Origin: Chloroflexota bacterium
GTDB lineage: Bacteria > Chloroflexota > UBA6077 > FW602-bin22 > JAMCVK01
Assembly (NCBI GenBank): GCA_023475225.1
Contig: JAMCVK010000028.1
Coordinates: forward strand, 9,962 to 73,961
Direction of reading: 5' to 3'
Length of the DNA stretch: 64,000 nucleotides
Both the position numbers and the translations under genes were made by a program. This document shows positions 1-64,000 of this stretch, one piece after another; position 1 is the stretch's first letter; every line of letters starts with the position of its first letter. The notes below the pieces were generated by a model. The model worked only from the letters and a program-made list of their open reading frames with translations, ran no database searches and was not told the origin of the DNA.

Positions 1-1247
1 AGGAAGGAACGCTCACCTTCGTCGAGTTGCTGGGCAGCGGGGTAACAGCCGAGACTACAAACAAAGTGGCCACATATATCCGAGAGCACTCTGGTCCGAA
101 CGATGAGATAGCAGTAGGGGCTCTCCAATATGCCACCCAATCGGGCAGACGTCAAATGCTGGACCTGGCCCACGCCATCAGTTATAATGGCCAGAATCCG
201 GGAGTTGAGCGTCTCAAGATTCATCCCCTAGCAGAAATTATCAGCTATTTTGCCTCCCATCCGGTCAGATACCTGATTGAAGACGACCTCCGACCAGCTT
301 TCCCCTATCTGGATGATATAAAAGAGCTAAATTATAAACTGGTCGCCACCATCAATGGGGTGCGCATCTACGAAAGGGCACCGAATAAGGGTTTCGCTGA
401 GGCTGCTCAGTTTGTAAAAGATAATCGTTCTCCAGCTGATATAGTGCTATCATCCTCCATGCTCGGTCACTTATACCTGGGTTCTTTCAATTTCTTCGCC
501 CTGGAGAAGGGATATGAGAACTATGTAGAGCAACGGGATGGGAAGCTGGTAGATAGATGGAAAGGTGCCCCCTTACTCAAGACCACTGATCAGCTAAAAG
601 AAGTCCTACAGCATCAGGGGCGAGTATGGTTTATTGTCCCGCAGGATAGATATCTGAACAATTACAGCCTCGATTTCAGGCGCTACGTGAGGGAGACGAT
701 GCAGCTGGTCGCCCTTTATGATGGCGTACGCGTTTATGTGCACGATACCCAACGCCAATGGCCTACCGTTCAATTGCCCATGGTCAATCTAGTGAAAAAT
801 GGTGATTTTGAGGGCCTCAATGCCCAGGGGGAACCTAAAGATTGGCTCGCTGATAGCTGGAGGGGTTCTACTCAGTTGCAATCCATAGAGCAAGAGGAAA
901 TGAGGGGGAATGTAGCTAAAATAGCTAAAACTAATGGCGATGGCGGTGCCTCCTACGTCCAGCGCCTGCCTGTAAAGCCTGAGCAAGCATACCATTTCCA
1001 GTGCCGCGTCAAGGGGAGCGGGGCCAGGATTGTGATGGAGTTTTACACCAGTAGCGGCTATCACCTGGAAAGGGCCCTCACCTATGCCCCTAAGGATGGC
1101 CCCATCCCCTCCTCAACTGAATGGCACAACTTCACTTTCGAGGTCGAGGCGCCTGCTGAGGCCGCCACCGTCCTGATTCGCTTGGCCGTCTATGGGGTGA
1201 ACACGGCCTGGTTCGATAACATCGTTTTCAACGAAGTAGAGGAGTGA
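1..1247 (+). CDS. C-terminal part of a large extracytoplasmic protein whose 5' end lies outside the window. It holds a conserved globular region plus a CBM4_9-like carbohydrate-binding domain. It is a paralog of the middle part of the 13986..17924 product.
   Basis: The frame is open from base 3, upstream of the listed TTG at 27. It aligns by eye with the 13986 protein: PNDEIAVGALQYA / PNDEIAAWALQYP, EDDLRPAFPYLDDI / EDGLRPAFPFLDDI, NGDFEG..WRGSTQ..AWFDNIVF / NGSFED..WKGSTQ..AWFRDVAL. Confidence 0.75.
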   Translation, partial: EGTLTFVELLGSGVTAETTNKVATYIREHSGPNDEIAVGALQYATQSGRRQMLDLAHAISYNGQNPGVERLKIHPLAEIISYFASHPVRYLIEDDLRPAFPYLDDIKELNYKLVATINGVRIYERAPNKGFAEAAQFVKDNRSPADIVLSSSMLGHLYLGSFNFFALEKGYENYVEQRDGKLVDRWKGAPLLKTTDQLKEVLQHQGRVWFIVPQDRYLNNYSLDFRRYVRETMQLVALYDGVRVYVHDTQRQWPTVQLPMVNLVKNGDFEGLNAQGEPKDWLADSWRGSTQLQSIEQEEMRGNVAKIAKTNGDGGASYVQRLPVKPEQAYHFQCRVKGSGARIVMEFYTSSGYHLERALTYAPKDGPIPSSTEWHNFTFEVEAPAEAATVLIRLAVYGVNTAWFDNIVFNEVEE

Positions 1248-1248
1248 C

Positions 1249-2436
1249 GTGAATATCCTGATGATTGCCCCGGAGCCCTTCTTTCAGCCACGGGGGACGC
1301 CGTTTAGTATATATTCACGGCTACGGGCTCTCTCTGCTCTTGGCCACAAGATCGACCTGGTTACTTACCATATCGGGCAGAATATTCAGATTGAGGGTGT
1401 CCAGATTCATAGAGCCTATCCTATCCCATTCATCCATCGAGTGAAACCAGGGCCATCTTACAAGAAGGCGCTATTGGACATACCCCTCTTTATCAAGGCC
1501 TTAGCTCTCCTGAGCCGAAAACGCTATGATTACATTCATGCGCACGAAGAGGCCATCTTTTTCGGGGCCATCGCCGCGAAGTTGTTCAATACGCCCTACC
1601 TATACGACATGCATTCTGACCTGGCCGAACAACTCCTTAACTTCGATTTCACCACTAATAGGTTCATTCTGAGTCTGGTCAAAACCGTACAAGGATGGGT
1701 TATCAAGGATGCCGATGTGGTCATCACGATCTCCAGGGATTTGGAGGATAGGGTCAATCTGCTCTACCGAAGCAAACGGGCGGTGTTGATCGAAAACATA
1801 GCCGTTGAGTTGAATGGTCCAGCCGGTCAGGAGGAGATGTGGCGGCTCAGAGAAGAGTTCAGATTAGAGGATAGGGCCATCGTTCTATATACAGGAACTT
1901 TTGAGCCTTACCAGGGGCTAGATCTATTGATTCGCAGCCTACCCCTCGTAGCCGAACGACATCCCGAGGTGATCTATCTACTTGTCGGTGGCGAACCCGC
2001 TCAGATCGAAGCACTGGCTCAGCTGGCAGAACATGTGGGACAAGGAGAGAGGGTCATCTTCGCAGGTAGCCGCCCGGTCAGCGAGATGGCTGCCTTTATG
2101 GAACTAGCCCACATCCTCGTCTCACCCCGAAGCTCAGGTACCAATACACCCCTGAAGATATATTCCTATCTTCAGTCGGGCAAGCCAATCATCGCCACAA
2201 ACCTGCCCACCCACACCCAGGCTCTGAATAGTTCCGCGGCCTTGCTTGTTGAGCCTACCGAGCAGGCTCTAGCTGAAGGCATCATTCGTCTCTTGGAAGA
2301 TGCAAATCTGCGCGAGGAATTGGGTAGGAAGGGGAAAACTTTCAACGAGTCCAGATACAATAGCCAAAGCTTCCTTATCAAAGTCAAGGAGATTTGCGAT
2401 TACCTGGAATCAAAGAGGCATGCCAAATTTCCTTAA
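1249..2436 (+). CDS. Glycosyltransferase, GT4 (GT-B fold) family.
   Basis: 395 aa. GTG start 1 nt after the upstream stop, preceded by GAGGAG. GT4-type C-terminal half (GTFEPYQGLDLL..VGGEP...SPRSSGTNTPLKIYSYLQSGKPIIATN). Confidence 0.8.
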   Translation: MNILMIAPEPFFQPRGTPFSIYSRLRALSALGHKIDLVTYHIGQNIQIEGVQIHRAYPIPFIHRVKPGPSYKKALLDIPLFIKALALLSRKRYDYIHAHEEAIFFGAIAAKLFNTPYLYDMHSDLAEQLLNFDFTTNRFILSLVKTVQGWVIKDADVVITISRDLEDRVNLLYRSKRAVLIENIAVELNGPAGQEEMWRLREEFRLEDRAIVLYTGTFEPYQGLDLLIRSLPLVAERHPEVIYLLVGGEPAQIEALAQLAEHVGQGERVIFAGSRPVSEMAAFMELAHILVSPRSSGTNTPLKIYSYLQSGKPIIATNLPTHTQALNSSAALLVEPTEQALAEGIIRLLEDANLREELGRKGKTFNESRYNSQSFLIKVKEICDYLESKRHAKFP

Positions 2437-2582
2437 CCAGTCCAGATCGATTCTGCGGTAAGACGGTCATTGCCAGATGGCTCATTTCGGGCATCTTGGT
2501 TCTATAACAGAGATCACTCTGTATTGATGAGTGGCTGTATTCCAAAGGGGACGTAATAGCCCTACATTAAAAAGGAGCATCA

Positions 2583-4031
2583 TTGATAGATGTATTGCTA
2601 GTGAACCCTCCCTCGGATTTGGAGAGGTCTTATGGGAGGATGGCGAGGGTTCAGGTTGCCCAGGTACCGATGGGCATCGCTTACCTGGCCGCCGTCCTGG
2701 AGAAACATCAGGTAAGCGTTGCGGTCATCGATGCCTACGCCCTGGGGGTAGGACTGACCACTATTAGGGATACTATCGCTGAACATAGGCCCAAGATAGT
2801 TGGCTTCTCCTGTCTGACACCAAACGCACCGATCGTTTATCAAATGACGCAGGCTATAAAGGAACAATTTCCTTGGCTGATCGTAGTAATGGGAAACACC
2901 CATCCTAGCGTCTTCGCGGCTGAGACCTTGCGTGAGGGTTTTGCCGACGTCATCGTACACGGTGAAGGAGAGTATTCCTTGCTCGAACTTACTCAAGCAA
3001 TCCTTGGAGGAGCCGCCTTTGACTCTATCAAAGGTATATCATACCGGGAGGTGGATAGCCTCAGACATAACCCTCCCCGGGAACGGATCTTGAACCTAGA
3101 TGAGCTACCCTTCCCGGCCAGGCATCTCCTCCCTATGACTAGGTACCACCTAGCACCCCACGGCGTGATTAAGGAACCTGTAGCTACGATGTTGGCTACG
3201 AGGGGGTGCCCTAACCAGTGCACCTTCTGTTCCATTGGCATGGGTAGAAGATACCGCAAGAGGAGCCCCAAGAATATCGTCGATGAAATGGAGTTTTTGG
3301 TCAAGGAATATCGGGTTAGACAGATTTCCTTCCTCGATGCCCTATTTCCTCTAGGAAAACAGTTTGGTAAAGCTGTCTGCGCTGAAATCATTCAAAGAGG
3401 GCTGCAAAGGAGGTCCATTTGGACCTGCGAGACCAGGGTTAACGCTGTAGACTTAGAACTGTTAGAAGCGATGAGGGAAGCCGGCTGTGCCAGGATAGCC
3501 TTTGGCATCGAAGCCGGCTCCCAGCAGTTGCTGGATGGGATCAAGAAGGGGTTTACATTGGAGGAAGTCAGACAAGCCGTCAAATACGCCAGGCAGGTAG
3601 GACTATCGACAGTCGGACTTTTCATGCTGGGGTTGCCTGGAGAGACCACCGAGCTGAGCCGCCAGACCATAGATTTCGCCTTGGGGCTCAACCTGGATTT
3701 TGCCAAGTTCAACATCACTGTGCCCTATCCAGGTTCTGAACTCTTTGAGCAAGCCAAAGGTGAAGGGCGCATAAAGCTGCACGACTGGAGCCAATTTACC
3801 AGCTATCCGTTGTACGCTAAAAGCGAGCCAGTCTACGTTCCGGCGGGCATGACGGAAGAGGAGCTGACCACCCTCCAGGCGGAGGCCCTTCGCCGCTTCT
3901 ACCTCCGCCCCCGCCTCATCCTGCGCCACCTATGTCAGGTCAGGAGTCTGAACGCCAGCGGATATCTAGCGGGATTGATGATGCTATGGGAACCACTTTG
4001 GACTAAAGTAAAGAGGCTAATGGTTTCCTAA
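2583..4031 (+). CDS. B12-binding-domain radical SAM protein (class B rSAM, candidate methylase).
   Basis: 482 aa. TTG start 6 nt after AAGGAG (2572-2577). N-terminal Rossmann-like B12-binding region (IDVLLVNPP...VAVIDAY). Cluster motif RGCPNQCTFCS (CxxxCxxC). Confidence 0.8.
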   Translation: MIDVLLVNPPSDLERSYGRMARVQVAQVPMGIAYLAAVLEKHQVSVAVIDAYALGVGLTTIRDTIAEHRPKIVGFSCLTPNAPIVYQMTQAIKEQFPWLIVVMGNTHPSVFAAETLREGFADVIVHGEGEYSLLELTQAILGGAAFDSIKGISYREVDSLRHNPPRERILNLDELPFPARHLLPMTRYHLAPHGVIKEPVATMLATRGCPNQCTFCSIGMGRRYRKRSPKNIVDEMEFLVKEYRVRQISFLDALFPLGKQFGKAVCAEIIQRGLQRRSIWTCETRVNAVDLELLEAMREAGCARIAFGIEAGSQQLLDGIKKGFTLEEVRQAVKYARQVGLSTVGLFMLGLPGETTELSRQTIDFALGLNLDFAKFNITVPYPGSELFEQAKGEGRIKLHDWSQFTSYPLYAKSEPVYVPAGMTEEELTTLQAEALRRFYLRPRLILRHLCQVRSLNASGYLAGLMMLWEPLWTKVKRLMVS

Positions 4032-4073
4032 AATGTCCATTCTCATTGTAACCCAAGGGTAGAGGAATCCACA

Positions 4074-5966
4074 GTGTGTGGTATTTGTGGCCTCTATATA
4101 AGACAGACAAGGGATCAACCCAGTGAGGCCCTGCTGCGCCGCATGACCGATACGCTCGCCCACCGCGGCCCAGACGATGCTGGAGTATTTCTGGATCAAC
4201 AGGTGGGTCTTGGCCATCGTCGCCTAAGCATCATCGACCTGGAAACTGGGCACCAGCCCATATTTAACGAGGACAAGACCCTGGCCATCGTCTGCAATGG
4301 GGAAATCTATAACTACCAAGAGTTGCGGACAGAGCTAAAGGGAAAAGGACATCTCTTCCACACGCAGAGCGACACAGAGGTCATCATCCACCTTTATGAG
4401 GAAAAGGGCGTCGACTGTCTATCTCATCTGCGGGGGATGTTCGCCTTTGCCCTTTGGGACGGCCTAACAAGGACCCTATTCTTGGCCCGGGACCGCCTGG
4501 GCATTAAGCCCCTCTTTTATGCCCTGGGGCCGCAAGGGCTGGTCTTTGGCTCGGAACTGAAGGCTATCTTACAGGCGGAGTGGGCGCCCAGGGATATAGA
4601 CGTAGAGGCACTCCATCACTACCTGCTATTCGATTACATCGCCGCACCCCATACTATCTTCCAGGCCGTCAAGAAGCTTCCCCCAGCTCATTACCTCCTG
4701 GCCCAGGGCGATCAGGCGAGCGTAGAACCCTATTGGGAGCTGGCTATGAATGAACCTCTCGTCAGGGGTGAGGAAGAGACGGCCGAATTGCTCCGCAGTA
4801 CGCTTCAGTCCGTAGTTAAGGAGCACCTGGTAAGCGATGTGCCCGTGGGTGCCTTCTTGAGCGGCGGAATAGACTCCAGTTCCGTGGTGGCTCTTATGGC
4901 CAGGGCTATGGATCAGCCAGTGAAGACCTTCTCCATCGGCTTTGAGGATCAATCTTATAACGAGTTGCCCTACGCCCGCCTCGTGGCCGAACGCTTCCAG
5001 ACTGAGCACCGTGAGGAGCTCGTCAAACCAAATATGGTTGACCTGGTGCCTAAATTGATAGAATATGTCGATGAGCCCTTTGCCGATACATCTCTCATCC
5101 CCACCTATCTTGTTTCTTCGCTGGCCAGGAAGGAGGTGAAGGTGGTGCTCTCTGGCGACGGAGGCGATGAGCTCTTCGGCGGTTACGACAACTACCTCGC
5201 TCAACGCCTCGATCGTTACTACAGGCTGCTGCCAAACCCAGTCAGAAATCTGATCACCCAGTCTCTGGAGAGAATACCACCCTCCCCGGCCAAGAAGGGT
5301 ATCATCAATAAACTGAAGAGGTTCGTGGAGGGCTCAAACCTGCCGGAAGAGGGGAGACATTGCCGCTGGATGACCTTCTTCTCGCCCGAAGAGCTGCTAG
5401 ACGTCTGCTCGGCAGAATTAAGATCAGAGATGAAGTCCATCGATTTTTACGGTGCCTTTCAGGACTATTTCAACCAAGTAAGGGATGAAGACCCCTTGCG
5501 CCAGGCTATGTTTGTGGACATCAAGACCTGGATCCCCGATGATATCCTGGCCAAGGTGGACCGCATGAGCATGGCCGTGGGGCTGGAGGCGAGGGTGCCC
5601 CTTTTGGATCACGCCTTCGTGGAGTTCGCCGCCCAAATCCCCTCCGTTTACAAAGTGAAGGGACTGGACAGAAAGCATATCTTAAAGAAGGCGATGCAGG
5701 GGATGCTACCTGGGGCGATCCTCAACCGCAAGGAAAAGCAGGGATTCAGCATACCGATCAAGAACTGGCTCAGGCATGATCTAAAAGAGATGTTAATGGA
5801 CACCCTTTCCCCAGAGAGAGTAGCCAGAAGGGGATTCTTCTCCCCAAACTACGTCTCCAGGATTGTCCATGAGCACCTGGAGGAAACGCACGACCACTGG
5901 CATCGGCTCTGGGCCCTGCTCGTATTTGACCTGTGGAGCGACGGATATAATGTCTCACTCAGTTGA
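4074..5966 (+). CDS. asnB: Asparagine synthase family amidotransferase (glutamine-hydrolysing, AsnB/WbpS-like).
   Basis: 630 aa. N-terminus MCGICG supplies the class-II glutaminase Cys after Met removal. PP-loop SGGIDSS in the synthetase domain. Confidence 0.85.
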   Translation: MCGICGLYIRQTRDQPSEALLRRMTDTLAHRGPDDAGVFLDQQVGLGHRRLSIIDLETGHQPIFNEDKTLAIVCNGEIYNYQELRTELKGKGHLFHTQSDTEVIIHLYEEKGVDCLSHLRGMFAFALWDGLTRTLFLARDRLGIKPLFYALGPQGLVFGSELKAILQAEWAPRDIDVEALHHYLLFDYIAAPHTIFQAVKKLPPAHYLLAQGDQASVEPYWELAMNEPLVRGEEETAELLRSTLQSVVKEHLVSDVPVGAFLSGGIDSSSVVALMARAMDQPVKTFSIGFEDQSYNELPYARLVAERFQTEHREELVKPNMVDLVPKLIEYVDEPFADTSLIPTYLVSSLARKEVKVVLSGDGGDELFGGYDNYLAQRLDRYYRLLPNPVRNLITQSLERIPPSPAKKGIINKLKRFVEGSNLPEEGRHCRWMTFFSPEELLDVCSAELRSEMKSIDFYGAFQDYFNQVRDEDPLRQAMFVDIKTWIPDDILAKVDRMSMAVGLEARVPLLDHAFVEFAAQIPSVYKVKGLDRKHILKKAMQGMLPGAILNRKEKQGFSIPIKNWLRHDLKEMLMDTLSPERVARRGFFSPNYVSRIVHEHLEETHDHWHRLWALLVFDLWSDGYNVSLS

Positions 5967-6738
5967 CCGATCAACCGAAGCAGTGAGTCGCTTTTACGAC
6001 CTGGTCTGGTCTCGCTATGTCCCTGAATACGAGGCCTCCCGAAGGCATCTGGAGTTGTTTTTGAGCGATGCAGAGCTCAGGGGGAAGAGGGTTCTCGACG
6101 CCGGGTGTGGAACCGGTATATTCAGCCTGATTATGGGCCATAAAGGAGCAACTGAGGTAATAGGGATTGATATTAGTGAGGGTAGTCTCACCACCGCCAA
6201 TCAACTGGCACACGCAATGGAGATAAGCAACGTCCGATTTATGCCTGGGGATATGCTGGCTCTCCAATTTCCCGATAACAGCTTTGATCTAATTTGGGCT
6301 TGGCGCTCTGTACATCACACCACTGATCCATGGCGAGCGATGACTGAATTAGTGCGGGTAGCTAAGGATGAGGCAACGATCGTTCTGGCCCTTTACAAAC
6401 AGACAAACCTAACATGGCTGCATAACGGTATAAGACAGTTCTGTTTACGGTTACCGCAGCCTCTGTGGCAGCCAATCTCCAAGCTGCTGGCGCTAGCATT
6501 TTATCCCCTGGTCAAAATCAAGGAGGTATTCAGGAAGAAGGCACGCCAAGGTGAGAAGCTAGAGGAGCTGTTCTTAGATTGGTGTTTTGTACCCATCAGG
6601 CATCACTTTCGCCCGGAGGATGTCAGGCACTTCCTGAAGCAAAATGGATTCAAGATCGACAAGTTCCTCCCTGGCTCAGGCCGCTTCGAAAGCTCATCTA
6701 ATTTCATCTTTAAGGCTAAGAGGGAACTCAGAAAATGA
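5950..6738 (+). CDS. Class I SAM-dependent methyltransferase.
   Basis: Motif I VLDAGCGTGIFS. The ATG at 5950 is preferred over the listed 5863, which lies deep inside asnB. It overlaps the asnB stop by 17 nt. Confidence 0.75.
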   Translation: MSHSVDRSTEAVSRFYDLVWSRYVPEYEASRRHLELFLSDAELRGKRVLDAGCGTGIFSLIMGHKGATEVIGIDISEGSLTTANQLAHAMEISNVRFMPGDMLALQFPDNSFDLIWAWRSVHHTTDPWRAMTELVRVAKDEATIVLALYKQTNLTWLHNGIRQFCLRLPQPLWQPISKLLALAFYPLVKIKEVFRKKARQGEKLEELFLDWCFVPIRHHFRPEDVRHFLKQNGFKIDKFLPGSGRFESSSNFIFKAKRELRK

Positions 6739-6932
6739 GGGTGGCTGTAATCAAACAAAGCGAATGTGTCGGCAAGTGGTGCACCGCTTGTGCTGAGGCC
6801 TGTCCAAATCAGGCCATAGATGCTAGCGGAGATATAGCTTTCGTTGATGTTAATGCCTGCGACGGCTGTGGAATATGCCTGGATGAGTGCCCCAACTGGG
6901 CCATAACCCTTGAGGAGACCGCTGATGCTTAG
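6735..6932 (+). CDS. Small 2x[4Fe-4S] ferredoxin.
   Basis: 65 aa with two cluster motifs, CvgkwCtaCaeaCP and CdgCgiCldeCP. The start overlaps the upstream stop as ATGA. Confidence 0.8.
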   Translation: MRVAVIKQSECVGKWCTACAEACPNQAIDASGDIAFVDVNACDGCGICLDECPNWAITLEETADA

Positions 6933-8046
6933 ACCCGCAAATTTGACTCCTTCTTTTTATAGTGATCTCATCGCTCTTCAAGAGGGAATACGTTTTCTCC
7001 GTGAGCACCAGCCACGCCAAATCTGGAACGCCTTCAAATACTTAATCAATCTGAACCGGCCGCTGACTAGGGTTACCTGGAATCCAGTGGACATCACCAT
7101 CTTAATTGAGAGTCGCTGTAATCAACGCTGCCGCTTCTGCCTTTGGCACTCCAAAGACCTGCCCCGGCCCTATCTCCCCTATCACCTCAGTTTTGAGGAT
7201 TACCGTAGAATCGTGGATATCTTCGCTGAACGAGACGTTGCCCATGTCCACATATGCGCTGCAGGCGAGATATTTTTCAATAAAGACCTATTCAAAATGA
7301 TTGAATACACCCGCCAAAAGAAAATCACCGTCTCTATGATGAGCAACTGTTCTAGCGTTGTCACCCCCTATATAGACCAGATCGCCACCTGTGGTATTAA
7401 CCGTTTCCTAACAAACCTCGACAGCGGGGACCCTCAACAATATGAACATCTCCGCCAGCGGGCCAGCTGGCAGACGACGACCGAGAACATCAGACGCTTA
7501 GTCGCTGCCCGCCAACGAGCTCGGGCGAACTTCCGTATCCAGGTAGATTGCATAACTATCCGCCAAAACTACCATACCTACAAAAATCTGGTGAAGGTGT
7601 GTGCTGACCTTGGTATAGATGATTTATTCTTCTACTACATGACCCCCTATCCAGATATGAACGAGATTGTTGTGCCTGAAAGTATCATCAAAGAAGATGA
7701 GATTGAGATCGTGCAAGAGATCGACGAGGCCATCGCTTTGGGACAGAAGCTGGGGCTGCGCGTTTTCCCACCGAAATTCCCCAAGAAATCCGCTCGAAGA
7801 GTAACCTGTAGCAATCTCTGGCGCAAGCTGGTTGTCAACTTGCTTAACGAAAAGATTCCACCAGAGCGCTGGATCGGGAATATCACTACCAACTGCTCTT
7901 TGGCCCATTTGGGTGAGGCCTATACCCTTGGCAACATCCTGCAAGACCCCTTTGAGGAGATATGGAATGGGGAGAAGATCAGGTCATTGAGGGAAAGGAT
8001 GCTGACCGATGCTCCCCAAATTTGTAAGGAGTGTCCTAACCTTTAG
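6925..8046 (+). CDS. Radical SAM protein with a SPASM/twitch-like C-terminal Cys domain.
   Basis: Cluster motif SRCNQRCRFC (CxxxCxxC). C-terminal region ..C..C..GNILQDPFEEIWNG...CKECPNL. ATG at 6925 lies 7 nt after GAGGAG. The listed TTG at 6910 is an alternative start. Confidence 0.75.
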   Translation: MLRPANLTPSFYSDLIALQEGIRFLREHQPRQIWNAFKYLINLNRPLTRVTWNPVDITILIESRCNQRCRFCLWHSKDLPRPYLPYHLSFEDYRRIVDIFAERDVAHVHICAAGEIFFNKDLFKMIEYTRQKKITVSMMSNCSSVVTPYIDQIATCGINRFLTNLDSGDPQQYEHLRQRASWQTTTENIRRLVAARQRARANFRIQVDCITIRQNYHTYKNLVKVCADLGIDDLFFYYMTPYPDMNEIVVPESIIKEDEIEIVQEIDEAIALGQKLGLRVFPPKFPKKSARRVTCSNLWRKLVVNLLNEKIPPERWIGNITTNCSLAHLGEAYTLGNILQDPFEEIWNGEKIRSLRERMLTDAPQICKECPNL

Positions 8047-8070
8047 ATTCCAATAAAGGTAAAGGAAGAG

Positions 8071-8808
8071 ATGACGTCGACAGACATCGAGAACGAACGC
8101 GCCTTTTTCGACCGCTTAGCCAGGTTGGATAGTTATTGTGAAAACACGGAATCGGACTTTGCCGAAATCTGTCACCGATTGCTTGACTCGTACGGGCAGC
8201 TACGCATATTGGACGTAGGATGTGGACTGGGCACTAATAGCCTTAGGTTGGCTAGGATGGGACACACCGTGATTGGCATTGACATCTCGTGGGAGGCTGT
8301 GAAGACGGCCGTAAGAAGGGCTCTTTTACAAGGATTGGATGCAAAATTTCTGGTGCAGGATGCGCGCTACCTATCCTTTCCACCGGATTCTTTTGACCTC
8401 TGTTTTTGCGGTGGTTTATTGCACCATCTCCCAGACCTTCAGCCCGTAGCACGGGAGCTCTTCTGTGTCCTGAAGGATGGGGGGATGGTATGCTCCTACG
8501 ATCCAAATGCCCTCCATCCCTACGTCCGGCTAGTACAGAAGTTGCGGGCATGGGGATTGGGCCGCAAGCGTCATACAAAGGAGGAACGTGCTCTTACTCC
8601 CGCGGAGATACAGGCCGGCTTCGCAGCCGCCGGTTTCAAGGACTTCCAATTTCAGACGATGATCTTTCTTTCCCAAAAGAAGAACGTCGTCTATCGGGAG
8701 ATATTATTACTGTTGCTGCGGATTTATTACAGGTTCGGGAACGGCTTAGGCAAAGGCAATGCCTTGCTAATGTCTTGTATCAAGAGGGGAAATCACCGAT
8801 CGAGATGA
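8071..8808 (+). CDS. Class I SAM-dependent methyltransferase.
   Basis: 245 aa. Motif I ILDVGCGLGTNS. Shine-Dalgarno-like AAGGAAG upstream. Confidence 0.75.
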   Translation: MTSTDIENERAFFDRLARLDSYCENTESDFAEICHRLLDSYGQLRILDVGCGLGTNSLRLARMGHTVIGIDISWEAVKTAVRRALLQGLDAKFLVQDARYLSFPPDSFDLCFCGGLLHHLPDLQPVARELFCVLKDGGMVCSYDPNALHPYVRLVQKLRAWGLGRKRHTKEERALTPAEIQAGFAAAGFKDFQFQTMIFLSQKKNVVYREILLLLLRIYYRFGNGLGKGNALLMSCIKRGNHRSR

Positions 8809-10283
8809 AAATACTTTTGCTGGTTCCACCGAAGGGTTATTATGCCCGAAGATATTCGCCGGAGAATACATTTCCCCATCTTGGGCTAGGTTACGTGGCC
8901 GCTAGCTTACGCCAGGCCGGCTTCGCTGTCGAGATTCTGGACGCTTACGTCAAGAGACTTTCCTGTAACGCTTTAGGACCGCTTTTGAAGCAGAAAAACC
9001 CAGATGTTGTAGGGGTGACCTTCACCACAGAGACACGCTTTGAAGGCTTTGAGACTATTCGCACGGCTAAACGCTCGTTACCAGGAGCGACCATAATCGC
9101 TGGCGGACCCCACGTCACCGCTGCGGCTGAAGATACGCTATTGCATATTCCCGAACTGGATATCATCGTCCGAGGAGAGGCTGAAGAAACAATCGTAGAA
9201 CTGGCCAGAACGCTACAATACGGGATGAGGCTGGAAACAATTCACGGTATATCGTACCGGCAAGATGGACAGATTCGACACAATCCGAATCGTCCCTGGA
9301 TAAAAGACTTAGATAGCCTACCCTTCCCCGCCCGCGATCTCTTTGACCCGAAGGACCATACTTATATCTTTGCCCTACCCGATGGCCATAAGGTCATCGC
9401 CACCAGCCTCGTCACTATGCGGGGATGCCCTTATCGGTGCAACTTCTGTTTTTCAAGTAGCATGTGGGGACACGCGGTTCGCATGAGGTCCCCCGAGAAC
9501 ATTCTCCAAGAAATAGATGAAATCGTTGATGGGTTTGGTATCAAGGGGATGTGGTTTTACGATGATACATTCACCATTGACCGAGCGAGAACGAAAGAGC
9601 TCTGCCAGCTGATCGTAGCGCATCACCCAGACATTCGATGGTATTGTCAAACTCGGGTAAATAACGTGGATAAAGAGCTGCTGGCCACGATGAAAGAGGC
9701 CGGCTGTTGCTATATTTCCTTCGGGGTGGAATCTGGTTGTCAGCGTATTATTGACCAAGTTGTAGACAAGCATATCCGACTGGAACAGGTGCGGAAGGCC
9801 GCCGCTTGGTGCAAGGAGTTGGACATCGCCGCCAATTTTACTTTCATTGTCAGTCATCCCGCTGAGACCATCACCGACGCTAGACAGACTCTTAACCTGG
9901 TAGCTGATCTTATGAAGGACCACGAGGTGAACATGGGGGTGATGAAGATTCACCCTGGCACTGAGATCGAGCGCATCGCCAGACTGAAGGGAATCTTGCC
10001 CAAGGACTTCTCCTGGGCAAAGGAGTACACAGATGAGGTTTTCGCCATGCCCCTGGAATTCGGCAGCGCACCCATATTTATGGATAAGATGAGTTGGTCC
10101 GAGATCAGCGCGCTGGTTATAGAGTACGCGGCTATGAAGAAGATCCCTATCTGGCAGAGGGTACCGCGGATACTGTCGAACATCCGCACTACAGCCGATG
10201 TGGTCCATTACCTGACCGCTCTCGTGTCCTATCTGAGGTATAATCTATCCCGCCTTATACCTATAAGGTCTAAACATGCCTAG
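8805..10283 (+). CDS. B12-binding-domain radical SAM protein, paralog of 2583..4031.
   Basis: The start at MKILLLVPPKG (ATG 8805) forms an ATGA overlap with the upstream stop. The listed 8406 start lies inside the methyltransferase gene. Motif RGCPYRCNFC. Shares LD.LPFPAR and GISYR..RHNP with the first B12-rSAM. Confidence 0.8.
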   Translation: MKILLLVPPKGYYARRYSPENTFPHLGLGYVAASLRQAGFAVEILDAYVKRLSCNALGPLLKQKNPDVVGVTFTTETRFEGFETIRTAKRSLPGATIIAGGPHVTAAAEDTLLHIPELDIIVRGEAEETIVELARTLQYGMRLETIHGISYRQDGQIRHNPNRPWIKDLDSLPFPARDLFDPKDHTYIFALPDGHKVIATSLVTMRGCPYRCNFCFSSSMWGHAVRMRSPENILQEIDEIVDGFGIKGMWFYDDTFTIDRARTKELCQLIVAHHPDIRWYCQTRVNNVDKELLATMKEAGCCYISFGVESGCQRIIDQVVDKHIRLEQVRKAAAWCKELDIAANFTFIVSHPAETITDARQTLNLVADLMKDHEVNMGVMKIHPGTEIERIARLKGILPKDFSWAKEYTDEVFAMPLEFGSAPIFMDKMSWSEISALVIEYAAMKKIPIWQRVPRILSNIRTTADVVHYLTALVSYLRYNLSRLIPIRSKHA

Positions 10284-10335
10284 GATCCTTACTATGGAAA
10301 GGAGTAATGCTTGAGCTATGGAAAGAGCGTTAAAT

Positions 10336-10453
10336 AACGGGGGTTCCAAGGGGCGTAGCCCCTTTGGCAGGGGTCTGGGGATGTGCCCCAGAGCACAAAA
10401 AGAAAGCCCGCAGGGCTACCTTGAACCCCACAGGGGGTTTGGGGGAGATATTC
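10336..10453 (+). repeat. Copy A of a GC-rich multi-hairpin intergenic repeat.
   Basis: Near-identical to 18023..18155. Hairpins: ccaaggggc/gcccctttgg (10346-10367), tctgggg/ccccaga (10374-10392), agccc/gggct (10405-10417), aacccc/ggggtt (10424-10439). In addition ggggttccaagg (10340-10351) is complementary to ccttgaacccc (10419-10429). Confidence 0.8.
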
Positions 10454-10509
10454 GACACCCTCATGGAAACACTAAAGAGCATAGCAGGGGCGCTGTTGCT
10501 GCCCTTTGG

Positions 10510-12038
10510 ATGGGAAGGAATCTCTTGCCCATGCTCTTTCTTTTTGTGGCCGCCCTTATACCACGAGCGCTGGATCTAGACAAGACTTTGCTTTTCGGCG
10601 CGTCGGTTTGGGTCGAGCGCGCCCAGCAGTTTTGGGCAGCCCTGGGCAGGTTAGACTTTGAAGGAACCTTCATCACCGGACACCCGGGTGTGATTAACAT
10701 GTTTCTTTATCGTTCATATAGGTTGGTCGCTGACCAATATCCGCAGACCCTAGCCCCTCAGGTGATACTCCTCGCCTTGCTAGTGCCCTGTGTGTATTGG
10801 CTCATGAAAGAAGTCACTGACGATACTGTTGTAGGTCTGGCAGCGGGGGTTTTCATCGCCTTCGATCCGTTCCTTATCGCCTTCGCCAGAAGCACTCTTC
10901 TCGATGGCCTGATGGGCATGATGGGGGGGTCTCGGTGACCTGCTATGCTGTCGCGGCGAAAAGACCTAATCTTGTCTACGTCTCAGGCTTTTTGCTTGGC
11001 CTCACCATTCTCAGCAAGCTTCAAGGCTTTATGGTGGCTGGGGTACTCGTTGGCTGGGAGCTGTTCCACATCATTGTGTCAGATCTAAGAGCCGGTTATG
11101 GTTGGAGGGGCACGGCCAGGCTGGCCAAGACATCATCGGCCAAACTGGCGAAGGTCGCTGCCACTTCCATGATGACGATCTGGTTACTCTGGCCCGTCTT
11201 GTGGAGTGACCCGCTGCGGACTTTTCGCGAATTATTGGACGCCGCTATTATGTCAACCACCGTTGACCACGGTGTCCCAATACCTTTCCTGGGACAGTTG
11301 AATAACGACCCTGGCCCTCTTTATTACGCCGTCACGATGCTCATTCATCTGACACCCATCACTCTCGTTCTCTCCTTGGTAGGATCATATGTGGTGGCGC
11401 GTCGATTCTGGCATCGCTCATGGGAGCACTCATTCCTGTTGGTCTTTTTCGGCGCTGCCTTTCTCGTCTTGGCCACCATGGTGGCCCACAAGGCCGACAG
11501 ATATATAATGCCTGTCTACCCTGTCACTGATATCCTTGGCGGAATCGGCGCGGTAGCGCTTCTGCGCCACCTTCGACTTCCAAATCTGCTCTTCAGCGTT
11601 GTACTCGTCGGTTTGATGCTGGCCCACTCGGTTCCTGTCATCTTCACACATCCGGACTATGTGGTTTATGCTAATCCCCTGCTGGGCGGGACAGCAGGGC
11701 AATCATGGATTATGCATTATGGCTATGGAGCAGGATATAGAGAGGCCTTCGAGTATCTAAACTCAAGGGAGGGGATTGATGAAAAGAAGATCTGGCTTGT
11801 GTACCCCGTTTTCGATTTCGCCACCTTCTACTCTGCGAGAGGCAAGATAGTATCATTAGACTCTCGGAGTGCCATAAGCAAGCAGCCAGCCGAGAAGCTT
11901 CCCGACTACATAGTCGTGGACGCTGTCACCCTCATGCGCGGCTTTGTGCCACCCGACCTTAAGGAGCAAGCTCTTGACCACGCGGTCAGCTTCGGCAGTG
12001 TCCCCTTCGTGTGGATATATAGGGTCGATAATAAATAA
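10510..12038 (+). pseudogene. ArnT/PMT-like (GT-C, GT39/83-type) polytopic membrane glycosyltransferase homolog, interrupted by a frameshift in a G7 run. This is either a true pseudogene, a phase variant or a sequencing error.
   Basis: ORFs 10318..10938 and 10935..12038 are in different frames. They read through as ..ARSTLLDGLMGMMGG / VSVTCYAVAAKRPNLVYVSGFLLGLTILSK if one G is added to the run at 10923-10929. The DE motif seen in the paralogs (FWGDE) is replaced by FGAS. Confidence 0.55.
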
Positions 12039-12958
12039 TGATGTTGAGCAAAGATCATCTTAAAGAGAGACAGGCGAGCGATGTCTATGCGGCCCATTGG
12101 GAGCAAAGGCCATCGGTAGATTTTGCTGCTACTTCTATCCCTAAAACCATAAAGATGTCCAAGGTAACAAGATTTATAGATAGTCTAAGATTACCCCCAA
12201 AAGCAAGGGCGCTGGATATTGGTTGCGCTGATGGTCTTTATTTGGCCCTGCTCGCACAACGGAACTTTGAAGTGGTGGGTGTAGACTACGTATGGCCAAA
12301 TGTATCTAAAGCTATCCTCCAAACCAAGGATATAAAAGGCAACCTGGGTATCATACAAGGCGATGCAGAAAGGCTGCCCTTCGCCACTGGCGTCTTCGAC
12401 TTGTGCACGCACCTTGCTGTACTGGAGCATTTGCCTCACCCCGAAGAAAGCCTGGCTGAGTGTTCAAGAGTGCTTAGAGATGGCGGACATTTAGTCTTAT
12501 ACACCTGTAACGATAAACAGCCCTTTTTCCTGGCTTTACGAAGAATGCTTGCCCCTAAGAGTCACGTCCGTTGGTGGAATAGTTTAGGGCATTCCCCTGA
12601 GGGGTACTTTTCCGAGAGAAGACTCAAGGAGATGTTAATAAGAAATAGTTTGCGCCTGAAGACCGTGCAGTATAACCATGCTTTGTTCTCATACATCTAC
12701 GATTTATGCCTTTTTCAGTGGCTGCTCAAGATAGGTAACGAATTGCTATTGAGGAGACGAAAGCCCGGCCCCGACAGGTTGAGCGGCTATAATAGCCTTA
12801 TTAAACTTTACAATAGTCTAATATATCCACTGCTACAGATACTGGATGGATTGGATCACATATTGTTTTACCGCTACAGATGTAGTTTTTCTATATTGAT
12901 TGTTGCGGAAAAGGTAGCTAAGGATAAATGCTTACATCCCTTAGACGAAATCTACTAG
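12038..12958 (+). CDS. Class I SAM-dependent methyltransferase.
   Basis: 306 aa. Motif I ALDIGCADGLY. Motif post-I/II region GDAERLPFATGVFDLC..LEHL. Confidence 0.7.
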   Translation: MMLSKDHLKERQASDVYAAHWEQRPSVDFAATSIPKTIKMSKVTRFIDSLRLPPKARALDIGCADGLYLALLAQRNFEVVGVDYVWPNVSKAILQTKDIKGNLGIIQGDAERLPFATGVFDLCTHLAVLEHLPHPEESLAECSRVLRDGGHLVLYTCNDKQPFFLALRRMLAPKSHVRWWNSLGHSPEGYFSERRLKEMLIRNSLRLKTVQYNHALFSYIYDLCLFQWLLKIGNELLLRRRKPGPDRLSGYNSLIKLYNSLIYPLLQILDGLDHILFYRYRCSFSILIVAEKVAKDKCLHPLDEIY

Positions 12959-13929
12959 TATTACAGTTACTGGCTGGAGGGTTACTGCTCGTCTTAATTC
13001 TCTCCCGTCTGGATATGGCGAAGCTGGGCAGAATATTCCAATCGGCAGATTATCGCTATATCTTACTGGGAATAGCCTTGTTCGTTGTCAGCACCCTCAT
13101 TGACACCTACCGCTGGCAGATATTTGTGAAACCACTAGGAGTAGCAGTCTCATTACGACGACTCTTCGCCTATTACTACATAAGTCTGCTCCTGGGTATG
13201 TTTTTGCCTGGTAAACTGGGACAGGATTTGACCCGCATCGTTGCCCTATCTCGATCCAGCAAGCACAACGTGGAATCAACCGCTTCGGTGCTCATGGTCA
13301 GGTTTATGGGCATCGTCGCCTTATCCCTGATAGCCTCGCTCTCCCTCGTGTTATCCTGGCCCCTGGTGAGACATACCAACATCACTATCGGCGTAATCGT
13401 CTTGTGCCTGATCTGTGGCACTGGACTTATAGTCTTATTCAATAAGCAGTTATCAGCCAGGATCTTTCACCTGACCTTCGGAGTATCAGTTTGGGATATG
13501 AAAGACATCGCTGAGCGATCGTACACTAGCCTCTCTCTTTATCGGGAGCCCAGGGTCTTGCTCAAGGGGTTGGGGCTGTCCATCGCCACCCATCTTGTGG
13601 CCATAAGCTACACCTATACCCTATCCTTAGCCGTGGGACTGAACACCTCATTTCTCATTTTCCTAAGCGTCATCCCGCTGATTACGGTAGCTTCGATGAT
13701 TCCCGTGACCTTTCAAGGCATTGGGGTACGTGAGGGTGCCTTTGTCTATATATTCAGTCAATTGGGTATAATGGCTGAAAAGGCCTTCGCCCTATCCCTA
13801 ACAACCTACCTGCTTTCCATCCTGAGTGCATTGATAGGCATAGTGGCCTATTTCTCGCTGGTTATGCGGGCCGAAACGCAACCGATTGCTGACCTACCGG
13901 CGTCAGAGACCAGGATCACATCCAGGTGA
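12928..13929 (+). CDS. Flippase-like polytopic membrane protein (lysylphosphatidylglycerol-synthase TM-region / UPF0104-like).
   Basis: 333 aa with about 8 hydrophobic segments. The N-terminal pattern (LxxxxLxxIFxxADYRYILLGIALFVVSTLIDTYRWQIF) is typical of this family. Confidence 0.6.
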   Translation: MLTSLRRNLLVLQLLAGGLLLVLILSRLDMAKLGRIFQSADYRYILLGIALFVVSTLIDTYRWQIFVKPLGVAVSLRRLFAYYYISLLLGMFLPGKLGQDLTRIVALSRSSKHNVESTASVLMVRFMGIVALSLIASLSLVLSWPLVRHTNITIGVIVLCLICGTGLIVLFNKQLSARIFHLTFGVSVWDMKDIAERSYTSLSLYREPRVLLKGLGLSIATHLVAISYTYTLSLAVGLNTSFLIFLSVIPLITVASMIPVTFQGIGVREGAFVYIFSQLGIMAEKAFALSLTTYLLSILSALIGIVAYFSLVMRAETQPIADLPASETRITSR

Positions 13930-13985
13930 CTTGAGACTATTGAGCAACGAGGATTCCCAAATGAAAGCGGGGCAACTCAAGACAA

Positions 13986-16900
13986 ATGCGTAAATCTCAA
14001 CTATTGAATAAAATAAGCCACCAAAATAGGGCGGTTGGGCTGGCGGAGAGGAGACAGCTGCTCGACGGTCTACTCGCCGTAGGGGTGATCACCTATGGCC
14101 TGCTCGTATTGATTCGGGTACAACGCCTCCCTCTGGTACCATTCGACCTCGACTACTTAGCGATAGCCCTCTTTCTGGTAGCTCTCAGTCTATGGCTGGT
14201 AGGCTGGCTGGGCAAAACCGGCGAGCGCTGGTGGCCAAGCAGCAGCCGAATCGCCTCCTCACTGCTGCTTATAACCATACTCAGCGCTGACCATATGACG
14301 GCTATGCTCCCTGTGCGCAGTAACGTACTTTCTATAGCCCTCACCTTCTTTGTCCTTATGCTTGTCTGGGCATCCCAAAAAGAGCTCCAGTCCCTCTGGA
14401 AGAGGGCAGTTGGGCTGGCCCTTATGCTTGGCTGGGCATCCCAAAAAGAGCTCCAGTCCCTCTGGAAGAGGGCAGTTGGGCTGGCGGAGAGGGGCTGCAC
14501 CACACTCACCGAAAGACCATCAGTAGTGACAGCGGCTCTCCTACTCGTTTACCTTGCAATCCGCCTATGGCTGAATCGTACCTGGATCGGCAACGATGAG
14601 GGCAATATGGTCTACGACGCCAAGCTGATCGCTGAGGGATACGTGCCCTTCCGAGACTTCGTCGCTCGGGGCACTCCCCTTATCTATTTCTATGCTCTTT
14701 TCGTGAAGCTGTTTGGCGCCAACATCTACGTCATCAAGACCGTAAATGCTTTCCTCTCTACAGCGATAGTTTATGTCATCTACCTGATCGGAACAGCCTT
14801 ACACAGTCGACGAGCCGGGCTACTGGCTGCTCTACTCTACGTCCTCTCACCCATCGTCCTCACTATTCAGACCCTCATCCTAGTCTTTGTCCAGACCGGA
14901 TTACCAGTCAGCCTGGGCGCCTATTTCTTCATTAAAAGTGAGGCGACCTCCTACCGCCGCCCCCTGTTCCTCTCAGGCTTGTTCCTCTCCCTCTCGTTTT
15001 TCACCGCCGCCAGTTCCTTGCCCTTTATGCTGTCGCTGCCGCTAGTTTTAGGTCTGTGTCGCTATCGCCGAGGCATCCTTGATTTCGCCCGGCGCCTGGG
15101 CTATTACCTGGCTGGTATTCTTGTCCCTGCCTTAGCCATTTTCGGTTTTTATACCTGGCATCTTGGCTTCCCCGCCGGTGTTTGGAAGCCCCTCGACATC
15201 TCCGAGGTGGGACAAAATATGCCTCGCCTCTCCAGCGAAGGTACCATTTACAACTGGACCTTGGGGACAACACTCAGTACCTATCTGCTCGCCCTGGCTC
15301 TGGTGGCCCTAATCTATATATTTATGACCAGGCGTTCTCATCTCTACTTCGCCGGTCTACTGCTCGCTGCTTGGTTCTTTTCCGCCCTCAGCGTGTACAT
15401 CTGGTATTCGTTCCAGGTAGGCTTCTTTAACGATTACACCATCGAATTTATGTCCCCTCTAAGTCTTCTGGCTGCTCTCTTTGTGACGGAGATCAACAAA
15501 GTGACGCTGGATCGACAGATGCCTAAGACGGTCAACCTCCTCACTGCCCTCTTGGTTATCTTCTCTCTAGTCTCTATACCAATAGAACCGGTCCAGTCCA
15601 GCAGGGGGACTGTCTCTTATGGAAGCATCTTCGGCAGTGGCATCATGCCAGACACCCTAGAAAAGGTAACTCGATACCTAAAGCCTAGAGTTAAGCCGAA
15701 TGATGAAATTGCCGCCTGGGCCTTGCAATATCCCTTGCAAGCGGGTTGCCGACAGCTTATGGACATCAGTCATCCCCTTATTTATGATGGCAACGCTAGG
15801 CTAGCCGAAGCTATGGGCTCCTATAGCCGGGCAGATATCATTGAGCACTTCGCCACTCGTAACGTGAAATACGTCGTTGAGGATGGACTCCGCCCTGCCT
15901 TTCCCTTCCTGGATGACATCAGGGATCTCACCTACCGTCTGGTGACGATGATTGACGAGGTGCGCATTTATAAAAGGGTGAACGACGATGCCTTCGCCAA
16001 GGCGGCGCGTTTCGTTCAGGAGCACCACCAGGATGGCGATATAGTCGTCTCCAGTTCGATGTGGGCCAAACAGTTCCTCGGCAAGTATGACTACTTCGCC
16101 ATGCAGAAAGACTATAAGAAGTACATCTTAATCGACGGCGACCAGATGGTCGATATGGGGCAGGGCGCCCCCCTCCTTTCCGACGTACGAGAACTGCGGA
16201 ATGTCCTGAGCCGGAATCAGCGGGTATGGTTGCTTGCTGTAAGGGGTAGGCTTACAGCCTCCTTTATGGAGTACGTTAAGTCTAGGATGACGCTCGTCTA
16301 TCAGGTCGGAACTGTGGAGGTGTACGTCTCAGATAAGACCGAAGCGTGGCCGGCGATAGAGCGAAAGAAACTAGGGGTATTGCTCGCGAATGGTAGTTTT
16401 GAAGATAGGGATGGCGATGGCTTGCCCGATGGCTGGGATACGTTAGACTGGAAGGGGTCAACACAGGTGTACGGCCTTGAACGCAAAGATGGACGAGATG
16501 TGGCCAGGATAGAGAAGACAAACGAGAGCGGTGGGGCAGCATATGTCCAATATCTTCCCCTATTTCCCGGACAGCAATACCACCTCCGTGGCTACGCCAA
16601 GGGAGCGGAGTCCCGCATCTACATTGAGTATTGGGATAACAGATGGCAATACTTTAACAATGATATAGTTAGCCCTGTAGAGAGTGGGCTCTTCACCCCC
16701 TCACTCGACTGGCAGTCGTTTTCTTTCGAATTTACAGCCCCCCTGGAAGCAGCCACAGCTCGGGTAGCCCTGGCCATCACAGGGCCTGGTACAGCTTGGT
16801 TCCGAGACGTCGCCCTGGAAGAGGCTCAGGTTTATGAAGAGAAAGACCCCAGCGGTTCTTTCTCCGCCAATGGCTTCATCGAACTGGGAGATATTTACCG

Positions 16901-17924
16901 GTCTGATGGCGACTCGGAGACCGCAGAGAAGGCGTATATGAAGGCTATCCTCCTCGACCCTGAGGCCAGCCTGGCTTATACTGGCTTGGGCGATCTGTCC
17001 CTGGATAAAGGAAGTGCGGAGGAAGCGATATCCTGGTACAAAAGGGCCGTGGCTGTGGGTACCCGCCCTTACGATGTGCACCTGCGCTTTGGCGACCTCT
17101 ATCGCTCGCTGGGGAGAGCAGGCGATGCAGCCACCCAGTATAAGCTGGCCGCATCCATCGCCCCTGAGGATCCCTGGATTCGCCTGAGGCTGGGCGACCT
17201 GGCCAAGGGGCAGGGCCAAACGGATCAGGCCGTAAACTATTATAAAGAGGCCATCTCCCTGAACCCCAAATTGGTCTGGGGATATCAAAGATTGGGTGAG
17301 ATGGCTATGGATAAAGGCGACCTCGCCACAGCACGCCAGTACTATGAGAAGGCGTTATCCCTAAATCCTAAATTTTCCTCGGCTCTGGTTAGACTGGGTG
17401 ATATCGTCAAGGAGCAGGGACGAACGGAAGAGGCAACTCAGTATTATCAAAAAGCCATAGAGACTGATCCGGGTCAGTTTTGGGGTTATCTGAGACTGGC
17501 TGAAATAAGCCGAGCTAATGGTGACGTGGAGAAGGCCAAGTCGTATTATAAGCAGGCTGCCTCTCTCGATCCTAGATCACCCTACGCCTTCGTGGCTCTC
17601 GGCGATATCTATCGGAACACGGGGGAAATGAATAAGGCCATAGCCCAGTATGAGAAAGCGGCTCAGGTAGCCCCCAATATGGTTTGGCCATACGTTGGCC
17701 TGGGAGAGTGCTACCGAAGCCTAGACCGGCTGGAAAAGGCAGAGGATATGTATAAAAGGGCAATTCAAATCGACCCCAATAACTTCTGGGCCCACTTCGG
17801 CCTGGCCCAAACCCTCCAGGCCCAGGGCAGAACAAGCGAAGCCATCGCCCAGTACCAGGAGGCCCTCAAGATAGACCCCAGCAACACCTGGGCCCAAAAT
17901 GCGCTGAAACAATTGCAGCCATAA
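13986..17924 (+). CDS. Giant multidomain protein: N-terminal polytopic ArnT/PMT-like (GT-C) membrane domain, a conserved globular domain, a CBM4_9-like domain and a C-terminal TPR array.
   Basis: 1312 aa. Many TM segments. Acidic loop motif IGNDEGNMVYDA. Middle region is paralogous to ORF 1..1247. NGSFED...AWFRDVALEE is CBM-like. More than 10 TPR-type 34-aa repeats (..A..Y.KA..L.P....A...LG..Y). Confidence 0.75.
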   Translation: MRKSQLLNKISHQNRAVGLAERRQLLDGLLAVGVITYGLLVLIRVQRLPLVPFDLDYLAIALFLVALSLWLVGWLGKTGERWWPSSSRIASSLLLITILSADHMTAMLPVRSNVLSIALTFFVLMLVWASQKELQSLWKRAVGLALMLGWASQKELQSLWKRAVGLAERGCTTLTERPSVVTAALLLVYLAIRLWLNRTWIGNDEGNMVYDAKLIAEGYVPFRDFVARGTPLIYFYALFVKLFGANIYVIKTVNAFLSTAIVYVIYLIGTALHSRRAGLLAALLYVLSPIVLTIQTLILVFVQTGLPVSLGAYFFIKSEATSYRRPLFLSGLFLSLSFFTAASSLPFMLSLPLVLGLCRYRRGILDFARRLGYYLAGILVPALAIFGFYTWHLGFPAGVWKPLDISEVGQNMPRLSSEGTIYNWTLGTTLSTYLLALALVALIYIFMTRRSHLYFAGLLLAAWFFSALSVYIWYSFQVGFFNDYTIEFMSPLSLLAALFVTEINKVTLDRQMPKTVNLLTALLVIFSLVSIPIEPVQSSRGTVSYGSIFGSGIMPDTLEKVTRYLKPRVKPNDEIAAWALQYPLQAGCRQLMDISHPLIYDGNARLAEAMGSYSRADIIEHFATRNVKYVVEDGLRPAFPFLDDIRDLTYRLVTMIDEVRIYKRVNDDAFAKAARFVQEHHQDGDIVVSSSMWAKQFLGKYDYFAMQKDYKKYILIDGDQMVDMGQGAPLLSDVRELRNVLSRNQRVWLLAVRGRLTASFMEYVKSRMTLVYQVGTVEVYVSDKTEAWPAIERKKLGVLLANGSFEDRDGDGLPDGWDTLDWKGSTQVYGLERKDGRDVARIEKTNESGGAAYVQYLPLFPGQQYHLRGYAKGAESRIYIEYWDNRWQYFNNDIVSPVESGLFTPSLDWQSFSFEFTAPLEAATARVALAITGPGTAWFRDVALEEAQVYEEKDPSGSFSANGFIELGDIYRSDGDSETAEKAYMKAILLDPEASLAYTGLGDLSLDKGSAEEAISWYKRAVAVGTRPYDVHLRFGDLYRSLGRAGDAATQYKLAASIAPEDPWIRLRLGDLAKGQGQTDQAVNYYKEAISLNPKLVWGYQRLGEMAMDKGDLATARQYYEKALSLNPKFSSALVRLGDIVKEQGRTEEATQYYQKAIETDPGQFWGYLRLAEISRANGDVEKAKSYYKQAASLDPRSPYAFVALGDIYRNTGEMNKAIAQYEKAAQVAPNMVWPYVGLGECYRSLDRLEKAEDMYKRAIQIDPNNFWAHFGLAQTLQAQGRTSEAIAQYQEALKIDPSNTWAQNALKQLQP
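14354..14485 (+). repeat. Two-copy 66-bp in-frame tandem duplication inside the 13986 gene.
   Basis: 14354-14419 and 14420-14485 differ at a single base (t/g). They encode LMLVWASQKELQSLWKRAVGLA / LMLGWASQKELQSLWKRAVGLA. Confidence 0.95.
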
Positions 17925-18022
17925 GATGTAGCCAAGAGAGATGCTCACTCGTCATTGCCATCGCCATACCTCTGCTGAGGAGGGCAAGCCAGCAGGCTTG
18001 GGGGTTAGGGAGATTGTTGAAC

Positions 18023-18155
18023 AACGGGGGTTCCAAGGGGGCGCAGCCCCTTTGGCAGGGGTCTGGGGATGTGCCCCAGAGCACAAAAAGAAAGCCCGCA
18101 GGGCACCTTGAACCCCCTGCGGGGGTTTGGGGGAGATGGTTTGGGGGAGATATTC
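18023..18155 (+). repeat. Copy B of the GC-rich multi-hairpin intergenic repeat.
   Basis: Aligns base for base with 10336..10453 apart from a few substitutions and an internal 15-nt duplication (gatggtttgggggagat). It ends 28 nt before the 18183 start codon. Confidence 0.8.
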
Positions 18156-18182
18156 ATCACTCTCCTAGGGAGCTAAGAACCC

Positions 18183-19424
18183 ATGCGCATCCTTATGTTA
18201 AACCATAACGTTGTCTGGCGCAGCACCTTCTATCGCTGTTTTAACTTCGCCAAGCAGCTGGTCAGGAGGGGGCACGAACTCACGGTGGTGACCATTTCAC
18301 CCATCAGGCGCATGGGTTTCAAGGAGTATTTCCAAGACGGCGTCAAGATCGTTGAATCGCCTGATACGCTCTGGGGAATCATGCGCACCGGTTGGGACCC
18401 CTGGGATACCCTCATGCGATTGCTCCGCCTGCGCCACGAGCCCTACGATTTAGTGCATGGCTTTGATTGTCGTCCAGTAGTTATCTTCCCTTCCCTTTTC
18501 ACTAAAAATAAATGGGGGATACCCTTCGTCTCCGACTGGGCCGATTGGTGGGGGAAGGGAGGGGTCATCGAGGAGCGACCAAATAAATTAATCAAGATCT
18601 TCTTTGGAGCAGTAGAGACCTACTTCGAGGAGGGCTTCCGCCATAAGGCTGATGCTCTAACAGTGATCAGTACGGCCCTGCGGGAACGAGCCAGGGGGCT
18701 CGGTATACCAGCGGAGAGGATCCTCCATCTTCCTGGCGGGTCCGACGTCGAAACCTGGATACCGTTACCAAAGGATAAAGTAAGGGCCGAGGTGGGGCTC
18801 TCACCAGATGATAAGGTGGCGGCCTTCTCTGGCTTCGTCCACTATGACCTGGAGCTGGTCCTGCGCTCATTTGGCAAGGTGTGTCAAACTTTCCCCAAAG
18901 CGAGGCTCATCCTTACAGGCCAGAGCTCGCCCCTGACAGGCAAAATAGGGAGGGAGATGGACATCGTTGATAACATCATGGACTTGGGCATCGTCCCTTA
19001 CCAGGAGGTGGGCAAATACGTCTCTTGCGCCGACGTTTGCCTCTTGCCCTTCGCCAATAAAATTGCTAATATTGGGCGCTGGCCAAATAAGGTGGGCGAC
19101 TATATGGCCCTGGGACAGCCGATCGTCTCTAACCCCGTCGGTGATATAAAGACCCTATTTGAGAGCGAACGCATCGGATTACTAGCCCAGGATAACGCCG
19201 AGGACTTCGCCGCCAAGATCGTTCAGCTACTTGATGATCCTCATTTGGCCGCGGAGATGGGGGAGAATGCCCGCCGAGTGGCCTTAGAAAAATATTCCTA
19301 TGAGCAATTGGCCCGTCGCCTGGAGAATTATTATCACACTATCCTTGATTCCAAAGGCTCCACCATCGGCGATGTGGGGATGCTTAGCAACAGAGGTGGA
19401 CAGGGGTCTGGGAGCGTCCCCTAG
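18183..19424 (+). CDS. Glycosyltransferase, GT4 family.
   Basis: 413 aa. MRILMLNH... N-terminus and a GT-B C-terminal half (..ADVCLLPF...). The last ~10 codons run into repeat copy C. Confidence 0.75.
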   Translation: MRILMLNHNVVWRSTFYRCFNFAKQLVRRGHELTVVTISPIRRMGFKEYFQDGVKIVESPDTLWGIMRTGWDPWDTLMRLLRLRHEPYDLVHGFDCRPVVIFPSLFTKNKWGIPFVSDWADWWGKGGVIEERPNKLIKIFFGAVETYFEEGFRHKADALTVISTALRERARGLGIPAERILHLPGGSDVETWIPLPKDKVRAEVGLSPDDKVAAFSGFVHYDLELVLRSFGKVCQTFPKARLILTGQSSPLTGKIGREMDIVDNIMDLGIVPYQEVGKYVSCADVCLLPFANKIANIGRWPNKVGDYMALGQPIVSNPVGDIKTLFESERIGLLAQDNAEDFAAKIVQLLDDPHLAAEMGENARRVALEKYSYEQLARRLENYYHTILDSKGSTIGDVGMLSNRGGQGSGSVP

Positions 19425-19462
19425 CGGATCCAAAAACGAGACCAAAGGGCACCCTGAACCCC
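19401..19462 (+). repeat. Copy C (degenerate, partial) of the multi-hairpin repeat.
   Basis: caggggtctggga..cccctag...aaaaacgagaccaaagggcaccctgaacccc matches caggggtctgggg..ccccagag..aaaaagaaagcccgcagggcaccttgaacccc in copies A and B. It lies 53 nt upstream of the 19515 start. Confidence 0.6.
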
Positions 19463-19514
19463 TTTTACGGAGGATGATGAACAACCTCTGAATACTTTAG
19501 GGAGGTACTTCGCC

Positions 19515-22500
19515 TTGCACGATACTCAACAAAGCGGCAGTGACCGATCAACCGTTCCAGCCGCTAAAATGACCACGTTCATAGACCGCCTCAAGCAAGT
19601 GGTAAAGGGTGAAACCTTGTTGCTACTCACCCTCCTAGCCCTGGGAACAGCCCTCCGTATCTACGGATTGGACGCCAAGAGCTTCTGGGGCGATGAGATA
19701 ATCGTGATGAACGATACTCACCTTGCCAACTACTGGCAGCGCATGTGGGGGCGCCTTGATCCCATCCTCGGTAACGCCGTAATTTACCTCTTTGTACACC
19801 TACGGGAAAATGAATTTACGGCCAGGCTGCCGGCGGCCATCTCCGGCATCGTGATGATCTTCCTCGCCTATAAGCTGGGGAGGCTGCTCTTCAACAAAGA
19901 GGTGGGGCTACTCAGTGCCTTCCTCCTGGCCATCTCCACTTTTCATATCGAGTATTCGCAAGAGGCGCGCTATTACGCCTTCTATGGCATGCTCGCCTTG
20001 TTATCTCTCTACTACTTCTTCCGCGCTATTGCTGATAACCGGATGACGAACTGGATTGGCTACGCCGTTTCGACCACATTGTGTATGTACACTCATATAT
20101 TTACCTTCACCCTGGTAGCCAGCCAGGTCATCCTCTTTGCCCTTCTGTTCCTGGCCGACAGGAGCACCATCCGACGCTGGCTCGCTTTCAATGACGTCAG
20201 ATGGAAAACAGTCCTGGGATTTGGACTGAGCCTGGTCAGCATCTTCGTCGCCAGCCTACCCTGGCTTATGTCAACACCTCTCTTGAAGGTCGGCCTGGGC
20301 CTCACCCCCATCGCCATCATCCAGCACGGCATGGCTGGAAGCGGACCGGGCACGCCCTATGCCAGGTTCAGCCTCGATCTTCTCCAGAACACCTTCCGTG
20401 AATTCAGCAACGATTTCACCCTGTATGGAATCGCTTTTCTCATTGGTTTGGTCGCTTCTATCCGAAGACAACGGGAAAAGGGGCTATCCCTGCTCCTGCT
20501 GACCATCCTGACCATCTGGTTCATCGTTTTGGCTATGCAGGCCGTGGGCGAGTACTTTGCCGTTCGCCGCATCCTCTTCCTGTTGCCACTTGTCCTCATT
20601 CTCGTGGCCAATGGCATAGCCGAGCTGGCTCGCTTGATCAGATTCCTGACCCGACGCTACGTATTGGTTCACCAATACGCCCTGGCCGCCGTCTTCACTA
20701 TCGCTGTCGTCCTATTCACTGGCCTGAGCGTACCTCAATTGAGAGAGTATTACCTATCCCCTAAGGTTCAGGACTGGAGAGCTTTGGCCCACTTCCTGGA
20801 GGCCAACGTTCAACCTGGCGATGCGGTGTTCGTCTCCTCCGCACAGGAATACCCATACCTAACTTACTATTACAAAAGCAAAGTTTTGGATCACCCTGGG
20901 GACCTGGCCCAGATCCAGTCAAAATATGAGAGGGCGTGGCTGGTCTATGGTTACTGGGGAGCAGGGAAGTCCGAACAGCGATGGCTTGACCATAATGCAG
21001 CGGCCATTCCCTTCGCTGGCACTTATCTCTATTATGTTGGGCCGGAGACACATAAAGTGGGAACGGCCATTGATAAGGGCATCTCTTTGTTAAAAGAGGC
21101 CCTCAAGATAGCACCTAATGGCTACGCCTTACACGTTGCTCTGGGTGACCTCTACCTCATACGCGGCGAGACAGAAGAGGCGATCAAGGAGTACCGGGCT
21201 GCGCTTGATGTCTATTCAGCCTATGTTCCAGCGCACATGGCCTTAGGCAGGGCCTACCAGGCACTGGGGCAGCTGGATAAGGCTATGGATGAATATAGAG
21301 CAGTCATCAGGATGTATCCGCAGTCGGCTGGCGCATATGGCGGACTCGTATCGGTTTATGTTAAGGCTGGCCAATTAGACAAGGCCCAGGAGGTCGCTGA
21401 TGCTGCAGCTCGCTCGTGCACGGAGGGGAGCGGTCCGGCCTGGATTCATGTCTTCCTTGGCAATGTCTATCAAAGCAAGGGAGAGTCAGATAAAGCTATC
21501 GCCATATGGGAAAAGGCGGTATCCCTTGACCCCGAGGGAACGGCAGCCGCCCAGGCGCATACGGCTCTGGGCCATCGCTACCTCGAGAGAGGGGATCTGA
21601 ATCGGGCCATTCAGAAGTTCGGCGCAGCAGTCAAAATAAATCCTGATCAGGCTGATGGCCACCGCGGGTTGGCCGTTGTCTACCTGAGGCAGGGGATGAC
21701 AGCTGAGGCCATCGAAGAGTACAAGAAGGTCATAGAAAACGATCGATATTCAGTATGGGGCTATCTAGCGCTGGCTGATATTTACCGCTCTCAGGGCAAG
21801 GCAGATGAGGCCATCGACCTGTACCGTACAGTGATAGCCATCAATCCCAAGATAATAGCCTCCTATGTAGGCTTGGGTGAGAGCTATAAGATAAAGAAAC
21901 AGTGGGAAGAAGCCATCGCCGCATATAATAAGGTCCTGGAGATGGACCAGGATAACGCCCTCGCCTATAGAGGGTTGGGTGATGCCTATCAAGGGCTCGG
22001 CCGGCTGGATGAGGCCATCGCTCGCTACCAAAAGGTGCTCTCCGCCGACCCAGTTAATGAGTGGACCAACTACGGATTGGGCGAGCTCTACCTTAAACAG
22101 GGAAACATGGCCGAGGCCATAAACGCCTTCCAGAAGACTCTCCAGACCAACCCCCAGAACCAGTGGGCCCACCTCAGATTGGGAGAGACCTATGAGAAGC
22201 AGGGGAAGATAGACCTGGCAGAGAAGGAGTATCGCCAGACCCTTGCCGCTGACCCCAACAACGAGTGGGCCAACCTCCACCTGGGCAAACTGTACGAACA
22301 GAAGGAGAGGCTGGATGAGGCCACCGCCGCCTATAAGAAGGTGCTCACCATCAACCCAGCCAACGCCGAGGCCAAACGGGAGCTCCATGGGCTCAGCAAC
22401 GCCTACCGGCTTGCGGCCGATGCCTACAAGTCCCAGGGAAGAATAGCTGAGGCTATAGCCACCTATAAGAAGAGCCTCGACGCCGAGCCGGATAACGAGT

Positions 22501-23732
22501 GGGCCAACTACGGGCTGGGCGAGCTCTACCTCAAACAGGGGAATATCGCCGAGGCCATAAACGCCTTCCAGAAGACCCTCCAGACTAACCCCCAGAACCA
22601 GTGGGCCCACCTCAGATTGGGAGAGACCTATGAGAAACAAGACAAACTAGACCAGGCCATCGAAGAGTACCAGAAGGTCCTCGAATCCAATCCCAACAGC
22701 GAGTGGGCCAACCTCCACCTGGGCAAACTGTACGGCCAAAAGGAGAGGCTAGATGAGGCCACCGCTGCCTATCAGAAGGTGCTCACCCTCAATCCTGATA
22801 ATCAAGAGGCCAGGCAGGGATTGCTTGCCGTAGCCAGCGCCTACCGCACCCAAGGTGATGCCTATAGACAAAAGGGGCAGCTGCCCGAGGCCATCAGCGC
22901 CTATCAGAAAAGCCTCAGCCTTGATACAGAGAACGAATGGGCCAACTATGGGCTGGGTGAGGCCTATTTCCAGATGGGACACGCCACCGAGGCCATAAAC
23001 GCCTTCCAGAAGACTCTCCAAACTAACCCCCAGAACCAATGGGCCCACCTCGGATTGGGAGAGATCTATGAGAAGCAGGAGAAGCTCGACCAGGCTATCG
23101 ACGAGTACCAAAAGGCCCTCAAGGCCAACCCCAACAGCGAGTGGGCCAACCTCCACCTGGGCAACATCTACGCCGGGCAGGAGAAATTGAATGAAGCCAC
23201 CACCTTCTATAAGAAGGTGCTCACCATCGACCCAGCCAACACCGTGGCCAAACAGGGGCTCCAGGGGCTCAGCAACGCCTACCGGCTGCAGGCCGACGCC
23301 TATAAGGCCCAGGGGAAGATGGCTGAGGCCATAGCCACCTACAAGACGAGCCTCTCCACCGACCCGACTAATGAGTGGGCCAACTACGGGCTGGGCGAGC
23401 TCTACCTCAAACAGGGGAATATCGCCGAAGCCATAAACGCCTTCCAGAAGACTCTCCAAACTAACCCCCAGAACCAATGGGCCCACTACGCCCTCGGTGA
23501 GGCCTACCGGAGCCAGGACAAGATCGCTGAGGCTGTGCAGGAATATCTGAAAACCATCGAGATCAATCCCGAGAATGAGTGGGCACACTATAGGTTGGGC
23601 GATATCTATTGGATTCAGGGCAAAAGAGCCGAGGCCATCGCTGAATACAAGAAGGTTCTAGCTATCAATCCGCAAAATGGACCGGCTCAACAAGCCCTAC
23701 AAAGGCTTTTGGCTCAAGGCACAAACCCATAA
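19515..23732 (+). CDS. ArnT/PMT-like (GT-C) polytopic membrane domain fused to a very long TPR array (TMTC-like architecture).
   Basis: 1405 aa. TTG start 9 nt after AGGGAGG. N-terminal ~400 aa are polytopic with LDAKSFWGDE in the first loop. The rest is TPR repeats. Confidence 0.75.
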   Translation: MHDTQQSGSDRSTVPAAKMTTFIDRLKQVVKGETLLLLTLLALGTALRIYGLDAKSFWGDEIIVMNDTHLANYWQRMWGRLDPILGNAVIYLFVHLRENEFTARLPAAISGIVMIFLAYKLGRLLFNKEVGLLSAFLLAISTFHIEYSQEARYYAFYGMLALLSLYYFFRAIADNRMTNWIGYAVSTTLCMYTHIFTFTLVASQVILFALLFLADRSTIRRWLAFNDVRWKTVLGFGLSLVSIFVASLPWLMSTPLLKVGLGLTPIAIIQHGMAGSGPGTPYARFSLDLLQNTFREFSNDFTLYGIAFLIGLVASIRRQREKGLSLLLLTILTIWFIVLAMQAVGEYFAVRRILFLLPLVLILVANGIAELARLIRFLTRRYVLVHQYALAAVFTIAVVLFTGLSVPQLREYYLSPKVQDWRALAHFLEANVQPGDAVFVSSAQEYPYLTYYYKSKVLDHPGDLAQIQSKYERAWLVYGYWGAGKSEQRWLDHNAAAIPFAGTYLYYVGPETHKVGTAIDKGISLLKEALKIAPNGYALHVALGDLYLIRGETEEAIKEYRAALDVYSAYVPAHMALGRAYQALGQLDKAMDEYRAVIRMYPQSAGAYGGLVSVYVKAGQLDKAQEVADAAARSCTEGSGPAWIHVFLGNVYQSKGESDKAIAIWEKAVSLDPEGTAAAQAHTALGHRYLERGDLNRAIQKFGAAVKINPDQADGHRGLAVVYLRQGMTAEAIEEYKKVIENDRYSVWGYLALADIYRSQGKADEAIDLYRTVIAINPKIIASYVGLGESYKIKKQWEEAIAAYNKVLEMDQDNALAYRGLGDAYQGLGRLDEAIARYQKVLSADPVNEWTNYGLGELYLKQGNMAEAINAFQKTLQTNPQNQWAHLRLGETYEKQGKIDLAEKEYRQTLAADPNNEWANLHLGKLYEQKERLDEATAAYKKVLTINPANAEAKRELHGLSNAYRLAADAYKSQGRIAEAIATYKKSLDAEPDNEWANYGLGELYLKQGNIAEAINAFQKTLQTNPQNQWAHLRLGETYEKQDKLDQAIEEYQKVLESNPNSEWANLHLGKLYGQKERLDEATAAYQKVLTLNPDNQEARQGLLAVASAYRTQGDAYRQKGQLPEAISAYQKSLSLDTENEWANYGLGEAYFQMGHATEAINAFQKTLQTNPQNQWAHLGLGEIYEKQEKLDQAIDEYQKALKANPNSEWANLHLGNIYAGQEKLNEATTFYKKVLTIDPANTVAKQGLQGLSNAYRLQADAYKAQGKMAEAIATYKTSLSTDPTNEWANYGLGELYLKQGNIAEAINAFQKTLQTNPQNQWAHYALGEAYRSQDKIAEAVQEYLKTIEINPENEWAHYRLGDIYWIQGKRAEAIAEYKKVLAINPQNGPAQQALQRLLAQGTNP
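22056..23732 (+). repeat. 438-bp (146-codon, four-TPR) super-repeat, about 3.8 copies, inside the 19515 gene.
   Basis: The NEW(A/T)NYGLGE codons recur in frame at 22056, 22494, 22932 and 23370. Long stretches are near-identical at nucleotide level, for example around 22497-22637 versus 23375-23480. Confidence 0.9.
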
Positions 23733-23736
23733 GAAG

Positions 23737-24912
23737 ATGGCCAGAGGCAACCTAAAGGTCATTCTCATTCACAATATCATCTCTCCTCACGTGGTACCCC
23801 AATTCCAGAAACTGGCCCAGAGGCCAGGCCTGGAGCTGAAGGTATACTTTTTGAGCGAGACAGAAGAGAACAGACGCTGGAGGATAAAGCCTGCCTATGG
23901 ATTCGCCTACCAGGTCTTACCTAAAATCACTTTGACGCTCCGCCACCAGGACCTGTTCTCCTATCATATCAATCCCACGGTTATCCTTCACCTTCTCCGG
24001 GATGCGCCAGACGTGGTCGTCAGCGCCGGTTGGGATTCCCTCGCCGCCCAAAGCTCGTTCCTCTTCTGTAAAGTGCGACACCTCCCCTTTGTCCTTTGGT
24101 CCGGAAGCACTATAAACGAACCCAGCTGGCGCAGGGACGTTTCCCTACCTCTGGTCAAATTTATAGTCAGGCATTCTGACGCCTACATCGCCTATGGGAC
24201 GAGGGCCAAAGAGTATCTCATTCACCTGGGAGCGCCTGCTGAGCGGATATTCATCTCCATTAATACTGTTGACACAGAGTATTTCCAGTCAAATAGTATG
24301 ATGTCCGAGGTGGAAAAAGCCGCCCTTACAGAGAGGCTGGGCATTCAGACTACAAAAACGATTCTCTACGTAGGGCAGTTGATCGAAAGAAAAGGAGTCA
24401 CTCACCTATTGAGAGCTTATGCCCTCCTAAAAAGGGAATATTCTGACGTTTCCCTGCTCATCGTCGGCTATGGTTACCAGGAGGGGGAACTGAAGGATAT
24501 CTGCGAGCGAGAACAGATTGAGGACGTCGTTTTCCTGGGGCACATTGATGTTAGCGAAGTACCCAGATTCTACGGACTGGCCGATCTCTTCGTCCTGCCC
24601 TCCAGCGAGGAGGTCTGGGGCTTAGTGATCAATGAAGCGCTGGCCTGTGGTCTCCCAGTGATCACCACGAACAAGGTCGGGGCCTCAGTTGACCTTGTGA
24701 AAGAGGGGAAAAACGGTTATATTGTGGAGGCAGGCAACGTCGTTCAGCTCTACCAGTCCATGAAGAGGGTGATCACTGATACCGCTTTAGCCAAGGCGAT
24801 GGGCGTAGTATCACGGCAGCTAAGTGAAAAGTTCACCATCGACAGCACGGTTGATGGCCTCATTTCAGCCATTAGGTATGCAGCGAACACCAGGAGACGG
24901 GACAGACAATGA
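23737..24912 (+). CDS. Glycosyltransferase, GT4 family.
   Basis: Start taken at MARGNLKVILIHN (ATG 23737), just after the upstream stop at 23732. The listed 23677 start overlaps that gene. GT4 C-terminal motif VLPSSEEVWGLVINEALACGLPVITT. Confidence 0.8.
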   Translation: MARGNLKVILIHNIISPHVVPQFQKLAQRPGLELKVYFLSETEENRRWRIKPAYGFAYQVLPKITLTLRHQDLFSYHINPTVILHLLRDAPDVVVSAGWDSLAAQSSFLFCKVRHLPFVLWSGSTINEPSWRRDVSLPLVKFIVRHSDAYIAYGTRAKEYLIHLGAPAERIFISINTVDTEYFQSNSMMSEVEKAALTERLGIQTTKTILYVGQLIERKGVTHLLRAYALLKREYSDVSLLIVGYGYQEGELKDICEREQIEDVVFLGHIDVSEVPRFYGLADLFVLPSSEEVWGLVINEALACGLPVITTNKVGASVDLVKEGKNGYIVEAGNVVQLYQSMKRVITDTALAKAMGVVSRQLSEKFTIDSTVDGLISAIRYAANTRRRDRQ

Positions 24913-25775
24913 GTGTTGAAGCCACACCACTCGGCCAGGATCAGCTTGCAAAGTATCCCCTTGTGATCATCAAGCCCACGCGTGGCTGGAGGCTCCTCGA
25001 TCTCAAGGAGCTCTGGGAGTATCGAGAGCTTATCTACTTTCTGACTCTACGGGATATCAAAGTTCGTTACAAGCAGACATTAATAGGCATAGGTTGGGCT
25101 ATTTTGCAACCCCTTGGCATGATGCTGGTGTTCACCATTTTTTTTGGCACACTGGCGAAAATCCCCTCGGAGGGAGTTCCTTATCCATTATTTGTATACA
25201 CAGCCTTGTTACCCTGGCAATTGTTCTCCAAGAGCATAAGTGAATCCAGCCAGAGTCTGATTACAGACCAGCGCCTAATTACGCGGGTCTATTTTCCCCG
25301 CTTGATCGTGCCTCTATCCAGCGTTCTGGCAGGCCTACTCGACTTCGCCATCGGATTACTCTTATTGGCCGGTCTCATGGTGTTATACGGTGTCATCCCT
25401 ACAGTTGGCATAGCCTTTATCCCATTGCTCGTACTGTTGATGCTGGCGGTGGCCCTGGGTATCGGCTTTTGGCTTTCGGCCCTGAACCTGGAATACCGCG
25501 ATGTGCAATACGTAGTCCCTTTCTTGAACCAGTTCTGGCTGTTCATCACCCCAGTCGTCTATGGGAGCAGCATGATTCCGCAGCAATGGCGCATCGTCTA
25601 CGCGCTTAACCCGATGGTGGGAGTGATAGAAGGATTCCGTTGGGCATTACTAAGTGCCGGAGAGTGCCCCGGCCTGCTTCTTGCAGTGTCAGGAGGCATT
25701 GCCTTCGCTCTGCTGGTCAGTGGGGTTATGTTCTTCCGCCGTAGGGAACGAACCTTCGTGGACGCTGTAGGCTAA
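24909..25775 (+). CDS. wzm: ABC-2 type polysaccharide/polyol-phosphate export permease (Wzm/TagG-like).
   Basis: 288 aa, 6 predicted TM segments. N-terminal LWEYRELIYFLTLRDIKVRYKQT signature of ABC-2 exporters. Starts with an ATGA overlap with the upstream gene and is followed by the ATPase. Confidence 0.8.
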   Translation: MSVEATPLGQDQLAKYPLVIIKPTRGWRLLDLKELWEYRELIYFLTLRDIKVRYKQTLIGIGWAILQPLGMMLVFTIFFGTLAKIPSEGVPYPLFVYTALLPWQLFSKSISESSQSLITDQRLITRVYFPRLIVPLSSVLAGLLDFAIGLLLLAGLMVLYGVIPTVGIAFIPLLVLLMLAVALGIGFWLSALNLEYRDVQYVVPFLNQFWLFITPVVYGSSMIPQQWRIVYALNPMVGVIEGFRWALLSAGECPGLLLAVSGGIAFALLVSGVMFFRRRERTFVDAVG

Positions 25776-25789
25776 GGAGAGCGTCGAGA

Positions 25790-27073
25790 ATGAGCGAGAT
25801 GGCTATTCAGGTAGAAGGCTTGAGCAAGCGGTATCGCATTGGCGAGTTGCAGCGATATAAAGCCCTGCGCGATACGCTGACTGATGCCATGTATGCGCCC
25901 TTCCGTGCCATCGCCTCAGCGCTGAACGGTCGGCAGTCGCCAGTCGCCAATCGGCAACCAGATACCTACATCTGGGCCTTGAAAGATATTTCCCTGGAGA
26001 TCGACCGAGGCGAGGTTGCGGGCATCATTGGGCGCAATGGTGCCGGGAAGAGCACATTTTTAAAGATTCTCTCTCGTATCACCGAGCCGACTGAGGGGTA
26101 CGCCGTGATTCATGGGCGGGTAGGATCGCTCCTGGAGGTAGGGACCGGTTTCCATCCAGAGCTGACTGGACGGGAGAACGTCTACCTCAATGGAGCCATC
26201 CTGGGGATGAGAAAGACGGAGATCGAGCGCAAGTTCGCTGAGATCGTATCGTTTGCTGAGGTGGAGAAGTTCATAGACACACCGGTGAAATTCTACTCCA
26301 GTGGCATGTACGTCCGCCTCGCCTTTGCTGTCGCCGCCCACCTGGAGCCAGAGATTTTGCTGGTGGACGAAGTGCTGGCGGTTGGGGATATAGCGTTTCA
26401 GCAGAAGTGTTTAGGGAAGATGGGGGATGTAGCACGAGGCGGCCGGACCATACTCTTTGTCAGTCATAATATGGCGGCCATATCTGCCCTATGTTCTAAA
26501 GCATACCTTTTGCACCAGGGGCACATATCAGCCTCTGGCCCAGTGCAAACGGTTATCGAACAGTACTTGAATGAGATGAAGCTACTGGCCGGTGTTTCTC
26601 TAAACGGGCGAACCGACCGCCAGGGTGACGGCAAAATGCGACTCACGGAGGTAGTCATCAGAGACGGAGCTGGGGATCCGATTGAACTGGCCGTCCCAGG
26701 GCAAGACATTACGATTGAAATATATTATGCCGCTCAGGAACTAGCGCCACTCAGGAATGTATCTATGGCCATTGGATTATATGGTATACTGGGGCAATTC
26801 CTGCTCTTTTGCGGAAACGAGATGGTGGGCGAGCCATTCGAAGCCATCCCCCCAAAGGGTAAGATGATCTGCCGAATTCCACGTTTTCCCTTAGCTCCCG
26901 GACGCTATGCTCTGAATCTCCACTGTGAAGTGAACGGGGTCCTGGCTGACTGGGTACAACAGGCCAGTTATCTCACAGTGGCTGAAGGGGATTTCTTCGG
27001 CAGCGGGAGGTTACCACCGTCGAGCCATGGCGGTTTGTTGGTGCCCCACACCTGGAGCTGCGAAGGAGAATAA
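25790..27073 (+). CDS. wzt: Polysaccharide ABC exporter ATP-binding protein (Wzt/TagH-like) with a ~170-aa C-terminal extension (Wzt_C-like glycan-binding domain).
   Basis: Walker A GRNGAGKST, signature YSSGMYVRLAFA, Walker B LLVDEVLAVGD. After about residue 250 there is a beta-rich extension (RLTEVVIRDGAGDPIE...GRYALNLH). Confidence 0.8.
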   Translation: MSEMAIQVEGLSKRYRIGELQRYKALRDTLTDAMYAPFRAIASALNGRQSPVANRQPDTYIWALKDISLEIDRGEVAGIIGRNGAGKSTFLKILSRITEPTEGYAVIHGRVGSLLEVGTGFHPELTGRENVYLNGAILGMRKTEIERKFAEIVSFAEVEKFIDTPVKFYSSGMYVRLAFAVAAHLEPEILLVDEVLAVGDIAFQQKCLGKMGDVARGGRTILFVSHNMAAISALCSKAYLLHQGHISASGPVQTVIEQYLNEMKLLAGVSLNGRTDRQGDGKMRLTEVVIRDGAGDPIELAVPGQDITIEIYYAAQELAPLRNVSMAIGLYGILGQFLLFCGNEMVGEPFEAIPPKGKMICRIPRFPLAPGRYALNLHCEVNGVLADWVQQASYLTVAEGDFFGSGRLPPSSHGGLLVPHTWSCEGE

Positions 27074-27082
27074 GGAGTCATT

Positions 27083-29410
27083 ATGAGCAGATACAAAAAG
27101 CTGCAGGCTCTTGGGAAAAAGGTGTTATCAAGGCTTGGTCTGCTCAATATCTGTATCCAGGCGCGAGCCACATATGAACATTTACTCTGGGAAATCGAGC
27201 TGTACCGCCGTCACCTTATGGCGCGGCGGCGAATTCCAGATATTCTACGATCAGTTCAGCCTTTAAATCTGGAGTTGGGGGGTGGGGATCGTCGAAAACC
27301 AGGCTGGGTCAATGTCGATCTTTTCAGCTCAACGGCCGATCTGACTTTAGACCTGCGGCGGCCGCTCCCATTTCCGGATGAGTGCGTGGACAACATCTAT
27401 TCAGAACATGTACTGGAACATTTTAGCTATCCTGAACCACTTACAACGCTCCTGACAGAGTGCTTTCGGGTGTTGAAAGTCGGTGGAGTATTTTACACTG
27501 CTGTTCCAGATTTTGGTAAGGCCTTTAAGTTGTATGCCCAAGGCGATGAAGACCGTTTCTACGCCCAAAAGTACTGGGATAGTCCCAATCCGAATTGGTG
27601 CACCGGGCCAATGGATGAGCTGAACTGGCTGGTTTACATGGGCGGCCAGCATCGCTTCATGTTCGATAGCCAAAACATCATCGACCACCTCACCGCAGCG
27701 GGATTCAGTCGAGTTCAACTTCGCCAGTTTGATCCAAGCCTAGATTCAAAAGAGAGGGCACATCAATCAATCTACGTGCAAGCTAGCAAAGACACCGCTT
27801 GGCCATTGTATGAGACGGTGCATCGCGGTCTCCAGAATAACGATGCAGCTGCTTATGATGCATTGTGGGCGAACGAAGCGTTAATAAGGCTATACGCCAA
27901 TCCAGCACGCCGTTGCCTGTGGTGGCATTTAGCCAGAATTGTTGCGCACATCGAGGGACCAGTCCTTGATGTAGGTTGCGGCGGGGGACACCTACTAGAG
28001 ATGCTTGCTCAGCAAGCAGGGCGGAAACCAGAGACTCTATACGGTCTAGATTATAGCAAGGAAGCTGTTAAGCAGGCCAAGAAAAGAATTCCAGGCGCTC
28101 ACTTGGCCCAGGGCAATATTCATCACCTCGACTTTCCGGACAACTATTTCAATCTCGTCATCGCCTGTGAGACGCTTGAGCACGTAACTGACCCAGCCGC
28201 TGTGCTCCAGGAGAGCTACCGAGTGTTAAAACCAGGGGGCCGGCTTATAGTCAGCATTCCTAATGGGACTTTAGACAATTGGCCAGGCCACGCCCACTTT
28301 TGGGATGAAGCACAGTTCCGGGAGTTCGTACGAGGCTATCCTATCATCCACTTTGAGCAGATTGAGCAGGGTCGCACTTTACTTTTCGTTTTTGAAAAGC
28401 AAGCAGACGACAAAAAACAGCCACTTCCTCGCCAGAGGTGGACAAGTAATAGAGCTATGCACTACACCTTCTGCACACTCTTCGACAAGAACTACCTTTA
28501 TAAAGGACTGGCGCTTTATCAATCGTTAAAGACGCATTGCAAGGAGTTCAACCTGTGGATACTGTGCATGGATGATGTCGTATACTCCATCCTGGAAAAG
28601 ATGGCCTTGGATAACGTCAAACTGATAGCCTTGGGAGATTTCGAAGATGACGAGCTGCGCAAAGCCAAGCAGGAGAGGACGATGGCCGAATACTGCTGGA
28701 CATGCACTCCCTCTTTGTTACTCTACGTGCTGGCCCAGGAGCCAGAAGCCACCCAGATTGCCTATCTCGATGCGGATTTATTCTTCTACAGCGATCCTCA
28801 CCCTATTTACGACGAACTGGGGAGCAATTCTATCCTCATCATCGAACATCGTTTCTCTCCAGAATATCGTGCCTGGGAGAGCACATCTGGGATATTCAAT
28901 ATCAGCATGGTGATCTTCAAAAATGATCCTTACGGCCTTGAATCTCTCCACTGGTGGCGGAAGCGGTGCCTGGAGGCATGCTACTTGAATCCAGAAGTGG
29001 GTCAGTGCGGGGATCAAAAATACTTGGATGATTGGCCCTCTCGCTTCCAGAACGTCGTCGTGTTGCAACACAAAGGGGGTGGGGTGGCTCCATGGAACAT
29101 AGCCAAGTACCAGCTGCATAACTGCAACGGAAAGTTATTTGTAGATTCAGACGAACTGATTTTCTACCATTTTCACTCTTTGCAAATTCTCGAGCGGCAT
29201 CTCTGTAGGAAGCGTCTCTTCCTGGCTTCAAGAGGCTATCAATTCACGGGGCAACAGCTCTCCATGGTGTATTCGCCATACGTGGCCGCGCTGCGCGAAG
29301 CCATTGACAGGGTCAAGCAGGCCAATCCCGCTTTCACCTGGGGATATGCACAGCTGAGCCTGCGTGAAATACTCTGGGCTTTGAGAACAAGAAATCTGTT
29401 GATGGTGTGA
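27083..29410 (+). CDS. Tri-domain protein: two class-I methyltransferase domains plus a C-terminal DxD nucleotide-sugar transferase (GT-A) domain.
   Basis: 775 aa. MT1 region GGGDRRKPGWVNVD..YSEHVLEHF..LKVGGVF. MT2 region VLDVGCGGGHLL..ACETLEHV..LKPGGRL. GT region YTFCTLFDKNYL...IAYLDADLFFYSD. Confidence 0.7.
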   Translation: MSRYKKLQALGKKVLSRLGLLNICIQARATYEHLLWEIELYRRHLMARRRIPDILRSVQPLNLELGGGDRRKPGWVNVDLFSSTADLTLDLRRPLPFPDECVDNIYSEHVLEHFSYPEPLTTLLTECFRVLKVGGVFYTAVPDFGKAFKLYAQGDEDRFYAQKYWDSPNPNWCTGPMDELNWLVYMGGQHRFMFDSQNIIDHLTAAGFSRVQLRQFDPSLDSKERAHQSIYVQASKDTAWPLYETVHRGLQNNDAAAYDALWANEALIRLYANPARRCLWWHLARIVAHIEGPVLDVGCGGGHLLEMLAQQAGRKPETLYGLDYSKEAVKQAKKRIPGAHLAQGNIHHLDFPDNYFNLVIACETLEHVTDPAAVLQESYRVLKPGGRLIVSIPNGTLDNWPGHAHFWDEAQFREFVRGYPIIHFEQIEQGRTLLFVFEKQADDKKQPLPRQRWTSNRAMHYTFCTLFDKNYLYKGLALYQSLKTHCKEFNLWILCMDDVVYSILEKMALDNVKLIALGDFEDDELRKAKQERTMAEYCWTCTPSLLLYVLAQEPEATQIAYLDADLFFYSDPHPIYDELGSNSILIIEHRFSPEYRAWESTSGIFNISMVIFKNDPYGLESLHWWRKRCLEACYLNPEVGQCGDQKYLDDWPSRFQNVVVLQHKGGGVAPWNIAKYQLHNCNGKLFVDSDELIFYHFHSLQILERHLCRKRLFLASRGYQFTGQQLSMVYSPYVAALREAIDRVKQANPAFTWGYAQLSLREILWALRTRNLLMV

Positions 29411-29413
29411 GCT

Positions 29414-30157
29414 ATGACAGCATATTATTACCAGTCAACCAGACCGAATCAAGGGGTAGTCCAGCAGCTCCTCAGAAGGATAGCCAAGGGACTTAAACCT
29501 CTCATTGTCGGGCTATCTGGCTTTTATAGGTCACTGACGTATCCCGATTTAAGCGGCGACCGTGACATAGAATGGTCGTGGGTGGCAGCTCATTTGCCAG
29601 AAGAGCCAGGAATAGTCCTTGATTTCGGATGTGGCAATGCATTTTTGGGTCTTATTGCCGCTATGAAGGGTAATACCGTAACAGGACTGGATCTCGAACA
29701 GATTCGTTTACCATTCAAAAGCGATAACCTGGAGATTCGAAGCGGTGATATTCTGAGCTTCGATTTCGGAGAGACGCGCTTCGACGTCATCATCAACTGC
29801 TCCTCCATTGAGCATGTCGGGCTGGCAGGCCGCTATGGCAGCGCGGATGTTCCTGATGGCGATCTCATGGCTATGGAACGGCTGAGGGGTCTTCTGAAAG
29901 TACCTACAGGCACGATGATTCTGACTGTACCGGTAGGGAAAGACTCTGTGTTCCCGCCGTTACATCGAGTATACGGGGTCCAACGATTGGATCTGTTGCT
30001 TCACGGATTTCAAGTTATCGAGAAACAGTTCTGGTCCAAGAGGTCTGATCTGAACGTGTGGGTTGAGGTCAGCGAAGAAGAGGCCCTTTCCCTGCAACCG
30101 TCTGAGTCACTCTATGCCCTCGGCTTGTTTGTCTTGAAGCCAGAGGCTGCGCTGTAA
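29414..30157 (+). CDS. Class I SAM-dependent methyltransferase-like protein (DUF268-like).
   Basis: 247 aa. VLDFGCGNAFLGL motif I, then CSSIEHVG. Confidence 0.6.
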   Translation: MTAYYYQSTRPNQGVVQQLLRRIAKGLKPLIVGLSGFYRSLTYPDLSGDRDIEWSWVAAHLPEEPGIVLDFGCGNAFLGLIAAMKGNTVTGLDLEQIRLPFKSDNLEIRSGDILSFDFGETRFDVIINCSSIEHVGLAGRYGSADVPDGDLMAMERLRGLLKVPTGTMILTVPVGKDSVFPPLHRVYGVQRLDLLLHGFQVIEKQFWSKRSDLNVWVEVSEEEALSLQPSESLYALGLFVLKPEAAL

Positions 30158-30165
30158 CAGATGGA

Positions 30166-31194
30166 ATGAATAACGGAACTTTTACATCTGACGAGATTCG
30201 GGCCTTCGTGTCACGCCCTCTATATGATCCGGAGGTGCTCCATTCAAGGGACCCCTCATACCCACGAATATCCGTAGTGGTGCCCTCCTATAACCAGGCT
30301 CAGTTTTTAGAGAAAACTATCTTATCCATACTCAATCAAAACTATCCTAATACCGAGATCATCGTAATGGATGGGGGATCCCAGGATGGCAGTGTGGATC
30401 TGATCAAGAGATACGAGCCTTATATTTCGTACTGGGTAAGTGAACTAGATAAAGGACAGCCCAATGCGATCAATAAGGGATTTGAGAGGGCTTCAGGGGA
30501 TCTCATCGGGTGGCAGAATTCTGATGACCTGTATCTCCCTGGATTCTTCCATACTATCGCCGACACCTTTCACTCCTATCCTAAAACCCAGTTATTCATC
30601 GCCAATATATACACCATCGATGAGAACGATCGGATAACCTGGGCCTCACACTTTATACCGTTTTCTGTTGCCGATCTAATCTATCGTGGCTGGAACTTGT
30701 CCAGTCAAGCTACGTTTCTGTCCCAGAGGATTGTCAGAGAAGTGGGTCTGATGCGCGAAGATATTCAGGTCGGCTTTGACTGGGACTGGTTCATTCGCGT
30801 TGGCAAGGTTGTGAAATACGTAGCCCTGCATAAGGCGTATGGGGGTTGCTACAGGATCCATGAGGCTTCAAAGCTGTCAACCCAGCCCCATGAGTCAAGG
30901 TGGTCAATTGAGAGGCCGATTCTACAGAGCCTTGGTATTCGAATAAGAGAAGAGCTGCCTTACGACCAACAGCCATGGTGGCAAAGGCGTATGCTCAAGA
31001 TCAGGATGCTATCTTACCTCGCTTTGCTCTATTTTTCGCCGAACAATGGCAATCTCATCCAAGGAGCCTCGAATCCTCAATATGTTGTCATCAAAAGATT
31101 CTTGTCAAAGAGTTATCCGATCCTGCGTTGCTTACGCCCGCTCATACTGTGGTACTTGGCAAAGCGAAGCATCATCTGCAGAGGATTTGCATGA
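30166..31194 (+). CDS. Glycosyltransferase, GT2 family.
   Basis: ISVVVPSYNQAQFLEKTILSILNQNYPNTEIIVMDGGSQDGS followed by a DD motif (WQNSDDLY). Confidence 0.8.
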   Translation: MNNGTFTSDEIRAFVSRPLYDPEVLHSRDPSYPRISVVVPSYNQAQFLEKTILSILNQNYPNTEIIVMDGGSQDGSVDLIKRYEPYISYWVSELDKGQPNAINKGFERASGDLIGWQNSDDLYLPGFFHTIADTFHSYPKTQLFIANIYTIDENDRITWASHFIPFSVADLIYRGWNLSSQATFLSQRIVREVGLMREDIQVGFDWDWFIRVGKVVKYVALHKAYGGCYRIHEASKLSTQPHESRWSIERPILQSLGIRIREELPYDQQPWWQRRMLKIRMLSYLALLYFSPNNGNLIQGASNPQYVVIKRFLSKSYPILRCLRPLILWYLAKRSIICRGFA

Positions 31195-33212
31195 GCCTGA
31201 AGTTCCTGATCGTTGATACCTACTACCCTGTCTTCCTTCGCTCTTTTTACACCAGGCATCCAGGCCTGGCGGGCCAACCGTATGCTGAGCAGTGGCGCAC
31301 CCTCATGGACCAGTGCTTCGGTACAGCTGACTTTTACTCGCTTAATCTAAAGAAGCTTGACTGCGAGGCGGAAGAGGTGGTCGCTAATTGTGTACCACTA
31401 CAGCAGCGATGGGCTTATGAGAATCAACCCAGATTGGCCAAACTCCTCCCCATCTACAAAACCCTATCGCGGGTCAAGTCCTGGCAATTAAAAGTGTTAG
31501 TGGCCCAAATAGAGAAACTAAGACCGGATATCCTTTATATTCAGAATCTAAACTGGGTCGATGACTCCTGGCTCCGCGCAGTTCGGTCCAGGGTCCGTCT
31601 CGTTGTGGGACAGACTGCTTATCCCTTGCGCGATGACCTTGATTACCGCTGCTATGATCTGATTTTGACCTCTTTCCCCCACTATGTAGACCTATTCCGA
31701 CGCCAGGGCGTATCCAGTGAATATCTCCGCCTCGCCTTTGAACCGGAAGTCCTGAAGCGCCTTGGTTCCATCCAATCAGCCTATGATACAGTCTTCGTGG
31801 GTGGATACACCGGGCATCATCGTGCCGGATCGCAACTTCTCGAACAGGTCGCCAGGAAGGTCCCGCTGGACTTCTGGGGCTATGGAACAGAGAGCCTCCC
31901 CAAGGATTCCCCCATCAGGCAACGCTATCACGGTGAGGCCTGGGGACTTGATATGTATCGTATTCTTGCTCAAGCGAAAATCACCCTCAATCGGCATATC
32001 GACGTAGCTGACCGTTACGCTAATAATATGCGCCTTTACGAGGCTACCGGTGTAGGCACCTTGCTGGTCACCGACTCAAAGGACAACCTGCACGATCTCT
32101 TTGAGCCTGGCAAAGAAGTACTGAGCTACCGAGACCCTGAAGAGTGTGTGGAACTGATCCGCTACTACCTAGAACACGAGAATGAACGGGCTGTGATTGC
32201 CGCAGCGGGTCAGGCACGTACCCTCCGTGAACACACATATTATCACCGCATGCGGGAGCTAGTGGACATCATAGAGCGTTACGTGGAGCACCCGGAAAGG
32301 GCAACGCGAAGAGTGGTCACCACCTCTGCCCCTCTGTGTGAGCACCAACCCTCGTATGTCCAGGGACCTTCTCCCGGGTTTATAGGGGTTGCGCACGCGG
32401 CACAGGCCTTGATTCAACCTCTACGCCCACTGCTCGCCCGTCTTCCCGGCCAACGCTATCTCCGACTTGTATGGCACCGCTTACGCGGTGGTAGCCAAAC
32501 TGCACAGCCTGTCTCATATGGACATCGCACCATCCCTGTATCGGCTGTGACACACGACTTAGTTGATGGGTGGAAGGACCCGGCCATCCCGCCAAGGCAA
32601 CGTAACCTGGTAGAATCGGAACTACGGCGCATGTATCAAGGCGACATCGTCCCAGTCTATCGGGCATCAGCCGAAGCACTGCTTGCGACGGGCATGAGCG
32701 ATAGTTTCATCGTCGAGGTCGGCTGTGCCAGCGGTTACTATTATGAAGTGCTGAGCCACCTGTTACGCCGGAAGATAAATTATCTGGGCATCGATTACTC
32801 CCCATCTCTGATCGCTCAGGCACGACAATTCTATCCGCACGTACCCTTCCTGGTAGGGGATGCAACCAAACTCCCCCTGGCGGATCAGAGTTGTGACATT
32901 TTGCTCTCCGGCACCGTTCTGCTTCATGTGCCTGAGTACGAAAAGGCGATTCAGGAGTCTGCTCGAGTAGCAAGGTATTGGTGTGTTTTTCATCGCACAC
33001 CAGTCGTCAAGACCATCAACACGACTTACCTCTCGAAATTTGCTTACGGGGTCCAGGTAGTGGAGCTGGTTTTCGATGAGGAAGAGATTCTTTCCCTGTT
33101 TGCTAAATATGGTCTCAAATTGCACATCGCCCTGGACCTGGATTCCTATTACGTAGAGGGCGTGAAAGATAAAGTGGCGATGAAGACCTATGTTTGTCGC
33201 AAGGTTTCATAG
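31191..33212 (+). CDS. CgeB-like GT-B glycosyltransferase domain fused to a C-terminal class-I methyltransferase domain.
   Basis: Start at MSLKFLIVDTYYP (ATG 31191, ATGA overlap with the upstream stop). The listed 30975 start lies inside the GT2 gene. N-terminal region ends ..NMRLYEATGVGTLLVTD..LFEPGKEVLSYRDPEE..YYL. C-terminal region VEVGCASGYYYEVL..LLSGTVLLHVPEYEKAI. Confidence 0.65.
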   Translation: MSLKFLIVDTYYPVFLRSFYTRHPGLAGQPYAEQWRTLMDQCFGTADFYSLNLKKLDCEAEEVVANCVPLQQRWAYENQPRLAKLLPIYKTLSRVKSWQLKVLVAQIEKLRPDILYIQNLNWVDDSWLRAVRSRVRLVVGQTAYPLRDDLDYRCYDLILTSFPHYVDLFRRQGVSSEYLRLAFEPEVLKRLGSIQSAYDTVFVGGYTGHHRAGSQLLEQVARKVPLDFWGYGTESLPKDSPIRQRYHGEAWGLDMYRILAQAKITLNRHIDVADRYANNMRLYEATGVGTLLVTDSKDNLHDLFEPGKEVLSYRDPEECVELIRYYLEHENERAVIAAAGQARTLREHTYYHRMRELVDIIERYVEHPERATRRVVTTSAPLCEHQPSYVQGPSPGFIGVAHAAQALIQPLRPLLARLPGQRYLRLVWHRLRGGSQTAQPVSYGHRTIPVSAVTHDLVDGWKDPAIPPRQRNLVESELRRMYQGDIVPVYRASAEALLATGMSDSFIVEVGCASGYYYEVLSHLLRRKINYLGIDYSPSLIAQARQFYPHVPFLVGDATKLPLADQSCDILLSGTVLLHVPEYEKAIQESARVARYWCVFHRTPVVKTINTTYLSKFAYGVQVVELVFDEEEILSLFAKYGLKLHIALDLDSYYVEGVKDKVAMKTYVCRKVS

Positions 33213-33282
33213 TATCCCGCTTAATCATTAAGTCCCTGCGGCTAAAAACCAAAGCGCACTGTATTATAGTGGGAACAAATAC

Positions 33283-34464
33283 GTGAGGATCTTAGAAGTA
33301 ATCTGCTATTTTGCCCCAGCCTGGGCATATGGGGGTCCACCAAGGGTGGCCTACGATATAGCGCGGAGGATGGTCCAAAGAGGACACCACGTCACCGTTT
33401 ACACCACTGATGTCCTCGACGCCAGAGCCAGAAACAACTGCCGGTACGACAACCTGGATGGCATCGAGATATACTATTTACCTAATCTCAGCAATTGGCT
33501 GGCCTGGAATCACAAGATATTTCTACCCTTGGGATTCCGGAAAATGCTTAAGGAGAACATAAACACCTTTGACGTTATACACTTATCCGACTTTCGCACC
33601 TATCCCAATGCCATCTGTTATTTGTACGCTAAACGGAGTAAGATCCCATACATATTATCCGCTTACGGTTCCCTTCCAAGAGCGACGGGCGTAAAAAGAC
33701 CAGTAAAACAGATATACGATTGGCTCTTTGGTTATGGTATGCTACATGGGGCGCACAAGGTAGTGGCTCAAACTGAAAACGAGGCGCGGGAATATGAAAA
33801 GCTTGGCCTGAGCCGGGATAAGATTGAGCTTATAACCCTGGGAATAGACTTTTCTTCATTCACTGATTTGCCTCCCAGGGGAGCCTTTCGTCAACAGTAT
33901 GGCCTGGACAATAACGAAAAGGTAGTATTATTTTTGGGTAGAATCCACGAATATAAGGGCCTCCAATTGTTAGTTAAGGCCTTTGCTGAGTATTATAGAA
34001 TGCAACCCAATAGCAGGTTAGTCATCGTTGGCCGGGACGATGGCTATTTATCTACCATTCAAAATCTGGTTGGAACACTCGGCATCGGGAGTAGAACAAT
34101 TTTCCTGGGTCCCCTCTATGGACAAGACAAACTACCCGTTTACAGGGATGCGGATGTCTTCGCACTATCCCCTACCCACTACGAGGAGACCTCCGTGGCC
34201 GTATTGGAGGCTTGCGCCTGCGGCACGCCGGTTATTGTGACCGAGCAGACGTCTGTGCCTGGCCTGGACGAATATGAAGCCGGCCTAACCGTAACGTGCG
34301 ACGAGCAATCCTTGGGGGATGCCTTGTGCACTATACTGGAAGATGATCAACTAAGAAATAAGATGGGCGAAAGGGCACGTTTACTAATAGAGGAGAGGTT
34401 TGTTTGGGACGTCGTCATAGATAAGATAGAGCGACTCTACAACAGCGCAGCCACATCACAATAG
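33283..34464 (+). CDS. Glycosyltransferase, GT4 family.
   Basis: 393 aa, GTG start. GGPPRVAYDIARRMVQRGHHVTVYT and ..EETSVAVLEACACGTPVIVT. Confidence 0.8.
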   Translation: MRILEVICYFAPAWAYGGPPRVAYDIARRMVQRGHHVTVYTTDVLDARARNNCRYDNLDGIEIYYLPNLSNWLAWNHKIFLPLGFRKMLKENINTFDVIHLSDFRTYPNAICYLYAKRSKIPYILSAYGSLPRATGVKRPVKQIYDWLFGYGMLHGAHKVVAQTENEAREYEKLGLSRDKIELITLGIDFSSFTDLPPRGAFRQQYGLDNNEKVVLFLGRIHEYKGLQLLVKAFAEYYRMQPNSRLVIVGRDDGYLSTIQNLVGTLGIGSRTIFLGPLYGQDKLPVYRDADVFALSPTHYEETSVAVLEACACGTPVIVTEQTSVPGLDEYEAGLTVTCDEQSLGDALCTILEDDQLRNKMGERARLLIEERFVWDVVIDKIERLYNSAATSQ

Positions 34465-34491
34465 ATCAGCATATCGACGGAGGCAAATTAG

Positions 34492-35511
34492 GTGTCTAAT
34501 AAATATCAGGGCAGCTATGAGAAGGCATTCTCCGATAAGAGGGTACTGATTACGGGTGGTTTGGGATTTATCGGCAGTAATCTCGCCCGACGCTTAATTG
34601 AACTTGGGGCTGATGTGCTCCTGGTAGATTCGCTGATCCCCGATTATGGCGGCAATCTCTTTAATATCGCTGGGATAGAACAGTTTGTTAAGGTAAACAT
34701 CGCCGATGTGCGTGACAGAAACGGTATGAATTACCTGGTGCGTGGGCATGATTACCTTTTCAACCTAGCTGGCCAGGTGAGCCACATAGACAGTATGCTG
34801 GATCCCCACACGGATCTGGAGATAAATTGCCGCAGTCAACTCTCCATCCTGGAGGCCTGCCGAAGGAACAATCCCGCTGTCAAAATAGTCTTCGCCAGCA
34901 CGCGCCAGATCTACGGCGTCCCCGACTACTTACCCATAGATGAAAAGCATCTCCTCCATCCTACAGATGTCAATGGCATCAACAAGATGGCCGGGGAATG
35001 GTATCATATCCTTTATAATAACATCTACGGAATCCGCTCCTGCGCCCTGCGGCTCACTAACACCTATGGCCCTCGCATGCTAATGAAACACAATCGTCAA
35101 GGATTCATAGCCTGGTTCATTCGACTGGCCATAGATGGAGAAGAGATCCATCTCTATGGCGATGGCCAACAGCGGCGTGACTGTAACTACGTTGATGATG
35201 TCGTGGAAGCCTTCCTTTTAGCCGCTGCCAAAGACGAGGCCAATGGTCAGGTCTTCAACCTGGGCAGTGGCGAACCTGTCAGCCTTCTTGAATTTGTGCA
35301 TTTGCTACATGAGCTATGTGGGCGGGGTTCCTACAAGCTCACTCCTTTTCCCCCTGAAAAGAAAAGGATCGATATCGGTGACTACTACGCAGACTACAGC
35401 AAAATCAAGAATACTTTAGGCTGGCAACCTTATACACCTTTACGGGAGGGATTACGCCGCACTCTGGACTTCTACAAAACTAACAAGGAGCACTATTGGT
35501 CCAACAACTGA
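34492..35511 (+). CDS. Extended SDR (NAD-dependent epimerase/dehydratase family) acting on a nucleotide sugar. The catalytic triad is atypical.
   Basis: 339 aa. Rossmann motif [14 protein letters not shown]. The expected S..YxxxK appears as FAST(137)...VN(161)GINK(165). Confidence 0.75.
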
Positions 35512-36608
35512 TCCCTTTCGGTGACCTACGGCGGCAATATGCAGCAATACATTCAGAGATTCAAGGCGCTCTCGAAGGCGTCCTCGAGCGTGGTTGGTTT
35601 ATTCTGGGCGAGCAGGTAACCGCCTTTGAAGAGGAATGGGCCGCCTACTGTGGCACGAAATATGCCATCGGTGTTGGCTCTGGAACAGAAGCACTGCATC
35701 TGGCCCTACTCGCCTGCAGGGTAGGACCTGGTGATGAGGTGATCACCGTACCAAACACTGCTGTTCCAACTGTATCAGCCATATCATTCGCCGGGGCCAG
35801 GCCAGTCTTTGTTGACATCGACCCTCGAAGCTACACGATGGATCTCTCATTGCTCCCAGCCTGCATCGGACCACGAACTAAGGCGATCATACCCGTGCAT
35901 CTATTCGGTCAAGCGGCCGATATGGATCCCATAATGGCCGTAGCCAGAGAGTACAATCTTAAAGTGATCGAAGATGCCTGTCAGGCCCATGGGGCAGAGT
36001 ATAAGGGCAAACGTGTGGGGTCCATCGGGGATGTGAACTGTTTCAGCTTCTATCCAAGCAAAAATCTGGGCGCCTATGGGGATGGTGGAGCGGTAGTAAC
36101 GAACGATGCCGAACTGGCCGAAAAATTGCGTTTGCTGCGGAACTATGGACAGGAAAAACGCTACTATCACGCTATCAAGGGCTTTAACAGTCGGCTCGAT
36201 GAGATGCAAGCAGCTATTCTGAGGGTAAAACTGGCCAAGCTTGATAAGTGGAATGAGCGCCGACGCGAACTGGCTAATCTTTACGAAGATATGCTCACCG
36301 ATACTGATATCATCTGTCCTAGCGAGATGCCCTACACCAGGCACGTCTATCACCTGTACGTGATCCGCAGCCCAGCTAGAGATTATTTGCAAAAACACCT
36401 ACTCCAGTGCGGTATCGGTACAGCCATACATTATCCTCTGCCGGTTCATCTGCAGCCGGCCTACGCTGACCTTGGGCTCGGGCTCAAATCCTTTCCCATC
36501 GCTGAACAATACGCCACTCAGATACTCTCGCTGCCCATGTATCCAGAGCTGAAGGAAGAGGAGGTGGCCCAGGTTGCCCAAGCGATTGGAAGCTTCTCGG
36601 CGAAATAG
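35496..36608 (+). CDS. DegT/DnrJ/EryC1/StrS-family PLP-dependent sugar aminotransferase.
   Basis: 370 aa. [28 protein letters not shown], and [10 protein letters not shown] (PLP Lys). Confidence 0.85.
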
Positions 36609-36644
36609 GCTCTCCCTTACTACAGACATAGAGGTTAGCACCCA

Positions 36645-37313
36645 ATGAAAGGGGACAACTTCTTTGTGGTAATCCCCGCTTTCAACGAAGGGGAAAGGAT
36701 CAGGCCGGTCTTAGCCGAAACAAAAAAACATGCTCCAAACATCATCGTTGTTGACGATGGCTCAAGCGATGAGACCTATAAGGCAGCGCAAGAGTGCGGG
36801 GTTATCACTCTGCGACATGAGGTCAATCTAGGCAAGGGAGCTGCCCTCAAAACTGGCTGTGAGGCCGCCTTCTCCCTGGGGGCCAGGGCCATCATTCTCA
36901 TGGACTCTGATGGCCAGCACAGGCCCGCAGAGATCCCCAATTTTGTTAGCACCTTGAAAGATAGAGGGGTTGGCCTAGTCTTAGGTTCACGTGTTATAGG
37001 CCCAGGCATGCCCCTAATACGGGCTTGGGGCAATAAGATCGATCTATTTCTACTTAACCTTCTCTTTGGTGCCCGCGTCACAGATCCCCTCTGCGGTTTT
37101 CGGGCCCTTACCGCGCAGGCCTATGAAAAAATCAGGTGGCGGTCCACAGGATATGCCGTGGAAACAGAGATGATCGTCCGTGCCAGACTGGCCCGCTTAC
37201 CCTTTGTGGAAATACCTGTGGAGACCGTGTATATCGACAAATACAAAGGGGTCACCATCCTTGATGCCTACAGAATTCTCTTGGAACTCATAAAATGGAG
37301 ATTTTTAGGATGA
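36645..37313 (+). CDS. GT2 polyprenol-phosphate glycosyltransferase (GtrB/ArnC/DPM1-like).
   Basis: 222 aa soluble GT2. VVIPAFNEGERI, VVDDGSSDET, ILMDSDGQH. Confidence 0.75.
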   Translation: MKGDNFFVVIPAFNEGERIRPVLAETKKHAPNIIVVDDGSSDETYKAAQECGVITLRHEVNLGKGAALKTGCEAAFSLGARAIILMDSDGQHRPAEIPNFVSTLKDRGVGLVLGSRVIGPGMPLIRAWGNKIDLFLLNLLFGARVTDPLCGFRALTAQAYEKIRWRSTGYAVETEMIVRARLARLPFVEIPVETVYIDKYKGVTILDAYRILLELIKWRFLG

Positions 37314-37666
37314 TTACCGGAATTCAAATCGTCGCCGTCGTTTTCAGCTTTCTAATGCTTTATATTACCTTTCTTCACTTCAAGCGCCGGGAACTTACTA
37401 CTAGGGAGACACTGTTTTTCGGACTTCTTTGGGTAGGAGCCATTTTCCTGACTATTTTCCCTAAGAGCGTGGATTTCCTTTTGAAAACGTTTCGCATATT
37501 GCGCCTTATGGACCTAGCCACCATAGTGGGCTTTATGGTCCTAATCGCTCTTTCCTTTCACAATTTCCTTACCATTCGTAAACTTGAGGAAAAAATAGAA
37601 AAGCTGGTGCGCTATAATGCCTTGAACAAGATAGACAAGCCAGAAGGCGATGAAAAACTATCCTAA
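37310..37666 (+). CDS. Small 4-TM membrane protein (DUF2304-like) coupled to the polyprenol-phosphate GT2.
   Basis: The ATG at 37310 forms an ATGA overlap with the GT2 stop. The listed 37295 is an alternative start. 118 aa with hydrophobic segments and a charged C-terminal tail. Confidence 0.6.
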   Translation: MITGIQIVAVVFSFLMLYITFLHFKRRELTTRETLFFGLLWVGAIFLTIFPKSVDFLLKTFRILRLMDLATIVGFMVLIALSFHNFLTIRKLEEKIEKLVRYNALNKIDKPEGDEKLS

Positions 37667-38435
37667 AATCTCGGTTGTCACCCCATCGTTCAACCAGGCC
37701 GCTTTCATTGAACGAACGATTAAGAGCATTTTGAGGCAAAATTATCCAGATCTTGAGTACATCATTATGGATGGTGGTTCAACCGATGGAACTGTGGAGA
37801 TCCTGAAGAAATACGAGGACAAAATTATCTGGAAATCCGAGAAGGATAGAGGACAAGCCCACGCCATCAATAAGGGGTTAGCCCTGGCCACCGGGGATAT
37901 CCTGGCTTATCTTAATTCAGACGATGCTTATGAGGACAAAACCCTTCTTAAAATAGCCGAGTTCTTCCAAAGGCACCCTGAAACCAAATGGATCTATGGA
38001 AAGTGTCGCATCGTTGACGAAAGCTCTAGAGAGATTCGTCATTGGATTACCGCCTATAAGAATTTCTTTCTCACCAGATATAATTACGGTGCCCTTTTGG
38101 TTTTGAACTTCCTTTCCCAACCGGCCGTTTTTTGGCGGCGACAAATCCTGGATGAATGCGGCTTTTTTGACGAAAGGGAATATTATGTAATGGATTACGA
38201 ATACTGGCTCAGGATCGGCCAAAAATATAAACCGGGTGTCATCAATGATTATCTAGCCTCATATCGGATCCATCCCTCAGCCAAGAGCACGTCATCCTTT
38301 GGCAAACACTATTCCCAAGAAATTGAGGTGGCCAAAAGGTACACCCAAAACCCAGTCCTCATTCTCCTACATCACCTTAACTTTTTCAGTATTCTTTTTA
38401 CTTATAATCTTCTTAAGGTTCTGAGAGGTAGTTGA
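37650..38435 (+). CDS. Glycosyltransferase, GT2 family.
   Basis: ISVVTPSFNQAAFIERTIKSILRQNYPDLEYIIMDGGSTDGT and LNSDDAY. Confidence 0.8.
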   Translation: MKNYPKISVVTPSFNQAAFIERTIKSILRQNYPDLEYIIMDGGSTDGTVEILKKYEDKIIWKSEKDRGQAHAINKGLALATGDILAYLNSDDAYEDKTLLKIAEFFQRHPETKWIYGKCRIVDESSREIRHWITAYKNFFLTRYNYGALLVLNFLSQPAVFWRRQILDECGFFDEREYYVMDYEYWLRIGQKYKPGVINDYLASYRIHPSAKSTSSFGKHYSQEIEVAKRYTQNPVLILLHHLNFFSILFTYNLLKVLRGS

Positions 38436-39037
38436 CCATGACACAGCCACGTGAGGGCGAGACAAGACCTGAGTCCTACAAACTGGAGCTATGCGGCCTG
38501 TCCAGATATCTTCCTCTAGTAGAGATAGAGAAGGACATCTGGGTCTATAGCTTCGTCATGCTGGGCGATACAGAACTGGTGGAGACGACCGCCGGCGCTT
38601 TAGCCAAAAGGCTGGCTGGCTATGAACCTGATTACCTTGTATCAGTTGAGGTTAAGGCTATTCCCCTTGTTCAGGTTCTTTCCGCACTCCTGAGCCGCCT
38701 GCATTGCCGTCCCATACCCTACATCGTCTGTCGCAAAAGCATCAAGGGCTATATGAAGGACTACCTGTTGGTGGAGGGCACGAAGTCGATTACTACGCGG
38801 GAGCAGCAGATGCTAGTCCTGGACGGTCCTGATGTGGCCAAAATACGGGGGAAGAAGGTGATAGTGATTGATGACGTTGTCTCTACTGGCGGTACCCTTG
38901 AAAGTGTAAAGACCCTGTTGCACCAGGCTGGTGCAGAGATCATCGCTATTGCCGCCGTTCTCCAGGAGGGGCGCACCTACCAAGGTGAGGGTCTGATTTA
39001 CCTGGCTTACCTACCATTGCCAAACGAGCAGGAGTGA
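38432..39037 (+). CDS. Type I phosphoribosyltransferase-fold protein (adenine-PRT-like).
   Basis: PRPP-binding loop KKVIVIDDVVSTGGTL. Start is TTG 38432 (overlapping the upstream stop) or ATG 38438. Confidence 0.65.
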   Translation: MTMTQPREGETRPESYKLELCGLSRYLPLVEIEKDIWVYSFVMLGDTELVETTAGALAKRLAGYEPDYLVSVEVKAIPLVQVLSALLSRLHCRPIPYIVCRKSIKGYMKDYLLVEGTKSITTREQQMLVLDGPDVAKIRGKKVIVIDDVVSTGGTLESVKTLLHQAGAEIIAIAAVLQEGRTYQGEGLIYLAYLPLPNEQE

Positions 39038-39152
39038 TTATTATGGGAGACCGTTTGGCGCTCAGTAGGCTTAAACAGACTGGCCTGACCGATGAATGAC
39101 CGCTTGAGAGCTAGCCCGATCCCCAATCAAAGGACCAGGCACACCCCAGCCT

Positions 39153-39827
39153 CTACTCCTCGATGACGAACTCAAAGACAAGGAACGAAACAACCAAAAA
39201 GATCACGTCGAAAGCGATGAGTAGATTCAACCAGGAGGCGAAGTCGCTCCAGGGCTTATCCTCCAGGATGAATCCTGTAGACTTCACCGCCGCCACAATG
39301 ACGGGCATCACCACCGGAAAGAGCAAAATCGGCAGCATAACTTCCCGCGTTCTCGTATTGACCGCCATAGCCGAGAAGAGGGTGCCTACCGAAGCGAAGC
39401 CAACTGTTCCCAGAAAGATGACGAGCAGAAGGCGCGGCATCAAAATGGGCAGGTTGAAGAAGACAGAGAAGAAGGGCAAGGTGATCGCCTCTACAACAAA
39501 CATAAAGGTGATATTTCCCAACATCTTGCCCAGGTAGACTGCACTTCTGTCTACCGGACAAAGCATCAACCCCTCCAGGCAGCCCTTATCCTTCTCCAAG
39601 ACGAAGGCCCGATTAAGTCCCAGAACACCAGCAAAGGTAAATGCTACCCAAAGAACACCTGGGGCAATAGCCAGCACATTCTCCACCCTCAACTCAAAGG
39701 CGAAGTTGAAGATGATGACCACCAGCAGTGCGAAAATGAACATCGCGCTGAAAAGCTCCTTTGTCCGTAGTTCAGAAATTATGTCCTTAACCAGAATGGC
39801 TATGACCTTCCCCACAAAGCCGTTCAA
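39153..39827 (-). CDS. ccmB: Heme exporter membrane protein CcmB.
   Basis: 224 aa, 6 TM. The N-terminus ..ILVKDIISELRTKELFSAMFIFALLVVIIFNFAF is typical of CcmB. Overlaps the ABC ATPase gene by 4 nt. Confidence 0.75.
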   Translation of the reverse strand: MNGFVGKVIAILVKDIISELRTKELFSAMFIFALLVVIIFNFAFELRVENVLAIAPGVLWVAFTFAGVLGLNRAFVLEKDKGCLEGLMLCPVDRSAVYLGKMLGNITFMFVVEAITLPFFSVFFNLPILMPRLLLVIFLGTVGFASVGTLFSAMAVNTRTREVMLPILLFPVVMPVIVAAVKSTGFILEDKPWSDFASWLNLLIAFDVIFLVVSFLVFEFVIEE

Positions 39828-40561
39828 GGCATCGTTCCTACGTAGGTTTGATACAGCACTCGAAAATTGTCTGTGCTCAGCGCCTCTTTTCGCTCGTCGT
39901 GTACAACCCTACCCTCACTGAGAATCAGGGTGCGACTACAAATAGACAGCCCTAGATCAAGGTCATGAGTGGTCATCAGAATGGTACATCCCTCTTGATG
40001 CATCTGCTCTAATATCTCTCTTAGTATTTGCAAGGCTTGTTCATCTAGTCCCGTATCGGGCTCATCGAGAAGCATGACCTGGGGTCGGTGCAGGATGGCC
40101 CGAGCGAGGGAAAGCCTTTGCTGCATACCTCGTGAGAGGGTGCGCACCCGGTCGCTGCGGCGATGTTTAAGACCAACCAGATGAATGACCTCATCAATCC
40201 TCCTGGCCAATCCCTGCACATCGTACATCTTGCCATAGAAGCGGAGATTTTCTTCGGCTGTTAGGTCATCATAGAGGAAGGTTTGATGAGAGACAACCCC
40301 GATACACCGTCTTACCTTGACCGGATCTTGGCGAATATCCCAGCCAAGAAGGGATACTTGGCCAGAAGTTGGTTTACTGAGCGTGGATAACACCTTGATC
40401 AAAGTCGTCTTGCCGGCCCCATTCGGCCCAAAAAGACAGACAAACCCACCCCGCAGTATAGCCAGGTTGACACCCCTTAGAGCCAGGGTTCGACCAAACG
40501 ACTTCGTGAGTGACTCCGCATAGATGGCCCATTCGGTAGAGGACACGTCTTCACGCTCCAC
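39824..40561 (-). CDS. ccmA: ABC ATP-binding protein, CcmA-like.
   Basis: Walker A GPNGAGKTT, signature LSRGMQQRLSLA, Walker B LLDEPDTGLD. Sits directly upstream of ccmB. Confidence 0.7.
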   Translation of the reverse strand: MEREDVSSTEWAIYAESLTKSFGRTLALRGVNLAILRGGFVCLFGPNGAGKTTLIKVLSTLSKPTSGQVSLLGWDIRQDPVKVRRCIGVVSHQTFLYDDLTAEENLRFYGKMYDVQGLARRIDEVIHLVGLKHRRSDRVRTLSRGMQQRLSLARAILHRPQVMLLDEPDTGLDEQALQILREILEQMHQEGCTILMTTHDLDLGLSICSRTLILSEGRVVHDERKEALSTDNFRVLYQTYVGTMP

Positions 40562-40569
40562 AGCGTCGT

Positions 40570-41778
40570 TTACGCCTCCCGCTGCAACTGAGCCATCACA
40601 TCCAACAATTCCTGCTTCTTCGCTGCTCGCAGCGACAAGTATTGTTCTTTTCCTATTCGGCCTTCCTCATATTGATCATCGAGCTCAGCGATCTCTTCTA
40701 AGAGACCCTGCTTTCGCAGTTCCCCTTCGGCTGATAGACCCCGCTTCTTTGCAGGAGCCAGGCCGGTCGGAAGACCTTTCCTGTTGAGACGGAAGAGGAC
40801 GATAGCTAGACTCAGTATGCCGAGAAGTAGAATGGGAATGCCCCACGTTAGTGCTTCACCAGTACCCGTGGGAGTAGAGACCTGCTGCGGCAGGCCTGAG
40901 AGGTTTATGGTGATCTCGCTATTTCGGGCAATCTTTTGCCCGGAAAGGTGAAGGAACTTCTTGCCTGCGCTCTCAATCGCCGGCTGTGAGACAAGCTGAT
41001 CACTCCGCACATAGAAGCCAGCATCAGCCAGGAAAACATTCAGATTTTCGATGGCGTACTTTGACAGCCAATGGAGCAGGTACTGTGGTCCGTCGTAGGT
41101 GAGGTCATAACGAAAGATGACCGCCGAGATTCCAGGTGGCAGAGCACCCGTCTCGACAAAACCACGTTCGCTCCTTATCAAATCTCCATCCAGCAGCCCT
41201 TGCTCGATGGTCGGGTTGTTCGCCCCAACGGGCAGGTAGAAGGTCAAGGTTCCCTTCCTTCCTTCTGTCAATAACGCCTGAGAACCAATATATGACCTAT
41301 CAGAGCTGTTCTGAAACTGCCAGACTTCAGAGACCAATAGAGCCCTTCGCGCCGCATCAACATCCAGGAAAATATGCAAGCGAGGCACTGAGACTACAGC
41401 ATCGTTGTCAGTAGGCTCATAAATGGCTATCTGTAAAGACTTTTCTGTCTCATTCTGGCCGAAAGTGAGGGGTTCACTGCTATAGGTGACGCCTCGATAA
41501 GGCGTGGAGACGACGTAAACATACTCAGATCCGGTAGACAGTCCAGTAAAAACGAAGTTGCCCTCAGGGTCACTCCTGATTACCCTTTTGTCCTTCTCAG
41601 CGAAGTCAACGAAGATGTGGAGAGTAACCTCTTGATTGCTGGGGACATCTCCACCGCTCGTCTTATTGCTTATTTTGCCTTTGATCGTACCATCAGCGGC
41701 CAGGGCTGGGTGAACAACAGCGAAGAGTAGGGCGAAAAATATGGCCATAGTAGCCAGCCTTGAGCGGATAAAGGTCAC
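40570..41778 (-). CDS. Hypothetical secreted/membrane-anchored protein: signal peptide, CarboxypepD_reg-like beta domain, one C-terminal TM segment and a cytoplasmic SHOCT-like helix.
   Basis: The GTG at 41778, 2 nt after the upstream stop, gives TFIRSRLATMAIFFALLFAVVHPALA as a signal peptide. The listed start at 41946 overlaps the upstream gene. TM segment WGIPILLLGILSLAIVLF. Tail IAELDDQYEEGRIGKEQYLSLRAAKKQELL. Confidence 0.5.
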   Translation of the reverse strand: MTFIRSRLATMAIFFALLFAVVHPALAADGTIKGKISNKTSGGDVPSNQEVTLHIFVDFAEKDKRVIRSDPEGNFVFTGLSTGSEYVYVVSTPYRGVTYSSEPLTFGQNETEKSLQIAIYEPTDNDAVVSVPRLHIFLDVDAARRALLVSEVWQFQNSSDRSYIGSQALLTEGRKGTLTFYLPVGANNPTIEQGLLDGDLIRSERGFVETGALPPGISAVIFRYDLTYDGPQYLLHWLSKYAIENLNVFLADAGFYVRSDQLVSQPAIESAGKKFLHLSGQKIARNSEITINLSGLPQQVSTPTGTGEALTWGIPILLLGILSLAIVLFRLNRKGLPTGLAPAKKRGLSAEGELRKQGLLEEIAELDDQYEEGRIGKEQYLSLRAAKKQELLDVMAQLQREA

Positions 41779-41779
41779 T

Positions 41780-42313
41780 TTAACCAAGTTTTGCCCCACA
41801 TTTGGAACAATAGCGATCAGTTGGTTCATACATCGTGCCGCACTGGGGACAGCGTAAGACGAGGGAGGCACCACATACAGAGCAGAAATCATCCTGCGGA
41901 TCACTTGGCGCTCCACAGCGGGGACACGCTTGCCCCCGAGCCACACCCGATTCCTTGGCTCTCAGCTGTCGTTTTCTCCGACGCAGAGCAGTAACTTCTT
42001 GTTCGATCTGCTCGGCCATTGCACCCCGTTTCGCTCCCTGTGCTTGATCTATCTCTCTCAGAAGAGCCACGGCCTTGCGTTTATATCGCTCCAATAAATC
42101 CCTGTAGTCGTCTTCCGACAGACCACCGGCCTGACGATCGAACTCCAATTCCTTAATGGCTGCATAAGTAGCATCTCGTCTGGCTAGCAGATTCTCTAGA
42201 TCCTTGTCCATCGCTGGTTCTTCAGCAACCATTGCAACGCGCCCCCTGAACAAAGGGTAGGCCACATAACCCAAGGCCAGAAGGACCAGTATAAAACCGA
42301 TGCCTATCCCCAT
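41780..42313 (-). CDS. Membrane-anchored protein with a CcmI-N/SHOCT-like helix and a C-terminal double zinc ribbon.
   Basis: 177 aa. N-terminal TM GIGFILVLLALGYVAYPLF. IKELEFDRQAGGLSEDDYRDLLERYKRKAVALL. CPRCG..FCSVCG and CPQCG..YCSKCG. Confidence 0.55.
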   Translation of the reverse strand: MGIGIGFILVLLALGYVAYPLFRGRVAMVAEEPAMDKDLENLLARRDATYAAIKELEFDRQAGGLSEDDYRDLLERYKRKAVALLREIDQAQGAKRGAMAEQIEQEVTALRRRKRQLRAKESGVARGQACPRCGAPSDPQDDFCSVCGASLVLRCPQCGTMYEPTDRYCSKCGAKLG

Positions 42314-42328
42314 ATCCCCGACTCCTTC

Positions 42329-42793
42329 TCAGAACTGATCCAGCTCTTTCTGCAACCGCTCTTCGTATTCGTCCTTCTCTCTTTCATCAATGGATGACTC
42401 CAGAACGGGGCTGGGCCTGTCCTTCCTCACCCATACTCGCACCAACAAATAGAGAGCTAATCCACCGCCCAAGATAGCCATAAAGGGCGTGGCCCAAGCC
42501 GTGAGGTTAAAGCCTGTCTTCGTTGGTGCGGCCAGCGCCTTCTCACCATAGCGCTCCATGAAACTCTGAATGATTTGCCCCGGGGTCTGCCCTTGTCCCA
42601 GCTTTGTCTGTATCTCTTCGCGGAACTGTTGGGCCGTACTGCAATCACAAGTGCTGAGCACCATAGTGCAGCCACATTGACACATCAGCTGCCTGGCTAT
42701 CTCATCAACCCTTTGGTCAGCCCAAGCCGTGCTAACAGTCAAGAGGGAGAGTAACACCGCTAACAGGATAGACACTATTCCCTTTATCATCAC
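42329..42793 (-). CDS. ccmH: Cytochrome c biogenesis protein, CcmH/NrfF family.
   Basis: 154 aa. Signal sequence, a Cys-rich motif LMCQCGCTMVLSTCDC, then ..FREEIQTKLGQGQTPGQIIQSFMERYGEKALAAP and a C-terminal TM segment. 4-nt overlap with ccmF. Confidence 0.65.
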   Translation of the reverse strand: MMIKGIVSILLAVLLSLLTVSTAWADQRVDEIARQLMCQCGCTMVLSTCDCSTAQQFREEIQTKLGQGQTPGQIIQSFMERYGEKALAAPTKTGFNLTAWATPFMAILGGGLALYLLVRVWVRKDRPSPVLESSIDEREKDEYEERLQKELDQF

Positions 42794-44766
42794 TTATCCT
42801 TCCCATATTCAATGGCCAGCCTCCTCCTTTCACGGGCGTCTGGCCAAACGGCCACGACCGTTCCCAGCAATAACACGCCGCCGCCGATCCAAATCCAAAC
42901 GACCAATGGATTTACTAACACTTTGAACGTCGCTGTACCAGACTTGGCATCCCAGCCGGCTAAAATAATATATAAGTCCTCAAGAGGGGTAGTTCTAATG
43001 GCCACCTCAGTGACAGGGTTCTCATGCCCCTTGTGATAATATTTTTCCGAGGTTAGCGTGTCGATCTTCTTATCGCCACTATATACCTCTACAGTACCGG
43101 CAATGACCTGTTTGCTTGGCGTGGAATATTCGGAAAGCCCCATATACTTGAGTGTATAGTCTTTGATGGCCAGGGTATCCCCAACGGCTAAAGTAGCCTC
43201 CTTCTCAACAGGATAAAATGACGATGCTGTTATCCCTATAGCGATGAGGACGATGCCCAAATGGACAATATATCCTCCATAGCGCGGCTTATTGCTCCAA
43301 ATAAGATTGACGATAACCTTAAAAGGATTCTCCCTGGTATTCCTGTACCGAACACTTACAGCCCGACAAAAATCAAATAATATCGTGCTAACGACAAAGC
43401 CACAGGCAGTGAAGCCACCCAGAGCATAAGGTTCCCTCACACCCATGGCCCACAGGATTATGCCTAAGATGACGGCCATTATTATTGGTACCAGAAAGTT
43501 GCGCAGGAGATTTTCAACCGAAGCCTTGCGCCAACCAATAAGAGTACAAATGCCCATCAGAGCAATCAATAGACCGAATATCGGCCCGTTCACCTGATTG
43601 AAATAGGGAGCGCTGACGGTGATCTTGACCCCTCGGACGGCCTCAGAGATGAGTGGGAAGATAGTCCCCCAGAAAGTGGCGAAGGCTGCCCCGAGCAGGA
43701 TGAGATTATTTAGCAAGAAGCCGCTTTCCCTTGAGAGCATTGAATCCAGCTCATTCTCTCCCTTAAGGAGAGGCAAACGCTTTAATAAAAGCCCAAGCGA
43801 GCCCAGGAGGATAGCTGCGATCAGGGTAAGAAATGGTGGGCCAAGGGAGGTCTCCCCAAAGGCGTGCACAGAGGAAAGGATCCCACTGCGCGTAAGGAAG
43901 GTACCAAAGAGCACAAGGGTAAAGGTGATGATGATCAGTACTACATTCCAAACTTTAAGCATGCCCCGACGCTGTTGGATCATTACTGAATGTAGATAGG
44001 CCGTCCCCGTAAGCCAAGGCATCAAGGAGGCGTTCTCCACAGGGTCCCAGCCCCAGTAGCCGCCCCAGCCCAATTCGACATAAGCCCATTGCGCTCCAAG
44101 CAGATTGCCCAGCCCCAGGAAGAACCAGGCGATCAGCGTCCATCGTCGCGTGCTTCTAATCCACTCATCACTTAGCTGCCCGGAGACCAGCGCCGCCAGG
44201 CAAAAGGCGAAGGGTACAGTGAAGCCAACATAGCCCAGGTAGAGTGTTGGTGGATGGAAGAACATCCCCGGGTTCTCCAACAAAGGATTCAACCCCTGAC
44301 CATCAGCTGGAGGTGAGACGAGACGCACAAAGGGATTGGAGGCAAAGACCAGGAGGCCGAGGAAAAAGGCCTGTATGCCCATCATCACCGCCGCAACATA
44401 GGGGATGATCTTGCGGTTGCGCTTACGGTTCTGCACCAGCACGATGGCGGCGAAGATGGAGAGAACCCAAGCCCATAGTAGCAGAGAACCCTCCTGTCCA
44501 GCCCAGAAGGCGGAAATAGTATACCAGATAGACATATCCCGACTGGTATATTCGGCGACATATCTCACCCCAAAATCGTGGCTGATGAGCAGGTATATCA
44601 GAGAAACAGCCGCTACAGTAGTAAGCCCCCACACGGCCAAAACACCATTATAGGAGCTCTCCAGCATCTCTACCAAGCCACGCCGCACCCCCAACGCTGA
44701 GGCCACCATCGTATAAAGAGCAATAATAAAGGCCGCTACCAGGGCTAGCTGTCCAACATCAGTCAT
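42790..44766 (-). CDS. ccmF: Cytochrome c heme lyase subunit, CcmF/NrfE family.
   Basis: 658 aa, polytopic. WWD-type motif WGGYWGWDPVENASLMPWL. Confidence 0.8.
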   Translation of the reverse strand: MTDVGQLALVAAFIIALYTMVASALGVRRGLVEMLESSYNGVLAVWGLTTVAAVSLIYLLISHDFGVRYVAEYTSRDMSIWYTISAFWAGQEGSLLLWAWVLSIFAAIVLVQNRKRNRKIIPYVAAVMMGIQAFFLGLLVFASNPFVRLVSPPADGQGLNPLLENPGMFFHPPTLYLGYVGFTVPFAFCLAALVSGQLSDEWIRSTRRWTLIAWFFLGLGNLLGAQWAYVELGWGGYWGWDPVENASLMPWLTGTAYLHSVMIQQRRGMLKVWNVVLIIITFTLVLFGTFLTRSGILSSVHAFGETSLGPPFLTLIAAILLGSLGLLLKRLPLLKGENELDSMLSRESGFLLNNLILLGAAFATFWGTIFPLISEAVRGVKITVSAPYFNQVNGPIFGLLIALMGICTLIGWRKASVENLLRNFLVPIIMAVILGIILWAMGVREPYALGGFTACGFVVSTILFDFCRAVSVRYRNTRENPFKVIVNLIWSNKPRYGGYIVHLGIVLIAIGITASSFYPVEKEATLAVGDTLAIKDYTLKYMGLSEYSTPSKQVIAGTVEVYSGDKKIDTLTSEKYYHKGHENPVTEVAIRTTPLEDLYIILAGWDAKSGTATFKVLVNPLVVWIWIGGGVLLLGTVVAVWPDARERRRLAIEYGKDK

Positions 44767-44790
44767 CTCACCTTCCCCTAAATATAGTTC

Positions 44791-45774
44791 TTAAACTGAT
44801 CGCTTCACCTTCCGTCCACAACTTGGACAGAATCTAGCATCCTTGCGTAGTGGGGCGCCACAGTTCGAACAATAGCCTGAGGCTGATTCGATCCGCCTGC
44901 CACCGCGCCGCGTTGTTCTTGGACTGGTGATAGGAACGGTCCTTCGCGAACGTATGGCTGAATAGCCAAAGAAGAGCAAGATAACCACGGCCGCGGCGAG
45001 GAGAAGGATCAGGACTATTGTATATCCACTCGTGTCCTGAGGGCCACTTGGGGCGGATTTCTGCACCGATGGCTGGAGGTCCGTCTTTGTATACGTCATC
45101 TTAAAGGACAACAATTGTCCTGGTACGATGTTAGAGAAGTCATATTGATAATACTTGAATCCCTGCTTATCCACAAAGGACTTACTGGAGACCGGCGATA
45201 TGACAAAATTCGTCGCCTTCAGGGGCTGTTGCACCTCAATCACCAGGCTCTCAATCGAATACGGTGGTGAGAATGTGTACTGCATCGTCTTGTTCGGTGA
45301 TCCTTCCAGGGGATTGTAATAATACTCAAAGTGAAAATCAGGCAGGGGCAGATCATAGCCGAGCTCCAGGAAGTCTCCCTTTTGGATGAGAGAATGAGGC
45401 TGGGGGCGATGCTCGCCGTTCGAAGTGACAGCGCAGGTAGAGCCGATCTCCGCTCCATTCGGCACAAGGAAGGCTACCTTCGCTGGCAGGGCTGCGTCAG
45501 CCAGTCTCCCGCTATAAATGACTAACACCCGTGGGTCATCGTATTCGGGCCAAATGGAGACCCTCAACTCCTTGAGGCGCAAAGAGGTAGGTCCCTCAGC
45601 TCTGGCCATCGGCATCTGCAAGGAGAGAAGAGAAACCAGGAGAGCGACGAGCAGGAAAACTAACCTGAGGTGCTTCACTTTGAAGGCAGCGGAAGACCGC
45701 CTATCCGTATCTTTAGGACGATCGTCGTTCATATTCCATCTTCCAAAGAGGATCCAATCATTCGTGCTAGACAC
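44791..45774 (-). CDS. Hypothetical membrane-anchored protein with a C-terminal zinc ribbon.
   Basis: Signal/TM LVFLLVALLVSLLSLQMPMARA, an extracytoplasmic domain, TM IVLILLLAAAVVILLFF, then YCSNCG..FCPSCG. The ATG at 45732 (MNDDRPK) is an alternative to the listed GTG at 45774. Confidence 0.5.
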   Translation of the reverse strand: MSSTNDWILFGRWNMNDDRPKDTDRRSSAAFKVKHLRLVFLLVALLVSLLSLQMPMARAEGPTSLRLKELRVSIWPEYDDPRVLVIYSGRLADAALPAKVAFLVPNGAEIGSTCAVTSNGEHRPQPHSLIQKGDFLELGYDLPLPDFHFEYYYNPLEGSPNKTMQYTFSPPYSIESLVIEVQQPLKATNFVISPVSSKSFVDKQGFKYYQYDFSNIVPGQLLSFKMTYTKTDLQPSVQKSAPSGPQDTSGYTIVLILLLAAAVVILLFFGYSAIRSRRTVPITSPRTTRRGGRRIESASGYCSNCGAPLRKDARFCPSCGRKVKRSV

Positions 45775-45890
45775 CTATTCTAGCGAAAGTGGACAAGGAA
45801 GGCAACTACACTCAGTTTTTGCGCCAACGGATCGTTACCAGGATAATAATTTACTGGAGGATCGAAGATTCTTTGAATTGGTTGAGAAGA

Positions 45891-45943
45891 GCCGGTATTC
45901 CTTATAAAAGAGGTTGGACAAAAAGCCGAGGAGGAATACCGGC
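45891..45943. repeat. Perfect 12-bp inverted repeat (stem-loop) in a 275-nt unannotated spacer.
   Basis: gccggtattcct (45891-45902) and aggaataccggc (45932-45943), separated by 29 nt. Confidence 0.7.
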
Positions 45944-46049
45944 CATGGATATATCATACAAGGGGATCTATGTCTTGAACAAGGAAGAGGCGAGAAACCC
46001 CATGAGAACTGCCGGAACAAGCCTCAAGACTGAGATCTACGGGCAGCCC

Positions 46050-46886
46050 CTAACGGAACGGTAAGGCAGGCTGTGTCCAGCAGTTTTCCGCATCCCAAAC
46101 AAGGCTCCGCCTATCCCGTAAGGCTATCTCTACTTTAACTGTGGTTATCCCGGCACACTCCAGGTATCTTCTCACCGTCCTCAAGGCCAGGCGTGGTGAG
46201 TTGTTGACCGCACTGAGATGGGCTAGCCACAGCCATTGCGGGCGATCCGAGGCACATTGGACTATGCACTCAGCTGCTTGTTGATTGGAGAGATGTCCCC
46301 TCTGTCCAAGAATGCGCCCCTTAAGGAAATCCGGGTAGGGACCGTTTATCAGACGATCAGGATCATGATTAGCCTCTAGGATGACCAGGTCAGCCGCCCG
46401 CACGTAATCGCGCAGGTAAGATGGAACATAGCCGAGATCAGTAGCCAAACAAACCCTCCACCGCTCATATTCAAACGAGTACCCAACGGGATCATGCCCG
46501 TCATGAGGTAACCCGAAGGAAGTTATGCGCAGCTCACCGATTTTCATAACACTATCTGTTGCCAGTACATCCGTCTGTGCTTTTATCAGGTTGAGCGCGG
46601 CAAGCGTTCGCTCGTTGGCTATCACCGGCACGCTGTAACGCCGCGAGAGAGCGCTCACAGCTGAGACGTGATCGCTGTGTTCATGGGTCAGAAGAATAGC
46701 TGTCAAGCCTCGATGTATGCCTGCTGAACCAGTGCCCTGAGACACAAAATTCAACGGATGCTCTAGCTCCTCCGCAAGGGCCCTGACGGAGCAACCGGCA
46801 TCTATAAGTACCCGTGTATCACCAGCCTCAACGAGAAATGCATTCCCTGAACTTCCACTGGCCAGGGATACGACTCGTAAGCCCAA
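46050..46886 (-). CDS. MBL-fold metallo-hydrolase.
   Basis: 278 aa. SGSSGNAFLVE..VLIDAG and the HxHxDH motif THEHSDH. Confidence 0.8.
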   Translation of the reverse strand: MGLRVVSLASGSSGNAFLVEAGDTRVLIDAGCSVRALAEELEHPLNFVSQGTGSAGIHRGLTAILLTHEHSDHVSAVSALSRRYSVPVIANERTLAALNLIKAQTDVLATDSVMKIGELRITSFGLPHDGHDPVGYSFEYERWRVCLATDLGYVPSYLRDYVRAADLVILEANHDPDRLINGPYPDFLKGRILGQRGHLSNQQAAECIVQCASDRPQWLWLAHLSAVNNSPRLALRTVRRYLECAGITTVKVEIALRDRRSLVWDAENCWTQPALPFR

Positions 46887-46909
46887 TAGCCTTAATCCTC
46901 TTCTCCAGT

Positions 46910-47665
46910 CTATAACTGATTAATAACGCCTTTGGACTCCAGGTCACGAAGGAAACGGAGGTCGCTCTCGTTCAGCTCTGCCCTGGCTAACAGGTCTGGC
47001 CGGCGCTCGAGGGTGCGTCGGAGAGATTGTTCTCGCCGCCATCTGGCGATAGCGGCGTGGTTACCTGACAGCAGAACCTCCGGAACAGCCCAGCCACGAA
47101 ATACAGCTGGCCTGGTATAGTGTGGGTACTCTAATAACCCCTGACTGTGCGACTCTTCAAGGATGGAAGGTGGCGCTCCCAGCACACCAGGTAGAAGACG
47201 CACAACCGCATCAACCAGGACCATCGCTGGGATCTCTCCCCCACTCAAAACATAGTCGCCTATGGAGATCTCATCAGTGGCAAGATGTTCCCGCACCCGC
47301 TCGTCCACCCCCTCATAGCGGCCACAGATGAGAATGAGCCACTCTTTGCCTGCCAGCTCCTGAGCAAGACGTTGCTTGAACAGCCTGCCCTGCGGAGTCA
47401 AGAGGATTATCTCCGCTGGAGCAACATCAGGAGTGGGTACCAGTAAAGATTCCACCGCCGCAAAGATGGGTTCAGGCTTCATCACCATGCCCGATCCTCC
47501 ACCGAAGGGGTAATCATCAGTGGCACGGTGTTTATCGGTAGCAAAGTCACGAATATCGGTAATATTTATCGAGACCAGTCCTTTCTCCACAGCACGCTTA
47601 ACTATGCTTTCGCTGAAAGGACCAGCGAACATCGAGGGAAAAAGGGTAAGGATATCAAAACGCAT
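46910..47665 (-). CDS. trmD: tRNA (guanine37-N1)-methyltransferase.
   Basis: 251 aa. [13 protein letters not shown].., [36 protein letters not shown]. Confidence 0.9.
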
Positions 47666-47796
47666 TTCGCATCACCGAGGGTAGTCTCCTCCCGGCATTA
47701 TATCACCACCTCAGCCTGATAAACAATCCCTGGTGCTTTTATGCTATAGTATAGACCTGACAGGCGAAATTTTTCTGTTCAAAGGAGGGGATTGTC

Positions 47797-48648
47797 TTGA
47801 CTAGCCGACCAAAATGGGAATCAAAGGCGCTGAGACCGGAGATGGCGGGGAAATTACAGTATCATATCCGTTGTAGCCCTGAAGATGTAGCTAAGTATGT
47901 CTTACTGCCCGGAGATCCAGACCGCGTGAAACTGATCGCCCAAATCTGGGACGAATGGAGGGAGGTATCCAGTCACCGAGAGCACGTGACCTACAGTGGC
48001 AAGGTAAGCGGTATCCCTATCACAGCCTGCTCGACAGGCGTAGGAGGGCCTTCTGCAGCTAACGCCCTCGAAGAACTGGCTGAGCTCGGGGCAGATACCT
48101 TCATCCGCGTGGGAACAACTGGTGCTTTATGGGAGCATATCAACTGCGGGGACCTGATCATCACCAGCGGGGCAGTGAGGTATGATGGCACCAGCCCCTA
48201 CTATGTCGACCTCGCCTACCCCGCTTGCGCTAACTATGAGGTCATCGCCGCCCTGGTGGAGGCCGCCGAGAGACTGGGACATCCCTATCACGTAGGCATT
48301 TCGGCCTCGACGGCCTCCTTTTTCTGTGGGCAGGCACGTCCCGGCTTCAAGGATTACTGGCAGAGCTGGATGGAGCCTAAGATCACTGACCTCCGGGCAG
48401 CGAAGGTGCTAAACTTCGAGATGGAAGCGGGGACTATCCTCACCTTAAGCAACCTATTTGACCTCAGGGCTGGTGCCGTCTGTGCCGTGGTAGCCAATCG
48501 CATCACTGATAAGCTGGCCTACGTCGGCGTGGATCGTTGCATCGCGGTAGCTGTGGAAGCAGTTAAAATCCTACACGAATGGGATCAGAAAAAGGCTGCT
48601 CTGGGTAAGCAGAGATGGTATCCTTCTCTGACAGCCACATATGGGTAA
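47797..48648 (+). CDS. Nucleoside phosphorylase of the PNP/UDP-1 family (uridine-phosphorylase-like).
   Basis: TTG start 8 nt after AGGAGG. LPGDPDRV, STGVGGPSAANALEEL, IRVGTTGA, FEMEAG. Confidence 0.75.
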   Translation: MTSRPKWESKALRPEMAGKLQYHIRCSPEDVAKYVLLPGDPDRVKLIAQIWDEWREVSSHREHVTYSGKVSGIPITACSTGVGGPSAANALEELAELGADTFIRVGTTGALWEHINCGDLIITSGAVRYDGTSPYYVDLAYPACANYEVIAALVEAAERLGHPYHVGISASTASFFCGQARPGFKDYWQSWMEPKITDLRAAKVLNFEMEAGTILTLSNLFDLRAGAVCAVVANRITDKLAYVGVDRCIAVAVEAVKILHEWDQKKAALGKQRWYPSLTATYG

Positions 48649-48691
48649 TCGTCCCTGGAAAGCCCCAGGAGACGAGCCCTACAGAATAGAT

Positions 48692-48724
48692 TGCCTGCGC
48701 TATCTGATCTTTGATAGCGCAGGC
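48692..48724. terminator. Hairpin between convergent genes; possible bidirectional terminator.
   Basis: Perfect 13-bp stem tgcctgcgctatc / gatagcgcaggca with a 7-nt loop. It sits 44 nt after the + strand stop. There is no strong U-tract on either side. Confidence 0.45.
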
Positions 48725-48860
48725 AGTCTATACCTGTCATCGCCGTTATTTCTTGGTTGATTTCTTGGTCGTCTTACATGCCCGCTTCGTCATCTTCTTC
48801 GCTGGCTTCTTGTCGGCCACCTTCAATCACCTCCTTGACCCATTATTTGCAATCGCCTGC

Positions 48861-50111
48861 CTATGCGGACGGGCTAGCTTGCCGTTCACGTATCACCCTC
48901 TCATAAATCTCTTTCGTACGCCTGGCGATCTCCATCCAACCATAATCTCGCACAACTACTTCATAGGCCCGCTGGGCACGCATGGCTGCCCAGTCTGGAC
49001 TCAGCAACGTATGCAAGATGCCCCAAGTCAAAGAATCTACGTTATCCGGGTGAACGAGTATTCCAGTCTCATTGTGCACGATCACCTCAGCTAGACCACC
49101 TACTCCAGCAGCAACGACGGGTGTCTTTGCCGCCATCGCTTCCAGAGCCACGATACCGAAAGGCTCGTAGAGACTGGGAAGGACGGCAACATCAGCCACT
49201 TTGAACAGACGGTCTCGTACCTCGTCTGATACAAAACCGGTAAAGTAAATCTTCTGATCCACCCCGAGCTCCATAGCTCGCTGGCGCAAGCTATCCATAG
49301 AGTCGCCCGTCCCCACCACCACAAATTTTGCCCATGGGAAGCTGTCCAGGACCCGCGGCACAGACTCGACGAGGAGATGAACACCCTTCTCGTATACCAG
49401 GCGTCCTACATAGAGAACTATCTTCTCATCTGCCATGGCGTAGCCAGCGCGAAAGTCTCTGAGGTCTTTCCCCTCCAGCCTATCAAAACGCGTCGGATCT
49501 ACCCCATTGGGAATTAGATCGATCTTGTCCAGGGGCGTTTGGAAGATTCGCCCAACCTCATCCACCATATGTCTGCTGCAACAGATCACTCGCCAGGACT
49601 CATAAGTGAGCCACCACTCCACGTTATGGATAGCTCGCTGTAATTCCCCACTCAGGTTACCACGACTGCGCCCATATTCGGTAGCATGAATAGTGCTGAT
49701 CAAGGGAAGTCCATAGGCATGCTTTAAGGAGAAGGCCGCATGTGCTACCAGCCAATCATGAGCATGAAGTAAGTCGAACTTATCCTCACCCTCGACCAAT
49801 TTCCGCCCTCTATCCGCCAGATTCAGATTTACCCGCATAGCCCCGCTGAAGAAGTCGGACATGTCAGCCGAGAGGGAAGCCACACGATAGAGATTAGTAG
49901 GAACACCCTTGCCTTCAGTATAATCTATGGGATGAAGCTCCACGATGGGTTCCTCACCCAAGGCACTAACCCAACGTGGTGTCAATAAATAGACCTCAAC
50001 GCCCTGTTTGGCCAGGGCTGGTACAAGCTCCATAACATGCTTACCCAGACCACCAACGTTATATGGTGGATATTCCCAAGATAACATCAGAACCTTCACA
50101 ACTACCCTCAA
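48861..50111 (-). CDS. GT-B glycosyltransferase, glycogen-synthase-like (GT4/GT5 type).
   Basis: LMLSWEYPPYNVGGLGKHV, HAHDW, VGRLVYEKG, LPSLYEPFGIVALEAMAAKTPVV. The start is ambiguous: TTG 50111 or ATG 50087. Confidence 0.75.
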   Translation of the reverse strand: MRVVVKVLMLSWEYPPYNVGGLGKHVMELVPALAKQGVEVYLLTPRWVSALGEEPIVELHPIDYTEGKGVPTNLYRVASLSADMSDFFSGAMRVNLNLADRGRKLVEGEDKFDLLHAHDWLVAHAAFSLKHAYGLPLISTIHATEYGRSRGNLSGELQRAIHNVEWWLTYESWRVICCSRHMVDEVGRIFQTPLDKIDLIPNGVDPTRFDRLEGKDLRDFRAGYAMADEKIVLYVGRLVYEKGVHLLVESVPRVLDSFPWAKFVVVGTGDSMDSLRQRAMELGVDQKIYFTGFVSDEVRDRLFKVADVAVLPSLYEPFGIVALEAMAAKTPVVAAGVGGLAEVIVHNETGILVHPDNVDSLTWGILHTLLSPDWAAMRAQRAYEVVVRDYGWMEIARRTKEIYERVIRERQASPSA

Positions 50112-50215
50112 CAGCTCTTTGGGCTAAGCCAGGGCCAATTAAATTATTTGAGGCTCTTAAGAACCTCACCCCCGAACCCACTCTCCCCTCAAAGGAACAA
50201 CGGACGGCAACGCTG

Positions 50216-51388
50216 TCATTCCGATTTGAGGATCACTCTGCCCGGGTATCGCCCTGACTCGATACCGTAGATGTAGAACAAGGGATGACGACTTCTCCCC
50301 ATCTTATCAAATGCGATTGCACCGGTTACACCTTGATAAGCGCCAATGTTGTGTAGGCTGGCCACGACTCGCTCTCTGTTCAGATTTCCATCCTCATGTA
50401 GGGCTAGAGCTATCGCCTGTAAAAGGATATTGGTGGCATCATAGGCCAGGGCGGCCACACCCAGCGGTTTCAGCTGGGCATAATCCTGAAAATTTCGTGT
50501 GAACCCTCCTGTCTTCTCTACCCCCCAAAGATCGACTACACCACGGGATAAATACAAGGTACCATCAACCGCCGCTTCACCGATCTTAACAAAGTCCGCT
50601 GTATCACAGTCACTACCGACCAGGAAAACTACCTTGGGTAAGACATTTTTCAGTTCGACCGCTAGTGCCGCTGCCTGCTGAAAGGAGCCGCTGAAAAAGA
50701 CCCCCTCCACCTTCGCCTGTGCCATTTGTTCCAGGAGAGGAGCGAAATTGCGTGGCCGTCCAGGCACCTGGCCCTGGACGACGATAGCCATCCGTCCGGT
50801 CGCCACAGTAGCGAGGGTATGGGCTGCCTCAACATAGCCCGGCGATTGTTCCCAGATAATAGCCAGACGTTTTAGGCCGTATTTATTGATCAACAATCCC
50901 ACAGCTTTGTCTGCCCGTAGACGATCATCAGCTACCATTTGAAACACCTCAGGATAGCCATATTCGGTAAGACCGCTAGCCGTTGCCCCTATGGTTATAA
51001 GAGCCAGTCCCGCCTGATGATAGTCTCCGACGGCCGCCAAGGCTGAATCGCTGCTCAGGTGCCCCACGACACCCATTATAACCGGATCGACTATCATCTC
51101 TTTGGCCTGGTAAGCAGCCACCTTGGGGTCATTCTCATCATCAACGGACACCAGCTCAATTCGATACCCCTCAACACCACCCCTTTGATTCCATTCTCCA
51201 ATAGCTAGCTTCATGGCCATAAGGGCGTTGGGGGCGGTACTAACGTCATATCCATAAAAGGGCAAAACTGAGCCTACCTTGATGATGCCCTTCCATCCAT
51301 CCTGCTGCGGTAGGGCCGCAATGCCCAGACCCCCGATCAGTACAACAAGCAACAAGATGCCTTCCACTTTTCCCGAGGATATATTCAC
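50216..51388 (-). CDS. ABC transporter substrate-binding protein, Leu/Ile/Val-binding (LivJ/K-like, type I PBP).
   Basis: 390 aa. N-terminal TM/signal sequence. IKVGSVLPF.G......A...MA..EWN..GG..G..IELV..DD pattern. Confidence 0.7.
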   Translation of the reverse strand: MNISSGKVEGILLLVVLIGGLGIAALPQQDGWKGIIKVGSVLPFYGYDVSTAPNALMAMKLAIGEWNQRGGVEGYRIELVSVDDENDPKVAAYQAKEMIVDPVIMGVVGHLSSDSALAAVGDYHQAGLALITIGATASGLTEYGYPEVFQMVADDRLRADKAVGLLINKYGLKRLAIIWEQSPGYVEAAHTLATVATGRMAIVVQGQVPGRPRNFAPLLEQMAQAKVEGVFFSGSFQQAAALAVELKNVLPKVVFLVGSDCDTADFVKIGEAAVDGTLYLSRGVVDLWGVEKTGGFTRNFQDYAQLKPLGVAALAYDATNILLQAIALALHEDGNLNRERVVASLHNIGAYQGVTGAIAFDKMGRSRHPLFYIYGIESGRYPGRVILKSE

Positions 51389-51610
51389 TCTACGAATGTC
51401 CCTTAATTTAACCTAAGGTATTTCCCCTTCCTTATTATCATTATTTACACAGAAGGGAAGGTCTTATCCCATAACGAAAAGGCCCTCTTGGTAATAGCCA
51501 AAAGGACCTTGCCTTCCAGAGGCACGGCGTGGGTGAGCTCACCGTCCAAGAATCATTGGCACGCCGCGGCCGCTCGAGTTGACATCTTTACAGCCGTGAA
51601 GACAGCTGAA

Positions 51611-52591
51611 TCAGACACGATGACAGGCAACCCAGTGCAACTCACCTGTCTCCCGGAACTCCGGCTCTACCTCGCGGCAAACCTCTATAGCCACCGGACA
51701 CCTTGTATGAAATCGACAGCCGCTGGGCGGGTTGACTGGACTCGGCACATCGCCAGTGAGTATTATTCGTTCCCGTCTCGCCTCCACAGCAGGATCCGGT
51801 ATGGGCACAGCGGAGAGCAATGCCTTTGTATAAGGATGGAGGGGATTTTCGTAGAGCTCGGCGCGATTGGCCAATTCCACGATCTTACCCACATACATCA
51901 CAGCCACACGGTCACTGATATGGCGGACAACACTCAAGTCGTGGGCGATGAAGAGGTAAGTAAGGTCGAACTCTTTCTGCAAATCCTCGAGTAGATTGAT
52001 AATCTGGGCCTGGATAGACACGTCCAGGGCACTGATCGGTTCATCGCAGACAATAAAGATCGGTTGGACAGCTAAGGCGCGGGCGATACCAATGCGCTGT
52101 CGTTGTCCACCGCTGAACTCGTGGGGATAGCGATTGATAAAGTAGGGGTTTAACCCTACGATACGGAGTAATTCTTGCACTCGCTCCTGCTTTGCCTTAC
52201 CTCGCGCCAAGTTGTGGATTTCCAATGGTTCGCCGATGATATCACCCACGGTCATGCGCGGATTCAGGGAAGCGTAAGGGTCCTGAAAAATCATTTGCAT
52301 CCTTCGTCGCATCCGTCGCAGGCTCTCCCCGTCCATTTTAGTCAAATCCCGTCCCTCAAAATAGACGGAGCCACCAGTTGGACGGTATAATTGCAGAATT
52401 ACCCTACCTGTGGTAGTCTTCCCACAACCACTCTCTCCAACCAGACCCAGAGTCTCACCTCGCCTGATGAAAAAGTTGAGTCCATCTACGGCCTTGACCG
52501 CTCCGACCCGACGCTGAAAGATGATCCCCTGGGTCAGGGGGAAATGCATCTTTAGGTCCTTTACCTCAACAAGAATGTTATTCAAGCTCAT
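51611..52591 (-). CDS. Oligopeptide/dipeptide ABC transporter ATP-binding protein (OppF/DppF-like).
   Basis: Walker [10 protein letters not shown], signature [15 protein letters not shown], Walker [12 protein letters not shown], and the C-terminal oligopeptide-ABC Cys motif. Confidence 0.85.
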
Positions 52592-53575
52592 TTAAGCCTT
52601 CCCCTCTCGGACATTCACCCAACACGCTACCTCGTGTCTGCCGTTAAGAGAACGCAAACTCGGTACCTCTTCCGAGCAAATCTCCCTCATATATACACAG
52701 CGTGGTGCGAAGGAACAGCCAGGGGGTATATTGATCAGATCAGGAGGAAATCCATCTATCGGCACCAGCTTGGCTTTGCGGGCTTCATCCAACCTGGGAA
52801 TTGACTTCAGGAGGCCGAGGGTATAGGGGTGGGAGGGATTGCTGTAGAGATCAGCCACAGGCGCCGATTCAACGATATGGCCAGCATACATCACTATCAT
52901 CTTATCGCACAGACCAGCTACTACCCCTAAATCGTGGGTGATCCAGATGATAGCCATGCCGAATTCCTGCCGTAACTTCTTCACCAGATCGATGATCTGA
53001 GCCTGGATGGTGACGTCCAGAGCCGTAGTTGGCTCGTCAGCAATGAGTAACTTGGGATTACAGGATAGAGCCATTGCAATCATAACCCGCTGGCGCATGC
53101 CCCCGCTGAACTGATGGGGATAATCATTTATTCTGTCCGCCGCTGATGGTATGCCCACCAACTGCAAGAGCTCAACGGTGCGCTTTCTGGCTTGCTCATG
53201 CGTCATCTTCAAGTGTAGCTCAAGGCTTTCACTGATCTGACGACCAATAGTCAAGACCGGATTCAGCGAAGTCATCGGATCCTGGAAAACCATAGCGATC
53301 TTGTTACCCCTAATTTTACGCATCTCATCTTCGTCCAGTTCCAGGAGATCCTGTCCATCGAAGATAACCCGACCATCCACAATTTTGCCCGGAGGTTGGG
53401 GCACAAGACGCATAATAGAGAGAGCAGTGACGGATTTCCCACAACCGCTCTCGCCCACAATGCCCAAGGCTTCTCCCGGCATTATCTCAAAAGAAACACC
53501 ATCTACCGCCTTTACCACCCCATCCTGGGTGAAAAACCTTGTCTTTAACCCACTTACTTGCAACAAAGGCCTCAT
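52592..53575 (-). CDS. Oligopeptide/dipeptide ABC transporter ATP-binding protein (OppD/DppD-like).
   Basis: [35 protein letters not shown]. Confidence 0.85.
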
Positions 53576-53591
53576 TTAGATTCTCTCCTCC

Positions 53592-55211
53592 CTACGACAC
53601 GTTCTTCACGATCTCCACGCTCTTCAGCGAAATGATCCCCATCGGGGTCCAAACCAACCCCTTCACCCACGGCTTAACTAAAATATAGCTGACATCGTGT
53701 GCTATGGGCACCCACGGTGCATCATTAATAATAATCTTTTCTGCCTCTTGATACAACCTCGTACGCTTTTCATTATCCGGCTCAGCCCCGGCCCGCTTTA
53801 GAATATCATCTACTTTAGAGTTACTATAATCACTATGATTGCTCCCACTGTCGCTCCGAAAAAGGATATCAAGGAAGTCCTGGGGGTCTGGGTAATCAGC
53901 CATCCATCCCAGATAGAACATCTGTAACTTCTTGGCATTTAACTGCTCGAAGAACCCTCTATCGATCTGCTCCACGTTAATTCGCACGCCCAGGTTGCGC
54001 TGGTACATCTCGGCAAATCTCCGCCCCAACGCCCCACCCCCCACACCGGTAAACAGGGTAATCTCCGGTAGATTGGCCACCCCTCCATAGGAAGACTCCG
54101 TGATGAGCCGTTTAGCTTTCTCTGGGTCAAAATCTAATCCTACCAGATCCTTATTATAACCGGGCATACCCGGTGGCAAGATCCCTTTAGCCTCTATTCG
54201 CGTGCTCTTAAAAAGGACGTTGACGATCCTTTTCTTATCCGTAGCATAGTTGAAGGCTTGGCGCACCTTCAGATCATCGAACGGCTTCATTCTCACATTC
54301 ATGCCCAAGTACATGATGTCCAGCTGAGGGACGATCCTCAGATCCCTGTTTAAGGGATTGCTCTTATCCAAAACCCTTTCAATGTTAGCTGCTCCTACTT
54401 CACAGGCATCGAGTTCATCCCGCTCATACATCGTCATCGCCGAGCCACCACCATAATAAAAGCTCACCTCATTCAGGGTCGGTTTGCGACCATAATAGAG
54501 ATCATTACGGGTCAGAAGGATGATCCCTGCCTGCTTATCCCATCTCTTCAGCTGGAAGGGCCCAGTCCCATTGGGATGACTCGCCCAGTCTGGCCCACTT
54601 TCAACGTTCTTCTTATCCACAACATAAGCCGTTGGGTAAGTAAGTTTCGACAGGAAATAGGTCTTAGGAGTATCGATGGTGATCTCCAAGGTATAGGCAT
54701 CCTTAACCTGAATCCCGCTAACCTCTTTCGCCCTACCAGCCAACCTCTCTTTCGCCCCGACAACATCACCCAGATACTCCTGCGCCACCGCTGATCGGGT
54801 TTTAGGGTTCAGAGCTCTCTCTAGACTGTACTTGAAATCGGCCGCTGTTACAGAGGTTCCATCATGAAATTTGCTCCCGCGACGCAGCTCGAAGGTATAC
54901 ACCCGCCCATCAGGGCTGAGGCGATAATCACGGGCTATCTCCGGCACAATCTCCAGATTATCATCTAAGGAGACGAGGCCACTGAATATATGCACTAGAT
55001 ACCGCCATGAGGAAACATCCTGGGAAAGCGCCGGATCGAGGGTTAGAGGCTCGCTACCTTGCAACCTTAAGGTACCAACTGCTCTAGGCTTGGCCTCATC
55101 ACCAGTCAGCAACGAAGGTTTCGGCCACTTCCCTTCGCCTGGCCAACAGCCTCCTATAATCAAAAAAACGATCAACAGCAGCGTCGCCGCAGCGCCTTCC
55201 CTCTTGAACAT
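53592..55211 (-). CDS. Peptide/nickel ABC substrate-binding protein (family 5).
   Basis: 539 aa with a signal anchor. SBP_bac_5-type motifs (..FHDGT.VTA.DFKYS.ER..) and location in the operon. Confidence 0.8.
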   Translation of the reverse strand: MFKREGAAATLLLIVFLIIGGCWPGEGKWPKPSLLTGDEAKPRAVGTLRLQGSEPLTLDPALSQDVSSWRYLVHIFSGLVSLDDNLEIVPEIARDYRLSPDGRVYTFELRRGSKFHDGTSVTAADFKYSLERALNPKTRSAVAQEYLGDVVGAKERLAGRAKEVSGIQVKDAYTLEITIDTPKTYFLSKLTYPTAYVVDKKNVESGPDWASHPNGTGPFQLKRWDKQAGIILLTRNDLYYGRKPTLNEVSFYYGGGSAMTMYERDELDACEVGAANIERVLDKSNPLNRDLRIVPQLDIMYLGMNVRMKPFDDLKVRQAFNYATDKKRIVNVLFKSTRIEAKGILPPGMPGYNKDLVGLDFDPEKAKRLITESSYGGVANLPEITLFTGVGGGALGRRFAEMYQRNLGVRINVEQIDRGFFEQLNAKKLQMFYLGWMADYPDPQDFLDILFRSDSGSNHSDYSNSKVDDILKRAGAEPDNEKRTRLYQEAEKIIINDAPWVPIAHDVSYILVKPWVKGLVWTPMGIISLKSVEIVKNVS

Positions 55212-55230
55212 TGGTACTTATCTCTCGCGC

Positions 55231-56115
55231 CTACATCTTCATTCGGGGATCAAGCGCATCGCGCAGACCGTCCCCCAAGAAAGTGAAAGACATCATCGTA
55301 ATAGCGATGGCGATGCCCGGGAAAAGGACCAGATGCGGAGAACCGAAGATGGCCTGGAAGCCATCTTGAACCATAGAGCCCCAACTCGGTGTGGGGGGAG
55401 CAACACCAACCCCAATATAGCTCAGAGCTGCCTCAGCAAAGATAGCGCTTGGGATACCAAAGGTCAGGGATACAATTATTGGTCCGAAAGCGTTAGGCAA
55501 TAAGTGGTGCCAAAGGATACGAGCCTCGCTAGCCCCGATGCAACGCGCTGCCTCGATGAATTCCCTCTCCTTTAACGACAATAATTGGCCACGGACAAGA
55601 CGGGCCAGATTGACCCAACCCGCTAATCCAATAGCAAAGAAGATCATATAGATGCTGCCCCCAAAGATTGACCGCAGGAGGATGATCAAGAGCAAATCAG
55701 GGAAGGCGTACATTATATCAGTAAAGCGCATGAGCAGATTGTCGATCCGACCACCGGCCAGGGCAGCCATCGCTCCCAGCGGTATGCCAATAGACAGGAT
55801 GACAAACTGGGTGAAGACGCCTACCGTGATCGAGGTCCGCGCTCCGAAGATTAAACGGGTGAGGACATCCCTCCCCAGGTTATCGGTGCCGAGCCAATAG
55901 CCTGGACGTGGGGGCTCCAGGACTACATCGTAATGCTGTTTGGCATAGTCATAAGGGGCGATCACATTAGCAAAGATAGCTACTAGTGTCATTATGATGA
56001 CAATGATGCCCCCGGCCACAGCCATCCGATTGCGAATGAGCCGACGGTAGGCATCACCCCAAAGGGTCGCTCGCCTCCTTATCGTAACACCTGTTTCTAC
56101 CACTGTGCCAGGCAA
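55231..56115 (-). CDS. Peptide ABC transporter permease (OppC/DppC-like).
   Basis: 294 aa, 6 TM. EAA-loop region EFIEAARCIGAS..ILWHHLLPN. Confidence 0.85.
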   Translation of the reverse strand: MPGTVVETGVTIRRRATLWGDAYRRLIRNRMAVAGGIIVIIMTLVAIFANVIAPYDYAKQHYDVVLEPPRPGYWLGTDNLGRDVLTRLIFGARTSITVGVFTQFVILSIGIPLGAMAALAGGRIDNLLMRFTDIMYAFPDLLLIILLRSIFGGSIYMIFFAIGLAGWVNLARLVRGQLLSLKEREFIEAARCIGASEARILWHHLLPNAFGPIIVSLTFGIPSAIFAEAALSYIGVGVAPPTPSWGSMVQDGFQAIFGSPHLVLFPGIAIAITMMSFTFLGDGLRDALDPRMKM

Positions 56116-56160
56116 CCCAATGGACTGCCTCTCCGTAACTATTAAATTACCTCGCTAACT

Positions 56161-57078
56161 TTATGTATACCTGATGCGGGGGTCAAGAAAACCATAAATG
56201 AAATCAACGGCCAGATTCGCCAGAGCGACAATAAAGGAATAGAAAAGGGTAGCACCCAGAATCAGGGCATAATCGCGGGCTCCAATGCCCTGCACGAACA
56301 TCCGGCCGATGCCCGGCACCGAAAACATCGTCTCGATGATGAAGGAACCGGTGATAAAGTAGGCTGCCAGGGGACCGAGGATGGTAACTACCGGTATCAA
56401 AGCGTTCTTGAGGATATGCCCAAACAGAATGGCTTCCTCCATAAGCCCCTTTGCTCGTGCCGTGCGTACGTAATCTTGCCTGATAACCTCCAACATGCTG
56501 GCTCGGGTCAAACGGGCCACAAGGGCGGCCGGACCATAACCCAGGGCGATGGCCGGCATAATTATCTGTTCAGGACTGCCCCAACCACTGGTCGGCAGCA
56601 GGTGCAGAACTACAGCTAAGACGATGATCAGCACGATGGCCAGGACAAAGTTTGGCGTGCTGGCTCCTGTCGTGGCAAAGACAAGGCAGATGTAGTCTAT
56701 CCAGGAGTTCTGTCGTAAAGAGGCAGCGATACCAAAAGGCAGGCCTATCCCGATGGCCACCCCCAGGGCAGCCAGCCCCAGCGTGGCTGTTATCGGAAAA
56801 CCCTCCATTATTATACTAGTCACACTGCGATCCTGGCTGGTGTAGGACACGCCCAGATCGCCGTGTGCTGCATTCCAAACGAAGAACAGATATTGCTCCC
56901 AGACAGGTTTATCCAGATTGTAGCGACGATTGAGGTTCTCAATTACTGCCGGGGCCAGGGCCTTCTCCCTATCCCAAGGCCCACCCGGCACAAGGTGCAT
57001 CAGGATGAAGGTGATCAAAGAAACGGCTATAAGAACGGGGAAAATCCAGAGCACACGGCGGGCAATATACTTCAACAT
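56161..57078 (-). CDS. Peptide ABC transporter permease (OppB/DppB-like).
   Basis: MLKYIARRVLWIFPVLIAVSLITF and DYVRTARAKGL. Confidence 0.85.
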   Translation of the reverse strand: MLKYIARRVLWIFPVLIAVSLITFILMHLVPGGPWDREKALAPAVIENLNRRYNLDKPVWEQYLFFVWNAAHGDLGVSYTSQDRSVTSIIMEGFPITATLGLAALGVAIGIGLPFGIAASLRQNSWIDYICLVFATTGASTPNFVLAIVLIIVLAVVLHLLPTSGWGSPEQIIMPAIALGYGPAALVARLTRASMLEVIRQDYVRTARAKGLMEEAILFGHILKNALIPVVTILGPLAAYFITGSFIIETMFSVPGIGRMFVQGIGARDYALILGATLFYSFIVALANLAVDFIYGFLDPRIRYT

Positions 57079-57155
57079 TGTTCTCGTCCGACGACATTAC
57101 TGTGGTGGCCGGTCCGCCGAAGGCGGACCAGCCACCACATTCCGTCAGCTATGGC

Positions 57156-58952
57156 TCAGTGCTTCAGGAGATACACCTGGTTCATGTAGCGATTGCCGGG
57201 GAGGGCAGTCGTATCCATCCCAGTCAACGTCAGCCCCTTAACGTACGGCTTCACTACAATGAACCGCTCATCGTAGAAGAAGAAGATCACTGGGGCATCA
57301 TCCACAACCATCTTTTGGGCCTCAGCCCACATCTGTAAGCGCTTTTTCTCATCCGGCTCGGTAATGGCCTTCTTCATCAGCTCATCCAGCTTCGGGTTGC
57401 TATAGCCGGTATGGTTGTTGCCCGCATCGGTGCCGAATAGCTCGGGAAGCCAGTTATCTGGATCCGGATAGTCGGCGCCCCAGCCATAGAAGCCCATCTG
57501 ATAGTTCATAGCGTTGATGCGCTTGCTGAACTCCGCCGGCTCCAACGGTTCTAACTTGACCTCGACGCCCAAATTATCCTTGAATTGTGCCTGAGCGAAC
57601 TCGGCCATGATCGGGTTGGCACCCGTGTTCGCATATTGAAGCGCAACAGGCGGCAACGACTTGGGATCGGCGTAGCCGGCCTCCTTCAGCAGCTCTTTAG
57701 CCTTCTGAGGATTGAGTTTATATTGCAGGCCAAGGTCTGGCTGATGGCCGGGCATTCCCGGTGGGATCCAGCTGTAGGCCGGCTTACCGACACCACGGCG
57801 GATCTTGCTGATGAACGCCTCGCGATCAACCGCCATGGAGAAGGCCTGGCGCACCTTGACGTTATCGAAGGGAGGCTTCTTGTTGTTGAACTGGAGAGCA
57901 AAAGTGGCCAGTCTAGGGCCGCGCCTGATCTGGTCCTTCATCTTTGGATCAGCTTGCACAGAGGGTATGGTCGCTAGCGGCACACGGGCGATCTCCCTCT
58001 CTCCGGCGAGATAGGCTGCATAGTCAGCGTTGATGTCGGTGACCATCAGAAGAGTGATCTTTTGCAGCTTGGGCTTCTCACCGTAGTAATTGGGGTTGGC
58101 CACCACGGTGATGTGATCCTTATGCACCCACTCGGTCATCTTGAAAGGGCCGTTACCGATATAGGTGGCTGGATCGTCTGTCCACCTTTCCCCCTTAGCG
58201 CTGATGATGTCCTCACGAGCCGGGTACATCGCCCAAAGGGCCGCCAGGGAGTTGAAGCTGGCCCGTGGCTCCTTTAGGGTCACCTGGAAGGTGTAATCAT
58301 CGAGTGCCTTCACTCCTACAGCCGCTCTTAGCTTGGCTAATTCCTCGTCTGTCGGTTTCTTGGGCTTCGCTTTCGTCCCTAGAGCGGTGTTGTACTCCTC
58401 CGCGCCGACAATCGTGTAGTAAAAGGAGGCATACTCAGCCGCATTCTTGGGATCAAGCAGACGCATGGTCCCGTAGACGAAGTCCTTAGCTGTGACCGGC
58501 TTGCCGTCGCTCCACTTCACATCGTTGCGCAGCTTGAAGGTATAAACCTTGCCATCAGGGGAGATTCCCCCATTAGCCACCGTGGGTACCTCTTTGGCTA
58601 CGGCAGGGACAAGGTTAAGGTCCTTGTCGAATTTTAAGAGGCCCTCAAAGACCAGCGACTCGACGGCTATGGAAGCGTCCCAGGACGATAGGTTTGGATC
58701 CAACGTGGGGGGCTCACCAGCTATATTCACACGCAGATGCTGATCAGCCGCCAATTCCTCCTTAGGTGGCGCCGGCGTCGGCGTGGCTGCCACGGCCACC
58801 GTTGGGGTAGCCACTGGAGCAGCCGGTGGGGCCGCTTTAGTAGGCGTTGGCGTCGGCGGAGGCGGTGCGGCACAGCCGCTGAGCGCTCCACCCAACGTAC
58901 TCAAGACGAATGCTACCATCACTATCATGGATAGCACCTTGCTTCGAGACAT
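57156..58952 (-). CDS. Peptide ABC substrate-binding lipoprotein (family 5) with a Pro/Thr/Ala-rich tether.
   Basis: Lipobox LSGCAA followed by PPPPTPTPTKAAPPAAPVATPTVAVAATPTPAPP. The body is SBP_bac_5-like. GGAGGAGGAA lies directly upstream of the ATG. Confidence 0.8.
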   Translation of the reverse strand: MSRSKVLSMIVMVAFVLSTLGGALSGCAAPPPPTPTPTKAAPPAAPVATPTVAVAATPTPAPPKEELAADQHLRVNIAGEPPTLDPNLSSWDASIAVESLVFEGLLKFDKDLNLVPAVAKEVPTVANGGISPDGKVYTFKLRNDVKWSDGKPVTAKDFVYGTMRLLDPKNAAEYASFYYTIVGAEEYNTALGTKAKPKKPTDEELAKLRAAVGVKALDDYTFQVTLKEPRASFNSLAALWAMYPAREDIISAKGERWTDDPATYIGNGPFKMTEWVHKDHITVVANPNYYGEKPKLQKITLLMVTDINADYAAYLAGEREIARVPLATIPSVQADPKMKDQIRRGPRLATFALQFNNKKPPFDNVKVRQAFSMAVDREAFISKIRRGVGKPAYSWIPPGMPGHQPDLGLQYKLNPQKAKELLKEAGYADPKSLPPVALQYANTGANPIMAEFAQAQFKDNLGVEVKLEPLEPAEFSKRINAMNYQMGFYGWGADYPDPDNWLPELFGTDAGNNHTGYSNPKLDELMKKAITEPDEKKRLQMWAEAQKMVVDDAPVIFFFYDERFIVVKPYVKGLTLTGMDTTALPGNRYMNQVYLLKH

Positions 58953-59135
58953 TTCCTCCTCCTTACTTCATAACAAAAAATATGGGTTTATCCGCATCCA
59001 TAATCCCTTTCCCGCTATCTCACCCCCTCCTACGTCTGGTGGACACTTCAAGACACCATTCAACCTTAAGCCTCACTTGTTAAGGAACTGCACGTCACGC
59101 AATTCTAGTCTCTCAGACCCAGAACCACCTACCAA

Positions 59136-59164
59136 ACCTTAACACTTAGTGGTGGGATTGTCAA
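59136..59164 (-). promoter_or_regulatory. Candidate sigma70-type promoter for the peptide ABC operon.
   Basis: The minus strand reads TTGACA-17 nt-TAAGGT with TG one base upstream of the -10 hexamer. It lies about 180 nt upstream of the 58952 start. Sequence pattern only. Confidence 0.3.
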
Positions 59165-59191
59165 CTTACAGGATTTTGAGCAGCATATGGT

Positions 59192-60667
59192 TCAACAATC
59201 AGGGCGCCAGCGAAGATCGGGCTTCCGAGCGGCCGCCACCTCATCGAAACGGGTAAATCTGGTCTTATGCGGTGCCATTTGTACCGATTGGGGATCCCGT
59301 CCACTTTCAGCAGCGATTTCCAGCATCGCCGTGGCGAAGGCATCTAGCGTTTCCTGGCTTTCTGTCTCTGTGGGCTCAATCATGAGAGCCTCTTCTACGA
59401 TCAAAGGGAAATAAATAGTTGGGGGGTGATAGCCATAATCCATCAGCCGCTTGGCTATATCGAGTGCGCGCACCCCGTGTTGCGTCTTTTGTCTCCTTGC
59501 CGACAAGACAAATTCGTGCATACACCTCCGATCATAAGGGAGATCATAGGCCCCCTTCAATTTATGCATCAAATAGTTGGCGTTCAGCACGGCGTCACCG
59601 CTGACCTGACATAATCCCTCCGCCCCAAGCAAACGGATATAAGTATAAGCTTTGACCATCACACCGAAATTACCGTAAAACGATTTTACTTTGCCGATGC
59701 TCAATGGACGATCATAGTCGAGATAATATTCCCAATCATCCTCGGTGGTACCTCGCGGGCGTCTGGAGATGATGGGAACCGGTAGGAAGGAAGCCAGTGT
59801 CCCCTTTACGGCGATAGGACCGGATCCGGGGCCACCCCCACCGTGGGGTGTGCCGAAGGTCTTATGTAAGTTAAAATGCATCACGTCGCAACCCATAGCA
59901 CCAAACTTGGCTCGACCCAGCATAGCGTTCATGTTGGCCCCATCGCAATAAACCAAACCACCTGCTTCGTGAACTATATCGGTGATCAGCAAAATATTCT
60001 CATCAAACAGACCAAGGGTATTGGGAATTGTCAGCATCAAGGCCGCTAAATCAGAACCGGCTAAAGATCTCAATGCCCCCAGATCAACCCCACCACGTCC
60101 ATCCGACGGAACTGGTGCCACCTCATAGCCACACATCGCCGCCGTTGCCGGGTTAGTGCCGTGGGCCGAATCCGGAACCAGCACCCTGCACCGTTTCCTA
60201 TCACCCCGCGCCTGATGATAGGCCCGTATGATTAGCATACCGGTCAACTCACCATGAGCGCCAGCCGCGGGTTGGAGGCTAACTGCATCCATACCGCTGA
60301 TCTCTGCCAGTAATTCCTGTAGTTCATATATCAGCTGCAAGGCACCCTGCACTACCTCCTCTGGCTCATAGGGATGGATCTGGGTAAAGCCATCCAGACG
60401 GGCCACATCCTCAGCAATCTTAGGATTATACTTCATAGTGCAAGAGCCCAGGGGGTAGAAACCGGTATCGACAGCGTGATTCAGCTGGGATAAGCGCGTG
60501 AAGTGCCGAACGAGATCTACCTCGGAAATCTCCGGCAGCTCTAATTCCGCACGGAGACTATTCTTCGGTAGAAGCTCTGCGAGAGGCACTTCAGGCACAT
60601 CCACCTCTGGCAGAGAGAAGGACGTGCGCCCTGCACGACTTAATTCAAAGATTAACGGCTCAGCCAT
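59192..60667 (-). CDS. gcvPB: Glycine dehydrogenase (decarboxylating) subunit 2.
   Basis: 491 aa. The N-terminus [12 protein letters not shown] is typical. PLP-Lys motif [17 protein letters not shown]. Confidence 0.9.
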
Positions 60668-60670
60668 TTC

Positions 60671-62029
60671 TCACCTCCCGAATTCGTCTCTGAGAACAGC
60701 GACGAGTGTATCGATCTCTTCTCGGGTGTTTGTCTCTGTAACACACATCAGCCAATAATCGCTCAGCTCTGGATAAGATCGACCAAGCACATGGCCACCG
60801 ATGATTCTTCTCGCCAGTAGCCGTTGGTTCACCTCACCAGCCGGGACAGGGCACTTCACAACGAACTCCTTGAAGAAGGGAGCCGAGACCGGCAGGGTGA
60901 AACCGCTGATTTGGGCGATTTGCCTGGCCGCATAATGAGCCTTCTGCAAACAAAGCTCAGCCACCAGACGTAGTCCTGCCTTACCCAAGGCCGAGAGATA
61001 CACCGTTGCAGCCAAAGCACAGAGAGCCTCATTGGAACAGATATTGGAGGTCGCTTTCTCCCGTCGGATATGTTGCTCCCGCGTTTGTACAGTCAACACA
61101 AACCCCCGTTGCCCTTTGGCATCAATCGCCTGCCCCACTATTCGCCCAGGCATTTGGCGGAGGAACCTCTCCCGACAGGCAAAGATTCCCAGGTACGGCC
61201 CACCAAAACTCAGCGACATGCCCAAGGGCTGTCCCTCAGCCACAACGATATCAGCCCCGTAGGCCGCTGGTGGGACCAATAAACCTAGAGAGATGGGATC
61301 AACACAGACGACAAACAGTCCCCCAGCGGCATGGATGAGCTCGCTTAGCCCAGATACCTCCTCCAGATAGCCGAAGAAGTTCGGTTGTTGTACTACCAAA
61401 CAGGCTACCTGAGTATCAATCAGGTCGCTTATCACCGCTGGATCTAGAGCAATTGATAAGCCATCTTCCCTAACCGGTTTGATACCAATCACTTCCAGGG
61501 GCAATCCAGCAGTATAGGTTCGTAGAACGGTTTGGTACTCGGGATGTACCCCTGGTGCCACCACCACCTTCGACCTCCCTGTAACCTTACAGGCCATGAT
61601 AGCGGCTTCTGCCAAGGCAGTAGCCCCATCGTAGTGGGAAGCGTTAGCCACATCCATACCAGTAAGTTGACAGATCAATGTTTGATACTCGTAGATGGCT
61701 TGTAACGTTCCCTGGCTGATCTCCGGTTGGTATGGCGTGTAGGCCGTGTAGAATTCCCCCCGTGCCAGGATATGCTCCACTACGCTGGGGGTGAAATGCC
61801 GATAGGCGCCTGCTCCCAGAAATGAGGGATAATGCTCCAAATCCCAGCTTCGCTCTGCTATCTCTCGCAACAGTCGCTTAACCTGCATTTCTGCTAGAGG
61901 GGATGGTAGGTGTAATGGTGGATTGTGCAGGACCTCAGGAATATCGTCGAAGAGATCATCGATAGTCGTGGACCCGATGACCTCCAGCATTGCTTGTCTT
62001 CCCGCATCCGTATTAACCGTATAGCCCAT
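60671..62029 (-). CDS. gcvPA: Glycine dehydrogenase (decarboxylating) subunit 1.
   Basis: 452 aa. ..SFLGAGAYRHF.P..V...L.R.EFYTAYTPYQPEISQGTLQ. Immediately upstream of gcvPB. Confidence 0.9.
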   Translation of the reverse strand: MGYTVNTDAGRQAMLEVIGSTTIDDLFDDIPEVLHNPPLHLPSPLAEMQVKRLLREIAERSWDLEHYPSFLGAGAYRHFTPSVVEHILARGEFYTAYTPYQPEISQGTLQAIYEYQTLICQLTGMDVANASHYDGATALAEAAIMACKVTGRSKVVVAPGVHPEYQTVLRTYTAGLPLEVIGIKPVREDGLSIALDPAVISDLIDTQVACLVVQQPNFFGYLEEVSGLSELIHAAGGLFVVCVDPISLGLLVPPAAYGADIVVAEGQPLGMSLSFGGPYLGIFACRERFLRQMPGRIVGQAIDAKGQRGFVLTVQTREQHIRREKATSNICSNEALCALAATVYLSALGKAGLRLVAELCLQKAHYAARQIAQISGFTLPVSAPFFKEFVVKCPVPAGEVNQRLLARRIIGGHVLGRSYPELSDYWLMCVTETNTREEIDTLVAVLRDEFGR

Positions 62030-62064
62030 ATTACACTCCCTAAAAACGAATTTGCGATGCTCGA

Positions 62065-63150
62065 TCAGAACTCGATCTTCTTATGTCGCATTACTATGCT
62101 TTCCAATAGACCGATACCGGTCATAACAGTTATTAAAGAACTTCCACCATAACTAATGAAGGGCAATGGCACTCCTGTAACAGGCATAAGTCCCATATTC
62201 ATACCAACATTCACCAATATCTGGAACAACAGCATCGCTACAATACCAGTAGCGATCAAGCGACCAAAATTCTCGCGCGATAGGGCAGCTGCTCTGACAC
62301 CGCGCCAAAGAAGGGCCAGAAAAAGCCCAAACAACACCAAAGCCCCGATGAAGCCCAGCTCTTCAGCCAACACCGAAAAGATGAAGTCGCTATACTGCAC
62401 TCGAAGGAAATGCAACTGACTTTGGGTACCACTGGTGAACCCACGTCCCAAGAATCCGCCAGATCCTACAGCGGTCAACGCCTGAATGATGCTGTAACCT
62501 GCTCCTAGAGGATCGCTATAAGGATTCACAAAGACTAGCAGCCTTGTTCTCATATAGTCGTGCATCATCAACCAGCCAAGCGGGGCTGTCAATAAGACAC
62601 TCAGTCCTAAGATAACCCAATGCTTTAATCGCACCCCAGCCATCATCGCCATACCCACCCAGATAGCCAAAAAGATGATCGACGTGCCCAAATCTGGTTG
62701 AGCTAAGGTCAAAGACACCGGTATGACCACCAGAACTAGGGAAAGTAAAACATAGCGAAAGCGCAATATCTCTTCTTCATGGTCAGCAAAGAATTTGGCC
62801 AAGGCAATGATGAGTAATATTTTAGCCGGTTCCGATGGCTGCAGTGGAAATAAACCAATGTTTAGCCAACGTTGGGATCCATAGAAAATGTGACCACTAG
62901 CTAACACAACAGTCAAAAGCACGATAGCCAGTAGATAACCAGCAAGAGCCAGATTGCCCAGGATATGATAATCGATGCTCGTAATTACAAGCATCAACAC
63001 GAGCCCCAGCAAGGCATAAACGGCTTGACGGTAGACCAACTCACTGTTAGGTAGCGTGGCGCTGAAAATCATAGCCAGGCCGTAGCCAATGAGTAACCAA
63101 GTCAGGAGGAAAAGTAAGAAATCGAAGTTCCGCCAAGCCTTCGTGTTCAA
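62065..63150 (-). CDS. rodA: SEDS-family peptidoglycan polymerase, called RodA because it sits next to a PBP2 gene.
   Basis: 361 aa, 10 TM. QPSEPAK, SDFIFSVLAEELGFIG, TGVPLPFISYGGSS. Confidence 0.8.
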   Translation of the reverse strand: MNTKAWRNFDFLLFLLTWLLIGYGLAMIFSATLPNSELVYRQAVYALLGLVLMLVITSIDYHILGNLALAGYLLAIVLLTVVLASGHIFYGSQRWLNIGLFPLQPSEPAKILLIIALAKFFADHEEEILRFRYVLLSLVLVVIPVSLTLAQPDLGTSIIFLAIWVGMAMMAGVRLKHWVILGLSVLLTAPLGWLMMHDYMRTRLLVFVNPYSDPLGAGYSIIQALTAVGSGGFLGRGFTSGTQSQLHFLRVQYSDFIFSVLAEELGFIGALVLFGLFLALLWRGVRAAALSRENFGRLIATGIVAMLLFQILVNVGMNMGLMPVTGVPLPFISYGGSSLITVMTGIGLLESIVMRHKKIEF

Positions 63151-63156
63151 ATGACC

Positions 63157-64000
63157 TTACCGAGCTGCCTTCGTCTCCTTTATCTCTGGGAGACGAAAGT
63201 AATACCGCATTATCTTCTTAACCAACTCCGCCGCATCATGCGTCCCCTTACCGTGCTCAACAAAGACGAGCACGGCGATCTCCGGATTTTCCAAGGGGGC
63301 GTAGGCTACAAACCAGCCGTGAGTGGGCATCTCCCCTTTGGCATTGGGTGTACCATATTCGGCCGTTCCTGTCTTGCCCGCCATTTTGATCTCAGGCACA
63401 TTGGCTGTATAAGCAGTACCTGCATATTTCGTACCACCCGGTGTAGTACCGACCAGCATATTGGCGCGCATGCCCTCTTTGACGGCGTTGATGTACTCTT
63501 CCCTTAGCGGTAGTTGTCTGATGGGCTGGGGATGGAAGGAGCGGATCACCCGACCATCTGCATCAGTCACTTCCAGAACCAGTTGCGGTTTATACAGTGT
63601 TCCGCCATTGGCGATGGCTGCCGCGGCGTTAAGCATCTGTAAAGGTGTTACGGTGACAAATCCCTGACCAATGGCCATATTGTAGGTGTCCCCCTTATAC
63701 CATGGCTCCCCCCAGAACTTTAGCTTCCATCCCTCGGTAGGGATATTGCCCGCTACCTCACCAGGCAGATCAATGCCGGTGTAATCGCCGAGACCGAAAA
63801 TCTTAGCATAGTCACCCAACCGCTTCACCCCTAACCCATCCCATTCCCCATTCGGTGGACCACCGCCGAGGTGATAGAAGTATACATCGCAGGAATCAGC
63901 CAAGCCGCTGATCAGGTCCTGTGGACCATGTATTCCCCAACAGGAGAACTTTGCCGCCAATCTCGGATCGTTAGGGGCATAGCGATTGGGAACCAAGATG
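63157..64000 (-). CDS. mrdA: Penicillin-binding protein 2 (class B transpeptidase). Only the C-terminal part is present; the N-terminus is outside the window.
   Basis: Transpeptidase motif KTGTAE and the ..GWFVAYAP.. region. The frame is open to the window edge. Directly upstream of rodA. Confidence 0.75.
   Translation of the reverse strand, partial: ILVPNRYAPNDPRLAAKFSCWGIHGPQDLISGLADSCDVYFYHLGGGPPNGEWDGLGVKRLGDYAKIFGLGDYTGIDLPGEVAGNIPTEGWKLKFWGEPWYKGDTYNMAIGQGFVTVTPLQMLNAAAAIANGGTLYKPQLVLEVTDADGRVIRSFHPQPIRQLPLREEYINAVKEGMRANMLVGTTPGGTKYAGTAYTANVPEIKMAGKTGTAEYGTPNAKGEMPTHGWFVAYAPLENPEIAVLVFVEHGKGTHDAAELVKKIMRYYFRLPEIKETKAAR

Follow-up and report, generated by a model that had tools for sequence, protein, structure and literature searches.

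We consider it probable (roughly 65%) that three same-strand copies of a G+C-rich element, here called A, B and C, are a lineage-specific variant of a modular family of hairpin-forming, non-coding intergenic repeats, similar in kind to REP/BIME or BOX, and not a leader of glycan genes. They lie in the window, the whole stretch of 64,000 nucleotides of Chloroflexota DNA that was analysed. The kind of repeat is ordinary; this element is previously undescribed. It is best read as a BIME/BOX-type mosaic of a two-hairpin 5′ module and a 3′ module, the latter made up of an A-rich linker, hairpins 3 and 4, and a G-rich tail. The copies and their neighbouring genes are arranged as follows.

8805-10283, + strand: B12-binding radical SAM enzyme, gene 5′ of A (Pfam PF02310, PF04055; start from the L025 gene call)
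10309-10464, + strand: copy A over the whole A/B similarity, with its core at 10336-10462 (nhmmer E = 4e-48 for profile positions 1-156; repeat families D5/D8/D14)
10510-12038, + strand: PMT/GT-C-like membrane protein split over two ORFs, 3′ of A (weak PF02366 match; L034 gene calls)
13986-17924, + strand: 1312-aa TPR protein, gene 5′ of B (Pfam TPR families)
17996-18166, + strand: copy B (nhmmer E = 4.6e-47; covariance model 69 bits; folds)
18124-18151, + strand: tandem duplication of GGTTTGGGGGAGAT within the tail of copy B (A/B alignment)
18183-19424, + strand: GT4 glycosyltransferase, between B and C (Pfam; exact match to MCL4460032.1 from a Chloroflexota MAG)
19371-19470, + strand: copy C, full-length but decayed (anchor motifs, nhmmer, covariance model)
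19515-23732, + strand: 1405-aa TPR protein, gene 3′ of C (ORF list; L001 gene call)

Every gene from 27 to 39037 is on the + strand. A, B and C each sit between a stop and a start codon, inside the operon and not in its 5′ leader. In the 39-kb + strand cluster no non-coding gap is longer than the spacers of A (226 nt) and B (258 nt), a footprint that resembles insertion; two further apparent gaps are occupied by small genes (gene calls including those of L025), and the two ORFs of the PMT/GT-C-like protein overlap at GTGA (10935-10938). A locus-specific regulatory element would give the same pattern of three copies on one strand, each running from stop to start.

As the first-pass annotation had reported, A and B are near-identical. 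They are direct repeats on the + strand (repeat search, families D5, D8 and D14; alignment), similar over ~155-170 nt, and in a global alignment 94.5% of the ungapped columns (121 of 128) are identical; of the 17 columns with gaps, 13-14 are the tandem duplication of GGTTTGGGGGAGAT in B. Comparison of the upstream flank of B with its tail revealed a degenerate tail-like stretch near 18000-18018, with a score that 4 of 1,000 shuffles also reach. Because the similarity runs past the coordinates first given, the distances from element to start codon are 45 nt (A) and 16 nt (B) by nhmmer extents, and not the 56 and 27 nt that those coordinates gave. Short-read Logan contigs break within A and within B. 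Copy C had been described as a degenerate, partial copy that supplies the last GT4 codons; it is degenerate and does supply them, but it is a decayed full-length copy and not a partial one. Both anchor motifs are present at identical 44-nt spacing (chance expectation 0.03 and 0.6 matches), nhmmer recovers the copy with E = 4.8e-7, and the covariance model, with filters off, matches 19371-19431 (E = 0.007). The GT4 coding sequence ends within C: its last stretch coincides with the first ~54 nt of the copy, and its stop codon (19422-19424) sits inside what is left of hairpin 2; hairpins 1, 3 and 4 are gone. Most homologues lack an equivalent of the final ~20 GT4 residues. Searches of both strands of the window (nhmmer, covariance model) found no copy besides A, B and C, and none was found in ~18 kb of adjoining sequence from the same genome; in about 82 kb of the source genome only three were seen, all within 9 kb on one strand. 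The element has 63-68% G+C, compared with ~52% for the window, and no conserved ORF runs through it; frames open in A have stops in a diverged homologue from another organism (L018).

RNAfold recovers the four consecutive hairpins of the first-pass annotation in copy A (-61.6 kcal/mol, z = -2.8; none of 200 shuffles was as stable). The parts of the fold are these.

10346-10367, + strand: hairpin 1 of A, CCAAGGGGC-GTA-GCCCCTTTGG (RNAfold; family covariation)
10372-10394, + strand: hairpin 2 of A, TCTGGGG-ATGTG-CCCCAGA (RNAfold; family covariation)
10395-10404, + strand: A-rich single-stranded linker, ACAAAAAGAA (alignment; unpaired in the minimum-energy fold)
10405-10417, + strand: hairpin 3 of A, AGCCC-GCA-GGGCT (RNAfold; compensatory change in L018)
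10419-10444, + strand: hairpin 4 of A, CCTTGAACCCC-ACAG-GGGGTTTGGGG, 11 bp including 3 G-U pairs (folds)
10445-10464, + strand: 3′ tail of A, GAGATATTCGACACCCTC (repeat family D14; fold)
18033-18055, 18060-18082, 18094-18104 and 18106-18132, + strand: hairpins 1-4 of B (folds)

The linker motif AAAAA-N-GA is kept in all four full-length copies (A, B, C and the L018 homologue). Hairpin 3 reads ATCCCC-GAA-GGGGAT in L018, a compensatory change. Hairpin 4 differs between A and B with its stem kept, as had been noted, B having one extra C-G pair; in L018 the outer 9 bp are kept. This hairpin is more stable on the + strand by 4-8 kcal/mol (in A, -17.0 kcal/mol versus -9.1 on the minus strand). The tail sequence ACCCTC of A is able to close a helix with GGGGGT at 10339-10344; in L018 the tail is partly conserved and the closing helix is not.

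The sense strand of the element has neither a terminator nor a promoter that we could find. On the minus strand, hairpin 3 is followed by TTTCTTTTT and resembles an intrinsic terminator; a scan of the minus strand of A gave matches at 10434-10407 and 10417-10405, and B and L018 have the same hairpin-plus-T-tract layout. The element might on this basis be a terminator or insulator that stops antisense or convergent transcripts entering the glycan operon, an idea to which we give very little credence. The stem has no more than 4-6 bp; the surroundings offer neither genes nor promoter-like sites on the minus strand that would need terminating (27 to 39037 being + strand throughout); and the layout is not a constant of the family, since the T-rich strand of the spacer is the opposite one in other composite variants.

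The 5′ module belongs to an abundant family. Searching 195 kb of fetched DNA with a covariance model of hairpins 1 and 2 gave 90 copies; A and B scored 64-69 bits. The high copy number was seen in other uncultured genomes and not in the ~82 kb of the source genome. Dozens of copies per 20 kb occur on both strands of L019-L022, many in head-to-tail tandem arrays of 81-83-nt units. Orthologous intergenic regions of L019, L021 and L022 hold roughly 8 to 12 units each, in differing numbers, and spurious ORFs span such arrays several times per Mb-size contig. The covariation that had been proposed as a check on the stems proved strong for hairpins 1 and 2. Pairing across 78 distinct family copies reaches 93% in helix 1, where 5 pairs have changed on both sides, and 77% in helix 2, where 7 of 8 pairs have done so. 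Together, 85.8% of cells are paired (80.5 ± 0.4% in shuffles; 32-58% in slid controls), and the both-side changes in 12 of 18 pairs were reached by 0 of 500 shuffles. On the modelled strand there are 87 G-U pairs against 13 A-C mismatches. This excess and the strand bias of hairpin 4 are expected from an RNA-level function on the sense strand; they could also come from G-rich composition and recognition of a single DNA strand.

The full-length form was found only in A, B, C and L018:1029-1174, and the 5′ module alone at L018:1755-1820 and in the arrays; in other genomes the same 5′ module carries another spacer, another hairpin 3 and another, GGGGGATGGT tail. Association with glycan genes is not a property of the family: the L018 full-length homologue lies 12 nt past the thrS stop codon, and the loci of the closest GT4 homologues (L027-L031, 57-61% identity) have no copy, their spacers being 0-60 nt. 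As a counterpoint to the main reading, the best GT4 homologue is 61% identical. A, B, C and both L018 copies share the sense orientation. In informative co-directional spacers, six copies run with transcription and one against it, a hint of bias that is not significant.

The first-pass annotation had offered, as one of two readings, a small non-autonomous repeat. In the broad sense this holds, given an abundant 5′ half, in both orientations and in tandem arrays, in other genomes; what fails is the idea that the 12-nt arms GGGGTTCCAAGG and CCTTGAACCCC delimit a MITE. In such a classical MITE the arms would be terminal inverted repeats for an IS-encoded DDE transposase. They are near-perfect inverted repeats in A and B, and a size of ~100-150 nt, strong folding and an intergenic site match MITEs (PMC3049150). 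The arms are internal, however, because A and B stay similar for 25-30 nt beyond the 5′ arm and about 25-35 nt beyond the 3′ arm, and these arms are not conserved in L018. The element is also G+C-rich and not A+T-rich, flanking direct repeats are not visible, the window contains no IS element, and the family occurs in head-to-tail arrays and not in units bounded by such repeats; we therefore judge a MITE very improbable. Neither a transposase nor a RAYT gene, nor a target-site duplication, nor an orthologous site lacking the element came to light, so it can be called only putatively mobile.

The other first-pass reading, a cis-regulatory leader or riboswitch-like RNA of glycan genes, is already largely refuted and we think it highly unlikely. 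In it, CCTTGAACCCC would pair exclusively either with the 5′ arm or within hairpin 4, and so control access to GGGGGAG or termination. A and B can indeed form the alternative GGGGTTCCAAGG:CCTTGAACCCC duplex (-18.9 and -22.2 kcal/mol), in a fold about 4 kcal/mol above the minimum, and each copy is 5′ of a same-strand gene. In L018, however, the duplex is interrupted and falls to -11 kcal/mol, and the Shine–Dalgarno-like run GGGGGAGAT is not conserved, reading GGGGGTGTT. In A and B the run lies about 65 nt and 30-45 nt 5′ of the start codons, too far to be the Shine–Dalgarno sequence of those genes, and the gene after B has its own GGGAG beyond the repeat. Rfam gave no match, E-value mode included, in keeping with the earlier failure to recognize a known RNA family. 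The sense strand has no terminator, the copies are operon-internal, the 5′ half is a high-copy repeat in both orientations, and the thrS-adjacent homologue and the copy-free GT4-homologue loci tell against a glycan role. The element is thus unlikely to be a ligand- or signal-responsive switch.

Among known systems, the element resembles the BIME/REP sequences of Enterobacteriaceae and Pseudomonas, which are short, G+C-rich imperfect palindromes of about 20-25 nt in intergenic spacers, often operon-internal and directly past a stop codon, forming mosaics with other short motifs, with hairpins kept by compensatory changes and with copy number and position differing among related genomes. Unlike them, its hairpins do not end in a conserved GTAG or CGTC tag, it has no sequence similarity to them and no RAYT gene in sight, its host is a Chloroflexota bacterium, and its arrays are direct, head-to-tail repeats of 81-83 nt and not inverted head-to-head or tail-to-tail dimers or REPINs. 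MIRUs are 40-100-nt units that form direct tandem arrays of variable unit number in intercistronic operon spacers; they point the same way as the genes, in some cases overlap the stop and start codons on either side, are not dominated by hairpins and carry small coupling ORFs. Copy C, which gives GT4 its stop codon, and the VNTR-like variation in unit number in L019, L021 and L022 recall them, whereas the element lacks a conserved ORF running through it. Like BOX of Streptococcus pneumoniae (boxA-boxB(n)-boxC), in which the inner module is absent, single or tandem between terminal modules, the element is modular and intergenic, with extensive predicted RNA secondary structure and partly complementary 5′ and 3′ ends; BOX is co-transcribed with its neighbours, can alter their expression and can modify gene ends on insertion (PMC3049150). 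The two share no sequence relationship, BOX is A+T-rich, it is the 5′ two-hairpin unit that has been amplified here, the diverged homologue does not keep the terminal complementarity, and there is no candidate mobilizing IS element. With polysaccharide-operon leaders (Rfam leaders, JUMPStart/ops, LoaP-dependent) it shares a structured, non-coding sense-strand sequence in a polysaccharide cluster, but it is operon-internal, matches nothing in Rfam and is not glycan-specific; an ops-like motif is not conserved (the hairpin-1 loop GGCGTAG of A is GGCGCAG in B), and no NusG paralogue was among the proteins scanned.

For a repeat of the REP/BIME or BOX kind, the likely history is that A and B, at 94.5% identity, are young copies that entered two spacers between cistrons of a long, co-directional glycan operon, whether through transposition in trans, recombination or gene conversion, and that C is an old copy, decayed and partly absorbed into the 3′ end of GT4. 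Survivorship would be the simplest account of the common orientation: in the present one the sense strand lacks a hairpin-plus-U-tract terminator and so leaves the operon uninterrupted, and the reverse would put hairpin 3 and TTTCTTTTT on the sense strand. In a shared transcript, the four stable hairpins and the unpaired A-rich linker they flank would probably form a passive barrier to exonucleases or serve as a processing site; like REP, BIME and BOX, they would thereby change how much of the upstream cistron there is relative to the downstream one. BOX, BIME, ERIC and Correia elements change the expression of co-transcribed genes (PMC3049150); for BIME/REP the known effects are mRNA stabilization and attenuation (PMC3733652; bioRxiv 10.64898/2026.03.23.713779), and one study in Escherichia coli showed that a REP stabilizes upstream mRNA and attenuates transcription within its operon (bioRxiv 10.64898/2026.03.23.713779).

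A further possibility, unlikely although less so than the other alternatives, is that the copies arose as dispersed repeats and those in the glycan operon are now kept by selection as an RNA stability or processing module, for which there are precedents (PMC5927463; bioRxiv 10.64898/2026.03.23.713779). Cleavage would occur in the A-rich linker; the upstream fragment would then be protected at its 3′ end by hairpins 1-2 and the downstream fragment at its 5′ end by hairpins 3-4, which would set the stoichiometry of the glycan enzymes. The sense orientation of all five copies, the 87:13 ratio of G-U pairs to A-C mismatches, the conserved linker motif and the compensatory C/G insertion that separates A from B in hairpin 4 are consistent with this, as is hairpin 4 itself, which is full length only on the + strand and keeps its G-U-containing outer stem in L018. 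Copy C, however, has lost three of four hairpins, which shows that structure is not maintained at that site; the GT4-homologue loci manage without any such spacer; and elsewhere the 5′ module is opposed to transcription, as at L019:6685-7144.

The element, a 5′ module (hairpins 1 and 2) followed by a 3′ module (an A-rich linker, hairpins 3 and 4 and a G-rich tail), lies in the window in three copies on one strand:

10309-10464, + strand, copy A
17996-18166, + strand, copy B
19371-19470, + strand, copy C, degenerate

Copies A and B are direct repeats (repeat families D5, D8 and D14), as near-identical as the first-pass annotation had described them: in a global alignment, 121 of 128 ungapped columns are identical (94.5%), and a tandem duplication of GGTTTGGGGGAGAT in B accounts for 13–14 of the 17 gap columns. 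The extents given here for A and B come from a profile, the coordinates first proposed being too short. Copy C does feed 3′ codons to the glycosyltransferase gene between B and C (GT4, 18183-19424), as had been noticed, and is degenerate but not partial: an unfiltered covariance model spans its full model length at 19371-19431 (E = 0.007; nhmmer E = 4.8e-7), and the anchors GGGGTCTGGG..CCCNAG and GGGCACCYTGAACCCC stand at the same 44-nt spacing as in the other copies (chance expectation, 0.03 and 0.6 matches). The unfiltered model returned no copies besides A, B and C on either strand of the whole window; in the ~82 kb examined, the source genome shows three copies. The GT4 stop codon (19422-19424) falls inside the hairpin-2 remnant of C, and the last ~20 residues of the protein (STIGDVGMLSNRGGQGSGSVP) overrun the end point of four of five aligned homologues. 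Judged from the sequence, the final ~16 codons of GT4 including the stop (19377-19424) come from the decayed copy C, the repeat having remodelled the gene end. The best-supported reading is that A and B are young copies and that C is an old one, partly taken into coding sequence. Among Logan contigs, the one at A (L034) starts exactly as predicted; that at B (L001, SRR10278331) begins at 18108, 32 nt later than sharing with A alone predicts, which hints that the SRR10278331 sample contains a strain variant or one more B-like copy.

Relatives of the element occur in other genomes. A two-anchor pattern scan of metagenomes revealed one diverged full-length homologue (L018:1029-1174), which starts 12 nt past the thrS stop codon in an organism of 62% G+C, and on that contig the 5′ half occurs once more by itself (L018:1755-1820). 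Scanning representative genome contigs with GGGGTCTGGGGNNNNGCCCCAGAGC gave 16 loci, all chance matches confined to the pattern (blastn), and viral contigs scanned with the module core gave no match. As a protein query, the six-frame translation of the element had one match, P0001, a spurious 428-aa ORF over tandem 81-nt units with hairpins 1 and 2 in each; called proteins evidently include no near-identical copy of the window variant. P0001 as query yielded 22 such ORFs, several per Mb-size contig, and 56 in the 1.84-billion representative set. In 195 kb of fetched DNA, a covariance model of hairpins 1 and 2 detected 90 copies, on both strands. The arrays run head-to-tail with an 81-83-nt period, occupy divergent, convergent and co-directional spacers, and reach dozens of copies per 20 kb in loci L019-L022. 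Orthologous spacers between acyl-CoA dehydrogenase and Abhydrolase_10 genes each contain roughly 8-12 tandem 81-83-nt units with a 322-nt higher-order period:

L019:10010-10968, tandem array
L021:6744-7398, tandem array
L022:10024-10787, tandem array

These three arrays behave like VNTRs and give rise to spurious ORFs of 250-430 aa. A different hairpin, GATTGCTTCGCTGCACTCGCAATGAC, adjoins the arrays at L019:11085-11115 and L022:10890-10920 and reads as the peptide CFAALAMT in spurious ORFs; it resembles an intergenic palindrome widespread in other phyla, a likeness that points to a second repeat family in the L019 and L022 spacers.

At L018:1755-1820 and in the arrays, the 5′ module stands by itself; A, B, C and L018:1029-1174 combine it with the window-type 3′ module, and L019:10918-10989, L022, L033 and the spurious ORFs P0164-P0180 with another 3′ module. 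In P0164, P0165, P0174, P0180 and L033, a single 5′ module is followed by a different spacer, a hairpin 3 (CCCCTTCC..GGAAGGGG) and a GGGGGATGGT tail. These different combinations indicate that the family is modular. Its sites are at unrelated loci: the glycan operon in the window, after thrS (L018), aromatic catabolism genes (L019-L022 and L032) and beside moaE (L033). The traits of BIME- and BOX-type repeats are present, with modules that can stand singly, in combination or in tandem arrays of varying unit number, in intergenic positions at unrelated loci of more than one genome. The element is best read as a BIME/BOX-type mosaic interspersed repeat.

The four consecutive hairpins drawn by hand in the first-pass annotation were reproduced by RNAfold, in A and B also with a closing helix; A folds at -61.6 kcal/mol (z = -2.8), and C keeps only part of hairpin 2. 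Hairpins 1 (22 nt) and 2 (19-23 nt) have energies of -13 to -20 kcal/mol, and both covary: across 78 distinct copies, many of them related within arrays and all aligned to the model itself, 12 of 18 pairs have changed on both sides, and 85.8% of cells are paired, compared with 80.5 ± 0.4% in shuffles and 32-58% in slid controls. None of 500 shuffles reached the observed covariation. RNAalifold predicted no structure from a MAFFT alignment of 62 module copies because indels shift the arms out of register; we therefore built a covariance model with the stated structure and realigned the copies to it. In hairpins 1 and 2, G-U pairs number 87 and A-C mismatches 13, so the hairpins form better on the G-rich strand, which is the sense strand in the window.

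For the 3′ module, the comparison covers four copies: A, B, C and the one in L018. The AGCCC/GGGCT stem of hairpin 3 has become ATCCCC/GGGGAT in L018, and hairpin 4 gains an extra C-G pair in B, retains its outer stem and three G-U pairs in L018, and on the minus strand loses 4-8 kcal/mol of stability. The core CAGGGGTCTGGGG (10368-10381 and 18056-18069) matches a variant unit of the human insulin-linked VNTR, a known G-quadruplex and i-motif former; this is the sole literature match for the core sequence, and as a relationship we regard it as coincidence. The G-rich strand of the element carries many G4-5 runs, and a quadruplex could compete with the hairpins.

We compared the family with known classes of mobile and repeated DNA. 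The earlier suggestion of a small non-autonomous repeat holds in modified form; its version as a MITE bounded by 12-nt arms does not. Those arms, proposed as terminal inverted repeats, lie within the A/B similarity and L018 does not conserve them, no direct repeats indicative of target-site duplication flank A or B at either of their candidate boundaries, the element is G+C-rich, and the arrays are head-to-tail. Transposase domains, among them that of the REP-associated RAYT (an IS200/IS605-like Y1 enzyme), were absent from the scanned window proteins and from the gene calls of the fetched loci. REP super-families are defined by a GTAG/CGTC tag at the palindrome end together with inverted-dimer organisation (PMC3733652). 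Hairpins 1 and 2 do qualify as 20-40-bp imperfect palindromes with a stem-loop. Just upstream of hairpin 1, the family consensus reads GGGAGTCCAG or GGGAGTGCAG, with GCGTCCAG in few copies, and GTAG appears only in the hairpin-1 loop of A (GCAG in B). Unlike inverted dimers, the 81-83-nt array units are head-to-tail, and hairpins 1 and 2, which follow each other in direct order, differ in sequence. Membership of REP fails because there is neither tag nor inverted-dimer organisation. An integron attC site was rejected: the GTTRRRY-like GTTAAAT and GTTGAAC at the 5′ border are at the wrong end, and an RYYYAAC partner, a long bulged hairpin and intI are missing. A DGR template/variable pair was rejected as well: the A/B differences are not adenine-specific and no reverse transcriptase is present. 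Neither a retron nor a CRISPR array fits, there being no reverse transcriptase or cas gene and array spacers that alternate between two types rather than being unique.

In the window, positions 27-39037 form one co-directional cluster of glycosyltransferases, methyltransferases, B12-radical-SAM enzymes, two giant TPR proteins and a Wzm/Wzt ABC exporter; the minus strand of the remainder carries ccm, trmD, opp and gcvP genes. GT4 matches MCL4460032.1 / MCL5075292.1 exactly, a protein encoded on a 170-kb contig of a Chloroflexota MAG. Genes of the cluster mostly overlap or are separated by <60 nt, and its longest non-coding gaps are the spacers that hold A (226 nt) and B (258 nt). Two further apparent gaps contain ORFs: a 65-aa 4Fe-4S ferredoxin-like ORF at 6738-6910 (called in L025, a source-genome contig) and a ~110-aa hydrophobic ORF between two GT2 genes at 37313-37650.

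One of the two readings in the first-pass annotation was a cis-regulatory leader RNA shared by glycan genes, with alternative pairing near a Shine–Dalgarno-like sequence. Pairing of CCTTGAACCCC with the 5′ arm is indeed feasible in A (-18.9 kcal/mol) and B (-22.2 kcal/mol), but L018 retains only an interrupted -11 kcal/mol duplex. The Shine–Dalgarno-like GGGGGAGAT run, which is GGGGGTGTT in L018, lies about 65 nt (A) or 30-45 nt (B) before the start codons, too far for that role, and the gene that follows B is preceded by a separate GGGAG that is not part of the repeat. The leader reading is not supported across genomes either: the full-length L018 copy sits between thrS and a zinc-ribbon ORF, and the closest available GT4 homologues (57-61% identity, in glycan loci L027-L031) have upstream spacers of 0-60 nt and no element. 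No single class of downstream gene accompanies the family, no conserved pairing was found to control a terminator or a Shine–Dalgarno sequence, and A, B and C lie within the operon, not in its leader. The element reveals no new regulatory principle for glycan synthesis.

As the first-pass annotation had surmised, the element is not a known RNA family: Rfam 15 in gathering mode gave 0 matches in the window and L018-L022, and in E-value mode the best score for copy A was 15.5 bits against a 58.6-bit threshold. An ops/JUMPStart or LoaP leader was dismissed, because the motif is not conserved, the copies are operon-internal and no NusG paralogue was seen. A scan found no promoter-like or terminator-like sites on the sense strand of the element; an outward promoter in the tail was rejected on that blank scan and on the spacing of TTGAAC...GATATT, which is 20 nt in A and longer in B. 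We also rejected a small conserved ORF, since frames open in A have stops in L018, and a segmental duplication that includes the downstream gene, since the A/B similarity ends before the start codons.

The common sense orientation of A, B and C may reflect survivorship, if the operon tolerates only the orientation without a sense-strand terminator. The scan found no intrinsic terminator on the + strand of any of the three copies; a terminator-like pattern, hairpin 3 with TTTCTTTTT directly after it, is present only on the minus strand. In informative co-directional spacers, six copies are oriented with transcription and one against, a bias that is only suggestive. In a transcript, the hairpins on either side of the unpaired A-rich linker would be expected to impede exonucleases or to provide a site for processing; REP, BIME, ERIC, Correia and BOX elements and protective operon structures are precedents (PMC3049150; PMC5927463; bioRxiv 10.64898/2026.03.23.713779). 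The arrays and the duplication in B would be compatible with slippage, recombination or gene conversion, and the strand asymmetry with a single-strand-specific transposase that acts in trans. We give roughly one chance in eight to the full proposal that the module and its composites are an undescribed class of strand-specific structured elements of Chloroflexota and related uncultured bacteria, spread through single-stranded DNA without GTAG/CGTC tags, and here domesticated, with the four transcribed hairpins serving in processing or stability to set the ratios of cistrons in a very long cell-envelope glycan operon. We found no description of the family in the literature on Chloroflexi repeats or MITEs.

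The family has practical consequences. Spurious ORFs arise over it, reaching 428 aa in P0001 and containing recurrent peptides like GSPEGRSPFGRGLGVSPR; real genes gain length, as GT4 does in its C-terminal tail; and short-read assemblies break at the repeat. A family model would clean up the annotation of Chloroflexota and related MAGs. It adds to the REP/BIME/BOX catalogue an untagged, head-to-tail-arraying hairpin family from a poorly studied phylum, and two young copies and one decayed copy in one operon offer a test case for stoichiometry tuning beyond model organisms.

Other features of the glycan cluster deserve mention. It contains at least four paralogous B12-binding radical SAM genes (2583-4031, 8805-10283 and upstream in L025/L026), with several SAM methyltransferases and two LPG_synthase_TM genes dispersed among the others; the amount of radical-SAM chemistry is unusual for a polysaccharide locus. 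Immediately 3′ of A (10510-12038), a PMT/GT-C-like membrane protein is encoded as 142-aa and 367-aa ORFs that overlap at GTGA (10935-10938), and its paralogues upstream of the window (L025/L026) are single 922-aa ORFs; the split could be a true two-gene arrangement, a frameshift or a pseudogene. Within the N-terminal part of the 1312-aa TPR gene, a 66-nt unit (22 codons) is tandemly duplicated in frame at 98% identity (14354-14485; repeat family D7); a Logan contig ends within this duplication, which looks recent. The 1405-aa TPR gene contains four tandem 438-nt units with TPR motifs at 71-80% identity (21999-23612; repeat families D1-D3), and this array similarity reaches the other TPR gene at 17637-17894.

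Follow-up and report, generated by a model that had tools for sequence, protein, structure and literature searches.

A Chloroflexota sugar-polymer cluster with a candidate five-gene module for a polyprenyl-phosphate amino sugar

Introduction

How polyprenyl-phosphate-linked sugars serve in extracytoplasmic glycosylation is known well for a few pathogens and hardly at all for Chloroflexi and Patescibacteria. The three-component form of transmembrane glycosylation consists of a GtrB/CsbB-type GT2, a GtrA-type flippase, and a GT-C enzyme (PMC8035078). Here, we present an analysis of four genes at 34492-37666 in a stretch of Chloroflexota DNA (the window, i.e., the whole 64,000 nucleotides analyzed), which raise the question of whether they provide a lipid-linked sugar for GT-C enzymes encoded nearby and, if so, which kind of sugar. 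The initial annotation considered them an Arn-like module that supplies a lipid-linked amino sugar to three GT-C proteins. The outline of this reading, i.e., a GT2 of the polyprenyl-phosphate type and the co-occurrence with GT-C genes, was upheld, while the Arn-specific parts and the module boundary were not. Altogether, we suggest, with a probability of roughly 0.55, that a five-gene donor module joining two widespread cassettes makes a polyprenyl-phosphate amino sugar for GT-C enzymes.

Results

All four ORFs are present on the + strand, and independent gene calls on three public contigs gave the same products of 339, 370, 222, and 118 aa. Based on Pfam and hydropathy, they encode, as originally assigned, an extended SDR (34492..35511; PF01370, E 9.5e-49), a DegT-family PLP aminotransferase (35496..36608; PF01041, E 3e-127, 425 bits), a GT2 without transmembrane helices (36645..37313; PF00535, E 4e-24), and a small membrane protein (37310..37666), to which the Pfam search adds membership in DUF2304 (PF10066, 69 bits against a cut-off of 25.5). 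The genes had also been described as consecutive and overlapping; this applies to the SDR/DegT junction (16-nt overlap) and to the GT2/DUF2304 junction, where the ATG of the DUF2304 gene lies over the GT2 stop codon (ATGA), but not to the DegT and GT2 genes, which are separated by a gap of 36 nt. Similarly, the module had been taken to end at 37666; however, a second GT2 gene (37650..38435, + strand; 261 aa, PF00535, 110 bits) shares 17 nt with the DUF2304 gene and is retained together with it in relatives. Spacing is tight or overlapping throughout the five genes from the SDR to the second GT2. A GT4 gene (33283-34464) and a glycan-type GT2 gene flank the four genes. We conclude that the four genes are real, tightly packed, and located inside a Chloroflexi sugar-polymer cluster, which also encodes a Wzm/Wzt ABC exporter (24909..27073, + strand; ABC2_membrane, and ABC_tran plus Wzt_C). 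Pfam scans of the cluster ORFs identified no nucleotidyltransferase, ketoisomerase, or N-acyltransferase, and the pathway can therefore not be read from the genes.

The SDR retains the NAD-binding GxxGxxG motif and, in HMMER alignments to the GalE, TyvE, and RmlB structures, can be aligned with NDP-sugar enzymes from end to end. In the same alignments, an Asn sits at the position of the catalytic Tyr; instead of the canonical Ser/Thr-Tyr-Lys of the extended SDR epimerases and dehydratases (GalE/RmlB/UXS), the triad is Thr137-Asn161-Lys165 (T-N-K), and ASTRQ stands where dehydratases have STDE and decarboxylases have STSE. N161, K165, and T137-R138-Q139 are invariant among 15 homologs, and these residues are retained in ~110 of 150 cluster representatives. 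We presume that the SDR makes the keto sugar for the aminotransferase; lacking the catalytic Tyr, it may be something other than the oxidase assumed here.

The aminotransferase contains the PLP lysine (FYPSKNLG). Its PDB matches include 7b0d (493 bits), QdtB (426 bits), DesV (360 bits), and WbpE (321 bits) and, lower down, perosamine synthetase (252 bits) and ArnB (about 190-200 bits); the ten best matches, QdtB, DesV, and WbpE among them, all outrank ArnB. Counted from the printed alignments, the identity is ~55% to QdtB and ~65% to 7b0d. The characterized members of the QdtB/DesV/WbpE clade act at C-3 of the sugar. Judged by sequence, the aminotransferase belongs to this C-3 clade and not to the C-4 clade of ArnB, suggesting that amination occurs at C-3.

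The GT2 at 36645 is the sole polyprenyl-phosphate-type GT2 in the cluster. Its best NCBIfam matches are PpgS (110 bits), AglJ (87 bits), and a Dol-P hexose transferase (57 bits), while DPMS and ArnC are its only PDB sequence matches. The top Foldseek matches of an AF2 model (pLDDT 86.7) were ArnC, DPMS, GpgS, and GtrB, with TM-scores of 0.66-0.81 for ArnC, DPMS, and GtrB (GtrB, 0.66-0.80). GpgS is a glucosyl-3-phosphoglycerate synthase, and its acceptor is a soluble phosphate and not a lipid. The D87-x-D89-G-Q-H sequence, which includes the DxD motif, is invariant in alignment A1, and hydrophobic segments are absent (the 19-residue Kyte-Doolittle mean peaks at 1.32). Based on sequence and predicted fold, the GT2 groups with the polyprenyl-phosphate transferases PpgS, AglJ, DPMS, ArnC, and GtrB, in line with the initial annotation; the NCBIfam, PDB, and fold comparisons agree and did not point to a processive or glycan-elongating GT2. 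Because its score against the PpgS equivalog model NF058614 (109.7 bits) is far under the cut-off of 370, the GT2 is not a PpgS ortholog; rather, its sequence places it in the same class and a different subfamily. We presume it to be a GacI/PpgS-type synthase of a polyprenyl-phosphate sugar.

The 118-aa protein has three hydrophobic segments (residues 4-22, 33-51, and 63-81) and a charged C-terminal tail, and PF10066 is its sole family match at E <= 0.01. The proposal that it is an ArnE/F (SMR-like) or GtrA flippase was abandoned, as it matches neither family and instead falls in that of GacJ/Rv3632. GacJ is a DUF2304 protein, and GacJ and Rv3632 stimulate GacI and PpgS, respectively. Family membership thus points to an activating or anchoring partner of the GT2. 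Alternatively, the DUF2304 protein could itself flip the lipid-linked sugar: it is small, has several membrane helices, and is coupled to the GT2 in translation; Pfam scans of the cluster identified neither GtrA- nor SMR-type genes and, among the ORFs of at least 150 aa, nothing of the Wzx type; and the other flippase candidate (12928-13929; see below) is not conserved with the pair. However, in the Gac system, flipping is attributed to GacK and stimulation of the synthase to GacJ/Rv3632 (Rush et al.), making this alternative quite improbable.

A true Arn pathway would involve UDP-GlcA decarboxylation, C-4 amination, ArnC, and ArnE/F, leading to 4-amino-4-deoxy-arabinose. [quoted passage not shown] By contrast, the NCBIfam models for ArnA, ArnB, and ArnC gave only 43, 248, and 29 bits against cut-offs of 777, 631, and 529, respectively. 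The ArnA/UXS motif consists of Thr-Ser-Glu and Tyr-x3-Lys; at these positions, the SDR has Thr-Arg-Gln and Asn-x3-Lys, and we rejected its assignment as an ArnA/UXS decarboxylase. Nor is the aminotransferase a counterpart of ArnB, given scores of 320-430 bits for QdtB, DesV, and WbpE against ~190-200 bits for the ArnB structures. Moreover, the Arn set is incomplete, with no formyltransferase or deformylase domain in the cluster ORFs of at least 150 aa (Pfam), and the small protein matches DUF2304 alone. A true Arn pathway is contradicted by the SDR motif and the model scores and is, in our opinion, barely conceivable.

Three GT-C genes, at 10510, 13986, and 19515, had been proposed to use the lipid-linked sugar. 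They are located 13-26 kb upstream of the four-gene module, and one of the three, the only one to exceed the Pfam PMT_2 threshold, is firm. The gene at 19515..23732 (+ strand) encodes a 1405-aa membrane GT-C fused to a long TPR domain, with 58-60 bits to PMT_2 (cut-off, 26.1) and E 1e-26 to a GT-C profile built without window sequences; its product is the presumed consumer of the lipid-linked sugar. The 1312-aa product of 13986..17924 (+ strand) has twelve hydrophobic segments in its first 600 aa and TPR repeats, but scores below the PMT_2 cut-off (21.8 bits against 26.1), shares 24% identity with the 19515 product over 94 aa only, and gave no match to the external GT-C profile; we consider it a probable GT-C/TPR protein, an assignment that is weaker than that of 19515. 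Finally, the gene at 10510 is represented by two abutting ORFs (10318-10938 and 10935-12038; 10318..12038, + strand) with weak PMT/PMT_2 and Glyco_transf_22 matches, the first of which can be aligned with the N-terminal portion of that profile. A G7 run just before the junction is where a frameshift probably split this GT-C-like gene. Between it and the GT-C/TPR gene at 13986 lies a gene for a 333-aa flippase-like polytopic membrane protein (12928..13929, + strand) with matches to PF03706 (138 bits) and to the TIGR00374 "flippase-like domain" (76.5 bits; cut-off, 43.2). With low confidence, we regard this protein as a candidate flippase of the lipid-linked sugar; elsewhere, a homolog lies near a GT2-DUF2304 pair in 1 of 71 loci.

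Among these 71 related loci, 65 have a DUF2304 homolog 0-65 nt downstream of the GT2 gene on the same strand. GT-C genes lie within 10 kb of the pair in 40 of the 71 loci based on phmmer with PMT_2-annotated seeds and in 51 based on an iterated profile, both being raw counts with no background rate; usually, there are three to six GT-C genes in tandem on the same strand, as is clear in loci L076 and L075. These observations agree with the initial expectation that a GT2 with a small membrane partner co-occurs with GT-C genes, and within 10 kb around the loci, we did not find the pair to be widespread without them. A homolog of the second GT2 directly follows DUF2304 in 38 of the 71 loci, an SDR gene separates the two in ~8 others, and L075 and L076 also have such a homolog. 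The best match of the second GT2 is TuaG in NCBIfam, and its best PDB matches are chondroitin synthase and SpsA-type enzymes. By sequence, it is of the nucleotide-sugar-to-glycan type, and its conservation makes it the third member of a core with GT2 and DUF2304.

DegT, on the other hand, is present in 4 of the 71 loci. Therefore, the sugars loaded by this GT2 family mostly require no amination, and what links the window GT2 to the SDR/DegT product is the adjacency of the genes. The window could also hold two separate functions, in which the GT2/DUF2304 pair takes an ordinary sugar (a hexose or HexNAc) from a common UDP-sugar and loads it onto polyprenyl phosphate for use by the GT-C enzymes, while the amino sugar made by SDR/DegT goes to cytoplasmic glycosyltransferases, i.e., the GT4 (33283-34464) and the second GT2, that build the polymer exported by Wzm/Wzt. 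In favor of separate functions, DegT is missing from 67 of the 71 loci, a GT4 and a glycan-type GT2 lie on either side of the four genes, and a canonical SDR adjoins the pair in 36 of the 71 loci, often as the sole addition. The GalE1 epimerase gene near ppgS in Mycobacterium tuberculosis (PMC5389812) is a parallel for such an SDR.

The loci around the SDR argue in the other direction. A polyprenyl-phosphate-type GT2 gene is directly upstream of the T-N-K SDR gene in 52 of 70 metagenome loci, DegT immediately follows it in 48 of 59, and 34 of 54 loci show both; these GT2s are ArnC-like, the commonest order is GT2-SDR-DegT, and the three genes are the sole conserved neighborhood. We also identified natural SDR(T-N-K)-DegT fusion proteins (P0271, P0350, and P0389) and, among the matches listed, more than 577 metagenomic relatives of the SDR-DegT pairing. 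We conclude that SDR-DegT is a widespread cassette that usually adjoins an ArnC-like GT2 gene and is sometimes fused, and the pairing of a Tyr-less SDR with a C-3-clade aminotransferase is large, conserved, and apparently undescribed. None of 80 T-N-K SDR loci contained DUF2304, and the gene combination seen here is therefore unusual. The SDR/DegT cassette is not tied to GT4 genes or to genes similar to the second GT2, with matches to the latter in 3 of the 80 loci. This, together with the ties to polyprenyl-phosphate-type GT2 genes (52/70) and the position of the sole such GT2 gene here, 36 nt downstream of the DegT gene, argues against two separate functions, which we consider possible but unlikely.

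The order GT2-SDR-DegT raises a further alternative, by which a hexose would first be attached to polyprenyl phosphate by the GT2 and then be oxidized and aminated on the lipid by the T-N-K SDR and DegT, in analogy to DprE1/DprE2, which act on decaprenyl-phosphoribose. A 76%-identical SDR adjoins a Dol-P-hexose-type GT2 in the absence of DegT (L079/L080), and the non-canonical active site of the SDR hints at a non-canonical substrate. However, the aminotransferase is 55-65% identical to solved enzymes that include QdtB, the substrate of which is a nucleotide sugar; the full-length alignment of the SDR with NDP-sugar enzymes likewise favors a nucleotide-linked substrate; and no aminotransferase is known to us to use a polyprenyl-linked sugar as its substrate. 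Thus, modification on the lipid appears very improbable; if true, it would be the first lipid-linked sugar transamination.

In locus L075, a DegT gene (50% identity to that of the window at the protein level) lies upstream of two PpgS-like GT2-DUF2304 pairs and is paired with genes for a Gfo/Idh/MocA oxidoreductase, which takes the place of the SDR, and an acetyltransferase. The Gfo/Idh/MocA family includes known sugar 3-dehydrogenases. We tentatively speculate, while considering it somewhat less probable than its opposite, that the T-N-K SDR represents a novel type of nucleotide-hexose 3-dehydrogenase, in which case neither a Gfo/Idh/MocA oxidase nor a dehydratase-plus-isomerase route would be necessary.

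Discussion

The SDR-DegT and GT2-DUF2304 cassettes are both conserved elsewhere, and both point to a polyprenyl-phosphate amino sugar. Starting from the observed gene structure, families and folds, conserved pairings, GT-C co-occurrence, and SDR-DegT fusions, we suggest that the T-N-K SDR and DegT would convert a common nucleotide sugar via a keto intermediate to a nucleotide amino sugar. The DUF2304 protein would bind the GT2 at the membrane and stimulate it, as in GacI/GacJ or PpgS/Rv3632, and the GT2 would transfer the sugar to polyprenyl monophosphate. A separate protein, with the TIGR00374 protein (12928-13929) as a candidate, would flip the lipid-linked sugar, which the PMT_2-type GT-C/TPR enzymes of the cluster would use outside the membrane. 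We infer the substrate and product sugars, the use of the SDR/DegT product by the GT2, and the flippase, as well as the acceptor, which could be the Wzm/Wzt-exported polymer or a protein. While the overall scheme is well known, the enzymes that make the amino sugar are unusual.

If the lipid-linked or the 3-dehydrogenase reading is true, the triad of ArnC-like GT2, SDR, and DegT represents an uncharacterized route to amino-sugar lipid donors. Should the SDR-DegT pairing make a lipid-linked 3-amino sugar, it would be a novel way of decorating the cell surface with positive charges and would also provide a simple system of three genes for probing SDR function without the tyrosine.

Among known systems, Arn (PmrHFIJKLM) shares the logic of oxidation, amination, loading on polyprenyl phosphate, flipping, and transfer by a PMT_2-type GT-C. 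The closest architectural parallel is the triad of ArnC-like GT2, SDR, and DegT in other genomes, and the 19515-23732 protein corresponds to the ArnT-like PMT_2-family GT-C at the family level only. The window differs from Arn in lacking the decarboxylase motif, the catalytic Tyr, formylation/deformylation, and ArnE/F and in having a C-3-clade aminotransferase. Gtr systems share the general mechanism, and two of their three component types are present in the window; however, GtrB and CsbB have their own transmembrane helices, whereas the window GT2 has none and a DUF2304 partner instead, it resembles GtrB in fold, and no GtrA (PF04138) homolog was found in the cluster.

In Haloferax, AglJ and then AglG assemble a glycan on dolichyl monophosphate. 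Among the models matching the GT2, AglJ comes second (87 bits), and the second GT2 weakly matches AglG (30 bits), raising the idea that the lipid-linked sugar might be extended before transfer; yet, these scores are far under the cut-offs, and the context here is bacterial. In M. tuberculosis, PpgS (Rv3631), the top NCBIfam model for the window GT2, functions with Rv3632 and Rv3779; PpgS is stimulated by its paired small membrane protein, and a GT-C transfers the lipid-linked amino sugar, which is GalNAc at first and GalN in the end. In that system, UDP-GalNAc comes from an epimerase, while the window sugar would be made via an aminotransferase.

Finally, GacI/GacJ/GacK/GacL of Streptococcus pyogenes and EpaI/EpaJ of Enterococcus faecalis have, like the window, a cytoplasmic GT2 directly followed by a three-helix DUF2304 protein. 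In these systems, a GT-C uses a polyprenyl-monophosphate sugar to decorate an ABC-exported polymer, and the window has the corresponding GT2, DUF2304, GT-C, and Wzm/Wzt genes. Gac differs in that it uses plain UDP-GlcNAc and the Wzx-like flippase GacK, whereas no Wzx-like gene was found in the cluster studied here, which in turn has an upstream SDR and aminotransferase, GT-C proteins with long TPR domains, and a Chloroflexi host. GacI/GacJ-like pairs beside GT-C gene arrays are very common in Chloroflexi and Patescibacteria.

Results

The four genes are arranged in a row on the plus strand and encode an SDR (34492-35511; 339 aa; PF01370), a DegT aminotransferase (35496-36608; 370 aa; PF01041), a GT2 (36645-37313; 222 aa; PF00535), and a small membrane protein (37310-37666; 118 aa; PF10066), each assigned with a strong Pfam score. 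The same four products are predicted on three independent public contigs with identical proteins. The initial annotation described these as four overlapping genes. Its coordinates and families are confirmed, the SDR and DegT genes share 16 nt, and the stop codon of the GT2 gene is shared with the start of the 118-aa gene in an ATGA; however, the DegT and GT2 genes are separated by a 36-nt gap. Because no promoter or terminator signal between 33000 and 39400 rises above the shuffled expectation, the limits of the operon are defined by gene spacing only.

Curated models, matches to solved structures, and the predicted fold agree that the GT2 is of the polyprenyl-phosphate type. The best curated models, each scoring below its equivalog cut-off, are PpgS, a polyprenyl-phospho-GalNAc synthase (110 bits), AglJ (87 bits), and dolichyl-phosphate hexose transferase (57 bits). 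The solved structures matched by the sequence are dolichyl-phosphate mannose synthase (DPMS) and ArnC only. The protein has zero hydrophobic segments, and its AlphaFold2 model (pLDDT 86.7) aligns with ArnC, DPMS, and GtrB with TM-scores of 0.66-0.81. GpgS, which transfers to a soluble phosphate, is also among the structural matches, and no processive GT2 is among the top 50. By sequence and predicted fold, the GT2 therefore groups with polyprenyl-phosphate transferases and not with the processive GT2 enzymes. Two other GT2 genes (30166-31194 and 37650-38435) were rejected as lipid-carrier transferases on comparison.

The 118-aa protein has three hydrophobic segments followed by a charged tail, and PF10066 (DUF2304) is the sole family that it matches at E ≤ 0.01; a homolog search returned five matches only, owing to the word index. 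DUF2304 is the family of GacJ of Streptococcus pyogenes, a membrane protein with three helices that co-purifies with the GT2 GacI and whose presence lowers the Km of GacI for undecaprenyl phosphate from 18.7 to 1.1 µM. The lipid-linked sugar in the Gac system is consumed by the GT-C enzyme GacL. In mycobacteria, the GacJ homolog Rv3632 stimulates PpgS, and the consumer is Rv3779, also a GT-C enzyme. Because of this family membership, the 118-aa protein is best read, by analogy, as a putative synthase partner of the GT2 and not as the ArnE/F- or GtrA-type flippase that had been suggested. We consider it improbable that the protein doubles as a flippase, a role that would be compatible with the pathway proposed here.

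An alignment of GT2 homologs, scanned against a single genome for each species, identified 71 loci, mostly in Patescibacteria. In 65 of the 71, the GT2 gene is followed at a distance of 0-65 nt by a DUF2304 homolog in the same orientation. Directly after it, 38 of the 71 loci have a homolog of the second GT2 of the window (37650-38435), while an SDR gene intervenes between the two in ~8 further loci. Because the second-GT2 homolog is kept behind DUF2304, the conserved core is GT2-DUF2304-GT2, and a module ending at 37666 is one gene short. The second GT2 gene is directly followed by a phosphoribosyltransferase-like gene (38432-39037) of the PRK07322 subfamily (203 bits, above the cut-off), a homolog of which is present in 0 of the 71 related loci.

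GT-C-like polytopic ORFs are located within 10 kb in 40/71 loci using PMT_2-annotated seeds and in 51/71 using an iterated profile, both raw counts. We give the range because the iterated profile may have drifted; among its 10 weakest loci, three were above the Pfam PMT_2 cut-off and one was weak. The nearby ORFs are mostly three to six tandem paralogs of ~500-560 aa on the same strand. In the two closest relatives examined, either four PMT_2 genes precede GT2-DUF2304-GT2-SDR (L076), or PMT_2 genes lie downstream of two tandem GT2-DUF2304 pairs (L075). Within 10 kb, the GT2-DUF2304 pair is thus not one that is widespread without a GT-C partner. The main alternative to our model is that the GT2 and DUF2304 protein load an ordinary sugar and that cytoplasmic transferases receive the amino sugar. 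The lack of DegT in 67 of the 71 GT2-DUF2304 loci favors this alternative, which we nevertheless regard as unlikely. The cluster in the window contains no polyprenyl-phosphate-type GT2 other than the one at 36645, which begins 36 nt after the DegT gene.

Against solved structures, the aminotransferase scored 493 bits with PDB 7b0d (for which we found no relevant paper in the literature), 426 with QdtB, 360 with DesV, and 321 with WbpE versus 252 with perosamine synthetase, the highest-ranking C-4 enzyme, and ~190-200 with ArnB. QdtB, DesV, and WbpE aminate at C-3. Together with a score of 248 bits in the curated ArnB model, for which the cut-off is 631, these data argue against the proposed ArnB-like identity. 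Amination could also take place on the lipid-linked sugar; however, DegT is 55-65% identical to solved aminotransferases, the nucleotide-sugar enzyme QdtB included, making amination at the lipid level very unlikely.

In alignments of the SDR to GalE-, TyvE-, and RmlB-type structures, the position of the catalytic Tyr is occupied by Asn ("DVNGINK" versus "SPYGIAK"), and the catalytic Thr is followed by Arg-Gln. In published structures, the latter residues are Asp-Glu in dehydratases and Ser-Glu in UXS/ArnA. Because of these substitutions, the SDR is by motif neither an ArnA-like decarboxylase, as initially suggested, nor a 4,6-dehydratase. A 4,6-dehydratase feeding a 3,4-ketoisomerase was also rejected because the cluster has no cupin/isomerase gene; more generally, Pfam scans of the ORFs of the cluster found no nucleotidyltransferase, ketoisomerase, formyltransferase, or acyltransferase. 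A literal, one-to-one Arn pathway is thus contradicted by motifs as well as model scores, and we consider it hardly credible. The Asn and Arg-Gln positions are invariant across 15 homologs with 72-77% identity. Among the 150 best representatives of clusters formed at 50% identity, ~110 keep Thr-Asn-Lys and "TRQ", and the canonical Tyr is confined to relatives at ~40-43% identity. These proteins form a large extended-SDR clade with Thr-Asn-Lys instead of the Ser/Thr-Tyr-Lys triad plus the "TRQ" motif; to our knowledge, no member has been characterised.

Searching metagenomes with the SDR alignment yielded >577 relatives; 80 loci were retained and counted only where the contig had room. Within these, a polyprenyl-phosphate-type GT2 lies directly upstream of the SDR in 52/70 loci, DegT directly downstream in 48/59, and both in 34/54; DUF2304 occurs in none of the 80. 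ArnC is the best curated model and the best PDB match (79 bits) for this GT2 partner. The ArnC-like GT2, Thr-Asn-Lys SDR, and DegT are the only conserved neighbourhood in the 80 loci, and the cassette recurs amid very varied surroundings. Close SDR homologs are found in Anaerolineae as GT2-SDR-DegT-methyltransferase-Wzy_C (IctB-like membrane protein). Another context lacks DegT; there, four polytopic ORFs (~545-554 aa) stand behind GT2-SDR-GT2, and two of the four carry a PMT_2 annotation. Three proteins (P0271, 707 aa; P0350; P0389) are fusions of a Thr-Asn-Lys SDR to DegT, which is strong sequence evidence that the two enzymes would act one after the other in a pathway. Other architectures among the representatives include a Thr-Asn-Lys SDR with an N-terminal GT-A-looking domain that has no Pfam match at 1e-5 (P0264), four double-SDR proteins (P0249, P0287, P0367, P0374), none of which is Asn-type (seven domains with Tyr and one with Phe), and a Tyr-type SDR joined to a methyltransferase (P0324).

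In L075 (1154-8076), a Gfo/Idh/MocA oxidoreductase/hexapeptide acetyltransferase/DegT block stands directly before the two GT2-DUF2304 pairs, a second way to put an amino-sugar pathway upstream of a GacI/PpgS-type synthase. Its DegT is 50% identical to that of the window, and the pairing with an oxidoreductase suggests that the window SDR takes the role of sugar oxidase.

Of the three GT-C consumers originally proposed, only 19515-23732 is firm. Because a GT-C profile built without window sequences missed 13986-17924, we downgrade this protein to a probable GT-C. The membrane domains of this protein and the 19515-23732 protein, both GT-C/TPR, show hardly any similarity (24% identity over 94 aa, E 0.004) and, therefore, "paralogs" overstates their relationship. 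The third candidate (10318-12038) consists of two abutting ORFs in different frames, each with a weak PMT or GT22 signal, and with the joint length and hydrophobic segments expected for a GT-C; a G7 run (~10923-10929) directly precedes their junction. It is probably one GT-C gene interrupted by a frameshift in the homopolymer, due to an assembly error or to phase variation.

Modifying enzymes abound in the cluster. Its regions 2583-10283 and 27083-33212 encode radical SAM proteins (two that bind B12 and one of the SPASM type), six or more SAM methyltransferase domains, and an amidotransferase of the AsnB type that comes close to the XrtA/PEP-CTERM-associated family (670 bits, below the cut-off of 817). 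The glycan of the cluster is probably heavily methylated or amidated. The minus strand carries an operon for System I cytochrome c maturation (39153-45774; CcmB, ABC ATPase, CcmH, CcmF) with interleaved zinc-ribbon (DZR) proteins, which runs convergently into the end of the glycan cluster.

Discussion

Two cassettes, both widespread, meet in the window, and each has its own link to polyprenyl-phosphate chemistry: SDR-DegT is usually partnered by an ArnC-like GT2, and GT2-DUF2304-GT2 is usually found with GT-C arrays. We suggest that (i) the SDR would oxidise a nucleotide sugar; (ii) DegT would aminate the keto sugar, probably at C-3; (iii) the GT2 and DUF2304 protein would load the amino sugar onto polyprenyl phosphate; (iv) the lipid-linked sugar would be flipped, for which the TIGR00374 flippase-like protein (12928-13929) is a weak candidate; and (v) GT-C/TPR enzymes would consume it outside the membrane. 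We assign a probability of roughly 55% to this entire chain and have good confidence in the narrower putative function, i.e., that the GT2/DUF2304 pair supplies GT-C enzymes with a polyprenyl-phosphate sugar of some kind. One possible acceptor is the polymer exported by Wzm/Wzt, as initially suggested. Because the GT-C/TPR architecture recalls that of eukaryotic TMTC protein O-mannosyltransferases, the acceptor could, by analogy, also be a protein.

In a limited literature search, we found no description of the ArnC-like GT2/SDR/DegT triad and nothing on GacI/J in Patescibacteria. The general mechanism is already established in the Gac, Epa, PpgS, Arn, and Gtr systems and, therefore, the module does not represent a new kind of system. 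Rather, what is new is the combination of the SDR-DegT and GT2-DUF2304-GT2 cassettes, the family of Thr-Asn-Lys SDRs that are paired with, or fused to, an aminotransferase of the C-3 clade, and the abundance of the ArnC-like GT2/SDR/DegT triad.
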